64,000 nucleotides of DNA from Mytilus edulis (Eukaryota), in contig NC_092350.1 in assembly GCF_963676685.1 (NCBI RefSeq), positions 18,662,001 to 18,726,000 on the forward strand, written 5' to 3'. Under the pieces are notes generated by a model that worked only from the letters and a program-made list of their open reading frames with translations, was not told the origin of the DNA and did no database searches. Numbering within the stretch: position 1 is the stretch's first letter; each line of letters starts with the position of its first letter. The position numbers and the translations under genes are program-made. Below are positions 1 through 64,000 of the stretch, piece after piece.

Positions 1-2004
1 ACGCGTAAGATAATACACTACCTAATTACACATCAAATCATATCTTCCGCCGTATTGTACATTCTTCTGATGTCGACTTGTATTACATACTATTGTTTCT
101 GTGAATAGAAATAGCTGTAAAAAAAACCCAAAGAGATGTATTCGAATTAAAAAAAACTGTTATTTCCAATAATTCCGTCCCATAATAAAATGCGGTAAAA
201 CACTTGTTTTTTTTTTTAGTTATTATTATTACAAATAAAAGAGATATATATGCAATTACTATCATTGCGACAGCAACCTAACGGTACAAAAAATATATAT
301 AAAACTCATCTGAATAGAAAAATAGACGAGACAACATGTCAAGCACCAAAAATCGAATCTAAAATGTTGAGAATTTATCCGAGACTATATTTAAGATCTG
401 ATATATATATATATGAGCACCAAATTCTCTTATTGGCAGCAGGTACTTGAGGACAGGACTATTTTGATTTGCCGTACCCCTTTTTACCTTTTAATTTTAA
501 ATATTTTCAAGTTTTCTTTGTTAGTCTTACATAGATAATATATACTAGAAATCATATGTGTTTACTATATTAACTATATCAATTGCTAGTGTTAAAACTG
601 TCCAAAGGGAGCACTGATAATATACATACTTAAAATTGAGAATGGAAATAGGGAATATGTCAGAGACAAAAACCCGATCAAACAGCCGAAGGCCACTTGC
701 ATGCATATACTAGAAAAAAAATTGTTGCCCAAAAGCAATAACTAATATGAAATATATCTTTTAATAAATGTAGGCATGAGATTGCTGACATTGTTTTACC
801 TCACATATTTCTTTTTACAAGCGGTGTAGTCTTGGCGGCCTGTTAAAAAAACCTAGTAGTTTCAAGGTATGCACTCTTCCAAGATCTTACTTATATCAGC
901 CTTTGTTATAAACATAAAAAAAAATTGACAATAAATGTAGGTACGAGGGGGCTTACAATGTAATGTTCAATATAAAGTTAATTCAAAGATGCATGACTGC
1001 GTTGATTTTTGAACTCACCAAAGATGTTGCAGATATAAATTAAGCCTATGATATAAATTTAATAAAAATCCTACCAGAAATGTAGGTGTGACAGCTTTAC
1101 AATGCAATTTTCTATATAATTAATATCTCCATGATGCAGAACTCTTTTGGAAAAAAATGATCGGCACTAGTTTTGGAACTATTCAAGACATTACCCATAT
1201 TATAACCTTTGATATAGATTTCATAAATATTTTGCAACATTCACAGGCACTTGTCTCAGAAAAAAAAGTGTTATATTAAGGTATATAGGGGAAACAATTC
1301 TGAGACAAGTACCTGTGGGGAAATAAAATTTTGAATAAAATTTACATTTCCAAGGAACATTACTCTTAAAAATAACCAATGCTGAAAACGTGCGGGGACA
1401 ATACAATTTGTTTACTATCAATTTCTAGTTTACTATCCACAGAGGAATCACTATAAATCATTGAAAAACAACATTGAGTTTACACCAAGAAGGTTTTCGA
1501 TAAATTCGTCTTGGCTTGTGTAATGGTTAAAGAATGCGCAATCTTACAACCCCTCACACCCGAAACATTGATAAGACGTCCCTTAAAGATACATATACAA
1601 AAATGTATAAAGATGACTATATTTTTTAATATCTTATTTTGAAAGAGGAATAATAAATATCATGAATTTTGATTACATTAAAAAAATCAATCTAACATAA
1701 AGTTTAAAACAATCCTTGATATATAAACGTTTGTTTACCTAACATACTAAAGAAAAATACATTCTCCTTCTAAACATTCCAAAATTATTACATCTTAATT
1801 GCACATCGTTTGAGAACGCAAGGTAAACAGTTGATCATTCTGTTATTTTTAGTATCTCCCTACTACATTTGGATCTGAGTTTCTGATAATAATTCTCTCA
1901 TCTTCTACCACTAATTAAACAAAAAGCAAACGTGCGTGTTTGTGAAACACTTGCAGAAATCACGTTCAACTAACCGGATGCAGAAAGCAGACGATAGTTT
2001 CGAA

Positions 2005-2523
2005 ATGTCCAGCCGTATTGTTCCAGTTAAGCGTTATGATTGGAATTTTTTCGACAAGCAAATGGACATGTTCCCATCTTTCAAAAATGATTTCGACAAA
2101 AATTTTTTCAAGGATACCCAGCATTCAAGTATGGATGAAGAAATAGCAAGGATGAAACGGGAGATGTTCAGCCTGACAACACCCGAGTCAAGTTTGAAAG
2201 TAGATCAACCTTTTGTTCAGGATTTTACAGGAGATAAGAAAATGGCTCTACGGTTTGATTGCAGTCAGTTTAATCCTGAGGAAATTCAAGTAAAAACAAT
2301 GGACAAACAATTAACTGTACATGCCAAACATGAAGAAGTATCACCGGGAAGGAAAGTGTACAGAGAATTCACCAAGTCCTACACTCTACCACAGGATGTT
2401 GACCCTTTGTCATTGAAGTCCAGCTTGACCAACGACGGATTTTTACAGGTTGAAGCACCTGCGCCTAAAACATGTGTTGCAAGGAAGGAAATCTTTATTC
2501 CAATTGAAAAAATGCTTAGGTAA
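2005..2523 (+). CDS. Small heat-shock protein (Hsp20/alpha-crystallin domain), about 172 aa
   Basis: The ORF has alpha-crystallin motifs (FDCSQFNPEEIQVK, LTVHAKHEE, REFTKSYTLP, SSLTNDGFLQVEAP) and a C-terminal IxI motif (IFIPI). ATG at 2005 is preferred; an in-frame ATG at 1978 is the alternative. Confidence 0.93.
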   Translation: MSSRIVPVKRYDWNFFDKQMDMFPSFKNDFDKNFFKDTQHSSMDEEIARMKREMFSLTTPESSLKVDQPFVQDFTGDKKMALRFDCSQFNPEEIQVKTMDKQLTVHAKHEEVSPGRKVYREFTKSYTLPQDVDPLSLKSSLTNDGFLQVEAPAPKTCVARKEIFIPIEKMLR

Positions 2524-3907
2524 ATAATTCGAACTAAATAAGCCAGCAAATGCCAATTATATATAACATGCTGTGTTGGGAACCATCAGTGAGAAATTAT
2601 TTTGACCGTTTCGATGAGGCATTGATATTTTGTACAATATCAGAGATTTTTTTCGACCGATTCTATGATGCATTGATATCTATGTTACACTTTCAGAGAC
2701 TTTGGATAGTGCGCAAAATTTGACAATTATTTCAGCATTTTTTGCAGTTTTTAACTATTTTAACAATTAAAAATATATATGGTTTCGTAATAGCTTTGCA
2801 TATGTTATTGTGCATGTTTTGGACTAGCATTCCTGGATCGGTTTCTTTGAAACGACAATTATTTGAATTCAGTTGTATATGAAAATTAAAATGTATAAGC
2901 AATTATTTGTAAGTATTCTTTTAAAAGAAAAAGAAAAATACATTTTGACACCACCACCACTAGATGTGTTGTTCAGTGAAATTTATAAAAAACAATTTGG
3001 AGCGTTGCTGCCAAAATTTTCCATATTTTAAAGATATAATACCAGTATTGTCTATTCAATATAATTCAGTCATTTTATATTATGAGCCCACGATATATTT
3101 TGAAATTTATGTAATTTCAAGCACAAAGATGTACGCGTATATAATTTAAAAAAAACATACGCATATAAATTATACATCAAAGTATTAACTATATTTGCGT
3201 GTCCGTTGAAAATACAACTTTACAAACTTGAAGTTGAGTAGCTTGTTAGTACCCTCTCCCCCTAAAAAATAAATTAAAAAAAACATTTTTTTTTAATTTG
3301 TCATAACTATATAAACAAAGTTTTATTCCAGATGAGCTAAAACATTGATCCTAATGTAGGTTTTACCAATTATCTATTATTATTTAATGATAAACAGTTA
3401 TTAGAAAACATTTCCTCATCAGCATATATGCAGCTGAAATGGTCCACTTCATTTGAACTTTGCAGGGTAATTGTCAGATTGGCAATCACTCCATATCTCC
3501 TCTGACATTTTTATATGGGATGAAAATTCTAATCAAAATCCCAATAAACTGAGATTTGTCGCGACATTTAGAAGATCTACAAACTAGCAACAGTACAATG
3601 TAGTAGACAGTACTATATGCACTGTTCAGTGTAAGCGAGATATTTACTTTCAGGGTTTAAGGGCATACGATATAGTTTCGATCCCATATTGAAAATGTGC
3701 ATACAAGATAGAGGTGCAACCTTAAGTCAAAGTCAAAAGCAACATCCAATAGCCCTTCGTTGCTATATTGCATACACATATCTACGAATAGAAATTAGCA
3801 AATGCTCAAATCTTCACGACTATTTAAGACTTTTGTACTTCGATATGAAACCAATCATATACAAAATCATATTTGAAGACAGTGCTCAAATACAACTACA
3901 TACTAAA

Positions 3908-4211
3908 ACAAGAATTTGTTCATAGTACACTGATGCCCCATCCGCAGTATCATTTTCTATGTTCATTGGACCGTGAAAATGGGATAAAAACTCTAATTTG
4001 GCATTAAAATTGGAAAGATCATATCATAGGGAACATGTGTACTAAGTTTCAATTGGATTGGACTTCAACTTCTTCAAAAACTACATCGACCAAAAACTTT
4101 AACCTGAAGCGGGACAGACGGACGGACGGGTAACGAACGTACGGACGAACAGACGGACGAACGGACGCACAGACCAGAAAATATACTGCCCATAAATGGG
4201 GCATACAAAAA
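3908..4211 (-). mobile_element. Pearl/Helentron(HINE)-like non-autonomous element, family 1
   Basis: Reverse-complement copy of 32166-32460, with a (GACG/CGTC)n microsatellite, T-rich 5' flank and CTTGT 3' end. Confidence 0.75.
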
Positions 4212-5414
4212 TTTAAATTCATAATGCAGCTTTTCGTCCGATAGGTTCTCTGATGATAGGTTTGGCATATTTAGGTTTATGTTATATAGAAAACCATTAC
4301 ACGTAGAATACATAAGCATATTTAGAGTGGAGCAGGAGGCCTGGCCCTCTTATATAGCTAAATATAAGTGCCATTCCTGACGTCGTCTTGTCGGTTTCCC
4401 CCTTTTAAAATCCTGGATTCGCACCTGCAAATTATTTTTTATAGATAACATAGGGCTTATTGTTGTCGATTACAAATATATTGAACATTTTCATAAATTA
4501 TTGGTTTAATTAATTATTTTTTATTAGGGATTATCGTTGTCGATTTCAAATATATTTGAACATTTTCATAAATATTGCTTTAATTAAAAATTTCCTATAT
4601 AGAAAATATTTTAAGTTATTTAACGATGATATTAAAATATGTTTGCGTTACAGCAATTACAAAAAAAAGCAATAAAGTATGTGCATTTTACGGCTTATTA
4701 ATCACTGTACATCAACTCATTAATTTTCTTCTCGAAAACAATCCAAAGAAGAATGCAAAACAAAATGTCTGTAGTTTCAACAACGCAAATACAATAATCA
4801 AATGTCAGCAGGGAGATATATTGGAAGATAATTACAAACTTTTGATCGAGCTTTTGATGCACGTGGAATATGTATTAATTTTTAATAGTCTACGGTGCAT
4901 CAAACGTTAAGAAAATAGACAGAGTTTACATATCTTGGTACTTCTTATTGTTTTAAGATAAAGTCAACCACTTGCAAAACAGAACAGAACAAAATATCAC
5001 CCACCTCAAAGCCAAAATATCATGAAATAGCGCAACGTTAGATAAAGCAGATTTGTTAGTCTGCCAAATGCACTCGTTATGTTGATTAATTGTTCTGACA
5101 AAAACATACAAAAACACGAGCGTACCCTTGCTCCTGAACTTCCTCATTCTCTGCCTAACGACAGTAATTGATCTTTCTTACATAGATTCTATATAGCAAT
5201 GTCTCGTCACATTGTATATGAAAGTTGACCTTGGGAAGAGATTATAATTGATAAGGAAAGATGCAGCGTTGCGTAATTATTTATAATCGGTTGTCATGCA
5301 TGTACATAGTACGTACTTTTATCATGATAAACAAAATAATAAACACAATCGAATAACAGCAATGTTTGAGCTCTTGTTGTTTTTCATCTCAAGTTATTGT
5401 CCCTTTTCTTTTGC

Positions 5415-5650
5415 AAGTTTTACGGACCCCATCTTGAGTTGGTTGACCGTTATGGAATATCTGTTCACAGATAACGACGGATATGTCAATTGAAATTATT
5501 AAACGTGTTGTTTTCAATTTTTTCCAACTGTCGTAACCACAATCCTGTTCTCTTCAAATATGAAAAACCTGATACACCTTATCACCGGATCTGTAATTAC
5601 ATGAGCACTGTTGAAATAAGACGGGTGCCACATGGAGAGCAGGTTCTTCA
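5415..5650 (+). mobile_element. Degenerate 3' fragment of Naiad-like PLE family B
   Basis: Similar to 45420-45615 (ttttacggac...gttgaccgttatggaat...gacgggtgccacat.gagcagg). Confidence 0.65.
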
Positions 5651-6551
5651 GAAATGCAGAGCAGGATATTTGAATATAAGAAGATGTGGTTTGAGTGAAA
5701 ATGACACAACTTTCAATCAAAATCACAATTCGTAAATGGTCAAAGAACATCCTTCAACAAGGAACCGAACAACAGGTTCCTAACTTATGATCGGTTTTTT
5801 TTTAATTATTATTCAAACAAATGCTGCAGATGTAAACGTTTATACAGGTACCAACCTTCACCCTAACCTGAAACAATATTAGTGTAAAATTACAAAATGA
5901 AAACAAGGAGAGAGATTTGTATGAGTGACTTGTCACTTGTTGTCCAATCCATGTATTGTATTTATGTACTTATTTGTTTATCTTTTACTGAATAATATAT
6001 TGTTTACACTAAAATAAAAACACACTATAAAATAGCAATACCAACTCAATATAAAGGCATATTAACAAAAAACAAGTAAACATACACTCAAGTCTGAACA
6101 AATACATTTGATTTTTGACACAATGTAATTACAACTGGTAGGACTAAGTTGTGATATCTGTTGTCTGTTGTAACATTGGATGAACTAGATCATCTATATA
6201 ATGATTCATCATGTTTGTGATCTGATTATTGAAGTTCAGGGCTGAATTGTAGTAAATTTTGCCAGGCCCAAAGTATAATCAAAATAATTTTTTTTAAAAG
6301 GTGTGAGATGTAAAAAAAAAATATATCAGAATGACAACCACAGGTAAATAAAAAATACTTTTTTTGTAAGGTATACAGGGAATACGGAAATATTTTTTTA
6401 CAAAATGAATAATTGAATTTTATTTGCATACCTTTTTGTATCTGTAGTACCGGCTATCATCCCCGGTTTTTAGAGGTGTCCGTGTTGCTCAGTCTTTAGT
6501 TTGTTTCGTGTTTTGTAGACTATTGTTTTTCTTTTCGTTGTTTTTGTCATA

Positions 6552-6755
6552 ATTTTGTCGGTCACTCTTTGACTGTTATACAGTCCGACTTTTTTTAACT
6601 TTATTTTGTCGGTCACTCTTTGACTGTTATACAATCCGCCTTTTTTAACTTTATTTTGTCGGTCACTCTTTGACTGTTATATAGTCCGACTTTTTTTAAC
6701 TTTATTTTGTCGGTCACTCTTTGACTGTTATACAATCCGCCTTTTTTAACTTTAT
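6552..6755. repeat. Tandem repeat, 4 x 50-51 bp, arranged as an AB-AB dimer
   Basis: Unit attttgtcggtcactctttgactgttata(cagtccgac/caatccgcc)ttttttaacttt, with alternating variants. Confidence 0.9.
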
Positions 6756-6946
6756 TTCCTTTTTTTTTCTATTTTCATATGCAGTTCTTTATCGACTCTT
6801 GTTACATAAAAAATTTCATAATAATTTGTTGATTAATCATTAATTTACGTGCATTATACCATCTACATCGCCAACTAAATCGCTAAAAAGCAAAAGTGAT
6901 TAAAAAACGAGTACGATGAAGACTGATCAGCGATATTCAACTATTG

Positions 6947-6962
6947 TGACGTCATGACATCA
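6947..6962. promoter_or_regulatory. Tandem CRE/ATF-like sites (TGACGTCA + TGACATCA)
   Basis: Perfect CRE palindrome plus an adjacent one-mismatch copy, 60-75 bp upstream of the F-BAR gene ATG. Function is inferred. Confidence 0.45.
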
Positions 6963-7021
6963 CCAAATCAACCGTCTACGTTACGATTATTGTTTAGATA
7001 AATGGACTCGTACGTACAGTG

Positions 7022-10000
7022 ATGGCAATGCAAAAAGCAGAGGCGTTGCCGTTCCTTACAGTAGAAGAGGCGATTAGAAGAAGTAAACAAACATTAAGGT
7101 ATCTTGAATTTATCGTTGTAATGTTATTTGAAAAAAAATAGTACTACATGCATACATTCATTTTTGTATAGGGGTAATACAATGTATCTCATTTTTACTT
7201 TCACATGCATATGTTTTCTTTCTTTGCTAATGCTTGTGTCTATTTGGATAAGGGCGGTAGTTTTATATACAATCATGAAGATTGTAAAATGTATGCTAAA
7301 AACTTTAACTCTATAATGAAATAACTTTAATCTAACAAGGTTTATTAAGGTTGTTTGAAGAACAGAATATTCAGATTCTAAAGGGAAAAAATTGATAATC
7401 TGCCGTGGCTTCGACCTACAAAAAAATGTTAAACAAAACTATGAAAACATTTAAGACTTGTTTGACTTAATAAAAAACCTTTACTAGAAATGCTTAAGAC
7501 CATATTTACATTATTGACTTGCTTTCTTCAAATAAAAAAAAACACATTTTTGCGAGTTAGATCAATAATTGACCTTTCATTGATTAAACCATCAAGATGA
7601 AGAGCAACAATCAAGGTATTGTTCTGTTGATGATAAATACATATAACGAGTTCAGCAGTTGAAAGAGAACGCACGTTTTGATCCAGAAAATATCTCTGGT
7701 ACATGTAGCAATACGCAGCTAAGAAATTATTATAACTTAAAATTGACAATCTGAATTTTAACCACTCTTTTCCGCCTGCTTTTTTGTTGTTGTAATAACT
7801 TAAGGGTTTCTGCTATTATCTGCTCTTTGGTCGGGTTGTTGTCTCTTTGACTTATACCCCATTGGCATTCTCAATTTTATTACCGTTTGTGTCATGCATG
7901 TATATGAAACATGAAATCCAATACTTTAGAAAGTGAAATATTATCTCTTTTGGTGTAATCATGGCAACAATTGAATTTATTTAATAAATTTGAGCGATAC
8001 CTTTTCTGAAACCATTTACAACTATTTTACAAGAGGCCAAATACAAATCATATGCATTTTACCATATTTCTCTATACTTATCAAATTAAAAAGATCGAGC
8101 GTATTTTTCAAAAACATTTTTTGTATATTTACTCAAACTAAAAAAAAAATGATTCGCAAACTAGATATCGATATAGTTATGTAATTTTTGATACTGTACA
8201 ACGTCATAGGTTCCAAGAAGAATTGAGTTTGAGTATATGGGAAAGAGCGAGAATAGAATTGGTGTATATCAGAAATCTTAAAGAATGGATGGTATCTACA
8301 GGAAGCAAGTTAACCCCTATTTTAGGTATTAGAATATGGTATATTATATGAGCTGTGTCGGATTGAAATCGACCTTATGCATATCAACATCGAAAAATCT
8401 GTAAACTAATTTGGATTTTGAAAAAAAATCAAAGAAAAGTCTGAGAATGTTGACAAGTTGAATTGTTAATTATATGTTACAAAACGGACCAAACTTGATC
8501 TTTTATTTCATTGCATTTCGTATACGTATGGTCCATGACCAATCAGAGTCTTTTAAATGTAGATATTTACATACACTTGCATAAAGTCGATTTCTATCCG
8601 ACGCAGCTCATATATAATTGGAGATTATATATTTCATAATACATGTATAGTTACCAGATTTTTAATAGAATTGTCATACATGTAGATTTCTATCATAATG
8701 ATTATATAATGTACTCTAGATCTCACAAACTATCGGTGAAAACATGTCAAAACTATAAGAAATAACATTCTGAAATTTAATAAACTTGGAAAGAAAATAC
8801 GGGTTGGCATTTGCTATACCGAGCGTTAGTTTTACGCACTTATAAAGCACAAAGGTGTCAGTATTCACCTCAGAAACTTACAAAACCTTTGAATAGACTT
8901 ATTAAGAAATATAATTACGATACTGTTGTCAAGTCATTAAAGATTGCATATTTTGGCGTTAATATTGAGTCACTGATAAGGTCTTTGCATCGGAACTAAA
9001 CACATTCATTCTAAAAACAGTTGTTGGCATGACACGGGTTATGTTCTTCTCATATATGTTATGATGGTATGATACTAAACCCCTAACGGGAAGGATTGTG
9101 CCTGATGTTCATATGATGAAATCATAATCTTTCAGTCAGTTTAATTGAAGTCTGGAGCTGGCATGTCAGTTAACTGCTAGTAGTCTGTTGTTATTTATGT
9201 ATTATTGTCATTTTGTTTATTTTCTTTGGTTACATCTTCTGACATCAGACTCGGACTTCTCTTGAACTGAATTTTAATGTGCGTATTGTTATGCGTTTAC
9301 TTTTCTACATTGGTTAGAGGTATAGGGGGAGGGTTGAGATCTCACAAACATGTTTAACCCCGCCGCATTTTTGCGCCTGTCCCAAGTCAGGAGCCTCTGG
9401 CCTTTGTTAGTCTTGTATTATTTTAATTTTAGTTTCTTGTGTACAATTTGGAAATTAGTATGGCGTTCATTATCACTGGACTAGTATATATTTGTTAGGG
9501 GCCAGCTGAAGGACGCCTCCGGGTGCGGGAATTTCTCGCTACATTGAAGACCTGTTGGTGACCCTCTGCTGTTGTTTTTTACTTGGTCGGGTTGTTGTCT
9601 CTTTGACACATTCCCCATTTCCATTCTCAATTTTATTATAATTAATATTGTGCATTGCTATTTACGGAATGACTAAACTTTGTCACACAATCCAATATTT
9701 ATGATATATTGTAACTTTGATCACCATTATTGTATGACATCTTATACTGTTTGTGTCTGATAAGTTGAGTCTTTGTGGCTGGATATTGATTGTTTTATGT
9801 GTAAATATTATAATTCATGTATATGTTTTATGGCAATTAATATGTGACACTTAATAAACAAATTTATATATTGTCACATATTTGCGTTTTGTTTGAATAT
9901 ATTTTTTATAAATATTTTTAACAACATAGACTTTAAATTCTGCTTTAAAATATTTGACGCTATTGTTGTTATAGAAAAGGCAAAAGATTTTACTGATGAA

Positions 10001-13000
10001 ATGGTATTGAAAAACTTAGTGAAAGAAGCATTATGCACGACAGAGGTCCATCAAAATGTCCACAATGCTATGATGTGCTCTGGTGGACCATACTCAACTT
10101 TACAAAGGTATAGTGTCCCCTATTATGTATAGGTCTGATGGACCATACTCAACTGTACAAAGGAATAGTGTCCCCTATTATGTATAGGTCTGATGGACCA
10201 TACTCAACTTTACAAAGGTATAGTGTCCCCTATTATGTATAGGTCTGATGGACCATACTCAAATGTACAAAGGTATTGTGTCCCCTATTATGTATAGGTC
10301 TGGTGGACCATACTCAACTTTACAAAGGTATAGTGTCCCCTATGATGTATAGGTCTGGTGAACCATACTCAACTTTACAAAGGTATAGTTTCTCCTATTA
10401 TGTATAGGTCTGATGGACCATACTCAACTTTACAAAAGTATAGTGTCCCCTATTATGTATAGGTCTGGTGGACCATACTCAACTTTACAAAGGTATAGTG
10501 TCCCCTATTATGTATAGGTCTGGTGGACCATACTCAACCTTACAAAGGTATAGTGTCCCCTATTATGTATAGGTCTGATGGACCATACTCAAGTTTACAA
10601 AGGTATAGTGTCCCATATTATTTATAGGTCTGGTGGACCATACTTAACTTTACAAAGGTATAGTGTCCCCTATTATGTATAGGTCTGATGGACCATACTC
10701 AACTTTACAAAGGTGTAGTGTCCCCTATTATGTATAGGTCTGATGGACCATACTCAACTTTACAAAGGTAAAGTGTCCCCTATTATGTATAGGTCTGGTG
10801 GACCATACTCAACTTTACAAAGGTGTAGTGTCCCCTATTATGTATAGGTCTGATGGACCATACTCTACAAAGTATAGTGTCCCCTATTATGTATAGTTTT
10901 TCAAGGTATAGCTTCCTCTATTGTGTATAGGTCTGATGGACATTAAACTATTTTACAAAGGTATAATTTGCACAAGGATTTTTATAGTAGTCACACTATA
11001 CAAATCCTTGATTTGCAAGTTATTATGCATTGGTCTGATGGGTCATACACCACTTTGCAAAGTATAGTTATCTATGTTCTATTAAGTAAAAAGTAGCATA
11101 AAAAGATATATTCAAATTCACCAAAGGACAATATCCACCGATTTAAGTAAATAAAATGTGATAAAAGGATAAAAGTATATAGTTAAATAAAAAATAGTGT
11201 TCTGAAGAGCCATACATCGATTATCTAACTCCAGTCACAATAGATATTCAAACTAGTCTGATGTACAGTAGTTGTCGTTTGTTTATGTAATTTATACGTG
11301 TTTCTCGTTTCTCGTTTTTTATATAGACTAGACCGTTGCATACCTGCCAACTGTCACTATTTGCGGGGGATTTCTCCCATGGAGGCTCCCAAATTGAAAT
11401 TTTGAAAGAGCAATTTTGTCCACAATTTTAAACAAAACAGTTAGTTTTACAATGAATCTAGGCTTATGAAAGCATGATGAAGCCAAAAAACAAAATTAAA
11501 ATGTATTTAAAGGCCTCCTTGAAGGTTTTTTATTTAGAAATATGACAGCCATCTTGAACTCAAAACCCCCATGGGCATTTTGAAAAGTTGGCAGGTATGC
11601 GTTGGTTTTCCCGTTTGAATGGTTTTACACTAGTAATTTGGGGCCCTTTATAACTTGTTGTTCGGTCCGTGTTGAAGGCCGTACATTTAACTATAATGGT
11701 TTACTTTTATAAATTGTTATTTGGATGGAGAGTTGTCTTATTGGCATTCACACCACATCTTCCTTTATCTAGTAAGTCGAAAAACAATCTGAGTTCATCT
11801 GACTGCAATGTGATGGCAAAAAATAAACACAGAGAAACGACCAAAATAAACAAAACGAAAGTACACAAAACACTAAATAAAAATTGAAAGACTGAGCAAC
11901 ATAAACCCCCACTAAAAAACAGTGACCTTAAGTTATTATATCACTATATTCAATTTATCGAAGTTGAAGTTGTATTTTTATAAATTAACCGTTACAGATT
12001 TTTGTTCAATACTTTTACATATATTTATCTTTTTTCCAGAGGAATTGGACTTAACAAGATAACTAAAAGTTCAGAAGAAAGGCTTCTGTCTGATGTAGAA
12101 AAAGAGTTTTATATGTTTAATAGAAAGAGAGTACAGTACGAATCTGATATTCAGAAAAAGAAAGTGGTAAGGAAAATACTTCTTTTCGGGGTTTTTGGGG
12201 GTTGTTTTGTTTTTGCCACAAGAAGTTGTGTCTTTTTGGAAGTGTATATATTCATTTATTTGTATTCAAATCACTTAATCATATGATCGATTTACTTGAC
12301 TTATAAAAAAACAAGATTTGATAATTCTAGATGAATCAAATACGACAATTTTTCCAAATATGTGCTTATGGGGTAAACATCAGCAATAGCAGTCCTACTG
12401 CAAGAAAATGTTATTATTTGCTTTTAAAAGTTGGCTTATTTGCAGAGCACTGAAAAAATGAAGTCAACTATAATTGAGCTTGAAGAACAGTTATCCAAAC
12501 GAAGCCGTATTGCGCATGTACGTCGGTCTACACGCTCCAATAGGAAGGTGGACAATCTCTCCAACAGACTATCAATGCTCAGAAAACAAATTGAAAGTGA
12601 AAAATCTATGACGGAGAAAAAACAAGAAGCGTTGAGCGAATTTATGTCCAGCATAGGCAAGGTAATTTCTCGTCTAGTAACTTCAAGTGAAAGAGCAAAT
12701 AATCAAAAGCATTCAAATTTATATAGTTTTGGTTTTTTGAAAAAAGTGTTCCATGAACAAAAAGTCAAAGAGTCGAAATACTTTGACACAATCACATATG
12801 GTATCTTCCAGAATGATCTAAATAGTGCAGGTTTCTCAATTTCCGTATTATCTTTTTCCACTTTACATTTTAGCTGTTAACCACGTCTTGACCCTCCTGT
12901 AGAGCTTTTATACGTTTTTTTTTTGTTTGAGGTCCTTGCGACCTTGCGTCATTGAACGTACAAACAAGATGGCGTAAGTCTTATCAACTATCTTGTTCAT

Positions 13001-16000
13001 GTTTGTGTTGATCAGCCTTATAATAAAGTTTTCTCTGTTGTGTTTGTAAACTGTTGTTTGTCTTTTGGTCTTTATAAAAGATTTTAGCCATGGCGTTATC
13101 AATTTATTTTCGACTTATGAGTTTGAATGTCCCTTTGGTATCTTTCGTCTCTCTTCTATTACAGGATATGAAGAAATTATATATAGAACTCACAGAACTC
13201 CAGACAAAAAGGATGCAGTTGATTTATTCTCAATTAAAAAAGTTTGGTTGTGCGTTCAAAGAGTTTAATCATGGTTACAAAAAGTAAGTGCTGACATAAA
13301 CAATACGTATTCCCCTTCAGATCAGCTAATTCAACGTTACTTGTTCTCTTATAAATCATAATCTCGTGATAGGCACGCGCTCTTAAACTTCAATGCCTCT
13401 ATAGTTGATGGATTACTATAATAAAACTTCAGATCTAAGAAGTTGTGAAGATTAAGGAAAGTTATTGTTCTACCTATTAGATTCTGTAATAATAGGAAGA
13501 ACGAAGATGTTGGATACATCTCAACGCGACAGAAAACCAACATCACAAAACATGAAAAGACATATTCATCTAGGTCAAATCATATTCTTGTATTTATGTG
13601 GGCGTGCATGAGAAATAAGCAATATTCTGTCAGATTTATGAAATTCAAAAGGGTCAAAAGTAAAGAGGATCTCGAAATCGACGCACAAAGGGCTTATCAG
13701 TGACGATTTTATAACCTTTGAGTTATTTTATCATTAAAAAAACGTCAGAAATGTTTAAGGTGATGGCAGGGGAGTTATGAAGTAAAACCAACTGTTTTCC
13801 TTGGTAATCACTGACGGTGTTCGTGCAATCAAAATCGTTTAAAGGATCTTTCGTATTGATTATTGTTTCTTTGCAGGAGGAAGACCGAGATCGGTGAAAT
13901 GATAGGTTCCTTTGAGTCCATTTGCATAGAGGAAATAATAGAACGTGTAAAACAAGAAATAGAGGCTAGAGCAAACACAAGAAAGAAAGGTCACATATTT
14001 GAGTTACAGGTATTAAATCGGTCTTTAATAACCAAAATCTTTTTAACTTTTGATATCTACGTCATTTAAAAACAAAATGTCGAATTTTGAAATTTCAAAA
14101 TTGATTTAATGTTTCTATTTCAAACAACCCTCGTCATTAGTAAATCAAAACAAACACTAATGCTGCATATACTTATAATAAAATTACACATATATCTTTT
14201 CTTAATTGTTTTAAACTTCCGAATGATGGTTTTTTTTCTATAGGAAATGTTTACTCCCATGAAAAACAACATCGAGCAAAGAAAGGACGCCACTCTCAGG
14301 TAGGTAGAATATATTTGAATGTTAAATATCTTTCTACAGTTCAAAAAATCTCGAAGTGCATTATAGGCAACTAATAACGTGCAATTCCATGGACACGAGG
14401 ATAGAATTACTGCATAATCCTGACTTATTATAGACATTTCTATGAGGAAAGAGTACATTAAACTAGTTTGACGACACTAGATGGCGTCAATTAGGTATTT
14501 TTCCAACTGTACAAATTTTTATAAGCATACTAATATATGATTTAGAGGGAGTTGAGTTCTCACAAAACAAAATTAACGCCGCAGCATTGTTGCGACTCTT
14601 CGTACAGGAACATCTAGCCTTAATTATATTCTTGTGTTGTGTTGAAGCCAGAATCCCAATGCGGGAATTTCTTTCTGCGTTGAACACCCATTGGTGGCCG
14701 TTGGCTGTGTTTCTCAGTTTGGTCGAGTTGTTGTCTCTTTGAGACATTTCCCGTTTCCATTCTCTATTCTATCCAATATAATTATCAAATATTACGGTAT
14801 TATACCTACTAATGTTTGGATCGTTCATGATTGCAAAATGGAAGATACTTGTTCTGCTACATAATAAATTCAACAAATAACACCAAAACGAGTCATAACA
14901 TTATACCATTTTCTGCATTAATTGTTTTGTTAAAACAATCTAAATAATGTGTTGATCATGCCAAAAAGAAAATTTCAGTATGTATTTTCATCACTTTTAG
15001 CGCATGTGCACTTCCAAAACAAGAAAAATTCAACAACACACATGCAGTACAGTCGATGATTGGGAGAACGCAGACGACTGTAGATAGCAGTGAAAGCGAT
15101 AATTTGTTGGTGGGAACTTTCTGTGCCTCTTCTTCAGAATCGATTAAAAACAAAGGAATGAATCCGGTCAGATGCCAACGATCCGAAAACTCCGGTAAAC
15201 TTATACTCAGTCGGAATTTTGTCAAATTTGTAACCAATTACTTTAGCATATATAATTCAGCGACCACAAATATCCTGAAAGACAATATTTTGATTTAAGA
15301 ACGTTATTTGTTATTTGTTGCATTCGGAATTAGTTTTACTTTTGTACATTGGCATTTTTTGTATTATATTCCCAATAGTGCCATTCTCATTTAAATCCTA
15401 TAACCTTTCCTAAAATTCACAAAATCTTGATGTGTGTGCAGGTTCTATCAACACCATCTCATATTTTCGAACATCAAATCCAATATAAATTCCTTGTAGA
15501 TAACTTAAAACTGCCATTTCGATAGATTTATGCAAACTTTGAATACTTATGATAAAAAGTGAAGACGACGGAATACACGTTCTGGAATTCTAATGAAAGT
15601 TAACTTAGCTATCTGTTATTTTTCTCATTAAATATATTTTTGTTTGGGACATCCTTCGATCCAAATATCTTATTAAAAATATTTTTTAAGGGCTTTACAA
15701 TTTTTTTTTTTTTTTTATTACATTTGTATTTATTAATTTTCGTGCGTATTTTAGTCTAGACGCCATCTAATTAACCATCGAGTTGACCTCTAAAGTCATC
15801 CGATGACCATATAAGCGATGTAAACGTAAATATAGATATAAATAGATAAAGTGAACGCGTGCTGTTGGATTTTTCTAGGTCCATTTAATTACATATTATA
15901 GATGAAAAAATCTTTATAAAAAAATCGCGTCTGTAATGAGGTGTAAAACTTTAATCTTGCAGATTCGTCGCTCGAATCAAAGATAGAGACAATTGTTATC

Positions 16001-18410
16001 CCGAATGAACCTAGTGACTGTAAGATGCCACCTCCATTTCCGACCAAAGAGTTCTGTGTAAGCTCTGGTGATGAGGCAAGCGCTTGTATGGAGGAACAAC
16101 ACGAAGCCGGTAAATTAGTCAATATTCATTTTGTAGTTATACCTACAGTGTACTTGTAATGAATGATCAAGACGAAAAGTAACGGCTAGTTTTTGTTTAT
16201 CTTTTCATAATAATTTAGATGGAAGCAGCCTTAAATGATCAAAAGCTTTATTAGAAAAAAGATTTATTGTGGGACAATATCATCACTGGCAAATATTTGA
16301 TTGTGAATTTCAAAAACTTGATACCGTTAAGATCAATATTAGAGAACATTTAGATCTGACAATTTCCAAGAAAACTCGATAAAAGCCATAGATTCCTTTA
16401 AGAAATTATCGGTTCCCGCTTTTCTGTATACAAATAACATTTGTTTCTTTTTATATATTTAACTTCAAAAAGCTTTTTCCAACTCGACATTTTACCCTCT
16501 AAAATAATGACACTTTAAAACTGAAGACGGTACCAATGAGAAAGCTCTTGCTATAAAGGATCATATAAGTGAGCAAAAAACTGAGACAAAATATATTATA
16601 TATTTTCTTTTTTTTCTAGATGAAGTTAGCTGGAAGTGGTCTAATACCAATCAGCGGTTACACACCAATAATACTGACGATATCAGCATGATTAGAAATG
16701 TCAAGGTCATTGCTATTCATGACTTTGTCGCTGGGAAAGGTGATCAAATTTCTTTTAAAAAAGGTATGGTTGTCGTACAACTGCACATTTTATGTAATCA
16801 TGAAACGTAATTATTGTTTCATGTTTTTTATAAATTTCATTTCGTTTTTTCTAAGTTGATTCATGACAATCAAGGAGATAGCTATCAACCAGACACCAAA
16901 TAACATGAATGTAAGCTACTAAAGGTCACCTAACGGCCTTCAATAATGAGAAACCATTACTGTATAATAAGCTTTACAAGCTAGATTCGTTAGATTGGCA
17001 TGTAATACAAGACACAAAATACCGATCTCAAGAGTATTCGTGGTTATTAATAGTTAGTTCAAAGCCAGATACAACTTAAAGATAAATCATGGTTTCCAAT
17101 ACTACAATATTAATCAGTACACATCCAACAACTTTAGTGTAAATATCTCTAGGTGATCATAGATGTATAGGAATACACGCTAAGTTATGTTCTTATTTAT
17201 CAGAAACTGAATTAATGTAAGTACCGATAAAGACAATATTGAAATATCTTTCTTCGGTTCTAAATTATTACCTTTAAAGAATTTATATTTAATGGATCCG
17301 TTACTCGTCGGTCTAGTGTCGCAATTAATTATTTTGGTTTGCAATTAGAGTTGTCTCCCTTCCTCTTAAAATGAATAAAATACAAAAACTTAAGATATAT
17401 ACTTAATCATATTATTTCTAGGTTTCGGAGGGGGCGTGCAGTTCCTCTAACCAATATAACATGCCTTTTACACGTGTACATTAAGACAAACTATAGTATA
17501 TTGAATTTTAGGTAGCATGAAGACTGCAAAGACATTGATTGTGCTCTATTCCGATCTTTAATATGTGCATTTTATATCATTTTTAACCGGATTTTTGTGA
17601 CAAAAATGTCGGTTATTGATTTGGGGATGTACGGCGGGCGGCCGGGCAGTCGGGCGGTCGGGCGGACGGGCGGGCGGCAATCAAATGTTGTCAGTGCATT
17701 AATTCATGAACTGTTCAGCCAAAGCTTCCCAAATTTTAATATGTTGTGACTGATGACAAAATAGAGGTCAAGTTAAATAATGACGATTTTGACTTTCACC
17801 GTTCAGGAGTTAAGGTTCTTGAAAGATTGAAAAATGGTGTTTCCAGTCGTGTCCGTGCATTTTCACATGAACCATTCAACCAAAGCTTTTGAAATTTTTA
17901 TATGTTGTTACTGATGACAAAATAGAGGTCAAGTTCAATAATGACGATTTTGACTTTTACCGTTCAGGCGTTATGGTTCTTGAAAGATTGTAAAATGTCA
18001 TTTCCATTCACGTTGTTGCATTTACTTATGAACCATTCAATCTAAGCTTTTCAAATTTTAATATGTTGATACTGATGACAAAATGGAGGTCAAATTTGAT
18101 ATTGACGATTTTCACTTTCACCATTCATCAGTAATGGTTCTTGTGATATGGCCAGGACACAAATAAATATTAATAAATCCGGTTTGCTGTCGTTGTGACA
18201 GCCTCTTGTATTTCATTCATATGAAAAATCTTCGGACATATTATTTCCCTTGCAGGTCAAATCATAAAACAAAAAGTTGGAGAAAACGAAGATGGATTTG
18301 CATATGGCTGGGTGCGTGAGAATAGATTGGCGCCAAAACAGTATGGCTGGTATCCGGCTGGGATTGTAAAAAGATATGTCCCATCATCAGATTCTGCCAG
18401 AAAGGAGTGA
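7022..18410 (+). CDS. Divergent PACSIN/syndapin-like F-BAR + SH3 protein, 12 exons, about 536 aa
   Basis: Hand-built exons: 7022-7098, 8210-8304, 9975-10107, 12040-12166, 12431-12661, 13165-13283, 13877-14009, 14244-14299, 15001-15194, 15963-16109, 16620-16763, 18256-18410. All phases are compatible (1611 nt). F-BAR signatures: ERARIELVYIRNLKEW and EALCTTEVHQ. C-terminal SH3: AIHDFVAGKGDQISFKKG...GW...GWYPAGIV. The intron-2 boundaries are uncertain. Confidence 0.85.
9047..9120 (+). ncRNA. Type II SECIS element (predicted)
   Basis: Helix I tcatat/atatga; core AUGAU (9061-65) with UGAU (9103-06); helix II GGUAUGAUACU/AGGAUUGUGCC (10 of 11 pairs); unpaired AAA at 9077-79; apical CCC/GGG mini-stem. 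The core lies 61 nt after the stop codon. Confidence 0.75.
9312..9402 (+). ncRNA. Twister ribozyme-like motif, P5-type permutation (predicted)
   Basis: P5 GGUUAGAGGU/GCCUCUGGCC; P2 GGGG/CCCC; G-A-GGG at 9329-33 able to pair with loop CCC 9381-83; U|AA at 9355/56; GCC; P3 GCA-UUUU-UGC; P4 CCUG/CAGG closing loop UCCCAAGU. P1 is non-canonical. Confidence 0.75.
10078..10896. repeat. 55-bp minisatellite, about 15 copies (decaying to about 11070), seeded at the exon 3 / intron 3 junction
   Basis: Unit gtctg(a/g)tggaccatactcaactttacaaag|gtatagtgtcccctattatgtatag. Confidence 0.95.
11257..11771 (+). mobile_element. Retroelement 3'-tail fragment (family C), interrupted by a MITE
   Basis: Near-identical to 29517-30718 once each copy's insertion is removed. 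Confidence 0.75.
11339..11599. mobile_element. 261-bp MITE with 14-bp TIR and 5-bp TSD (possibly hAT5-like)
   Basis: TIR catacctgccaact / agttggcaggtatg; TSD CGTTG at 11334-38 and 11600-04; the empty site is visible in the paralogous copy near 30530. The superfamily call is inference. Confidence 0.9.
13044..13157 (+). mobile_element. Family B 3' tail abutting the exon 6 acceptor
   Basis: Matches 45705-45807 (ttttagccatggcgtt...ccctttggtatctttcgtc). Confidence 0.8.
14530..14771 (+). mobile_element. Degenerate family A 3' tail with decayed twister-like core
   Basis: Similar to 9320-9636. Confidence 0.65.
17582..18209 (+). mobile_element. Pearl/HINE-like element family 2, with 3 internal cores of about 160 bp
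   Basis: Inserted in a T-run; (GGGC/GGTC)n microsatellite; tandem cores; 3' hairpin gctgtc-gttgt-gacagc; CTTGT end. Sister copy at 29570-30513. Confidence 0.85.
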
Positions 18411-18854
18411 ACATAGTTGGATATTTTCTTACAACTTGTCGGTCTTCGTTTGCTTTAAGTCACTTTACTTGTGAATAATAAAATATGCAGTTCTATATAG
18501 ATTTATTTTGCTACTGTCCATTTTTTTTTCTCTTAACGTATCGTATAAAACATATAGCTTAACATTATTGGTTTGGTGTGAGTAACCTCGATACGTAACT
18601 TAAACAAAGCATCACTATAGTCTAGAGGACATTGAATGTCCTTCATAATCAACTGAAGTAGCTTCAAAGGAAACGATTAGGAAAAAAGCCTTGCGACAGC
18701 TCAATATCATATACATTGATGGTAGAGGTTTGCTTTCCGAGGATATAACTAGCCAGTAATCAGCACTAAAGTCTTGTGTGTTGTCATGAACTATCATTGA
18801 CATGGTCATAATTGATATTAACTGTTTGAAAAACTTTTCAATTTTTGAAAACAA

Positions 18855-19212
18855 GGAGTTTTCAACCTCAGGAATGTATTACCTTAAGTTTGCTGAATTT
18901 TGGTCATCTATACTCGCCAACTTCGTTCTCGTCTTTGCTAACCAAAGGTTCTAGAAGGGAACAGCAGCTCTTTTCACAAAAAAATCTTAGGAGTAAAAAT
19001 ATTCGCAAGACATAGTCTACACATTCCCAGTATAACTTACAATCAATTTCAATCTTAAATTTTTTGGTGAAGAGAGTCGCTCTTGGCTTGCGAAGATGCT
19101 TTGTTCTTTAATTTACCTTTCTTTACTTTTTGATTTGATCGTCACAGGTTAGTCTTTTGTAGACGAAATGCGCGTCTGCCGTTCAAAATTTTAGTCCTGG
19201 TCTATGATGAAT
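18855..19212 (+). mobile_element. Degenerate retrozyme/PLE-LTR-like repeat with a decayed minimal type I hammerhead (19139-19182), interrupted by a foldback MITE (about 18931-19097)
   Basis: cgtca-CAGGTTA-gtc-ttttgta-gac-GAAA-tgcgc-GTC: stem II, GAAA and GUC are intact but the CUGAUGA box is mutated. Confidence 0.55.
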
Positions 19213-20041
19213 ATATATAAAGCGTTGCTTCATTGTTTTATTTATCAAACAGAGGTCCTTGCTTGAAATGTGACAAAGTCATCACTGAATGATCACTGAA
19301 TGGTCTATAAAAACTTGGTACAACTTATAAAGTCATTGTAACCAGTAGGCTAGATACTGAACTATAATGGAGTCGTTCTAGTAAGATCCGAGAAAAAGTG
19401 TCTTCACTTTTTTTTAAGAATGCATAACATTACACTTCGGTATAACAACATTAATGAATTCAAAGGAAAACAATCTTGTCTCGGCAACTTAAGTTTTTCT
19501 TGCATTTAAAAAAAAGCTTAAGAGATATTGCACATATATGAAACTTTTGAACTGAATTTGACCAAACTTGACCACAAACGTTATTGGAGTATCTAGTTTA
19601 AAGTTATGTCCAGACTGAAATCGTTAGTTGACTCCTTAATTATTGTAGTTATTGCCTTGTAGTGATGATTTTTACATTTTCTTTTTGCCTTTTTAGTCTA
19701 GTATTTTGGAAACAATAAAAGCAAGCAAGACACGATTTACCAAAATATGTCAACATGACTGGAAATTGATATTTAACTCTTTATAGATTTATTGTCCTTT
19801 AAAGTCTCTAGTATTTAAAATACGACCCTACAGTGAACAAACACTCATTCATATAAAAACGTAATTTGAGTAGAGCATCATTAGCATGAACTGAAAAGAA
19901 AAGAAAAGAAAAGTTAGGCCGTGACTGCCACGCTATATGAAAGAGGGAGAAGCAAAAGTATAACCGTCACTTGAGCTGTTGCCGGTAACTATACCGCGGA
20001 ACACTTAGTCCTAATGGGGATACAGATAGCGATAGAAACAT

Positions 20042-21399
20042 GGCACTGGCTACGGTTACTTAAGAATTGAATGCTCTTTTTTGTAAATTTATTGGGGTGT
20101 AAAAGCGTTGACCGAAGTACATTTTGTATGAAGCGCGGAAGCGCTTCATACTTAAAATGTGCGCACGGTCAACGCTTTTACAACCCTATAAAATTACAAA
20201 AAAAAGCATTCAATACTTATAATTACATTTTTACCTATAGGATCATGAAAACACGCCTTTTATCAAGTTTTTATTTCATTTACCTGTGCACTTTATTGTG
20301 GGACCTCGTGTCATCATGAATGAGAAGTTTTATTGAGTGATACAACTGCTTAATTAGCCAATCAGAATAACGTATTGTAATGAAACATACATCTAATGTA
20401 ATTAAAAAATGTATATGGAAATGTAACAATAATAAAAATATTATTGTTACATTGGAGAATAATTGCCGGAATTTGTAATACTTGTAATAATGATAAATAA
20501 TACATATCATTCAACAAATGGTATTTAAATAGTTTAACTGCACGCCTACTCTTATTACTGTCATCATGGTTAGGGTTAGGGTTACTTTGAACAATGGATG
20601 AAGAGATTCCTAATACCAATTTTGTTTTGGATGAAAAAATTAAAACTTGGGATGCGTTTGAAACGAAACTGAAACAATATCAAGACACAAATTGCATACA
20701 GCTATAGATGCGAACGCATCTCTAAAAAAAATTGATACATCCAAAGCAAATTACAGTTTACTAACTGCTAAGTTGGATACTAAAATTTGAGGTAAACCTA
20801 AAATCCGTAATGGACAGCAATGCGATCATATTGAAAGACGACATGAAACTACATCACATGCTTCCAACCAAAATATTGGATAAGAATATCAACATTGCTA
20901 GAGTAAAAAAGTATTTCTCACCAGAACCATGGCAAACATTAAATGTTGCCTTATCTTCTAAAAGGAATATCGCAGAATGGAATTATACTACGTTCACAAA
21001 GCGGCACCACTGGTGTGTGATCATGGAGATGGCTGCTTGGAGTGGTTTCGTCAAAAATGTGTCGGACTTAAACATACTCCAAAATTCACTTACGGGATAT
21101 GTAGAAACTGTCATTGTAAATACAAAAAAGTAAAGAAATTGTATGTAATAATTGTATGTATTGTAAATATAAAATAAATGTCTTCAACTTTTATTATTTA
21201 GTACCTATTACAAGTCTCATCGTAGTGACATTGCTGTTTTTCATGTAACAATAACGCTATGTAACCGTAGCCTCAATAGTTATTGTTACATTCGTAATTA
21301 GTCAGGTCCTTACCCAACCATACATTCCGGCATTTAGTCTCCAATGTAACAATAATATTTTTATTATTGTTACATTTCCATGTAACCGTAGCCAGTGCC
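20042..21399 (+). mobile_element. Internally deleted MULE/Mutator-like DNA transposon
   Basis: TIR ggcactggctacggttac / gtaaccgtagccagtgcc, extending to about 75 bp; 9-bp TSD TAGAAACAT (20033-41, 21400-08); decayed transposase-like N-terminus near 20594; PHD-finger remnant (C..GCLEWF..CVGL..P....CRNC) at about 21010-21120. Confidence 0.88.
20060..20405. mobile_element. Palindromic non-autonomous element nested in the MULE left TIR
   Basis: Near-perfect hairpin of about 160 bp (20061-20219), followed by a segment bounded by taattacat/atgtaatta. It splits the MULE TIR. Confidence 0.7.
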
Positions 21400-21736
21400 T
21401 AGAAACATTAAGATGTGCCACTGGACAATGTTGCAATTTATCAGCTTAGTACATTAAATTTGTTTTTCGATAAACACATTTGAAATTACCCCAAAAATGT
21501 ATGTGAAAATTTCCTCGAAAGCACGGACTGTAAACTCAATTCTTCCTCCATTTAGCTCTGACCACTATCCAATAATCAAAGATAGATCAGAAATATTCAC
21601 AACAACATGAACAATAACACATTATTTTAGTTTTGATAAAACTTATGTGAACAAAATTGCGAGAAAACATAAAGTTTTAAATTGAAAAATATAAATATTG
21701 TTTGCCGCTTTTTTTGTAAACTCTTTACATTTGTAT

Positions 21737-21953
21737 GAGGGTATGGATGGGGGGGGGGGGGGTCTGTTATTCTGTAAACATTTAATTTTCACCCCATTTT
21801 TCTCTAATCTTTAAAAAATTAACCCCTTTTTTCTCTAATCTTCCAAAATTTAACCCTTTTATTCTCTAATCTTCTATTTTTTGGCTCATTATTCTCTAAT
21901 CTTCATTTTTTAAGGGCATTATTCTTTAATCATTTAACCCCATCCAAACCCTC
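21737..21953. mobile_element. 217-bp MITE with 15-bp TIR and 6-bp TSD
   Basis: TIR gagggtatggatggg / cccatccaaaccctc (1 mismatch); TSD TTGTAT; internal ttctctaatctt repeats. Confidence 0.85.
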
Positions 21954-22236
21954 TTGTATACTTATTACGATTTTTTTGTTACCACAATGACTATCTGTGG
22001 GGTATCATGAACTTGATGGGTATCACTTTGGCAGCGCGTTTTTCTTTTTATTTCATTACGTTGTTTAGTTGGAAATTTGAATGATGCATTTAATAAATAT
22101 CAGAATTATTTGTAATTGTTATTATTGATGTCATTGTTATGCGTTGTTTCTTCCAATTTTGGAAATTTTGGGGCGTTTCTGAAATCTACATATCACTTTT
22201 TAGCAAAACCGTCGTTTACCGGAAGTTTAATATTAT

Positions 22237-23734
22237 TGAGTCCTTCATTATTTAAAATTTTTATAAATGACTTCCCATCTTATCTTGACTCCTGCCTGGA
22301 TGCAGTTTCCCTGCACTCCGAGAAATTAAATTGTTTGATGTATGCAGATGATATTGTGATTATGTCAACATCAGCCACAGGGCTTCAAAGTAGACTTGAT
22401 CAGCTAGAAAAATATTGTGCTGACTGGTGCCTTAAAGTTAATATTAAAAAGACTAAAGTCATAATTTTTAATAAGGCTGGAAGGAAAATTCAAGCGAATT
22501 TTCGACTGCAGAATAACTTGATTGACTGTGTCGCTCATTACAAATATTTGGGTGTTCACTTTACTGCATCTGGAAGTTTTCATCTAGCTAAAACTGAACT
22601 TTATAATAAGGCTCTTAAGGCCTACTATAAACTTAGAAAGGATTTTATCAATTTGTCTCCTGGAATAAAATCTTGTGTTCATATTTTTGATCATACCCTT
22701 AAACCCATTCTGTTATATAATTCAGAGGTATGGGGAGGTTATAATGTTTCTTGTAATAAATTACAGTCTTCCTTATTTAATCTTGAAAATATTTTTAAAA
22801 ATCTTAAGTGTGAGAATCTCCATCTTAAATTTTCTAAGTTTATACTTGGTGTACACAAAAGGAGTGTCAATTTTGCTGTATTATCAGAACTGGGGCGTTT
22901 CCCCTTACATTATGATATTGTAAAGTCAATTGTAAAATACTGGTATAGATTTGAAAATCTTACAACTGAATTCAGTCTATTGAAAGATGCTTATAAATGC
23001 AGCCAAGAGCTTCACAAATCTAACATAACTTCTTGGTACTCATTTGCTAAGAAAGTATTAGAAGTTTTTGAAATTAAACCAGAAGTAAAACATTTTGGAC
23101 AATATAAATTTTTGAACATATCTAGCAAATTAATTCACACTAAATATATTAGCAATTGGTATGCTAGCCAAAATAAAGCTTCTGATGGAAAACTGTTTAA
23201 TTATGTGAAATTTAAGCAGAATTTTGGTTATGAAAATTATCTTTCTTTAATAAAGGACTTTGATTTAAGAAGATCTATATGCAAATTACGTATTTCTGCT
23301 CATAAGCTTCAAATTGAAGTTGGACGTTTTTCAAATATTCCACGAAATGAAAGAATTTGCAAAAAATGCTCCTCTGGCTGTGTTGAAGATGAAATCCATT
23401 TTTTAACTAACTGTGAAAATTCTAAATCAGATAGAGATGCTCTCTTTGACTTTGTTTGCCAAAGAATTCCAAATTTTTCTTTACTGGATAATCAGCATAC
23501 ATTTATTTATTTATTAAACTGTGAAGACAATCAGGTCCTTAATGCTGTTGGTAAATTTATTAAAGTGAATATGAGTTAGTAATTGTATTGTTACTGTATG
23601 TAAAATAATGTTTGTATCTACATTATATGTATCTATCAAATTAATATTCTTTTTCCTTATTCATGTATGCTCTGTATGCCCCTTGTGGGCCCTTAATTGG
23701 AAATAAAATATGTTATGTTATGTTATGTTATGTT
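22237..23734 (+). mobile_element. 5'-truncated non-LTR retrotransposon (LINE) with intact RT C-terminal ORF (to 23579)
   Basis: LSPSLFKIFIND, YADD, YKYLGV and a C-terminal RICKKC..EDEIHFLTNC zinc motif; AATAAA followed by a (TGTTA)n tail; probable TSD ATATTAT (22230-36, 23735-41). Clade (RTEX/L2/CR1 group) not determined. Confidence 0.92.
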
Positions 23735-23780
23735 ATATTATATCCCTGTTTGATCTGCTACCTTTCACACAAAAAGAGCA

Positions 23781-26700
23781 ATGGACGAAATGAACGAAAT
23801 AGGAATAGGAATGACACCTGAACTGTTTGCTGCTGTATTTACTCTTTTATTGAAATTTTCATAGGCAACAATGAATGAAATTATTTTTTTCACTTTTGAA
23901 CCCGCTGTTGTATTATAATTCCTGCATCAGATAATCAAACATCTCATCCTCAATGCCTCTTTTCTGACCAAAATTATCCATCACTGCTTTATCTCTTGAG
24001 CCATGTATTAACCCAAAGCCTTTAGGGGTATGGTTGAGTCTTGGAGATGAAGAAAGCTATTTTTATCCTACTTTCACTTTGGTGAAACAACCTGTACTTT
24101 CACTTTCAACAATCATGGCAATCATTCTTTTCCCTCATATTTAATTAATATATTTCAGTATAGAAAATTTATTAGCACAAACACATAAGTTTACATGAAG
24201 TGAATATGGCATACAGTATATTAACCTGACAATGATTTAATTGAAGTGACAGCTAGTGATATACATGTATATATATGTCATAGTGACTTAATAGTTGGTA
24301 ACTATATTGGTAGACCATGATCAACATTATTACAGATGTGTATCTCCTTTTTTGATACATTGGATTTATTTCTCGGGTTTCCAATGAAAGATAACATTTG
24401 TGTGAAACTTGGTCATTTTTTGTGACAGACTTGGGGAATAGCTTTGGTAGAAAGGATGGAGGCTAGAATATATGAAGTAACATTATGTTTTCCCTTTATC
24501 AGATGCTGCAGCATCAGCAGGCAATGGGTGGTTTTATGTTTCCTGGAGAATCAGACGAGGATGAAGATGAAGAAAATGAGGAAGAAATACAAAGTAATAT
24601 AATTATAGCTTATTAATGCATTGTTTAAGCTACATGTAGTTTTAAATTAATGAGTACTTCATGAAAATAATTCCATTAGATATATTTCAAACCCATGAAA
24701 AGATATTGTGCATGCATACACCAAACATCAATGAGACAACACCCTAACAAAACAACATGAGCATGTAATGATAAGTCCGAGATTACTCTGGCGTCCAACG
24801 GCTGTTTTGCCAGACAAGCTGGGGCCCTCCCACGAGTAGAGATGACATCATTAATGATTGACTGATTTTTGGTTGCATATATAATGTCCAGTGTGTAATA
24901 TTTCAATATGAAGCATGTTCAGGACTAGATAACTTAAAATTAAATGCAATGAATAGATAGGTCCTATCATAGAGGCTGTTTTTGATGAAGGTCAGGAAAT
25001 TTGAACTACCACTTGGAAATGATGGTACATTGTATATTGAATAGGTTCGAAATTTCTCCTTGCAACAGGCCACTTTATAGAGTCGTTACAAGGTTTCTTG
25101 GTGTGCAAAGAGCATGGCATTCTCTTAACACCAGGCATCGGATTTAAAGTCTCTATTCTGACTGGGTATTGCTGCTCACTTGTACATAGTACAGCCAAAC
25201 AGACACCCCACTTTGGCAAGCCAATCTGAAGAAAACCAAAGTGCCCATATTTCTATTCCCCAGTCAATGTGTGAAATTCACTGTGAAAGACCTGATATTA
25301 AAGCAAACAGACAATGAAACTCCTACAATATTGTATGCTTTCCCAAAAAACTGAACAGTAACACTAAATTCCAGAAACTTTCAAGCTCTTATTTGTGTGT
25401 GCTAATTAAAAATGCAATAACAGTAGAAGCATATATATATATAAATTCAAATGTCATAGAATATTTAAAATTATTTTTTTAAACGATATTTATTGAAATC
25501 ATTCACTCATATTTTTTTTTTAATTTAATCAATACATTCATAATGATGATTGTGTTTGACTTGCTTCTGAAAATGCTGAACTAATGATTTGTTTGTTTAT
25601 AGCATGTTCATATTTTTTTTTTGTATTTTTTTTTTTAGACAATTCAGTATGATTAATATGGATCTGTTCCAATGATTTTTCAGAGTAAATGATTTGGATT
25701 TGAATATTTTTAATACTCTGCTTATATGTTTTTATTGAATTTTCAGATAATCCAAAGAAAAGAATATTATGGGCGGCAGAAAACAATCATTTAGACATAG
25801 TGGAATCAATTTTACAGTCTGACCCAGAATTGATCAAATCTTGTGACGATGACATGTATACTCCACTTCATAGAGCATGCTATAATGGTCATGTTGATAT
25901 GGTTAAGGTACACAAAATGTAGGAAAAACATGAAAAAATGAAAAAAGATTATTTGGACTTTTGCATTATGGATTTTAATCCCAAGGTCCAGGCAAATTTA
26001 AACATAAAATACAAAAAATGGGATAAAACAAGGGCAAATTAAGTTTTATGGGAAGAAATCGCCATCCATGAGAGACATGACAACCAAATCTACTCTTCAC
26101 AAGAGACCAAATGACACAGAAATTAACAATATATAGGTATATAGGTAACTGTATGGCCTTCAACCATGAGCTAAGCCCAAACCAAATAAACGGCCATAAA
26201 AAGCCCCAACAAATATAAAACAATTCAAAAGAGAAATCTAACGGCATAATTTGTGTTCAAATTATGAACGAAAAACAAATTTGTAACACAGCAACAAACG
26301 ACAACCACTGAATTACAGGCTCCTGCCCTGAGATACACACATACATACAGAATTTGGTGGATTTAATCATGTTAGCTGGATCCCAACCCTCCCCTAACAA
26401 AGGTATAATAGTACAATATCAGAGAAAACTATAAAAAAAAATCAGTTGAAAAAGGCATTACTCATCAGATGAATACAAATAGAAATACAACTTAACAAAA
26501 ACACAGAATCGATGCGGCGGGGTACTTGTGCATCCCAAAATAAAAAGACACTAAGTGTATATCTGAGAGTACTCACAGCTACTGACAAAGGTGTATTTAT
26601 AATATGTAAAGTGAATAAGTTCAACAGAGGCTATCATTGATGTTTTTTTTAAAACTTTTTTACAGTTACTGATAAGAAAGAATGCAGATGTTAATGCTAA

Positions 26701-26986
26701 GACATCAGATGGATGGCAACCGATTCACAGTGCTGCAAGATGGAATCAGTCAGAAGTTATTAAAGTTTTACTAGAACATAATGCAGATATAAATTCACAG
26801 ACAAATGGCGGTCAAGCACCGCTACATCTAGCTTCCTCCTGTAAAGATACTCGGGAAACATTGACATTGTTATTATCCAATCCAAACACTGACAGGACTA
26901 TTATAAACAATCTTGGTGAAACAGCAGAGACAATTTGTAAAAGAACAAGTGCACTGTGTAAATTATATGAGGAAATAAAAACGTAA
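23781..26986 (+). CDS. ANKRD49: Ankyrin repeat domain-containing protein 49 orthologue
   Basis: Exons 23781-23834 (less certain), 24503-24593, 25747-25907 and 26666-26986, phases compatible. Acidic tract, then ILWAAENN...YTPLHRACYNGH...DGWQPIHSAARWN...APLHLAS...NNLGETA, matching the ANKRD49 layout. Confidence 0.88.
26075..26590 (-). mobile_element. Family C retroelement tail in the ANKRD49 intron, with decayed twister-like core (about 26312-26400)
   Basis: The reverse strand reads ggggagggttgggatcc...attaaatccacc...caggagcctgt. Confidence 0.65.
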
Positions 26987-27334
26987 AATGTATATTAATT
27001 TACTACTGGGGTTCATTTGTTGTAACCCAACCTTCTTTTGGGACAATCAATGCATTTAAATGGGGACATTTATTTGGACCTGCCTCTACATGTTTGAATA
27101 TGACTGGATCTAGCCCTGCAAATGATAGGTATATTGCATCCACTTACTACCTGTTGTTCACATCATACTGCAACATATAAATGCAAACAAATTATTGCAA
27201 CATTTTAATGCAAACAAACAACATATACATGATATTTATAATAGATTGTGTAATAACAGTTGTTTTTGAACTGACATGATATTGTAGTATTAATAATATC
27301 GTAGAGTTTCCACATAGATTTGTCCAAGTCATGA

Positions 27335-28760
27335 AGGCAGTTTTCTAACTATGGCATACCTCCACTGTTACTAGATGTGGCGGTGTTCCAATTATGGAAT
27401 ACCACTGCTATTACTTATTGTGGCAGTGTTCAAAGTAAGGCATTCCACTAGAATGAATAGTTGCGGTATTTATCCAACTAAGGCACATCACTGGACTAAC
27501 TAAGGCAGACCAGCAGAATAACTAGTTGTGGCAGTGTTCTAACTTTGATATACCACTTTTGTTACTAGTTGTGGCATATATATATCTAACTTGGGCATAC
27601 CACTTATATAACTAGTTGTGACAGGTTGTCAAACTAAGGCATACCACTGCTATTTCTAGTTTGGCAGTTTTTGTTGAGCACATGACTTTTGTGACTAAAA
27701 GCTTGACATAGGGATAGTGATCTGGCGGCAGCAGCATTAGCTTATCTCTTATAAGCTTAATATTTCAGAAGGTAGAATACCTTGATCTTTCATACTTTGT
27801 ATAAAGATGCCTTACCATATAAAGTTTCTGTCTGTCATATGTCCATTGTCCTCATTTTCAATGTTTCAGTTACTACTTGAACAAAAAAAAAGTGCTGTTA
27901 ATTTGTCTCTAGTTATGATAAATAGGATAACTATATTTGGTATGTGAATACTTTCATATGACTTTGCAAGGTCCTTAAGCCCGTCAGACAGTTTTCACTT
28001 GACCTTGATCTCATTTCATGGATCAGTGAACTAAATTAAGTTTTGGTGTTCAAGTCTATATATATATGTGCTATAAACAATGGGTCTATATTTGATAAGG
28101 AATGATTGTATTGACCATTGGCAGGTGTCATCTGACCTTGACCTCGTTTTCATAATTCAGTTAAAGCTAAGTTTTTGTGTTTTGGTCTATTTTGCTTATA
28201 CTGTATGCAGAATGTCTACAATGTCTGGTGTATGCAATAATTGTAAGGAATACATGTCTGTCTGGCCAGGCTCATCTGACCTTGACCTCATTTTCAGGGT
28301 TCATTGATCAATGTTAAGTTTTCCTGGTTAAGTTTGTTTCTTAGATATGCAATATGTCAACTACATGTATATTTAAAGCAAATTTGGTATGTAATGATTT
28401 CGGTTTTGGTTTATCTGACCTTTGGCTACATTTTCTTGGATTATGTTTAAGATTATGTGATAGTTGTAGTAAAGCTTTATACTGATAACTATCAACATAA
28501 TATCAATGGTTAGTAAAGAAGGCAAGATATTTCAGGGTGTGCACTGTTTATCTAAGGCATACCACTGATGTTACTAGTTGTGGCAGTGTCCCTAATAAGG
28601 CATACAACTGCTATTTCTGGTTGTAGTGTTGTTACTAAGTCATACCACGGCTGTAACTAGTTGTGGCAGTGTTCTAACTCATGCAGACCACTTATAGTAC
28701 TAGTACTGGCTGTGTTCTAACTAAGGCATACCATCTATTAGTTATGGGAGTGTTTAAACT
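27335..28760. repeat. Degenerate satellite of about 43 bp with palindromic units, split by a HINE-like insertion
   Basis: Consensus ctaactaaggcataccactgctataactagttgtggcagtgtt at about 27335-27668 and 28550-28760, with further decay to about 29190. Confidence 0.75.
27668..28548 (+). mobile_element. Pearl/HINE-like element family 3 (older copy)
   Basis: Colinear with 30895-31687. Confidence 0.8.
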
Positions 28761-29454
28761 TTTGAATATTAGTTTCAACTATTGTTAATACAGAAATTAT
28801 TAAGAGGTTTTTATGAATGCGAAAAAAGCAACTGAATAAGTATTGCAATAATAAGTACTCGTAATTTGATATCTGATAGTCATCATACATATATACATGT
28901 ATCTGTAGGAAGATTTCCAGATATCTGATAGTCTTCATACATATATCTGTAAGAAGATTTCCCGATATTGCATTAACTAATCAATTCTTAACATATCATA
29001 TAAATAAATGCACATTATAATTTCTGAATTTACAGTATGCAGTCTACAAGCTGTTACTTGTTCTAGCAATGTTCCAAATATTGCTGTTATAAGTTGTTGT
29101 GGGTTCTAACTACAGTATTCAAAGTACTGATATTAATAGTTGTGACAGTGTTTCAACAGTTATATAAAGTCATACCAGTTGTTACTAGAAACTAAATAAA
29201 GGCAACAGTAGTAACAATTGTTCAAAAGTCATAAATCGTTTTAGAGAAAACAAATCCGGGTTGAAACAAAAATTGAGGGAAACACATCAACTCTAAGTGG
29301 AAAACAAAGGAACTACAGGATCAGGTACTAAAGAACAACAACAAATTTTGCATATACTGATAGGGAAGCGTTTCGTTTGAATTGTATTCGGTTCACAAAA
29401 TGGGTGGCTGTTGACTCCATTTTTATTCCCCACAACAGACGAAATCAAAGCGGA

Positions 29455-30718
29455 CTTTAGTACCATTAAAACGTTTAATCCCGCTGCAAATATTTGCACC
29501 TGTTTTAAGTCAGGAATCTGATGTACAGTAGTTGTCGTTTGTTTATGTAATTTATACGTGTTTCTCGTTTTTAACCGGATTTTTGTGACAAAAATGTCGG
29601 TTATTGATTTGGGGATGTACGGCGGGCGGGCGGTCGGGCAGTCGGGCGGTCGGGCGGGCGGGCGGGCGGCAATCAAATGTTGTCCGTGCATTAACTCATG
29701 AACCGTTCAACCAAAGCTTTTAAAATTTTAATATGTTATTACTGACAACTATTCGAAGGTCAAGTTCAATAATGGCGATTTTGACTTTTACCGTTCAGGA
29801 GTTATGGTTCTTGAAAGATTGAAAAATGGAGTTGTCCGTGCATTTACGCATGAACTGTTCTACCAAAGCTTCCCAAATTTTAATATGTTGTTACTTATGA
29901 AAGAATGGAGGTCAAGTTCAATAATGACGAATTTGACTTTTACCGTTCAGGAGTTATGGTTCTTGAAAGATTGAAAAATGGAGTTTCCAGTCGTGTCCGT
30001 GCATTTATGCATGAACTGTTCTACCAAAGCTTCCGAAATTTTAATATGCTGTTACTGATGACAAAATGGAGGCCAAGTTCAATAATGACGATTTTGACTT
30101 TTACCGTTCAGGAGTTATGGTTCTTGAAAGATTGAAAAATGGTGTTTCCCGTCGTGTCCGTGCATTTTCTCATGAACCATTCAACCAAAGCTTTTGAAAT
30201 TTTAATATGTTGTTACATATGACAAAATAGAGGTCAAGTTCAATAATGACGATTTTGACTTTTACCGTTCAGGAGTTATGGTTCTTGAAAGATCGTAAAA
30301 TGGCGTTTCCATTCAGGTTGTTGCATTTACTCATGAACCATTCAATCTAAGCTTTTCAAATTTTTATATGTTGATACTGATGACAAAATGGAGGTCAAAT
30401 CTGATATTGACGATTTTCACTTTCACCATTCATCAGTAATGGTTCTTGTGATATTGCCAGGACACAAATAAATGTTAATAAATCCGGTTTGCTGTCGTTG
30501 TGACAGCCTCTTGTTTTTATATAGACTAGACCGTTGGTTTTCCCGTTTGAATGGTTTTACACTAGTAATTTTGGGTCTCTTTATAGCTTGTTGTTCGATG
30601 TGAGCCAATGCTCCGTGTTGAAGGCCGTACATTGACCTATAATGGTTTACTTTTATAAATTGATATTTGGATGGAGAATTGTCTCATTGGCACTCACACC
30701 ACATTTTCCTATATCTAT
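29455..30718 (+). mobile_element. Family C retroelement tail with partial twister-like core (29476-29523), interrupted by a HINE
   Basis: UAA-UCCC-GCU-GCAAAUAUUUGC-A-CCUG-UUUUAAGU-CAGG-A; downstream sequence matches 11257-11771. Confidence 0.75.
29570..30513 (+). mobile_element. Pearl/HINE-like element family 2, with 5 internal cores
   Basis: Same termini as 17582-18209; inserted in a T-run of the host element. Confidence 0.88.
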
Positions 30719-30894
30719 TTAGGGTTGCACTCCGTCCGTATGTATGTATGTCTTGTGGCTAATCAGTTTTCAACACTTTTTTCTCTGTGCCTTGAGAGAT
30801 TTATTTGATATGTGGTGTATTCATGTATAGTTTTATCATGACAAGTAATTGAAGTTACAGATCAAGATGGTGAATTCTGTTACTGTCTGATGAT

Positions 30895-31687
30895 TTTTTG
30901 TCGAGCCTGCAACTTTTGTTGCAGAAAACTCGACATAGGGATAGTGATCCGGCGGCGGCGGTGTTAGCTCACTTCTTAAAAGCTTTATATTTCAGAAGGT
31001 GGAAGACATGGATGCTTCATACTTTGTATATAGATGCTTCATGTTATGAAGTTTCCGTCAGTCACATGTCCAATGTCCTTGACCTCATTTTCATGGTTCA
31101 GTGACCACTTGAAAAAAAGTTCAAATTTTTTGTAATGTTGAATTCTCTCTTATTTTAAGTAATAGGATAACTATATTTGGTATGTGCGTACCTTGCAAGG
31201 TCCTCGTGTCTGTCAGACAGTTTTCACTTGACCTCGACCTCATTTCATGGATCAGTGATCAAGGTTAAGTTTTGGTGGTCAAGTCCATATCTCAGATACT
31301 TTAAGCAATAGGGCTAGTATATTCGGTGTATGGAAGGACTGTAAGGTGTACATGTCCAACTGGCAGGTGTCATCTGACCTTGACCTCATTTTCATGGTTC
31401 AGTGGTTATAGTTTAATTTTTGTGTTTTGGTCTGTTTTTCTCATACTATATGCAATAGGTCTACTATATTTGTTGCATGGAATGATGGTAAGGTGCTCAT
31501 GTCTAGCGGGCAGATGTCATCTGACCTTGACCTCATTTTCATGGTTCAGTGGTCTTTGTTTAGTTATCTTGGTTAATGTTAAGTTTATGAGACAGTTGTA
31601 ATAAAACTAAGCTTTATACTTAGGACTATCAACATAATATCAATGATTAGTAAAGAAGGCGAGACATTTCAGCGTGTGCACTCTTGT
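30895..31687 (+). mobile_element. Pearl/HINE-like element family 3
   Basis: 5' inverted repeat gtcgag...ctcgac, (GGC)n microsatellite, tandem gaccttgacctcattttcatgg cores, CTTGT end; nested in an older tandem-core element. Confidence 0.8.
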
Positions 31688-32165
31688 TGTAGAGTTATGG
31701 TCCTTTGGATTTCACTTATATAATCAGTTTTCGACAATTTTTTTCGTCATGCTTGAAGATATTGACTTGATAATTGGTATAAAGTTTTATCATATAACAG
31801 ATCAATTCCGAATTAAGATCTCGTTTGACGATTTTGTGCAGGGTTATTGTTCTTGTACTTTGAAAATTAACTAAGTTAATCAATTTTCCACACTTTTTTT
31901 GTCATGATTGAAGATATTGACTTGAAATATGTTATATAGTTTACACCATACTATGTTATAGAACTAGTAAGCATTTGGTTCCAGCATTTTTAACCGTAGA
32001 GGACTATTTTTTGCCATCAATACGCTCAGAATGCTTGTAAATGATTTGACTTTAAGGATGTCTAAAAGCCAAATATATCAACACTATATCTCTTATGGTT
32101 TACAAAGGATTGAAACCAAACCAATTAATTTGGTATATCTTCACACCATAGTTGAACACCTCTCT

Positions 32166-32460
32166 TTTTATGCCCCACCTACAATACACCTACGATAGTA
32201 GAGGGGCATTATGTTTTCTGTTCTGTGCGTCCGTCCGTCCGTTCGTCCGTCTGTCCCGCTTCAGGTTAAAGTTTTTGGTCAAGGTAGTTTTTGGTAAAGT
32301 TGAAGTCCAATCAACTTGAAACTTAGTACACATGTTCCCTATCATATGATCTTTCTAATTTAATTCCAAATTAAAGTTTTGACTCCAATTTCACGGTCCA
32401 ATGAACATGGAAAATGATAGTGCGAGTAGGGCATCCGGGTTCTATGGAAACATTCTTGTT
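32166..32460 (+). mobile_element. Pearl/HINE-like element family 1
   Basis: atgcccc...ggggcat inverted repeat, (CGTC)n microsatellite, CTTGT end; sister of 3908-4211. Confidence 0.8.
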
Positions 32461-32894
32461 TAGAGTGTTCTTATTTTGTACTGTTTTTCTTCATGCTTGA
32501 AGACATTGATTTGATATTTGGTATACTGTTTTATCATGACAAGTTATAGATTAAGTTCGAAGTCATTCCGGTCTTATGATTTTATGCAGAGTTATGGTCC
32601 TTGGATTTCAGCTAAATAATCCCTTTTTCAACACGACTTTTCGTCATGCCTGAAGTTATTTACTGGAAATTTATTATATAGTTTTGATCATGACAAGTTA
32701 TAGATCAAGTTAAAATTTTGTTTCAATACATAAAGGCAACAGTAGTATACCGCTGTTCGAAATTCATAAATTGATAGACAAAAAACAAATTCGAGTTACA
32801 AACTTAAACCGAGGAAAACACATCAGCTATATGAAGAAAACAACGAAACAACAGAAACACTGAAGTGAAAAAAACCCAAACCAAACGACAATGT

Positions 32895-33066
32895 AAAGTA
32901 AAATCTCAAAAATACTGAACACCGAGGAAAATTCAAAACGGAAGGTCCCTAATCAAATGGCAAAATCAAATGATCAAACACATCAAACGAATGGACAATT
33001 GTCATATTCCTGACTTGTTACAGACATTCTCAAATGTACAAAATGGTAGATCGAACCTGGTTTTAC
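32895..33066 (-). mobile_element. Family D retroelement tail with decayed twister-like core
   Basis: Reverse complement of 49383-49558. Confidence 0.7.
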
Positions 33067-33524
33067 CACACACAGAAACGAACTATAAGATAACAACTGC
33101 CATTGAATTTTGAACCTGTAGGGGACTATGTATTGCCATGCCATACTCACAGAATGCTTGTTGTTAACTGTTTTTTAAATTAGGCGATTATTTTTCTCAA
33201 TTGAATTGGTTCATTATTTTTTTTCATGTCTGGGCCTTTTATAGACGACCCTACGATATGGGTGTTTCGGAATGTTGAACGCCGTATGGTTATAATAAAG
33301 AATAAGATACTTTAACTACAAAAAAATAATGAAATAATGTAGTCCTGTTTTATTCCACCAATTTTTATTAAAAACATTTACGTATTGCTTAAAGGTTTTG
33401 CCAAACAATGCATGTAATAATACGAATTCCTGAGATGAGCCTATCATTCGTATAGTAAGACGATGCTATATAACTAACAAAAAAATTCGCGATGCAAAGC
33501 ACGAAAAATAACATTAATACCCTA

Positions 33525-34427
33525 TTATCCAATAAAAAATCCAGAAAATGTACTGAATCCCCAGTGGACATAAAATGGTCTCTGTCCGTAGTTTTTGTTC
33601 TTTTCCATCCACACACGATCCCCCTTCTTCAGATTGAGAATGACTGCATTCATAGCATGATTCCAGTTTGCTTTCCGAGCATCAGGATATACGAGCATTT
33701 TATAAGTGTCGTTAACTTTCAGGAAGACTTCTAACGCAGACCCACACTTAGTTAAAATTGAACACATAAAAACATAGGATCCAGAAAACGGAGCGGTGAA
33801 AACGGATGTCAAACGATTGAAAGCATTCCCTTCATTAGATCTGACTTCCAAAAATTTTATTGTCGCCCCAGGATCAACATTGGATTGACTGTGTGCAAAA
33901 GCCGAAAACGCAACAATTGGTCTTTTTACTGGAACAGAAAGGCGTTTTTCTAATGAAGATATGTCACTCATAATTTTGTCCTGGTTCAATTTGATTTTAA
34001 TTTGATTTTTATCATACAGATCCAGTCTTTTTTCTTGAGAAGCAAGTTTGTCAATAAGTGTTTTATTTTTCAATTGAAGCCGGTCTTGATTCTTCGTGAT
34101 ACGTGCTATCTTTTTAGACGAAATAACAACTTCAAGGTTTTTAAGCACAGATTTAATGTCGTCGATTTTCGACTCATGCTTCTCCAGTTTTCTTTCTTGC
34201 TGTCGAAGTTTCTCTTCTAATCGAGCAGTTTTCATTTCACACATCTCTTTCTGTGAATTGACGACAAATTCTATGGTTTTGAACCAGTTAAAATCTTCAC
34301 CCCTTTTCTTCACACCAGGGTTATCTGACAATAATCTGTCATCATTTCCTTTCTCAAATTTTTCAGTGAAATATAGCTGAACCACGCTTAAGAAAGTTAA
34401 AGCAATAATCCAATAATTATTAACCAT
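33525..34427 (-). CDS. Secreted C1q-domain-containing protein (C1qDC), 300 aa, single exon
   Basis: Hydrophobic signal peptide, long coiled coil, and a gC1q domain (VAFSA, IKF..V.SNEGNAFN...VFTAPFSGSYVF, LNLKKGDRVW, STFSGFFI). Confidence 0.93.
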   Translation of the reverse strand: MVNNYWIIALTFLSVVQLYFTEKFEKGNDDRLLSDNPGVKKRGEDFNWFKTIEFVVNSQKEMCEMKTARLEEKLRQQERKLEKHESKIDDIKSVLKNLEVVISSKKIARITKNQDRLQLKNKTLIDKLASQEKRLDLYDKNQIKIKLNQDKIMSDISSLEKRLSVPVKRPIVAFSAFAHSQSNVDPGATIKFLEVRSNEGNAFNRLTSVFTAPFSGSYVFMCSILTKCGSALEVFLKVNDTYKMLVYPDARKANWNHAMNAVILNLKKGDRVWMEKNKNYGQRPFYVHWGFSTFSGFFIG

Positions 34428-35036
34428 TTCAAGATTAAGGCGTCAATTATTTCGATTTCTATGTTAGTTTAACAGTGCTACCAAAACATTAAAATTAATG
34501 TACATATGTTACATGGTTAAAGTAATAATAGACATTAATTGTATAATTGCATGTCGTCTACATATACACTATTCGTGCAGCGTCGGAAAATATAAAACAT
34601 TTCTTACCCTGCACAATTATTTAATTTAAATTCAATACTGCAATTTAACATTGAACTTAGACGTATAAGTTTTTTCAAATCTTCTTGTTGAATTTGTATC
34701 TGAAGCGAAATTAAATGACTTTTAAACGTGTACCTAAATGAGGACATTATGTTTGATACATAAGTTAGTGACATATATTTTGAAAAATCAAACATGAAAA
34801 AATATGAGAGTGAAACTGCAATATCTATCATGTACTTTTGAGGATGTTATTTACATCCTGACTATATCTATTATTTTTGATACATATGTATTCGTTAATG
34901 AATATCCTCCATTATTTACCCACATACTGAAATAAGGTCAAATATCTGAATGATTATCTCCTATATAAATGAAATATCTCTTTTTTCATTTACCATAATA
35001 TCATAGTATAAATCAGATACACCTGATCGGACTAAC

Positions 35037-36954
35037 ACCCTCAGGTGTGTATCTAATCATTTACCCTCAGGTGTATATCTTATCATTAACCCTCAGGTGT
35101 ATATCTTATCATTAACCCTCAGGTGTGTATCTAATCATTTACCCTCATGTGTGTATCTAATCATTTACCCTCAGGTGTGTATCTAATCATTTACCCTCGA
35201 GTGTGTATCTAATTATTTACCCTCAGGTATGTATATAATCCTTTACCCTCAGGTGTGTATCTAATCATTTATCCTCAGGTGTGTATCTCATCATTTACCA
35301 TCAGGTGTGTATCTTATCATTAACCCTCAGGTGTGTATCTAAGCTTTACCCACAGGGGTGTATCTAATCATTTACCCTCGGGTGTGTATCTTATCATTTA
35401 CCCTCTGGTGTGTATCTAATCCTTTACCCTCAGGTGTGTATCTAATCATTTATCCTCAGGTGTGTATCTCATCATTTACCATCAGGTGTGTATCTTATCA
35501 TTAACCCTCAGGTGTGTATCTAAGCTTTACCCACAGGGGTGTATCTAATCATTTACCCTCGGGTGTGTATCTTATCATTTACCCTCTGGTGTGTATCTAA
35601 TCATTTACCCTCGGGTGTGTATCTTATCATTTACCCTCTGGTGTGTATCTAATCCTTTACCCTCAGGTGTGTATCTAATCATTTACCCTCAGGTGTGTAT
35701 CTAATCATTTACCCTCTGGTGTGTATCTCATCATTTACCATCAGGTTTGTATCTTATCATTAACCCTCAGGTGTGTATCTAAGCTTTACCAACAGGGGTG
35801 TATCTAATCATTTACCCTCGGGTGTGTATCTTATCATTTACCCTCTTGTGTGTATCTAATCCTTTACCCTCTGGTGTGTATCTCATCATTTACCATCAGG
35901 TTTGTATCTTATCATTAACCCTCAGGTGTGTATCTAAGCTTTACCAACAGGGGTGTATCTAATCATTTACCCTCGGGTGTGTATCTTATCATTTACCCTC
36001 TTGTGTGTATCTAATCCTTTACCCTCAGGTGTGTATCTAATCATTTACCCTCTGGTGTGTATCTCATCATTTACCATCAGGTTTGTATCTTATCATTTAC
36101 CCTCTGGTGTGTATCTAATCATTTACCCTCGGGTGTGTATCTTATCATTTACCCTCTGGTGTGTATCTAATCCTTTACCCTCAGGTGTGTATCTAATCAT
36201 TTACCCTCAGGTGTGTATCTAATCATTTACCCTCAGGTGTGTATCTCATCATTTACCATCAGGTTTGTATCTTATCCTTTACCCTCAGGTGTGTATCTAA
36301 TCCTTTACCCTCTGGTGTGTATCTAATCATTTACCCTCAGGTGTGTATCTCATCATTTACCCTCAGGTTTGTATCTAATCATTTACCCTCAGGTGTGTAT
36401 CTAATCCTTTACCCTCAGGTGTGTATCTAATCATTTACCCTCAGGTGTGTATCTCATCATTTACCCTCAGGTTTGTATCTTATCATTAACCCTCAGGTGT
36501 GTATCTAAGCTTTACCAACAGGGGTGTATCTAATCATTTACCCTCGGGTGTGTATCTTATCATTTACCCTCTGGTGTGTATCTAATCATTTACCCTCAGG
36601 TGTGTATCTAATCATTTACCCTCAGGTGTGTATCTCATCATTTACCATCAGGTTTGTATCTTATCATTAACCCTCAGGTGTGTATCTAAGCTTTACCAAC
36701 AGGGGTGTATCTAATCATTTACCCTCGGGTGTGTATCTTATCATTTACCCTCTTGTGTGTATCTAATCATTTACCCTCAGGTGTGTATCTTATCATTAAC
36801 CCTGATGTGTGTATCTAATCATTTACCCTCTTGTGTGTATCTAATCCTTTACCCTTATGTGTGTATCTAATCATTTACCCTCAGGTGTGTATCTAATTAT
36901 TTACCCTTATGTGTGTATCTAATCATTTACCCTCAGGTGTGTATCTTATCATTT
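35037..36954. repeat. 26-bp satellite, about 74 copies, with higher-order structure
   Basis: Unit gtgtgtatctaatcatttaccctcag; a 25-bp variant (aagctttacc) recurs at 35341, 35522, 35781, 35936, 36507 and 36688. Confidence 0.96.
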
Positions 36955-37142
36955 TCATATTCCTGACTTGGTACAGGCATAAAATGTCTTTAAAAAGAAT
37001 AATACATATTTACATAATAATAATAAAATTGAGAAAGAAAATAGGGAATATGTCAAAGAGACAACATCCCGACAAAAGATCAGACAACATAAACATCTCA
37101 AAAGGTTAATTTGGCTTAAACCTACTTAAACAAATGTGATTA

Positions 37143-37314
37143 AGCTATATTTCTCTGAAAAACTTGAGAAAGGAAAATATGACAGGTTAATGACAGATAA
37201 GCATAGTGTGAGGAAAAAGGGGTGAAGAGTTTAACTCCAGTTTAAATTCAAAACCATAGAATTTGTTGTCAATTCACAGAAAGAGATGTGTGAAATGAAA
37301 ACCGCTCGATTGGA
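37143..37314 (+). pseudogene. Inverted fragment of the C1qDC 5' coding region
   Basis: Aligns by eye to about 34215-34379 (LYF.EK.EKG...FKTIEFVVNSQKEMCEMKTARL), with indels. Confidence 0.85.
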
Positions 37315-37609
37315 TATGGAGAATATGTCAAAGAGACAACAACCCGACCAAAAAGCAGACATCATTAAAATCCCGAAAGGTTAATTGGTTTATACCTACT
37401 TAAAAAAAAGAGACAACGGAACAGTTACCAGCATTTAAAATCAATCAACTTTTTGTTATTCTTCCGTTACATGTATAATCAGTGAAAGGGTTACGGAAAT
37501 TATAACTTAAAAAGTGTTACAGGAAAGGAAACAAAGCTATATCAAAAAGCAAAAATAATCGTATATTTAACCACACTTTTCATTCTGACATATAAACGTA
37601 AATCAAAGT

Positions 37610-38791
37610 ATGGCGAATAACACCGATTATGTCGAGGTTCTTTATGATCAGAACTACTCCGATGTCGCTCTAAGCAGTACCATTCTGACAATTATCGGAG
37701 GTATCGTTGGTATCCTAGGAAACGGTTCAGTCATTATATGTTACTTCTTTCGTATTCAGGAAAGAGGAGAGCGTTATTTTATTCCGGTGTTAGCAGTTGT
37801 AGATTTAGTTGCTTGTATAACAAGTTCTATTTTCTACGTTATGGATAATACATTTTTCTTCAATTATCCCAATGATTTTATGTGTCGTATTCTAATATTT
37901 TTGCAGCTGCTTGTGCCAGCGATTTCCGCAAGTTTATTACTTATAATAAGTGTTCAAAGATATCTGTTAGTTTGCAAGCCACACGGACCAAGGATGACAT
38001 TACGTTGGAAGAGGATTGCCATTGTTGTTGCATGTTTGTTTACTTTGACTTACTCTGCACCGGTTCTTGCGATATCTGGAATTAAAACATCATATGAAAC
38101 TTTTCAGAATTATACAGTACAAATTAAAGTCTGTAAATTTTCAACAGCAGAAACTTCAGCTATGACAACAGCTTACTTCGGGTTTCTTCTTCTGTTAACG
38201 ATTATCAGTATTCTGATAACCATAAGTTTGTTCATACCTGTTTTGAAAAAGATACAACTCTCCTTTCTAGGGAAATTCAGACGAAAACGTCAGAATACGC
38301 TACCTGATGATGATTCGGTGCCAAAACATAATATAGAACTTAGAAGATACAAAAGAAAAACTCCTGAAATTCAGATCCAGAAAAAATCCAGCTCAAACCC
38401 AAGCATCAATACATCATCCTCTACTTTGATAGATGATCTGGATATAAATAAAACAGTAAATACTTTCACAACCGAGGACAACGAAAGAACAAGAAAGGAA
38501 AAGGCAACAAGAAAAATAACAATTATGCTTTTTGTCATCATTGCTGCTTATGTTTTATCTTATATTCCTTCTTTAATAACTTTAATCGTAGTATATGTTG
38601 ATGGCGATCTCAATATCGGCTCTATATCCAGGGAGTCAGCATTTGTTTTTATTTACTTTGCGCGTTTTGTCTTTCTTAACCACATTGTCAATCCTTTTAT
38701 ATACAGTTACTTCGATGAGAAGTTTAGAACAGAATTGAGAAAGCTATTAACACAGATAAACAAATGCTGGTTAGTACAAAATGAAAAATAA
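37610..38791 (+). CDS. Orphan class A (rhodopsin-like) GPCR, paralog 1, 393 aa
   Basis: 7 hydrophobic segments; GN in TM1, LAxxD in TM2, QRY in place of DRY, NPFIY in TM7, FR in helix 8; N-terminal sequons. Confidence 0.93.
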   Translation: MANNTDYVEVLYDQNYSDVALSSTILTIIGGIVGILGNGSVIICYFFRIQERGERYFIPVLAVVDLVACITSSIFYVMDNTFFFNYPNDFMCRILIFLQLLVPAISASLLLIISVQRYLLVCKPHGPRMTLRWKRIAIVVACLFTLTYSAPVLAISGIKTSYETFQNYTVQIKVCKFSTAETSAMTTAYFGFLLLLTIISILITISLFIPVLKKIQLSFLGKFRRKRQNTLPDDDSVPKHNIELRRYKRKTPEIQIQKKSSSNPSINTSSSTLIDDLDINKTVNTFTTEDNERTRKEKATRKITIMLFVIIAAYVLSYIPSLITLIVVYVDGDLNIGSISRESAFVFIYFARFVFLNHIVNPFIYSYFDEKFRTELRKLLTQINKCWLVQNEK

Positions 38792-39629
38792 AATGTAAAG
38801 ACACAGCTAAATTAACAAAGTGAGTTTAATTATTCTATTTGAAACAAGTTAACTAAGGCCGTGTTCACATTGATCTAAACTCGGTGATGTGTTAGTGTAA
38901 CTCACACGTAAACTAAACACAATTACGTTCCCATTGATAAAACGTAATTTGTACATGCAGTTTGAATTATTTTAAATTAGTCTACATGCAGTCGATAGTC
39001 AATGTAGGCCTTGCGTAGGTTAAGTGTACATAAAACTAAGCATTTAGAACATTAATTCTACCACGTATATTTAAGGAAGAAACTATTTTTGAATAAAATT
39101 GATATCTATAACAATTATTAATAAAGTTCTTTACAGTATTATTTGTCTAACTTTGCCTGAAATATATTAATTTGTTATAGAGAAAACTTTAGGCAGTTTT
39201 GTTCTGATCTGATGAATGTGCAGAGTTATGGTCCTTGTATGCAAACGATCAGCTTCCACACTTTTGTATACCTTTACAAAACAAAATAAATTATTTGTTT
39301 GAAGGGAAAAGATTTGTTTTGAAAATGATATAGGCCAAGGAAGAATAATGATTTGTACACGTTATTATCTTTTTTCTCACTAAAAATTGTACAAGAAATT
39401 TGTTTTGATTTATTGATGATACGGATTTTAAATGGACAGAATCACAAGACCATCTGAATGAAATTAACACGTGTAATTCTTTCTATATATAAGAAAATTT
39501 CAGGAATATGACAGTTGTCGTCCATTCGCTTGATGTGTTTGAGCTTTTGAATTTTCCATTTCAGTACTTTTTGTGATTTTGTTTTTGCACGATTCAATGC
39601 ATTTTACACACGAAACAACACAGAAAACA

Positions 39630-40760
39630 CATTTCCTTTTTACTACGAGTTACATCCGGAACGGAACAATTATAGCGGATCTCCATACGAAGGAATCAAA
39701 CAAACATCAGTTTTTCTTTTCTCAAAATTGCCACCCTAAACACTGCTCCTGTGGTATCCTTTTCAGCCAGTCATTGCAAGTCTAGAGAATATGCTCAGCT
39801 GAAAATAGAAAAAATGCTAGACCTAGATAACTACTTAAACATTTAGTTGTTCGAGGATACAATAAAAACAGCCCTGATACAGATACCAAAAGAGCAAACT
39901 GAACTAGCCGACAAGTGCAATGAAACAGAATGAAAGAATCAATAGAAGACCTCCTGTACTCACAATCCTGATCTTTAAAATGTATCATCCATTTTTCAAA
40001 AGCATTGGAAAATTAAAGAAGCTGACCCCAATTTAAAAACAAATATATTTTCCTCACCACCAGTTATGACATTAAGGAGACCTTAAATCACCCATGACGA
40101 ATTAGTGACAGCTGCATAAACAAACAACCTACTCCACTTCCCGGTTGAAACAAATAATGTGACAGAAGGAATTGCTTATGTTGTAAAGCTACCAATACAA
40201 AAGAGGTGCGAACGATCCTAGAGGCACATTCAAACTCATAGATAACAAACAAACTGAGAACGCCATGGCCAAAAGTGAAAAAGACAAACAGACAAACAAC
40301 AGTACACAAGACACAACATAGGAAACTAAATACTAAGTTCCACGAAACCTACTAAAACTGGGGTTGATCCCAGGTGCTTTCATCTTTCATCAACTTCTTA
40401 AATGAATAATTTCTACCATTTAATCAGATTTTCAACTTTAAAATGGAGAACTCAATTGATATATTGACACTTAACACTGGTGGCATTCAGTATGTGGGAG
40501 ATACAAAAGACAAATTTAACAGTTGGCTAAATAACCATCGTTCATGGTACAAAACCAACAAGAACTGTATTTTCACTTGACAAATTCGGTCAAAGAAAAA
40601 AAATGATATTGTTACTTTCCAAATCATAGGAATCGACACCACCGAGAGGGACACCACGGTGAGAAGGAGAACAGAAGACGTTTGGATCTACCAGCACCAC
40701 AATTAAGAAACTGACAGTCTTAATGAAAATGTCGAGAAAATATTTAGGAAAGATAATGCA
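39630..40760 (+). mobile_element. Decayed Penelope-like element with C-terminal GIY-YIG (Penelope/Neptune-type)
   Basis: Remnants DLHTKESNKHQF..CHPKHC..I.FSQ..RICS (RT thumb) and QYVGDT..F..LNNHRS..EDVWI (endonuclease); interrupted by a minus-strand family B tail (about 40200-40380). Confidence 0.7.
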
Positions 40761-41164
40761 TAATTTAGTGCACATCGGCACCCTATTTATCCTGTAATAT
40801 TGGCCAATGGGCGTTACAAACTCCAATCACCAATTTTGTAAATAACAAATTTAAAATTCTTTACAAGGCAGCTAAATCCATGTAAACTGAGCTGCAAAAG
40901 TATCTTATCTACATGCGATTTCAACTTTGACTAGCAAAATTATGCATTTATTTTAATTTCATTCTAAACCTTCTGATATGTACATGCTAAATAGTGTGTC
41001 AAAATTACATTGTTAGGCAATTTATAATTTCATTTGTGTAATTGAAATAATCTTTGTACTGATTAATCCACACTAAAATATTTTCATATATCATGTGTTG
41101 CTATTTATACAGGTTATAATAATAGAATGAGGTATTAAAGAAATTTTGATGTTCCATTTTTACT

Positions 41165-41697
41165 TCTTTCTGTCGAAATTTCTCTTCTTATCGATCAATT
41201 TTTATTTCACACATTTCATTCTGTGAATTGTTAAAGTATTCATTCCTTTTCCTGTCACATTACTACGATTATATGACAATAACCTGTAATCTTTTCCATT
41301 CTCAAGGTTTTCGAAGAAATACAACTGAACCACCTAATAAAATTAAAGCAATTATCCAACAATTATTAGCTATTTCAAGATTAAAGACGTAAATGTTTTC
41401 GATTGCTATGTTAGTTTAACGACAGTGTTCCCAACACTTCAAAACCAATGTACATATTTTACATGCGTTATAGAAATAATAGACTTTAATTATATATTCT
41501 CACGTAGTTTACATATACAATATTCATGCAGTGCCGGAAAATTTAAAATTTCTTACCCTGCACAATTACTAAATTTAATTTGATACTGCAATTTAACATT
41601 GAACTTAGATGTTTAAGTTTTTTCCAATCTAAACGTTGAATTGGTATATGAAGTGAAATCGAAATGACTTTTGATCGCGGACAGGAAAGAGGACATG
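41165..41697 (-). pseudogene. C1qDC 5' pseudogene fragment with its upstream region
   Basis: Colinear with about 34195-34747; the start codon is mutated (ATG to ATA) and the C1q domain is absent. Confidence 0.85.
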
Positions 41698-42734
41698 AAA
41701 TTGAACTGTATAATAAACAGTAATTTTAAAATAACCGGTCGCTTATACAAGAACGGGTAACTAGGAGACTTAAATAATTGTAACTAGTACTTGATTAATT
41801 TCACATGACTTGGCGGGGTTTAACCGATTCGCTTTTCTTTGACTAGTCTATCCATATACTTGTGTTTTGTGATAAACTCATCAATGACATGTCTAGTTAT
41901 TGTCATTGATCCGATTAATCATTTAAACAATTTATGTGTCTTCGCAAAGTAAATAGGAGACACAGTCGTTTATATTCTTGTAAAGCGGAGTCTGAAAATT
42001 GTGTATATGAAAGTATAACTATGACGACGATAGTTAAAAGGCATAAGTCGTTATTCTGTAAGGTTTTGATATACTTTGTTCCTTTCCTTTTCATTCCAAA
42101 TGGATTTGCTTTGTTTGGAGGGGCACAAGGATAAGTGGCAAATGATATCTCGACCTTAATGTTTTTGTTTTGTTTTTAGTCTGATAAATTTCGAAATATT
42201 CTCTTTTCCAGCTCGTACTCAGTTCTTTAATTGTATATCCATTAGGTGAAACTGATAGTTGATTACAACTGAGCTAAAAAATAAATATAGCAAGAATCAT
42301 TCCTTTAACACACATCTTCAAATAGACTGTCCTTATCGAAATTTAAACGTTATCAGTTGAACAAATACATTGATAGTCCAATATGTGTAAAGCTTCATGT
42401 TCCTTGTCTGTCAAAATGTTACCTCTACAGTAGAAACGTCGATTGCAGGATAAAGAACTGTAAACACAAGGTTACGTAGCAGCTAGTAAACAAAAGTTTT
42501 ACCAAGTTTTTTTTATTCAAAAGGGCACTGATTACACGGGTTTGCCGATTTTTTTCTACTAATTTTACACATCTACTGTCCGTTATACTTCCGTTACATG
42601 TATAATCAGTCAAAGGATACGGAAATTCTAATTTAAAAAGTTTTAAAGTAAAGGAAACATCTATAACAAATATAATCGGTATTGTATATTTAACCACATT
42701 TTTCGTTCTTACATATATATACGTAAATTAAAGT

Positions 42735-43911
42735 ATGGCGAATAACACCAATTATGTGGAGGTTCTTTATGATAAAAACTACTCCGATGTCGCTCTAAGT
42801 AGTACAATTTTGACAATTATTGGAGGTATCGTTGGGGTCCTAGGAAATGGTTCAGTTATTATATGTTACTTTTTTCGTATCAAGGACAAAGGAGAGCGTT
42901 ATTTTATTCCAGTGTTAGCAGTTGTAGATTTAGTTGCTTGTATAACAGGCTCTATTTTCTACGTTATGGATAATACATTTTTTTTCAATTATCCTTATGA
43001 TTTGATGTGTCGTCTTCTGATTTTTTTGCAGCTGCTTGTGCCAGCGATTTCCGCAAGTTTATTACTGATAATTAGTGTTCAAAGATATCTGTTAGTTTGC
43101 AAGCCTCATGGACCAAGGATGACTTTACGCTGGAAGAGGATTTCCATTGGTGTTACATGCTTGTTTACTTTGACTTACTCTGCACCGGTTCTTGCAATAT
43201 CTGGAATTAAAACATCATATGAAACTTTTCAGAATTATACAGTACAAATTAAAGTCTGTAAGTTTTCAACAGCAGAAACTTCAGTTCAGAATACAGCGTA
43301 CTTAGGTTTCCTTCTTATGTTATCGATTATCATTATTCTGATAACCATGGGTTTGTTCGTACCAGTTTTGAAGACGATAAAACTCTCCTTTTTTGGGAAA
43401 TTCAGAAGTGGGCGTAAGGCAAGTGAACATCGAAATACACCACTTAATACTGATTCGGTGTCAGCAACAGATATTGAACTGGGAAAATACGAAGGAAAAA
43501 AATCCTGAAATTCAGATCAAGAAAAAATCTAGCTCCATTTCGGGCATTCATAGATCATCTTCTTTGATAGATGATCTGGATAATAATAAACCAGTAAATA
43601 CTTTCACAACCAAGGACAGTGAAAAAACAAGAATGGAAAAAGCAACAAGAAAAATAACAATTATGTTATTTGTCATCATTGCTGCTTATGTTTTATCTTA
43701 TATTCCTTCTTTGATAACTTTGATTGTAATATATGCTGATGACGATCTTAATATCGGTACCGGTTCTATTTCAAGGGAATCCGCATTTGTTTTTATTTAC
43801 TTTGCGCGTTTTGTGTTTCTAAACCACATTGTGAATCCTTTTATATACAGTTACTTCGATGAGAAGTTTAGAACAGAATTGAGAAAGTTATTTACATATA
43901 CAACTCTATAG
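42735..43911 (+). pseudogene. Orphan GPCR paralog 2 with a +1 frameshift (pseudogene or homopolymer sequencing error)
   Basis: Two overlapping ORFs join into a full 7TM if one A is removed from the A7 run at 43496-43502. Confidence 0.8.
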
Positions 43912-45013
43912 TAAAAAATACTATATAGTACAAAATGATAAATAAAATGTAAAGACGCAGTTAGATTGAAAAAAAATAGCCAATGTAATCAATCATAAAC
44001 ACGTTAACAAAATTTAAAGTTACTCAATTTCGCTGCTTAATTTGTTGGACGCATTTTGACTTATTTTGATATCATAACCAACTTTCTGTCAACGTTTACG
44101 TTAACTCTTTCTATGTTGCTTTAAGGGAATCATTTCAAACAATAAAAAATGAAGTTGGAGATATTTCTGTGAGAGGTATGTCGAGAACATTTTATTCGAG
44201 TATCCGAGTTTTGAATTTGTACTCAATGGTTCGATTTTTGGTGCGAATACTCGTCAGGAATGTTGTTGATTACTTTAAAAAGTAATTTATAAAATTACAA
44301 TTAATTTGCTAATCTCATGAAATAAATAACATTACATTTACTCCTAAAAAGTGACCGACGACCTTTAATACAGTAGATTACTTTCTGTAAATCAATCATG
44401 ATTACATTAGATTACAGTGTTTACTATGATGTAAAGGGTTTTTAACATAAAAAAAAAACAAAAAAAACCCACTAATTTTTGTGAAAAATTATGAAGAATG
44501 GGCAGAGTAAATGTCCTTGCACGCAATTGATCAGCTTCCACACTTTTGTATACCTTTACAAATAGTAATACATTATTTGTTTAAAGGGAAAGATAGTTGT
44601 GAACATCAAATATGCCACGGAAGAATAATAATTTGTACAAGTTAATTTCTTTTTCTCAAAAAAATTGTACAAAGAATTTTTTCGATTTATTGATGATATT
44701 GATTTCTAAATAACTATTTATTGACGATATTGAATTTAAATGGACAGAGTTATCATCTTTTTCTCATAAAATTGTACCAGTAATTTTTCGATTCATTTAT
44801 GATATTTTATTGATTTTAAATGGACAGAATCACAAGACTATCTGAATGAATTTCTAAAACAATGTAACCCTTTCTACTTAAAAAAATGCCTCTGCTAAGT
44901 CAGGAATATGACAGTTGTTGTCCATTCGTTTGATGTGTTTGTGCTTTTGATTTTGCCATTTGGGACTTTCCAGTTTAAATTTCCCTCGGAATTCAGTATT
45001 TTTTGTGATTTCA

Positions 45014-45807
45014 CAAGAAGTTAGCAATATCCTTTAACTCTTCTTTCCTCTATATAGATGATGTTCTTTCACTAAATAATTCAAAATTTGGTGACTATGT
45101 GGAACGCATCATTCCCATCAAACTAGAGATAAATGATACTACAGATACAGTTAAGTCGGCCTCATATCTTGACTTACATCTAGAAATTGACAATGAGGGT
45201 TGGTTGAAAACAAAACTTTACGACAAAAGAGATGGTGAACTTTCCATTTCTAAGTAGCAACATTCCAGCAGCACCTACATACGGGGTATATATCTCCCAA
45301 TTGATACGATATTCCCGTGCTTGCATTTCCTATCATGATTTTTTTTATAGAGGGTTGCTGCTCACAAGGAAGCTATTAAACCAAGAGTTCCAAATGGTGA
45401 AGTTGAAATCATCCCTTCGTTAATTTTACGGACGCCATCACGAGTTGTTTGACCGTTATGGAATAAGCGTTTCACAAATGATATCGGAAATGTTCCTTAC
45501 GTCGTAATTACAATCCCCTTCCCTTTCATGAATGTGGCCTACCGAATTAGACTATTTACTGGATTTGTTATCACATAAACAACACGACGGGTGCCACATG
45601 TGGAGCAGGATCTGCTTACCCTTCCGGAGCACCTGAGATCACCCCTAGTTTTTGGTGGGGTTCGTGTTGTTTATTCTTCAGTTTTCTATATTGTGTCATG
45701 TGTACTATTGTTTGTCTGTTTGTCTTTTTCATTTTAGCCATGGCGTTTTCAGTTTATTTTAGATTTATGAGTTTGACTGTCCCTTTGGTATCTTTCGTCC
45801 CTCTTTT
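45014..45807 (+). mobile_element. 5'-truncated Naiad-like PLE family B
   Basis: YIDDVLSLNN (YIDD at 45051-62), SYLDL, KLYDKRD, VNFPFLSSNIP, YGVYISQLIRYSRAC; the ORF ends with no C-terminal endonuclease; one deletion and one premature stop. Confidence 0.8.
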
Positions 45808-45809
45808 AT

Positions 45810-46230
45810 ACTACGAGTTGCATCCAGAATGGAACCATTATAGCTAATCCCCATACGAAGGAATCGAAAAAAAACATCAATTTATCTCTCCTAAAATTTA
45901 CTCAGATTCCAACTTAAGATGAAGAACTCAATTGAGATACTTATATTTAACACTTGTATGTAGGAGAAACAATGGAAAATTTTAATAGCCAGCTAGTAAA
46001 TAACCATCGTTCATGGTGCAAAACCAACAAAAACTGTTCTCTCACAAGTTATCATCGCTCAAAGAAACAATTGATAATGCTACTTTCCAAATCAAAGAAG
46101 TCAACGCCGAGTGGGACACAACGGCGAAAATGAAAAGAGAAGACTTTTGGATCCACCAGCTCCACACTTCAGAACCTGATGATCTTAATAAAAAAGACGA
46201 GAAAAGATTCAGGAAAGATAAAGACTAATG
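45810..46230 (+). mobile_element. Duplicated, further-deleted copy of the 39630-40760 PLE relic
   Basis: YVGET..NNHRS..REDFWIHQLHT.EP.DLNKKD remnants; flanks are paralogous. Confidence 0.7.
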
Positions 46231-46902
46231 TACACATCAGCTTCCTATTTATCCTGTAATGTTGGCAAATGGACGTTGCAAACTCCAACCAACTATGTTG
46301 TGAAGGTCATCCAAATTTTGAATTCTTTACAAGGCAACTCAACTCATTTACAATGACTTTCTTATCTACATCCGATTTCAACTGGAAAGATGCATGCTTG
46401 ATGAAGCTAGTTTGTGTAACGAAAAATTGCGTGTTTTTTTTTTTATCGCATTGTAAACTATATAGTGTGTTAGGATTCATTTGTGCAATATAATTAATCT
46501 TTGTACTGACAAATCCACATTCAAATGGATTCGTATGTTATGTGTTGCTTTTTATACAGGTTAAATAATAGAATGAGGTTTAAGGAAATATCCTGAAAAC
46601 AACGTATATTAAATATAAAGTAAATTTTTGGCAGCTGCCCACTGAAAAAATGAGATCAATAAAATAACGGAACATACACCTACTAATACCAACATACACA
46701 AAAAAATGTACTAGATTTTCGACTGTTCTCCTACTACTTTTACAAATCTTCTATTCGTTACATCCGTCAATCTGTAATAAGTGAAATCATTCGGAAGTTG
46801 TAATAAAAAAAATATTTTAAGAAAGGATACAAAGTTATGTAAAACAAATACACAATCGTATATTTCACCATATTTTTTATTTGACACAAACGTGATTAAG
46901 GT

Positions 46903-48066
46903 ATGACGAATAACACTGATTATCTTCAGATTCTTTGGGAACTGAAATACTCTGACGTCGCTGTAAGCAGTACCATTCTGACAATTATCGGAGGTATTGT
47001 TGGAATTCTAGGGAATTGTTCAGTTATAATATGTTACTTCTTTCGGATTCAGGAACGAGGACAGCGTTATTTTATTCCAGTGTTGGCAGTCGTAGATTTA
47101 GTTGCGTGTATAACAAGTTCTGTGTTCTACATTATGGATAATAAGTTTTTATTGAATTATCCCTATGATCTGATGTGTCGTGTTCTGATTTTTTTGCAGC
47201 TGCTTGTGCCAGGAATATCGGCTAGTCTACTAGTCATTATTGGTGTTCAAAGATATCTGTTAGTTTGCAAACCTCACGGACCAAGGATGACATCACGCTG
47301 GAAAAGGATTGCCATTGTTGTCGTATGCTTGTTTTCTTTGGCATTATCTGCACCATTTCTTGCAATATCAGGAATTAAAACATCATCCAAAACGTTTCAA
47401 AATCATACACTACAGATGACAGTCTGTAAATTTTTCACAGCAGAAATTACAGCAAATATAAGAGCGTACATCAGCTGTCTTCTACTGCTAATTATTATCA
47501 GTATTTTGATAACCATAACTTTGTTCATATTAGTGTTGAAAAGGATAAAACTCTCTTTTCTTGGGAAATTCAGAAGTTGGCGTCAGACATTCAAACATCG
47601 AAATACACCTAGTAATACTGATTCAACAAAAGATATAGAACTCTACAATTGTAAAGGAAAACTTCACGGAATTCAGATCCAGAAAATATCTAGCTCAAAT
47701 CCAAGCATTGACGTTTCCTCTTCTTTGAGTGTTGATCTTGATATTAATAAATCAGTAAATACTTTGAAGAAAGAGGACAGCGAAAGAACAAGGAAGGAAA
47801 AAGCAACAAGAAGGATAACGATTATGTTTTTTGTCATTATTGTTGCTTATGTTTTATCTTATATTCCTACTTGTATCATTTTTATTGTAGTTTATACTCT
47901 CCCTGATTTCAATTACATTTCTTTGTCAAGAGAGGCAGCATTTCTAATTATCTACCTTTCTCGTTTTGTGTTTCTAAACCATATTGTTAATCCCTTTATA
48001 TACAGTTACTTCGATCAGAATTTTAGAACAGAATTGAGAAAGTTATTTGCATGTGTAAATGAATAA
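46903..48066 (+). CDS. Orphan class A GPCR, paralog 3, 387 aa
   Basis: Same motifs as paralog 1. Confidence 0.93.
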   Translation: MTNNTDYLQILWELKYSDVAVSSTILTIIGGIVGILGNCSVIICYFFRIQERGQRYFIPVLAVVDLVACITSSVFYIMDNKFLLNYPYDLMCRVLIFLQLLVPGISASLLVIIGVQRYLLVCKPHGPRMTSRWKRIAIVVVCLFSLALSAPFLAISGIKTSSKTFQNHTLQMTVCKFFTAEITANIRAYISCLLLLIIISILITITLFILVLKRIKLSFLGKFRSWRQTFKHRNTPSNTDSTKDIELYNCKGKLHGIQIQKISSSNPSIDVSSSLSVDLDINKSVNTLKKEDSERTRKEKATRRITIMFFVIIVAYVLSYIPTCIIFIVVYTLPDFNYISLSREAAFLIIYLSRFVFLNHIVNPFIYSYFDQNFRTELRKLFACVNE

Positions 48067-49382
48067 GGGGGATATAAAATAATAGTCTGTGTGAAGATAC
48101 AGTTGGCTTAGGCAAATAATCAGTTTCTGCATATTATTTGTTACGCATGAAGATATAGATTGATATTTGGTATACAGTGTTGCCTTTACAAGTTCAAGAT
48201 TAAATCTAAATTTTGTTTAGTTTGTAGGGTTATTTCGAAAGTTTATTGGACTTAGACAATTCAGGCAAATAATCAGTTTTCCACACTTATTTTTGTCATG
48301 CTTGAATATTTTGATGTGATATTAATTGTATAGTTTGACACCGTGACAAGTTATAGATCAAAGTTAATTGCTCCATTACAATAAATTACAATGAATTTTT
48401 AGTTGGTAGGGTAATTGACTTGCAAAACTCTCAGAATGCTACTTTTAGTTATTTTGTCGCTGCAAAATACTCTTTTATTGCGAGTTATAGGGTAATTATT
48501 GTGTATATTAGATGCTTTCAAAGTGTACATATCCGTCAGACATGGCTCACTTGACCTCAATCTTATTTCATGGATCAGTTATCAATGTTCAGTTTTCGTG
48601 ACCAAACCCGAACATCAGATACTATTAGCAACATATTCACTATATTTGTTGTGCGGAATGACTCAAATAGTAATTGTTCATACTCACCTGTCAGTTTCAC
48701 CCGAACTTGACCTCATTTTCATGTTTTATATGTCAGTGTAAATGATTTTGGTCTTGTCAGTTTCTCATATACTGCATATAAGCAAATACAATGCTGTATT
48801 TGGTGTATAGAATTAATCATCATATTTAAGTAAGATCAAGACAAGATCGATTTATTCAATATAAACATTAATAGATGAAAGAGCAGCTAACTCAGAGAAA
48901 ATATTTATCTTTATAAGTTAACTCAGAGAAAAAAATACAGATACATTAAAACATGAGACTCTTAAAACAACTTATTGATATTGAAATTAGAAAGCTGTAT
49001 GATATTCAAACCAATCCTTTAAACTGTTTTTCATCAAAATTAATTTAAAAAAATTCTGAAATAAACAATTTTTATTAACTCATTGTATTACACAAATATT
49101 CTAGTAGTTATCAATTTTTTGTTCACAGACTTTTTGCCTTTATACATAACATTGAACATTGTTTCTAACTTAATTTGTGACTTTTCTCAAAACCTACTGT
49201 GTTTTCTATTTCCTAACAAATTTGTGACTTTCTTCCAGTTACCTTCATATAATCATTTTTGTTTTATATATAACACATCCTCTCTATATTAAACACGATG
49301 TGGGTGTTGTTTCTTGCATATTATGGATTGATATTATTTGTTAATCAGTTAGTTAAAACGTAATATATGATTTTCATTTGCT

Positions 49383-49558
49383 ATAAAACCAGGTTCAATC
49401 CACCATTTTCTACATTTGAAAATTCCTGTACCAAGTCAGAAGTATAACAGTTGTTGTCCATTCGTTTGATGTGTTTTGTCATTTCATTTTGCTATGAGAT
49501 AAGGGACTTTCCGATTGAATTTTCTTCGGAGTTCAGTATTTTTGTGATTTTACTTTTT
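49383..49558 (+). mobile_element. Family D retroelement tail with partial twister-like core
   Basis: CAA-UCC-ACC-AUUUUC(7 nt)GAAAAU-U-CCUG-UACCAAGU-CAGA. Another copy lies on the minus strand at about 50430-50600. Confidence 0.7.
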
Positions 49559-49652
49559 GTTGGTTCAATTATTAGTTATTGGAACTGGAAATTGACTTTT
49601 GGATTCCAATTTTTATAGATAATGGCTTTACTTTATGAAAGCTTTTTTTTAA

Positions 49653-50327
49653 AGGGGCACTTGCTACGAGATATAAACAATCTAAAGTATGATTGTTTTG
49701 GTTCAATAATCAATGAAAGTGAAATAGTGAAATACAAATTCGCTTTTAGTAGCGAGTATGTTTAAATTTTGTCGAACTAATATAAGAAACATTGCTGATG
49801 AATTATTCACTTGCAAGTGAATAATTTGACCTTATGAATCCGTATACATATGAACGTCAATTTAACCCCTGAACTAGAGATGAACAACGGATGAATTGTG
49901 CGTGCTATGTTAGTTAAAGGAAAAGAATGTCAACATTAAAAGTCGAATAAAGGTAAATCATTTGATTTACTGATACGAACCACAAACAATCCTTCTTATT
50001 TAGGTAAAAACGATGATTAACATATATTTTCAATCTATAATATGAAATTATACAGACATAATTAAGCGAGTTTGCTTTCTTTTTTATATCTCTAATAATG
50101 TTTATATTGTTTATATAACTATCGGACGTCTTCAGAGGTCAACTCGATAGTGAAATGGCGTCAAGACTAAAATACACACGTAACAAGGCTACATATTATC
50201 GAGCCCATGCCCTTTATGTTTAGTTCAGACTTTTTTTATAATTTGAATAAATGTTTAACATGGTTATAAATCAAATATGAGAATTTGAGTCAAATAGATG
50301 AACATGAAATTGACAGCTAGTGCCCAT
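49653..50327. mobile_element. Non-autonomous DNA transposon, Kolobok-like
   Basis: TTAA flank followed by aggggcacttgct, and a degenerate agctagtgccc end. A related inverted fragment lies at about 15740-15810. Confidence 0.55.
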
Positions 50328-51124
50328 CTAATAGTATTTAAAGAAATGGTTTTATATTTGGTAGATTAATTTTACTCAAATAATTCTTTGCTAAATTTTC
50401 AGTTGTAATTCATTTGTGTTATATACAAAAGAGTAAAAAATACAACACCCCTTGAAATTTTAAAACGGAACGTCCCTTATCAAATGGCAACACCGAAAGC
50501 TCAAACACATCAAACGAATGGAAAACAACTGTCACATTCCCGACTTGGTACACGCATTTCCTTATGTAGAAAATAGTGAATTAAATCTGGTTATATAGCT
50601 AGCTTAACTTTTAACTTTTTCAATATTGTGTTTTAATCTTGATTACTATAAAAATAAACAAAATATGTCAACAAAGAAAAACAAAATGGCAAATAGACAA
50701 AACCCAAAAGCAGACATGAAAGAAAAAAACCAAAAATGACTATTGCACAGTTACACATGTTTTGGTCTTTCACCAATTTACCACAATGAGTCAGAGATTG
50801 CAAATTAGAGTTGAACCTTCAGTGGGTCTCGAACTGCTTTCAATCTAATTCTTCAATTTCGTTCATTGAATAAAAACATTATATAGGTCACTGGAATATA
50901 CGTTTTTTTGAATATTTAGATGTTCATATTTCTGAAAAAGAAGATAAAAAATGTTGTGTAATAAAACATGAATGTACTTATTACAAAATAAAATAATACA
51001 AAATATGCTGATATCTTATTATACTTAAAGGCTATCTTCAGTACTTATAGTTAACAAGATCAGTATTTAACGCAGACTGATATATAACTTAAATTTCGTT
51101 ACTGTTTTCAATATGAACATTGTA

Positions 51125-52628
51125 AGGCCAATTTCAAGAAACGACAACAACAAAAAACCATGTCAATTGGGCTTCATTTGATACGATATATGCACTTGAG
51201 TTTTTACAAGATAACATTTTTGTTCGCAATGGAGTCTCCGAATATCATCAAGTTGTCGGAATTCCGATGGGACTAACTGCGCACCACTTATTGCAGACCT
51301 GTTTCTGTATTATTATGATTGAAATCAACAAAGACCCAACAAAAAATATCTGATACATGCATTTATAGCAGTTTTTGATATTTGAATAATATTTTGGCTC
51401 TCAATAAAAACGACTTCAGTATGTACACTAAAGAGATTTATACTGATTTCCTGACTTTACATAAAGCTAAAACTTATGTTGAAGTTTGAACAATACCCTT
51501 TCCTATATCTCTAATGTCAAGCTTTATACGAACATTTACAATAAAGGAAATGATTTTTCATATCCTATTGTTAATCATTCATTTCAGGCGGTGACGTTCC
51601 CTTGTCATCATCTTATATCAACTAATTACTAAATGCTATCATCGATACAAAGACATCATTCGTATATATGAATCAACATCCAGACATTTTTATACGTTGA
51701 GGTATTTCTGCTCTTAAATAGTAATATGCTATACAAAGCACATACATGTCTTCATTCAGCACAAAATCTTACCAAACCTTTAAACAGACTTATTCAGAAG
51801 GGATATAGTTACGATACTTATGTTAGATTATGAAAGATGGCATATTTTGGAATTAATATTGACTTACTCATAGGGTTTTTGCATCGGAAATAAAAACATT
51901 TATTCTAAAACCAGTTGTTGGCAGGCTATATGTTATATTCTTCTCATATACATTGTATTTTATGATGATATGATACTAAAACCCTAACGGGAGGGCGTGT
52001 GCTTAATTTTATATCTTTATATAAAACATAATCTTTCAATCAGTTTAATTGAGGTCTGTAGCTGGCATGTTAGTAACTGCTAGTAGTCTTTTTTTTTTTT
52101 TTTGTTTTTTTTTTTTTTAACTACATAATAATTTTATTCATCAAATATTGCTGGTTACATAAACCATCAAGATTCCAAACTTCTCTTGACGTACCCTGTT
52201 ACAATCCACTGACTACCCAGGGAATAATCAGCTAGTAGTCTTTTGTTAATATATTCTAACATCGGTCTTGGACTTTTTTATGCTGTGTGTAATGCCATGC
52301 TTTTTATATTATACATTGGGGAAAAGTATAAGGGGATGGTTACTATATCACAAAATGTGTTAAAACCCGCTGCGATGTTGCGCCAGTCCAAAGTTAGGAG
52401 CCTCTGGTCCTTGTTAGTCCTGTGTGTGTGTGTTTTATTTTAATGTTTCTGTGTTAAGTAGTACATCCATTTTCTTTGGACTAGTACACATTTCTGTTTA
52501 AAATTCAGTTGAAGCGCAGCGCGGATGTGAGATTTTCTCACTATGTTGAAGACCCATAGGTGGCCTCCGTCAGTTTTCTGCTCTTTGGTCTTTTTGACAT
52601 ATTACCAATTTCCATTCTTAACTTTATT
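51125..52628 (+). mobile_element. Older, longer copy of Naiad-like PLE family A, with decayed SECIS and twister
   Basis: RT remnants LEFLQDNIFV, QVVGIPMG.NCAPLIADLFLY and NDFS.PIVN; SECIS homologue at 51962-52007 with the 3' GA lost; twister homologue at about 52320-52410. Confidence 0.8.
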
Positions 52629-53746
52629 TATTTACTTTATTGTCTGGAGATTTTCAACAAACAGCTGATGCTGCCTATTGCTCTGAAGCAGCGAATATAT
52701 TTTGATCCAGCTTTTCATATTTTGATTCTTTGTTTTAACTAATTAATCTGTTGGTAGCTGGAATGAGCAGACTTAATTGTGTTTTTGTACTGTCATGACA
52801 TACGCATTGTCTGTAAATTCACAAGGGGGTGTTTGTGCACACATAAGAATAGCCAAAATTGCCTTCCCTATTCGAAAATTGACCAGAGTAGTTGACTAGA
52901 GTATAGTAATATAACCATCCCTTGATTTTCATTCGACCGACAGTGAAACCCTCGCCAAAACGAGGCTATGTTTGGCTGTGAGGGAGGAAACAAATCACAG
53001 CTAGGTCCTACAAAATGGGGAACTAATAACGATGCCTCGGGTTGAGGGAGTACTACACTCTTTTCATGATAGGAACCTTACAACAACTCTTTGGAAAGTT
53101 TGGCTAGCTCAAATGATTATTTTTGTTTATCCCTATCAAACATACCCTTAGTATCAAGTGGCATTCCAATATTCAAGCCTACCATTCCGGTAAACTTCCT
53201 TTCGTTGATCATAGCTATTATTTCTATTGTTCATGTATTGTCTTCCTGAACAAGCTATTTGTCACTCGACGTAAAGCAAACAAGCAATATTTTTTTTCAT
53301 AATAAAAAAAAAGTCAATGAATAAAATGAGAAGACATTTTTGACGAAGGACGATTTTACAATTCCATTTTTTTATTTTCATAATGTTTGTTCCAAATCAG
53401 ATTATAGGCTATATTACAAAGTGAGTTTTCATGGATATTATCTACAGAAAAACACATATTTACATAAACATCCAAAGGATTATCTTTGGCCTGACATTTG
53501 CTAGGAGAATGCATAATAACGGAACATACACTTACTGATCCCAAGTGAAAAAAAAAACCAAACAACATGCATAGATAATCTAACAGATATCCAATCTGTA
53601 ACATCCTCCGATGTATAATCAGGGGAAGAATCACGGAAAACGGAACTTAAAAAATGTTCTAGGAAGGGAAGCAATGTAATATATAAAACAGTCAAAATTG
53701 TATATTTCCCTATACTTTTATTTTGACCAAAGACGTAAATATCAGT

Positions 53747-54937
53747 ATGGCGAATAACACTGATTATCTTCAGGTTCTTTGGAAAGTGAAATACTCCGAT
53801 CTCGCTCTAAGCAGTACTATTCTTATAATCATTGGAGGTCTTGTAGGAATCCTAGGGAATTGTTCAGTTATAATATGTTACTTTCGAATTGGGAAATGTG
53901 GAGAGCGTTATTTCATTCCGGTGTTGGCAGCCGTTGACTTAGTTGCTTGTATAACAAGTTCTATTTTCTACGTTATGGATAATACATTTTTCTTCAATTA
54001 TCCCTATGATTCGATGTGTCGTATTCTGACATTTTTACAGCTGCTTGTGCCAGGGACTTCGGCTAGTTTATTAATCATAATTAGTGTTCAGAGATATCTG
54101 TTAGTTTGCAAGCCTCTCGGATCAAATATGACATTACGTTGGAAAAGGATTGCCATTGGTGTAGCATGTTTGTTCACTTTTACTTGCTCCGCGCCAGTTC
54201 TTGCGATATCTGGAATTAAAACATCAAATGAAACATATCAGAATCATACAATTCAAATTACAGTCTGTAAATTTTCCACAGCAGAAACTTCAGTTCAGAA
54301 TACAGTGTACTTTGGTTTTCTTCTTTTGTTAACGATTGTCAGTATTTTGGTAACCATTAGTTTGTTCATACCAGTTTTGAAGAAGATAAAACTCACCTTT
54401 CTTGGGAAATTTAGAAGTGGGCGTAAGGCAAGTAAACATCGAAATGCACCACATGCTACTGATTCAGTTTTAACAAAAGACAAAGAGCAGAAATACGAAG
54501 GAAAAACTACTGAACTTCAGATCCAGGACAAATCTAGTTCCAATCAAAGTATAAATACATCTTCTACTATGAAAGGTGATATGTATATCAATAAACCAGT
54601 AAATACGTTCACAACCGAGGACAGTGAACGAACAAGAAAGGAAAAGGCAACAAGAAAAATAACAGTAATGTTTTTTGTCATCATTGTTGCTTATGTTTCA
54701 TCTTATATTCCTTCGTTAATTATTTTAATTCTAGTATATGCTGTTGATGATCTCCAAAATTTTATTTCTGTATCCAAAGATGCAGCGTTTGTTAGTACTT
54801 ATCTTGCGCGTTTTGTGTTTCTTAACCATATTGTCAATCCCTTTATATACAGTTACTTCGATCCGTTGTTCAGAACAGAATTGAGAAAGTTACTTACGCA
54901 GGCAAATAAATACTGGATGGTACAGAATGATAAATAA
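53747..54937 (+). CDS. Orphan class A GPCR, paralog 4, 396 aa
   Basis: Same motifs; the ATG at 53747 matches the paralog starts (MANNT). Confidence 0.93.
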   Translation: MANNTDYLQVLWKVKYSDLALSSTILIIIGGLVGILGNCSVIICYFRIGKCGERYFIPVLAAVDLVACITSSIFYVMDNTFFFNYPYDSMCRILTFLQLLVPGTSASLLIIISVQRYLLVCKPLGSNMTLRWKRIAIGVACLFTFTCSAPVLAISGIKTSNETYQNHTIQITVCKFSTAETSVQNTVYFGFLLLLTIVSILVTISLFIPVLKKIKLTFLGKFRSGRKASKHRNAPHATDSVLTKDKEQKYEGKTTELQIQDKSSSNQSINTSSTMKGDMYINKPVNTFTTEDSERTRKEKATRKITVMFFVIIVAYVSSYIPSLIILILVYAVDDLQNFISVSKDAAFVSTYLARFVFLNHIVNPFIYSYFDPLFRTELRKLLTQANKYWMVQNDK

Positions 54938-56289
54938 AAAGTTAAGCCATAGTTGGATTGAGAAAATGAGCAAATATATTTAATATAAAACACGTTAACT
55001 GGATTTCAAAAGACTCAATTTAACTGCCTATTTTTGATTGGTTATAATACAATAACCTTACTGTCAGTGTTAAAAGTAAGCTTTGTTTATTTGGCTATAA
55101 AAGGAGCCTTACACACAATAAAAACTTAGATTGAGATATTGCCTAGAGAGATGAAACTAAAACGTTTTATTCGATTATCCATATATGCAATTTGCAATCA
55201 AGTGTCCGGTCTTCAGAACGAATACTCGTAAGGAATATTTATTTAAAGCAAATGATCAAATTACGATTACTTTCCTAATTTATTGTAGCCAATAACATAA
55301 CAATTACTTCTTAATTCAAATGTAATCTTTTTCATCTGATAGATTTTTACAAAAGTAATCATTATTCCATCGATGGCAATGTATATTGTGGTAGGTGAGG
55401 TTTTCTTAAACATAAGCAAAGGTGAAGAAACATTTTTGGTGAAAAATTATGTCTAGAATATCTTTAATATATGAATACATTATATATTATTAAGAACTTA
55501 GATTAGAAGCATTGTAATATCTGTATTGTTTGATTCAAATGAATTAAGTGACTATTTAATGATCCAATAGCTTTCTATTCTGTATTCACCATGTACATGA
55601 TTGTATGAAATTTTTTTTATAAATGATTGGATATTGAAAAAACATATATAGTCCGTTTCTGTGTGTGTTACATTTTAATGTTGTGTCGTTGTTCTCCTCT
55701 TATATTTAATGCGTTTCCCTCAGTTTTAGTTTGTTACCCAGATTTTGTTTTTTTGTCCATAGATTTACGAGTTTTGAACAGCGGTATACTACTGTTGCCT
55801 TTATATATATAAGGGTATCATTTTGGGAACTCTGTTCAAAGTAGTTTTTCTAGTATCCATGTTAATGATATTATTTTCAATTGTGATAGAAGTAAGTAAG
55901 TGTCTTTTCTGAATTGCATTTATGTCTATGTCCATCTAATAATCATACATGAACAAGTGTTTCTCGCAAACGTTTATCAAAATGTCTAAAAATATATAAC
56001 AAATATAGCGAAAACGTGTTATTTCGAGACTCGTTAGCAGAATTTATTGTATGATTAGACACGACATATGAATATACGGTATACAGACTAACACCACTAC
56101 GTAGGATCGTAGCCGTCAGGAGCAAAAAAGGAGGACAAAAATATGTAATTGAATAGTTAATTAGCAAAAATTTTTAAAAATGAACATGGGAGGAAAGAGG
56201 ATACTGACTAACTTCTATACTTTTGTCCTTTTTTACAATTTCAAATGTGACGTCACTTTGCGTTGAGGCCTTGACTAATTCGGGTGTTT

Positions 56290-57120
56290 CTATTTTTTGT
56301 GTTGGATTTTGTCGGTTTATGTAATGTATCCGGTTGCTTTCTGTAATTAGTTAATACTTCAGTTTTATCATGTATATCTTTTATATAGTCATTTTTAAAA
56401 TTTACTGTTTGCAAAAGTATAAATTATTCTAAATAATAGGGATGTTCCGGTCCCAAACAGAAAACCTTGGCCGTTTTTGGCACAACTTTTTTGAACTGTA
56501 CCTGGGCGTCACTCGTAGGTCTTGTGTGGACGAAACGCACTTTTTGCGTATTAAATTTTAAACCTGGTGCCTTTTGTTAGCTATCATTCGTGTGTTTCTT
56601 TGTCAAATATGTTCTTCTATTTATTTGTATTGTAGTCCTGGTATGTTGTGTTGTCATTTTAATGTTATATTTGACATGGACATTAAAGCGGGAGATTTGT
56701 CATGCCACAAAACCAGGTAAAACCCACCTATTTTTTCTTTAAAAAATGTCCTGTACAAGTCAGGAATATGGTCATTGCTATATAATAGATCGTTTCTGTG
56801 TGTGTTACATTTTAACGTTGTGTTTTCTTTTGTGTCGTTTGTTTCCTCTTATATTTGAGTGTGAATTCACATTATTATAAGACGTGTCACGGTACTTTTC
56901 TATCCCAAATTCATGTATTTAGTTTTCATGTTATATTTGTTATTCTCATCGGATTTTGTCTAATGCTTAGTTCGTTTCTGTGTGTGCTACATTTTAATGT
57001 TGTGTCGTCATTATCCTCTTATATGTTATGCGTTTCCCTCGGTTTTGGTTTGTGACCCGGATTTGTTTTTTTCTATCGATTTATGAGTTTTGAACATCGG
57101 TATACTACTGTTGCCTTTAT
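56290..57120 (+). mobile_element. Retroelement-derived repeat with decayed hammerhead (56506-56550) and twister-like motif (56676-56775)
   Basis: gcgtca-CTCGTAG-gtc-ttgtgtg-gac-GAAA-cgcac; then gcgggaga...aacccacc...cctgtac-aagtcagga; tail ggtatactactgttgcctttat, also seen at about 55650-55805 and on the minus strand at about 29195 and 32730. Confidence 0.6.
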
Positions 57121-58194
57121 TGGACTTTATATTTGTTTGATTTACAGTAGTGTTCGTTATATCACCACCCCCTACACCCAACCCAATACACAAACATACA
57201 CGTTTCAGTGTACTCCTATTCAAGTGCTATATTTCAATAGAGTAGACATGATCAGTTTGAGATTTGATATTTTAGCGGATCCAGTAAACGGATATTGAAG
57301 ACTACCCAAGCCAAAATTGAAGATTTCAACTCTTCTTAGTCCCGTTATTCCTATACGAATGCAAGCTCAAAGTTTGTGCAATACTAGTAATTTTTTTTAC
57401 AATTCATTTCAAAATTAAATGTTTGAAATTCCAATAATTCAACAACGTTATCAATGACACCGATTTTAAAACTTCACATTTTTATTAATTTTTTAACATT
57501 TTTTATACTGATTTATTTATTTTACTCTTGGAATTGGACACATGCCAAGTTAAAAATAATAAGAAAAAAACAGAAAAAGAAGTAAAAGAAAATAAACAGA
57601 AATAGAAAATGATGCCTCCGAGGTGATATGTTGTAGGACTATGACGCTGATCTGATATTAAATTAGTTTTATACGCTAAGAATTGTATAAACAAAATGGG
57701 CCTTTGTATCCATCATAATTTTCTGAAACAAAGATATGAAACACATAAACGTATTGATCTTTTAAGTACTGTTTCCTGAAGGTTATAAACTTCTACAAAA
57801 AATAGCTGATATGAATGAAACAAGGAAGGAAACCACTATTGCCATTCACTTATTTTCAGTTTCCCGATCACTTTCATCTTCATTATAAAAAAATTGTATA
57901 GTTCAGATAAAAGTGCGTGGACATTTTTGAATATTGAGTTTGTTTCGTTGGTTATGTGTTGAAGATCTAAATATTCCGAATAACAAATATCATTCATCAG
58001 TATGATTCTGATGTTAAATGAATCATATCAATCTATTCCTGCAACTGTAACAATCTTGAGTTTTATATATTTAAAACCGAACACAAAAACGCTTGTACGT
58101 TTCTAAAATTTAAAATATGACATAGGTTATACAGCAGAGACTGGATAGATTGCTTCTAATAAAAATAGAAATGAAGTAATATCACGGAAAACAC

Positions 58195-58480
58195 CATATT
58201 ATGCAATGTTAATTGCAAATCTACAACATAAAATGCTGTGTATCTTTTACAGTGCAAATGTGGTAAACAGTGTGTTGACAAGCCAGAACATCCATTTCAC
58301 AAACGAATAAACGACCATTGTAGCGACTATGATTGGAAGCTAGACCTTCTTCTCAGTCGACATGTGAGATTCCCTGGCCACACTAAGGCAGATCGTAATC
58401 GACTGACCATTACCATCATAGACCACAACACTGTTTTGTCTTGGGAGGTAATTGAAAACTTTGGCACCAAATGAGATAAA
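58195..58480 (+). mobile_element. Decayed PLE GIY-YIG endonuclease fragment
   Basis: NCKS..AVYLLQCKCGKQ.V....FHKRINDH.S...SRH, a CCHH-type PLE endonuclease pattern. Confidence 0.65.
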
Positions 58481-60594
58481 TGAAAAGGTGCAATCCTCAT
58501 TAGCGCAGTGCTTTTCATTTGGGTTATATCACATATTACTACGCTGTGTCTGTTGTTTTTTCTTAACCTTTGTCAACTCTAAAATTATTGAGTAATGTCA
58601 CTTTAAATCGCAGGGTTCTATTCTTTTGGGATTCAAAATGTAATTGCTTGATCAAATATAACCATACAGTATATAAATTTTCAATGTATATCACCTCAGC
58701 AAAGGTGTGTTTTATAGGAAAAACGAAAATACTATTTTTCTTTAAACTTGTTTATTGTTTTTGTAGTAAATTCAAAAGGCACTTTACAGGGTATTGTTTA
58801 ATTTCTAAAGGATGATATACAATTTATTACCCTCTGACACGGTGTGCTCTTTTTAATTGATTGTGCCTCAAGCAGGAGGTATAATTTTTTGTTTACCCCT
58901 GATATATTTTCAATTATTTCTGTACATTTGTTTTTATCCCTTTCAGATATACATTTACTAATATATAAATAAGCCAAATTATAATACGAATATATTTATT
59001 TCTGGTATAAGGTTAAACAACTTCAGTAATTTTGTTGGCTGGTGTTATGTCAGTTCAAAAGATATTTATATAACTATTGTATCTTAGCATGAAACCTATA
59101 CAGTTTTCTTTAAGAATTTTGGTTCATTTAGCTTTGTTAAAAAAAAACCCCATGGCAAACAAGAATCAAATTATTAAAGTTTTATTTTTCAGTACAGGTG
59201 TATTTTTCAGATAAAAGAAAATTTCTTTGTTTCCCCAATTTTCTGACTCTAAAATTAGATAATTATGTCAATATGTCAAAATCTGTAAATATATCTTTAC
59301 TTTATTGCAGGTGTTATCATGTCAGTAAAAAAGATAGTTATATAAAAAGTTAAAATTGAAAAAGTAGAGATTATTTGGTCAAGCCTGGTTTAGACTGCTC
59401 GAGTATGTGTCAGATTTTGGTCAAATCTAATTCTTTTTTTTTTCTCACTCAATTGATTCTTTATTGCACATATTGCTGTTTAACAATTACACTTGGTGTA
59501 CAGCATTTCATGAAGTTTCCCTGTTAAATTACCACTGGAATACCGAGGGATAATATTCAGTAAAATTAACTAATAAAATACATCAAGTCTAATTCATACA
59601 TTTGGTCGAGTATGGTTCAGACTGAAACAAAAATATGTTAAGAACCGGTCGAGTACAGGTCAAGGATGGGCTTAGACTGTTCCAGACCTGTTCAGTAAAA
59701 GAACAGACTTTTCTCAATGCCAAAGATAGGGTAAAGTACAAATCAGTACAGTAAAGTCCAGTATGGTTAAGATTGGAATCGAGTAATACCGATTAAAATT
59801 CAGTCCAATTCAGAATGATTGAATACGAATCAATATAGTAGAGTACATATATAGGCCATTTCATAATTTTACTGGTTTGTATTGTTTGTTCAGAAGAGGT
59901 GAGATTGATGGCAAAAAAATGTAAACTTAGTTTAGTGTATCATGGATCTACAAAGTAATCCCAACGAAATAAATTTATTCATTAATCTAAGCTATTTTAA
60001 GCCCTGCAGTCGACAGAGTAATGATTGCCACAAGATTTTAGCCTATTCAATAATTCAGTCAATGAAAAAATATTTCCCACGATCAGTTTTAAGGGTTTTC
60101 ATATCACGTATACAACAATAAACTAGAGTATTTTAGTAGGTGGTTTTATATTACGCACTATATAAGAGTTTTAAGCACTGCAATTGACAGAACAATGATA
60201 GCTACAAGATTTGAGCCTTTTCAATAATTCGAAAATGGAAAAATAATCAGTTGTAATGGGTTTTATATCACGTATATAACAATTAACTACAGTACTTTTA
60301 CGGCTCTTCACTTTACCAGGAAATTTAAACAATAGAATTTGTTGAATTTTAACACAATCATTTTAGTTTTTTTATATGTTCAAAACAAATGAGAAACATA
60401 TTGCTTTAATAAAGTTTGTCTTATAAAGTCTATGTATGATTTTTTTATGATGTTACCAGATGCACTGCATGTATATGAAATGGTAAGTGATCGCAAAACT
60501 CAATCAGACTAAAAAATGGAAATATATTATTTTCAATAAGTAGTTTACCAGAACATGTGTTAACGCAGAAATTTAGTCATAGTTCAAATTTAGT

Positions 60595-61284
60595 CAACAG
60601 ACTGTCGGCATTCCAATGTGTACAAATTGTGCCCTCTTCTTGCCGACTTGTTTCTTTATTATGAGGGTCGGTTGAAAACAAAACTTTACGACAAAAAAGA
60701 TGATTTCAGCTTTTTAATTGTGAACTTTCTAAGTAGCAGCAGCACCTGCATACGGGGTATATATCTCCTAATTGATACGATATTCCCGTGCTTGCATTAC
60801 CTATTGTGATTTTCTTGATAGAGGGTTGCTGCTCACAAGGAAGCTATTTAACCAAAAGTTCCAAATGGTGAAGTTGAAATAATTCCTTCGTAAATTTTAC
60901 GGACGCCATCACGAGTTGGTTGACCGTTATAGAATAACCGTTTCACAAACGATATCGGATACGTTCCTTTCGTTGTAACTACAATCCCCTTCCCTTTCAT
61001 GAATGTAACCTCCCGAATTATACTATTTACCGGATTTGTTATCACATAAGCAACACGACGGGTGCCACATGTGAAGCAGGATCTGCTTACCCTTCCGGAG
61101 CACCTGAGATCACCCCTAGTTTATTTATGGGGTTCGTGTTGCTTATTCTTTAGTTTTCTATGTTGTGTCATGTGTACTATTGTTTGTCTGTTTGTCTTTT
61201 TTTTCATTTTTAGCCATGGCGTTGTCAGTTTATTTTCGATTTATAAGTTTGACTGTCCCTATGGTATAGTTCGTCCCTCTTTTT
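60595..61284 (+). mobile_element. Naiad-like PLE family B, internally deleted copy
   Basis: QQTVGIPM.TNCA.LLADLFLY is joined directly to GRLKTKLYDK (the YIDD region is deleted); the 3' UTR is near-identical to 45500-45807. Confidence 0.8.
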
Positions 61285-62269
61285 TCAGTAGTGAAGTATA
61301 CAACTGCACCATGTGGACTGAAAAGACGAACCAATTCAAATCTTAGGCTATTGTACTACTTAAAGAAGTAATTGCATACACAGATTTGGGATTTCCTTTA
61401 CATGAGGGACCAATCAGAAGATCCAATTTGGGTTTCCTTTTTTTATTTCATTCAATCAAAATTGGGAAAAATTTGTTGTATGTGAACAAAAATATATTGA
61501 GGTATTAATGGTAAAGATAGGTGCGGACAAGGCTCTAATTCAAGGAATTTCATTTATCTCTTGAAATGTGCCTACAAGTCTTGCCTTTCATTATGACAAT
61601 AAATGGGGAATTAAGTGGAAAACGGTATACTAATTAAGGACCAGCTACTGATACTACAAATTTCATTACCTAATCCTCGAGATGATTTAAGATTTTGTTT
61701 TTAGCAGTCAGGTTTTTTTTTAAAGTTTGGAATGTTTTATAATATCTTTCCACTGTTCTGAATTATCTACACTAAGTCCTATAAATTCTTACATTATTTC
61801 AGCATTGTCTCTTATTTGCTTTGCATTCGAAAAGTTGAGACCTGTAAGTTCGACGTCTTTTGAGAAAACATGCTGTTGTTGTTGCCCCTAATCATTAAAT
61901 GACCATCGATAGTTGTCTCATTGGCAATCATTACATATCATATCTTTGGGGTGTTTTTTTTTTATCAAATTAACTTTTGTTGTCTTTTTGGTTGAGAGAA
62001 AAGATTAGTACATGGCTTGTTCTTGAAAAAAACTGAAAAATTGGATTCAAAAGGGTGTATATGTCGTCGGCAATAAGTGAAATTAGTCATTCGCATAGAG
62101 AGTAAGTCTATCGTCTAAGTAGTGTTAGAAATTAGTCTAAAATCATGAATAATGTGTGCAGGCATTAAGCTTAATGCCTAAAATATAAATACTAGTATGA
62201 GTAAATAAAAATAAATTTATTACATAATAATTATGAAAGCTGAAATTTAAAATATCATCCAACGGAAAT

Positions 62270-63026
62270 AAAATATCTCCATTTGATCTCTCAATTCTAC
62301 CCTGTGATTGGTGATGTTTCAGCTTCCCATGAATGGTAACACGTTCTGGCCACAATAATTATAACTCGGATAAGACCTAAGCTGTGAAACCCCGACCATT
62401 GTTAATTTGCAGTATATGGGGCGCATGAAATATTGTGAACATACCAATTAGACTACAAGCCACCTTTGAGTCACATTTTGTCGTAAGAACTTTCATTTTA
62501 CAAAATTTTGAAGATGATCTTGGAACACCATAAGAAGTTGGTAGTTTCCATCTAGGTTTGATTAAAAATCCATCAAACAAATTTGTCCTTTACTGTTAAA
62601 GTCGTTAGATAAAATAGACCACACTACTACCCCCTTCCCTATATATTTTTTTTCGTATTACAGTTTTCACAAAGTAAAAGAAATAGTTCATTAGCGTCAT
62701 GGGAAATATTAGCATATCCATTATTCAGTGTTTAAGCGTGCGGTTTCTTTATGTTCCTTTATCATACAGTTTCTCTGGGCAGACATAGATTTTTAAATTT
62801 TCCTCATCATTTTCGTTGACTTAAGTTATCAACCTCTCAAAACCTCCAATGGTAAAAAATGTCATATTTTTTTTAATTGTTGTAATCGTTTGTTGCATTC
62901 TTTTCTGATGATTCCAAAAGTTTAATCTTTGCCAAAAGATCATGGTACATTTCTCTAGGGTATATGTTCCTTTTATTCCCTGAATTTAGACTGAAAAGAT
63001 TTATGAAATTTGTTCTCAATAGACAT
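62270..63026 (-). mobile_element. Decayed integrase-type transposase (Ginger/KRBA2-SCAND3-like)
   Basis: FTIFHAPHILQINNGRGF and WP...HGK.KH.QSQGRIERSN resemble the rve core; an upstream zinc-finger remnant (YANI...LFL..CENC); many stops. Confidence 0.7.
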
Positions 63027-64000
63027 GTACCCATTTAATGCTATAAATCCAGATAAAGAAGTAAATAAGACATTATGGATTAGGGGAATGTAACAAATTT
63101 TTAACAAGAAAATATATTTATCCAATACAAAAATTGGAAAAATGGTGTGAGCAAAAAATTAGATTTTAAGTTTGTCTACTTTTGACCAGTTCAAACCAGC
63201 TCGACTAATGAAGTGTAAAAAAAAATAATATTATAATTATTATATAGAATTTCGTAAAACCACAAAATGTATGAGTTCATTATGTTTGAATACGAAAAAT
63301 ACTAAAATTTGAAGATCTATCAAATGAATCTATATAAATATTAGGTTTACAATTAAGAAAATACTCAATATTAAGAATAAATCACCGAATATGTATAAAT
63401 TCCAGAGTTCACTTATTTCCTTAAATCATGTTCGGCAATAAGTTGAATAATCATCATCAGATTTCAGGAAATAAGGTTAATGTCTGAAATTTTCAGCTAA
63501 TAACTTAATGCCTAGGCGTTAGCTTACTGCTTAGGATTTAAGCTTAATTCATAATTTCACTTATTGCTAACATATATAATCAAAGAGCAGATTGCTCTGA
63601 GGGATACGATTGCCATTGTTTTCATTGATACATGTATTAGTATTATTTTCAAAAATAATTCAACTGCACGTGTAAAATGCTCGTAAAATGTTATTTACGT
63701 AATCTGAATAGTTATTCAACTTTAACAGCAGTCACTGAGAGTGAGAAAAGGTGTTTCACTTCGTACCTTATCACCTATTTTCTTACGTGGTGGAACCCCA
63801 TTCCTAACTCTTAGAATATTTAATTTCCTTTGGGTCAGTGGGCATGACTCCTTTCCGTACACATTCCTCTGTTATTAATTGCGATCGGTTTTAATATAAT
63901 ACGACGTCTATCGACAGAACGAGTTAATTTTTCTCGACGTATCGTCGTTGGACGAAAGTTACTTACGGAAGGGAGAAAACTCGAAGCGATAATAAGGAAG

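Follow-up and report, generated by a model that had tools for sequence, protein, structure and literature searches.

A Naiad-type retroelement tail with a selenocysteine-insertion hairpin and a predicted twister ribozyme fold

Naiads are the one group of Penelope-like elements (PLEs) reported to lack the usual hammerhead ribozyme. Does a single 3' region of such an element carry both a selenocysteine-insertion hairpin (SECIS) and a ribozyme fold of another class? This question was raised by a locus in a 64,000-nt stretch of Mytilus edulis DNA (GCF_963676685.1, NC_092350.1, positions 18,662,001 to 18,726,000 of the forward strand), hereafter the window. The first-pass annotation placed an ORF stop, a SECIS and a twister-like fold in one PLE 3' UTR, and proposed that this lineage recodes UGA as Sec and uses twister rather than hammerhead to process its RNA. 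Each feature was confirmed where it had been placed, and the interpretation was supported, although cleavage and Sec insertion remain inferences. The three background facts given in that annotation are all found in Craig et al. 2021 (PMC8557442): Naiads have an N-terminal endonuclease and a C-terminal RT, Sec-Naiads occur in clams and spiders, and no canonical hammerhead was found.

The locus and its family

The features of the locus, in window coordinates, were as follows.

8840-8999 (+): last 53 codons and TAA stop (8997-8999) of the Naiad-type EN-RT ORF; the copy is 5'-truncated at 8840, so it is dead.
9051-9115 (+): form-2 SECIS, with AUGA at 9061-9064, AAA at 9077-9079, GA at 9104-9105 and an apical mini-stem at 9080-9092.
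9312-9402 (+): type-P5 twister fold. P5 is 9312-9321 with 9393-9402, P2 is 9325-9328 with 9358-9361, GAGGG is 9329-9333, P3 is 9364-9367 with 9372-9375, P4 is 9376-9379 with 9388-9391, and loop UCCCAAGU is 9380-9387. T1 pairs 9362-9363 with 9386-9387, and T2 pairs 9331-9333 with 9381-9383.
9335-9344 (+): palindrome 1 (UGAGAUCUCA), at the place of the 3' strand of stem P1.
9346-9355 (+): palindrome 2 (AAACAUGUUU), at the place of the 5' strand of P1, ending at N-1.
9355-9356 (+): predicted twister cleavage site, between U9355 and A9356, from the position in the Rfam Twister-P5 alignment.
9403-9637 (+): 3' tail of the family, whose last ~70 nt are shared with other repeats of this genome.
51129-52630 (+): older, decayed copy of a related family, with RT residues 176-479, stop, SECIS relic, an insertion, twister relic (52332-52399) and tail.

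The last 53 codons of the ORF were 98% identical to the C-terminus of the family's RT ORF. To test whether the UTR was linked to the RT in other copies, 30 genomic copies were fetched. They were 90-100% identical, all 30 carried the whole UTR, and 22 of them continued upstream into the ORF with different 5'-truncation points. At least 89 RT frames were 98-100% identical, and nearly all were open for exactly 480 codons, that is, bounded upstream by the conserved TGA. The genome contained 2,829 exact copies of the 68-nt twister core and 2,058 exact copies of the 65-nt SECIS, compared to 0 for the reversed controls. In these lists the SECIS and the twister recurred exactly 274 nt apart, as in the window. 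The older copy joins its RT to the same UTR.

Longer copies and metagenome relatives, whose source organisms are unknown, encoded one ORF of about 1,000 codons with an N-terminal GIY-YIG nuclease, a CxC motif, a DKA motif and an RT. SCNCS and DKAANN were visible in the translations. A Pfam search of the TGA-bounded ORF pieces of the window's family gave no significant family. However, in the TGA-free relatives L086 and L092, Pfam found GIY-YIG at residues ~138-230 and RVT_1 at ~740-870. The unit is about 4.02 kb, and 5' truncation and a tandem or pLTR layout were also observed, as described for Naiads (main body 3.4-4.4 kb). Metagenome contigs had exact terminal repeats with the tail abutting the 5'UTR, and in two loci (L047 and L063) the twister lay on both sides of the ORF. 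No hammerhead hit was obtained at E<=5-10 in the UTR or in whole units. The Naiad-type assignment rests on architecture, without an RT phylogeny against named PLE clades.

In-frame UGA codons and the SECIS

ORFs of 1,000-1,083 codons had no TAA or TAG but 2-6 in-frame TGA. Five of six TGA alignment columns contained only TGA or Cys, and homologous proteins had Cys at the RT position. Rfam SECIS_1 matched 9051-9115 at 32.3 bits (E 0.0003 in a 1.1-kb scan), and hits of 27-32 bits lay directly after the stop in 9 loci. These scores are below the gathering score of 35, and a whole-window Rfam scan at the gathering threshold found nothing. However, the hairpin was conserved with covariation: 88% of SECIS pairs were paired, 13 of 18 pairs changed on both sides, and 0 of 500 shuffles reached this.

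Our own SECIS model hit about 33 loci, all on the RT strand and with at least ~49% RT identity. It hit none of the loci at 36-46% identity, and the two complete ORFs examined from that group had no TGA. Five tRNA-Sec genes scored 77-79.6 bits in the genome, with a cut-off of 47. In intact copies the ORF contains four UGA codons at conserved cysteine positions. From this comparative evidence we infer that they are read as selenocysteine with the help of the form-2 SECIS, which sits 52 nt after the stop.

The twister fold is kept by compensatory change

Rfam Twister-P5 matched 9325-9391 on the + strand at 23.1 bits (gathering score 37.6, E 0.0033), and only when 131 nt were scanned alone. A whole-genome scan with RF02684 gave no usable hit in 1.37 Gb. 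The flanking 10-bp P5 stem was present in the minimum-free-energy fold (z = -3.1). The helix GGGUUGA/UUUAACCC of the minimum-free-energy fold is a competing alternative and not part of the twister. Our own twister model gave about 40 hits at E<0.01, all on the RT strand and lying 3' of the ORF or on both sides of it. The twister lay about 200-380 nt 3' of the SECIS, and about 210 nt in the window. One locus (L097) was misplaced by MAFFT, and the alignment was rebuilt without it.

Across 25 sequences, 92% of cells were paired compared to 72.8% in shuffles, and 19 of 26 pairs changed on both sides. The covariation score was 0.487, against 0.149 shuffled and at most 0.082 when partners were slid. 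P2, P3 and P4 were paired in 95.5%, 96.9% and 99% of cells, with double changes in 3, 4 and 2 pairs, respectively. The columns of these three helices come from an alignment fitted to our model, and P2 was irregular in some distant relatives (L086, L092 and clade 2). Interestingly, both pseudoknots covaried although neither was part of the model. T1 pair types were CG 10, AU 8, GU 4, GC 1 and UG 1, and T2 pairs included GC, AU, UA and GU. A P5 of 10-20 bp was found in 22 of 22 sequences, and its energy was -20.2 kcal/mol with its own partner compared to -6.8 with foreign partners. The unpaired core bases (GA of GAGGG, the N^AA cleavage site and U..AAG of loop 4) were kept in 23-25 of 25 relatives, with A+1 kept in 24 and A+2 in 25. 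The fold was supported in relatives down to ~40% RT identity. Its helices and both pseudoknots are kept by compensatory change, so the fold is under selection.

There is no stem P1 in cis, since the two segments at its place are not complementary. They are two palindromes that stay self-complementary through their centres. Palindrome 1 was perfect in 25 of 25 relatives, with at least 17 sequence variants. Small hairpins would not explain this, since the centres covary and loops would be impossible.

Taken together, 8840-9637 is best explained as a 5'-truncated, non-autonomous remnant of a young, very abundant Naiad-type PLE in a bivalve-like genome; this reading, together with its Sec and twister parts, has a probability of roughly 0.8. 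The unit comprises a 5'UTR, one ORF and the 3' region. The twister most likely self-cleaves between U9355 and A9356 in transcripts of tandem or pseudo-LTR arrays, although this is inferred. This would yield unit-length RNA that keeps ORF and SECIS on one molecule, the role proposed for hammerheads in canonical PLEs. However, genomic insertions keep the ~235-nt tail 3' of the cleavage site, so the RNA that was reverse-transcribed was not cut there, or was re-joined. As a hypothesis, the palindromes probably pair with the same palindromes of a second ribozyme copy, giving a dimer or the two copies of one tandem transcript. A literature parallel is the dimeric PLE hammerheads (PMC6765202).

Alternative readings and comparison with known systems

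The alternative that survives best, and remains possible, is that the twister cleaves as a monomer while the palindromes serve another purpose or act at the DNA level. P1 is reported to be dispensable (PMC11662667), so a dimer is not required for activity. Furthermore, palindrome 2 is sometimes of odd length or has G-U at its centre, and the co-fold gain is generic for domain swapping. On the other hand, the two central positions of palindrome 1 covary (CG 9, AU 7, GC 5, UA 1) and cannot pair with each other within one hairpin, and the sequences are too varied for a protein site.

It is unlikely that the RNA is conserved only as a structure, for recognition or priming by the RT or as a dimer-linkage site through the palindromes. 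The low Rfam score, the sequence retained on both sides of the predicted site and a possible resemblance of the palindromes to dimer-initiation sites are in favor of it. However, the conserved bases are the catalytic-core positions of twister, and both pseudoknots are maintained by compensatory change, which a purely architectural RNA would not need.

It is very unlikely that the TGA codons are true stops (pseudogenes, or separate EN and RT cistrons) beside a fortuitous hairpin. The sub-threshold SECIS_1 scores allow it, but TGA alternates only with Cys at five conserved columns, the frames lack TAA and TAG, the positions are identical to published Sec-Naiads, SECIS presence tracks TGA presence, and the family is young and prolific. 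A chimera with an unrelated SINE or retrozyme, suggested only by the ~70 nt of tail shared with other repeats in the window, is highly unlikely, since the order of stop, SECIS, twister and tail holds in every family copy examined and in relatives down to ~50% RT identity, the twister is also present in TGA-free relatives at ~40% identity, and the 274-nt spacing is fixed genome-wide.

A more far-reaching reading is tentative and somewhat less likely than not. Naiad-type PLEs may carry a twister that has given up its own P1 for two palindromes and becomes fully structured only when two copies pair, as two RNAs or as the two pLTR copies of one tandem transcript. Two unrelated ribozyme classes would then have converged on the same dimer-gated way of cutting unit-length, possibly circularisable, RNA out of tandem retroelement transcripts, and in the Sec lineage ORF and SECIS would stay together.

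Canonical PLEs always carry hammerhead ribozymes, and Naiads were the puzzling exception. A conserved twister in Naiad tails would fill that gap, give the twister class a second biological context in eukaryotes after Schistosoma Perere-3, and make the model of tandem transcript, paired ribozymes and unit-length or circular RNA testable with a second ribozyme. The finding extends selenoprotein-encoding transposons to a mussel-like genome, where thousands of 5'-truncated copies scatter intact SECIS hairpins and ribozyme motifs. These could become a source of new selenoprotein 3'UTRs and of self-cleaving sites inside host transcripts. Sec-Naiads were already known, whereas no paper in the library searched links twister to PLEs or describes this combination.

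The selenoprotein-encoding Naiads of clams and spiders (Craig et al. 2021, PMC8557442) share the N-terminal GIY-YIG, CxC, DKA and C-terminal RT, the absence of a hammerhead, 5' truncation and the tandem or pLTR layout. UGA falls at the Cys before GIY-YIG, at the first Cys of CCHH and 8 residues after DKA, and a SECIS lies just after the stop. The present elements come from a mussel-like genome and marine metagenome relatives and have extra Sec positions (the second Cys of the CX2-5CxxC finger here, and the CxC motif in relatives). Their SECIS is form 2 and sits 52 nt after the stop, whereas type I at 1-21 nt was reported, and a twister ribozyme, which that paper does not mention, is present.

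With Rfam Twister-P5 (RF02684) and SECIS_1 (RF00031), all conserved core positions align. Both score below the gathering cut-off, for the twister because of the P3 insertion and the missing P1.

The minimal hammerheads in pLTRs of canonical PLEs (Cervera & de la Pena 2014; Lunse et al. 2017; reviewed in PMC6765202) are likewise small self-cleaving ribozyme motifs in the repeated 3' or pLTR part of a PLE, once per tandem unit, with one stem replaced by palindromic sequence, which suggests action as a dimer. Here the ribozyme class is twister, not hammerhead, its self-cleavage is inferred, and the palindromes replace P1 as two separate blocks.

A twister-class ribozyme has also been tied to a retrotransposon and proposed to process its transcript. 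Those are variant twisters at the 5' end of a LINE-like element, with P1 supplied partly by the target-site duplication, whereas here a canonical-core P5-type twister lies in the 3' or pLTR region of a PLE.

Element structure and family
The first-pass annotation placed an ORF stop, a SECIS fold and a twister-like fold in succession and linked this UTR to an RT in a second copy, and the features were confirmed at these positions. The following features were identified in the window.

8997-8999, TAA stop codon of an ORF.
9051-9115 (+ strand), Rfam SECIS_1 match with 32.3 bits (gathering score 35), with AUGA, AAA and GA in place and an apical mini-stem, so that it is a form-2 SECIS.
9325-9391, Rfam Twister-P5 match with 23.1 bits (gathering score 37.6).
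9312-9321 with 9393-9402, a 10-bp stem that closes the twister motif and is present in the minimum-free-energy fold (z = -3.1).
51129-52630, the second copy, which joins RT residues 176-479 to the same UTR.

The Twister-P5 match was obtained only when the 131-nt piece was scanned alone, and it was missed in the 1.1-kb and whole-window scans.

The window lies in a 1.37-Gb genome with 14 large contigs. All 30 fetched copies were 90-100% identical over 8840-9636, and 22 of them continued upstream with different 5' truncation points, whereas the window copy was cut exactly at 8840. Seven longer copies shared up to 3.55 kb. Comparisons were made among natural copies only. Translation displayed one frame with, in order, a CX2-5CxxC finger, a GIY-YIG core (IIY..YVG), a KR-rich linker, a CxC motif (SCNCS), DKA, and the RT motifs up to the stop. 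In two TGA-free relatives, Pfam placed GIY-YIG at residues ~138-230 and RVT_1 at ~740-870. These are the diagnostic features of Naiads as listed by Craig et al. 2021 (PMC8557442), on which the assignment was based in place of an RT tree against the named PLE clades.

The metagenome contig L038 was 98% identical at the nucleotide level, and its RT was 99% identical. It added the missing 5' end, which consists of the element's tail, then ~385 nt, then an ATG that opens the same frame. Furthermore, five metagenome contigs (L038, L039, L040, L063 and L067) had exact terminal direct repeats of 77-145 nt and closed on themselves, with units of 4.02-5.63 kb overall and 4.02-4.03 kb for this family. 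This is the signature of head-to-tail tandems or circular forms. In the locus L002, an inverted partial copy (2468-2817, - strand, 92% identical) lay tail-to-tail next to the + copy, which is the complex insertion pattern described for PLEs.

Comparative evidence for selenocysteine
The window's family has four in-frame TGA codons, which were retained in every long copy. At least 89 genomic RT frames were 98-100% identical, and nearly all were open for exactly 480 codons, that is, back to the TGA that lies 8 residues after DKA. In one genomic copy (contig C10, 84257476-84258912, - strand), this TGA was replaced by a sense codon and the RT frame stayed open for 703 codons. Among the 80 metagenome loci that encode relatives, read-through ORFs of 1,000-1,083 codons had no TAA or TAG but 2-6 TGA. 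In an alignment of ten such ORFs, five of the six columns with TGA held only TGA or Cys, and database homologues had Cys at the RT position. Three of the positions are those reported for clam Sec-Naiads, namely the Cys before GIY-YIG, the first Cys of CCHH, and 8 residues after DKA.

SECIS_1 hits of 27-32 bits lay directly after the stop in nine loci from two clades. On a MAFFT alignment of eight of them, 88% of cells paired and 13 of 18 pairs changed on both sides, and no shuffle or slid control came near these values. A model built from them found the element in about 33 loci, always on the RT strand and always in relatives with at least ~49% RT identity. It found none in the 36-46% group, and the two complete ORFs of that group have no TGA. 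The genome has five tRNA-Sec genes at 77-80 bits, four on contig C7 and one on C1. An array of about 45 or more tRNA-like genes spaced ~895 nt apart was also observed (C10, 14401393-14442259, and C945). These scored 45.9 bits against the tRNA-Sec model, just under its cut-off of 47, and are probably another long-arm tRNA. Therefore, Sec recoding is strongly supported by comparison, though not shown biochemically.

Predicted twister and its palindromes
A strict pattern, and then a covariance model built from nine cores, found the same architecture in about 40 places in the metagenome loci at E<0.01. All were on the RT strand, and most lay 200-380 nt 3' of the SECIS. In the loci L047 and L063 it lay on both sides of the ORF, and in L067 and L086 it also lay upstream, which is the pLTR position. 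The motif was also present in TGA-free relatives. L086 (ORF 1785-4808, twister upstream at 1293-1370) and L092 (ORF 176-3235, twister downstream at 3408-3480) carry complete Naiad-like ORFs of 1,007 and 1,019 codons without any TGA and without a SECIS. It was further present in the more distant L083, L097, L104 and L111, where no SECIS was found. The ribozyme is therefore older and more widespread than the Sec habit.

On the 25-sequence alignment, 92% of cells paired, compared to 72.8% in shuffles, and 19 of 26 pairs showed changes on both sides. The covariation score was 0.487, against 0.149 for shuffles and at most 0.082 for slid partners. P2, P3 and P4 come from a model-fitted alignment and so lean towards the structure, but the pseudoknots T1 and T2 and the palindromes were not in the model. 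T1 showed CG, AU, GU, GC and UG pairs. T2 showed GC to AU and UA switches, for example GAAGG with UCCUAAG, GAGGU with UACC, and GAAGA with UUCUAAG. The closing stem P5 had unrelated sequences in different lineages but always paired, with an energy of -20.2 kcal/mol with its own partner compared to -6.8 with foreign partners. Its own partner was the best in 17 of 22 and ranked in the top 3 in all. The unpaired core bases were invariant. This is the pattern of a functional ribozyme, although cleavage itself was not tested.

Between GAGGG-UU and the cleavage site there was no pairing in cis that would form P1. Instead, two palindromes were found. Palindrome 1 was a perfect even palindrome in 25 of 25 sequences, with at least 17 different sequences, and its two central positions covaried (CG 9, AU 7, GC 5, UA 1). 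Central bases cannot pair with each other within a hairpin, and the sequences are too varied for a protein-binding site. Pairing between two copies is therefore the simplest reading. Palindrome 2 ended at or next to N-1, and was perfect in 15 of 25 and of odd length or wobble-centred in the rest. Co-folding favoured dimers by 8-18 kcal/mol, which is weak evidence. However, P1 is reported as dispensable for twister activity (PMC11662667), which argues against the necessity of a dimer.

Based on these results, the following mechanism is proposed by inference. A transcript spanning more than one unit would hold two twisters about 4 kb apart. Their palindromes would pair, both would cut, and a unit-length RNA would result that begins at A+1, runs through tail, 5'UTR, ORF and SECIS, and ends at N-1 with a cyclic phosphate. 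The insertions end at the tail and not at the cleavage site, and this was not resolved by the proposed mechanism. Having the SECIS 5' of the cut would keep it on the coding RNA. Such ends could be ligated into a circle, and reverse transcription round a circle would explain the partial tandems.

Abundance and comparison with known systems
The 68-nt core occurred 2,829 times and the 65-nt SECIS 2,058 times exactly, with 0 for the reversed controls. The two repeatedly lay 274 nt apart, as in the window. The window itself also holds the following related sequences and neighbouring repeats.

29451-29515 (+), 5778-5863 (-), 56690-56765 (+) and 26321-26394 (-), further decayed twister-like motifs hit by our model at 19-50 bits, which look like relics of other Naiad families. 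The one at 29451 resembles the lineage of metagenome loci L042 and L043 but has lost GAGGG.
45033-45483 and 60630-60939 (+), fragments of a more distant Naiad-like RT (38-62% aa identity per aligned piece) inside a two-copy repeat (45266-45565 / 60737-61036, 91% identical).
7809-7881 and 14660-14772 (+), and 631-682, 37022-37089 and 37308-37352 (-), the last ~70 nt of the element tail, alone or attached to other repeats. These may be extreme 5' truncations, or other (possibly SINE-like) elements that share the same 3' end.
9969-10983, a minisatellite with a 55-nt period and about 18 copies, which starts ~330 nt 3' of the insertion.
34933-36200 and beyond, a long tandem array with a 26-nt period (60 registers reported).

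Twister is never mentioned by Craig et al. 2021, and no paper linking twister to Penelope-like elements was found in our full-text searches for twister with Penelope-like, Naiad, retrotransposon or bivalve. A 2024 survey lists bivalves among the taxa with predicted twisters, without context. Twister variants are known at the 5' end of Schistosoma Perere-3. Furthermore, canonical PLE hammerheads likewise have palindromic sequence, in their stem III, and are thought to act as dimers helped by the tandem layout (PMC6765202).

Follow-up and report, generated by a model that had tools for sequence, protein, structure and literature searches.

Location of the Motif and Its Host Element

The stretch of Mytilus edulis DNA analysed here (the window) comprises 64,000 nt of contig NC_092350.1 (positions 18,662,001 to 18,726,000 of the forward strand, assembly GCF_963676685.1) and contains a cluster of four single-exon rhodopsin-type GPCR genes (37589-54937), the first of which has a 7tm_1 match and one of which is divided over two frames (42732-43911), as well as a small heat-shock protein, a non-LTR reverse transcriptase (RT) remnant and a C1q-domain gene (1915-2523, 22116-23579 and 33525-34442, respectively). 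Copies of transposable elements that carry all or part of the motif under study are found at the following places:

45015..45810, + strand: family B Naiad copy with the motif, 5'-truncated and frameshifted
45015-45501, + strand: RT C-terminus of this copy, with its stop codon at 45505-45507 and its fixed 3' end near 45810
61051..61141, + strand: second full motif, inside a decayed Naiad copy (about 60594-61283)
40195..40378, - strand: related copy that starts within the motif (3' half and tail only)

A sequence-only reading of the window had pointed to a motif at 45580-45669 and about 61051-61141, described as a GC-rich island in the 3' UTR of a Naiad-like element and put forward as a candidate ribozyme. 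All segments that it described are in place in both copies, the GC content is 57% compared with 35% upstream and 31% downstream, and the core pattern of the motif has exactly these two matches in the window (none in 100 shuffles). Both copies belong to one transposon family, hence their mutual likeness shows little: they are identical at 87/91 positions within the motif, compared with 274/300 upstream and 129/142 downstream, and the second copy has one change within a palindrome. As the identity is barely above that of the flanks, the case for the motif rests on other families. The two copies give modest folding z-scores, -2.1 and -2.9, and little difference is seen between the forward and reverse strands, so that the window copies by themselves would also fit a GC-rich stretch without any function of its own, carried by an abundant transposon, or a hairpin at the DNA level.

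The motif begins 72 nt past the stop codon of a broken RT, which has a counterpart at another place in the genome, an intact natural ORF of 1000 aa (90% in tblastn, 93.5% in blastn). This single ORF has N-terminal GIY-YIG, CxC and DKA motifs, as read in the sequence, and a C-terminal RT, while its Pfam matches are weak, both lying under the curated cut-offs (RVT_1, E 1.2e-4; GIY-YIG, E 0.005). The layout matches that of Naiads, which have an N-terminal GIY-YIG, CxC, DKA and RT and form partial tandems (Craig et al., 2021, PMC8557442), and the host element is therefore assigned to the Naiad Penelope-like retrotransposons, in agreement with the context first proposed. The partial-tandem structure with a terminal repeat is likewise found, as the motif recurs at a spacing of 3,361-3,371 nt, corresponding to head-to-tail units of ~3.37 kb, and element copies terminate at a fixed 3' end ~140 nt beyond the motif. 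In the same paper, canonical hammerheads are reported absent from Naiads, and the text covered mentions neither the present motif nor twisters (Craig et al., 2021). Genome-wide, the core pattern has 8,114 matches (reversed control, 0), and a second Naiad family of this genome carries the same motif with another palindrome 1 and another pseudoknot pair.

Architecture of the Motif

The 5' part of the motif consists of the P1 5' strand, CGGGUG, palindrome 1, two variable nt, CAG, four variable nt, N and GCUYAC, and is followed by three nt, palindrome 2, CACCYG, R, four variable nt, a hairpin and the P1 3' strand. In the first window copy these parts are located as follows:

45580..45587, + strand: P1 5' strand, partner of 45662-45669, with direct stacking on P2
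45588..45593, + strand: P2 5' strand CGGGUG, partner of CACCYG at 45630-45635, with one G-U or G-C pair
45594..45603, + strand: palindrome 1 (10 nt), putative intermolecular helix
45606..45619, + strand: conserved core CAG-nnnn-N-GCUYAC, in which nnnn (45609-45612) is the pseudoknot 5' strand
between 45617 and 45618, + strand: candidate cut, suggested by likeness to twister sister only
45623..45628, + strand: palindrome 2 (6-8 nt), putative intermolecular helix
45630..45635, + strand: P2 3' strand CACCYG
45636..45640, + strand: pseudoknot 3' strand, pairs with 45609-45613
45641..45661, + strand: variable hairpin P4
45662..45669, + strand: P1 3' strand

Other families were drawn from a metagenome pattern scan with at least 121 matches, and 121 metagenome, three viral and six own-genome matches make up a set of 130 rows. 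Loci below 50% GC account for 86 rows, and among the matches listed a Naiad RT lies upstream (E <1e-3) in 23 of these 86 compared with 0 of the 44 others; several genuine metagenome copies of the motif have no RT in their flank of 300-400 nt. The 86 rows fall into 30 clusters, whose representatives were picked blind to structure and include likely chance matches and decayed copies. In addition, a 24-row alignment was hand-picked, which combines the two window copies and two further loci with 20 out of 30 cluster representatives and leaves out 10 rows that were truncated, decayed or chance-like.

Across the 30 clusters, P1 forms at least 4 bp adjoining P2 in 17 (with flanks swapped, mean 5.6 and maximum 12), and in 15 of 30 constrained folds P4 starts right behind the pseudoknot strand. 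The invariance of the core and P2 letters in database matches is imposed by the search pattern; the core letters are, nevertheless, identical in three consensi that were found pattern-free, by reading whole UTRs (Skow-1, Skow-2 and Pfla-2, see below). Of the fold first proposed, the outer stem and the palindrome stand, whereas the pseudoknot, a second palindrome lying in the supposed 'linker' and the predicted dimer had been overlooked. The proposed AGCAG/CUGCU hairpin does not hold up as a conserved element, since none of its pairs shows two-sided change, its last pair is broken in 15/24 rows and it can form in the window family only.

Covariation and Palindromes

The pseudoknot (4-5 bp) covaries across families. 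Its 4-mers are Watson-Crick paired in 98 of 120 cells of the 30 clusters, compared with a shuffle mean of 41 and a maximum of 64 in 20,000, and there are 16 distinct fully paired 4-mer combinations when G-U is allowed. Among the matches listed, the full pseudoknot is present in 48/80 AT-rich metagenome matches, 1/41 GC-rich ones and 3/120 from bacterial genomes, with a 407-bp contig that has the complete motif among these three (see below). In the 24-row alignment, 94% of cells pair, all 5 pseudoknot pairs show two-sided change, and all 13 pairs of the pseudoknot and the palindromes vary on both sides. This compensatory change over four phyla largely refutes the notion that the motif has no function of its own, which we regard as very improbable, even though G-U and A-C are equally frequent in the pseudoknot columns (6 and 6). 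The special P2 pair, which is G-U in 26/30 clusters and G-C in 4/30, also speaks against it, as it would mismatch on the other strand in 26/30 clusters. Taken together, the covariation of pseudoknot, outer stem and palindromes across families bears out the earlier suggestion of a conserved structured RNA.

Palindrome 1 has at least 8 Watson-Crick nt in 20/30 clusters (shuffle, 0.9) and palindrome 2 at least 6 in 17/30 (shuffle, 3.2, maximum 11). The central 4 nt of palindrome 1 are self-complementary in 23/30 clusters, in nine different forms, and for the two palindromes self-duplexes of -16.4 and -9.1 kcal/mol, respectively, but no hairpins, are predicted. Because the palindrome centres stay self-complementary, which a hairpin loop would not need, we infer that the pairing takes place between two molecules: both palindromes appear to be kept by selection, centres included, and two copies of the motif would pair through them.

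A dimer of this kind might also serve a non-catalytic purpose, in that the palindromes would join two element RNAs while the Naiad RT would recognise the invariant P2 and core. Pairing through palindromes is reportedly used by the RNA dimer signals of Ty1 and retroviruses, and the pseudoknot in the R2 3' UTR is said to be recognised by its RT; the Naiad RT itself is related to telomerase. The evidence for dimer and pseudoknot fits this explanation equally well, and the P2 letters, which show no covariation and are nearly invariant (as set by the search pattern), would fit recognition by a protein too. We nonetheless consider a dimerisation and protein-binding element unlikely, albeit the main rival, for reasons given below.

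Distribution Across Animals

Among 54 published Naiad consensi (supplement of Craig et al., 2021), at least 12 from four phyla carry the motif, namely two from Clytia (one assigned by file order), five from bivalves, four from hemichordates and one from a fish. These counts refer to the portions of the supplement covered, i.e. parts 1, 21, 22, 25, 26 and 27 as a whole and the remainder by search term, where line breaks may hide terms; in Skow-1, Skow-2 and Pfla-2, the motif was recognised in whole UTRs and not via a term match. By eye, the pseudoknot in these at least 12 consensi is Watson-Crick paired at 4/4 positions and occurs as 9 different 4-mers, and both palindromes are retained, with no more than one G-U. 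In both Clytia consensi (part 9 of the supplement), a further conserved structured motif lies upstream of the present one in the 3' UTR.

Outside animal elements, the 3 viral-contig and at least 120 bacterial-genome matches behave as chance, with the exception of one contig. This 407-bp contig of a bacterial assembly has a complete motif with core letters as in the Naiad_Pmar consensus, and is likely contaminating animal DNA. A covariance model search of the window and 88 loci gave no further divergent family, no short non-coding arrays with the motif were seen among the matches listed, and none of the listed sequences that hold the motif is on record as RNA.

The 3' Slot of Naiad Elements

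The motif is the last structured motif ahead of the fixed end of the element and of a hairpin that directly follows this insertion end. The hairpin (10,404 matches) is common to Naiad 5' ends and hammerhead retrozymes and stands at the start of twister-bearing and motif-bearing consensi alike, which makes it a candidate RT signal. Of 30 loci, two have the motif 242 nt ahead of the hairpin and 11 have a hammerhead core 85-101 nt ahead of it; counting both sides of the hairpin to about 450 nt, 23 loci have hammerhead cores. As twister Naiads, motif Naiads and hammerhead retrozymes have this hairpin in common, it is a better candidate for the signal read by the RT than the motif is, which weighs against a dimerisation and RT-binding role of the latter.

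The same slot is filled differently in family A, a sister Naiad family that matches the Naiad_Mgal consensus and whose RT C-terminus is 60% identical to that of the motif family. It has a twister-like motif in 16/20 copies and the present motif in 0/20, which again argues against RT binding. In the one tandem copy of family A, the twister-like motif lies 181 nt ahead of the hairpin; its Rfam support is weak (18.5 bits, E 0.97). The sequence-only reading had placed the motif at the position of the family A twister, and this is true of the slot but not of the distance from the stop codon. Twister-bearing sequences are located in the window as follows:

9325..9391, + strand: twister-P5-like motif of a third Naiad-like family, containing two palindromes of 10 nt at 9335 and 9346
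33024 (-), 36977 (-), 44889 (+), 49425 (+) and 50554 (-): truncated 3' ends of family A, twister-bearing (starts of the matched core)

The twister-like motif at 9325-9391 lends support to the earlier naming of a twister, as every element of a twister descriptor pairs and the Twister-P5 model scores 23.1 bits, short of its gathering score of 37.6 (E 0.0046 when 181 bases are searched). It belongs to a Naiad-like family (8841-9637 and 51153-52628) in which a SECIS-like element (9051-9115; 32.3 bits vs a cut-off of 35) precedes the twister-like motif, and which is possibly a selenoprotein Naiad. Palindromic stems are seen in the twister-like motifs of Naiad 3' UTRs (9325-9391, family A copies, and parts 11 and 22 of the Craig supplement), and these may possibly be dimeric twisters.

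Among the published consensi covered, Mgal, Bpla and Mphi have a twister and lack the motif. Two points speak against the ribozyme reading: the annotation of Naiad-1_Chem additionally shows a hammerhead core string, and neither motif nor twister was seen at the 3' ends of Esco, Adux, Tama and Mcor, hence neither is universal. In three rows, both the motif and a twister occur at a distance of up to 1,300 nt from a family B RT, and these are taken as neighbouring insertions. In a short RT tree, 1/6 inner branches was supported, and a swap of motif for twister is not proved by it. Hammerheads of Penelope elements that bear palindromes cleave as dimers (Cervera and de la Pena, 2014, PMC4209133), and mussel retrozymes yield circles (PMC7229834). 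Since the motif occupies the place where related elements keep self-cutting RNAs, namely twister and hammerhead, it is itself likely to be one.

Comparison With Known Ribozymes

The motif does not fit hammerhead, twister or HDV, as had been stated from the sequence, and their tested features are absent. The comparison with Rfam 15 that had been proposed, including pistol, hatchet, hairpin and RAGATH, gave 0 matches up to E 10 in 45540-45720. Of the hammerhead core (CUGANGA and GAAA), CUGANGA occurs in 1/30 clusters. The likeness to Penelope hammerheads lies in the location within a terminal repeat, the palindrome-mediated dimer and the mostly solitary truncated copies, whereas the motif lacks the hammerhead core and has two palindromes, a pseudoknot and a four-way stem arrangement (PMC4209133). 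The twister descriptor finds 9326 and, weakly, 44824, but not the motif. With type P5 twister (RF02684), the motif shares the slot and the order of a helix 3' strand, G-R and a 4-bp variable pseudoknot strand, and with the twisters of Naiads also the two palindromes, yet it lacks the U/AA cleavage loop, the P4 stem with its AAGY loop and a second pseudoknot.

A resemblance to HDV P1 had also been remarked on, and a G-rich helix, a G-U pair near its start and a nested pseudoknot are indeed shared features. Between the 3' strands of P1 and P2, HDV-like ribozymes have P4 and J4/2 (C-R-A). In the motif, a single nucleotide separates the helix 3' strand from the pseudoknot strand, so that there is no P4 or J4/2 with the catalytic C; C-R-A occurs there in 3/30 clusters, and the outer stem encloses the motif. 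Membership of the HDV family is thus not supported.

The closest resemblance, a partial one, is that to the loop of twister-sister-like ribozymes, in which G7 C8 U9 C10/A11 A12 lies opposite G36 C37 U38 A39 G40 and C8 pairs with G40 and U9 with A39 (Zhang et al., 2024, PMC11620745). The motif has GCUY-A opposite NAG, and A-U and G-C pairs equivalent to these can form in 24/24 rows, the letters being fixed by the pattern. It could accordingly be a rewired ribozyme of this type, in which GCUY/A and NAG form the catalytic loop and the pseudoknot replaces stem P1. This seems improbable, as G36-C37 is present in 0/30 clusters, position 12 is C (a change that left a relative activity of 0.03 in the LINE-1 ribozyme), no conserved flanking P2 exists and Rfam gives no match; unlike the published types, the motif is moreover pseudoknotted and has both strands in one short loop.

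Copy Ends and RNA Reads

If the motif were cut, traces might be expected at copy ends. The 5' ends of 90 copies fall inside the motif in 26 cases compared with 10.9 expected (P 7e-5), or at 4.0 per 1,000 nt at risk compared with 1.1-2.1, one pair of rows being an inverted duplicate. These ends are spread over the motif with no pile-up on one base, which fits stalling of the RT on the folded sense RNA and does not reveal a site of cleavage. Breakpoints directly after GCUU number 10, not clearly above the 6 and 5 at control positions, and end-and-restart junctions make up 2/10 of these breakpoints compared with 0/11 at the controls, which is not significant. Two copies halt exactly after GCUU and resume further upstream in the element, as template jumps onto a cleaved end possibly would. 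In four RNA runs, whose reads derive from both strands of many host-embedded copies, starts or stops of RNA molecules did not accumulate anywhere in the motif. The lack of a cleavage signature in copy ends and RNA reads is as a dimerisation and RT-binding element would have it; circular templates, lone uncut copies and dimer dependence would, however, mask a site, and these results hence neither show nor exclude cleavage. It should also be noted that ten motifs picked by similar criteria did not cleave (Eckert et al., 2023).

A Dimer-Dependent Ribozyme?

The earlier proposal of a ribozyme is upheld as the best reading, and on balance we lean towards a self-cleaving ribozyme of undescribed fold that is predicted to be active only as a palindrome-paired dimer, a view drawn from comparison of sequences. 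In such a mechanism, two motif copies on a tandem read-through transcript would pair at both palindromes, and each CAG/GCUYAC core would dock on the P2 and pseudoknot strand of the partner copy. Cleavage would then occur once in each copy, most plausibly at GCUY/A, and set free a unit-length RNA of about 3.4 kb that a host ligase may circularise. The RT would copy the circle from a fixed point ahead of the shared hairpin and thereby produce head-to-tail arrays, while lone copies in host transcripts would mostly remain uncut.

Whether this extends to a new structural class is a finely balanced proposition. Such a class would be an obligate, doubly palindromic, domain-swapped dimer ribozyme of cnidarians, molluscs, hemichordates and a fish, which Naiads exchange with twister in one modular slot, and 'ribozyme-free' Naiads would replicate via ribozyme-made RNA circles, like retrozymes. 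A description of the motif was not found in the open-access literature searched, and a real dimer-forming pseudoknot in the Naiad ribozyme slot is apparently undescribed.

Self-cleaving ribozymes are known from about a dozen classes only, and the present candidate is abundant in animal genomes and can be tested with a 90-nt transcript. In Craig et al. (2021, PMC8557442), Naiads are said to thrive without hammerheads, and it is suggested that ribozymes are mere passengers. As the slot is filled in turn by hammerhead, twister or the present fold, each with palindromes, it can instead be argued that cleavage gated by dimer formation belongs to the mechanism. Should the motif not cleave, it would still represent an undescribed dimeric pseudoknot that is conserved alongside a telomerase-related RT.
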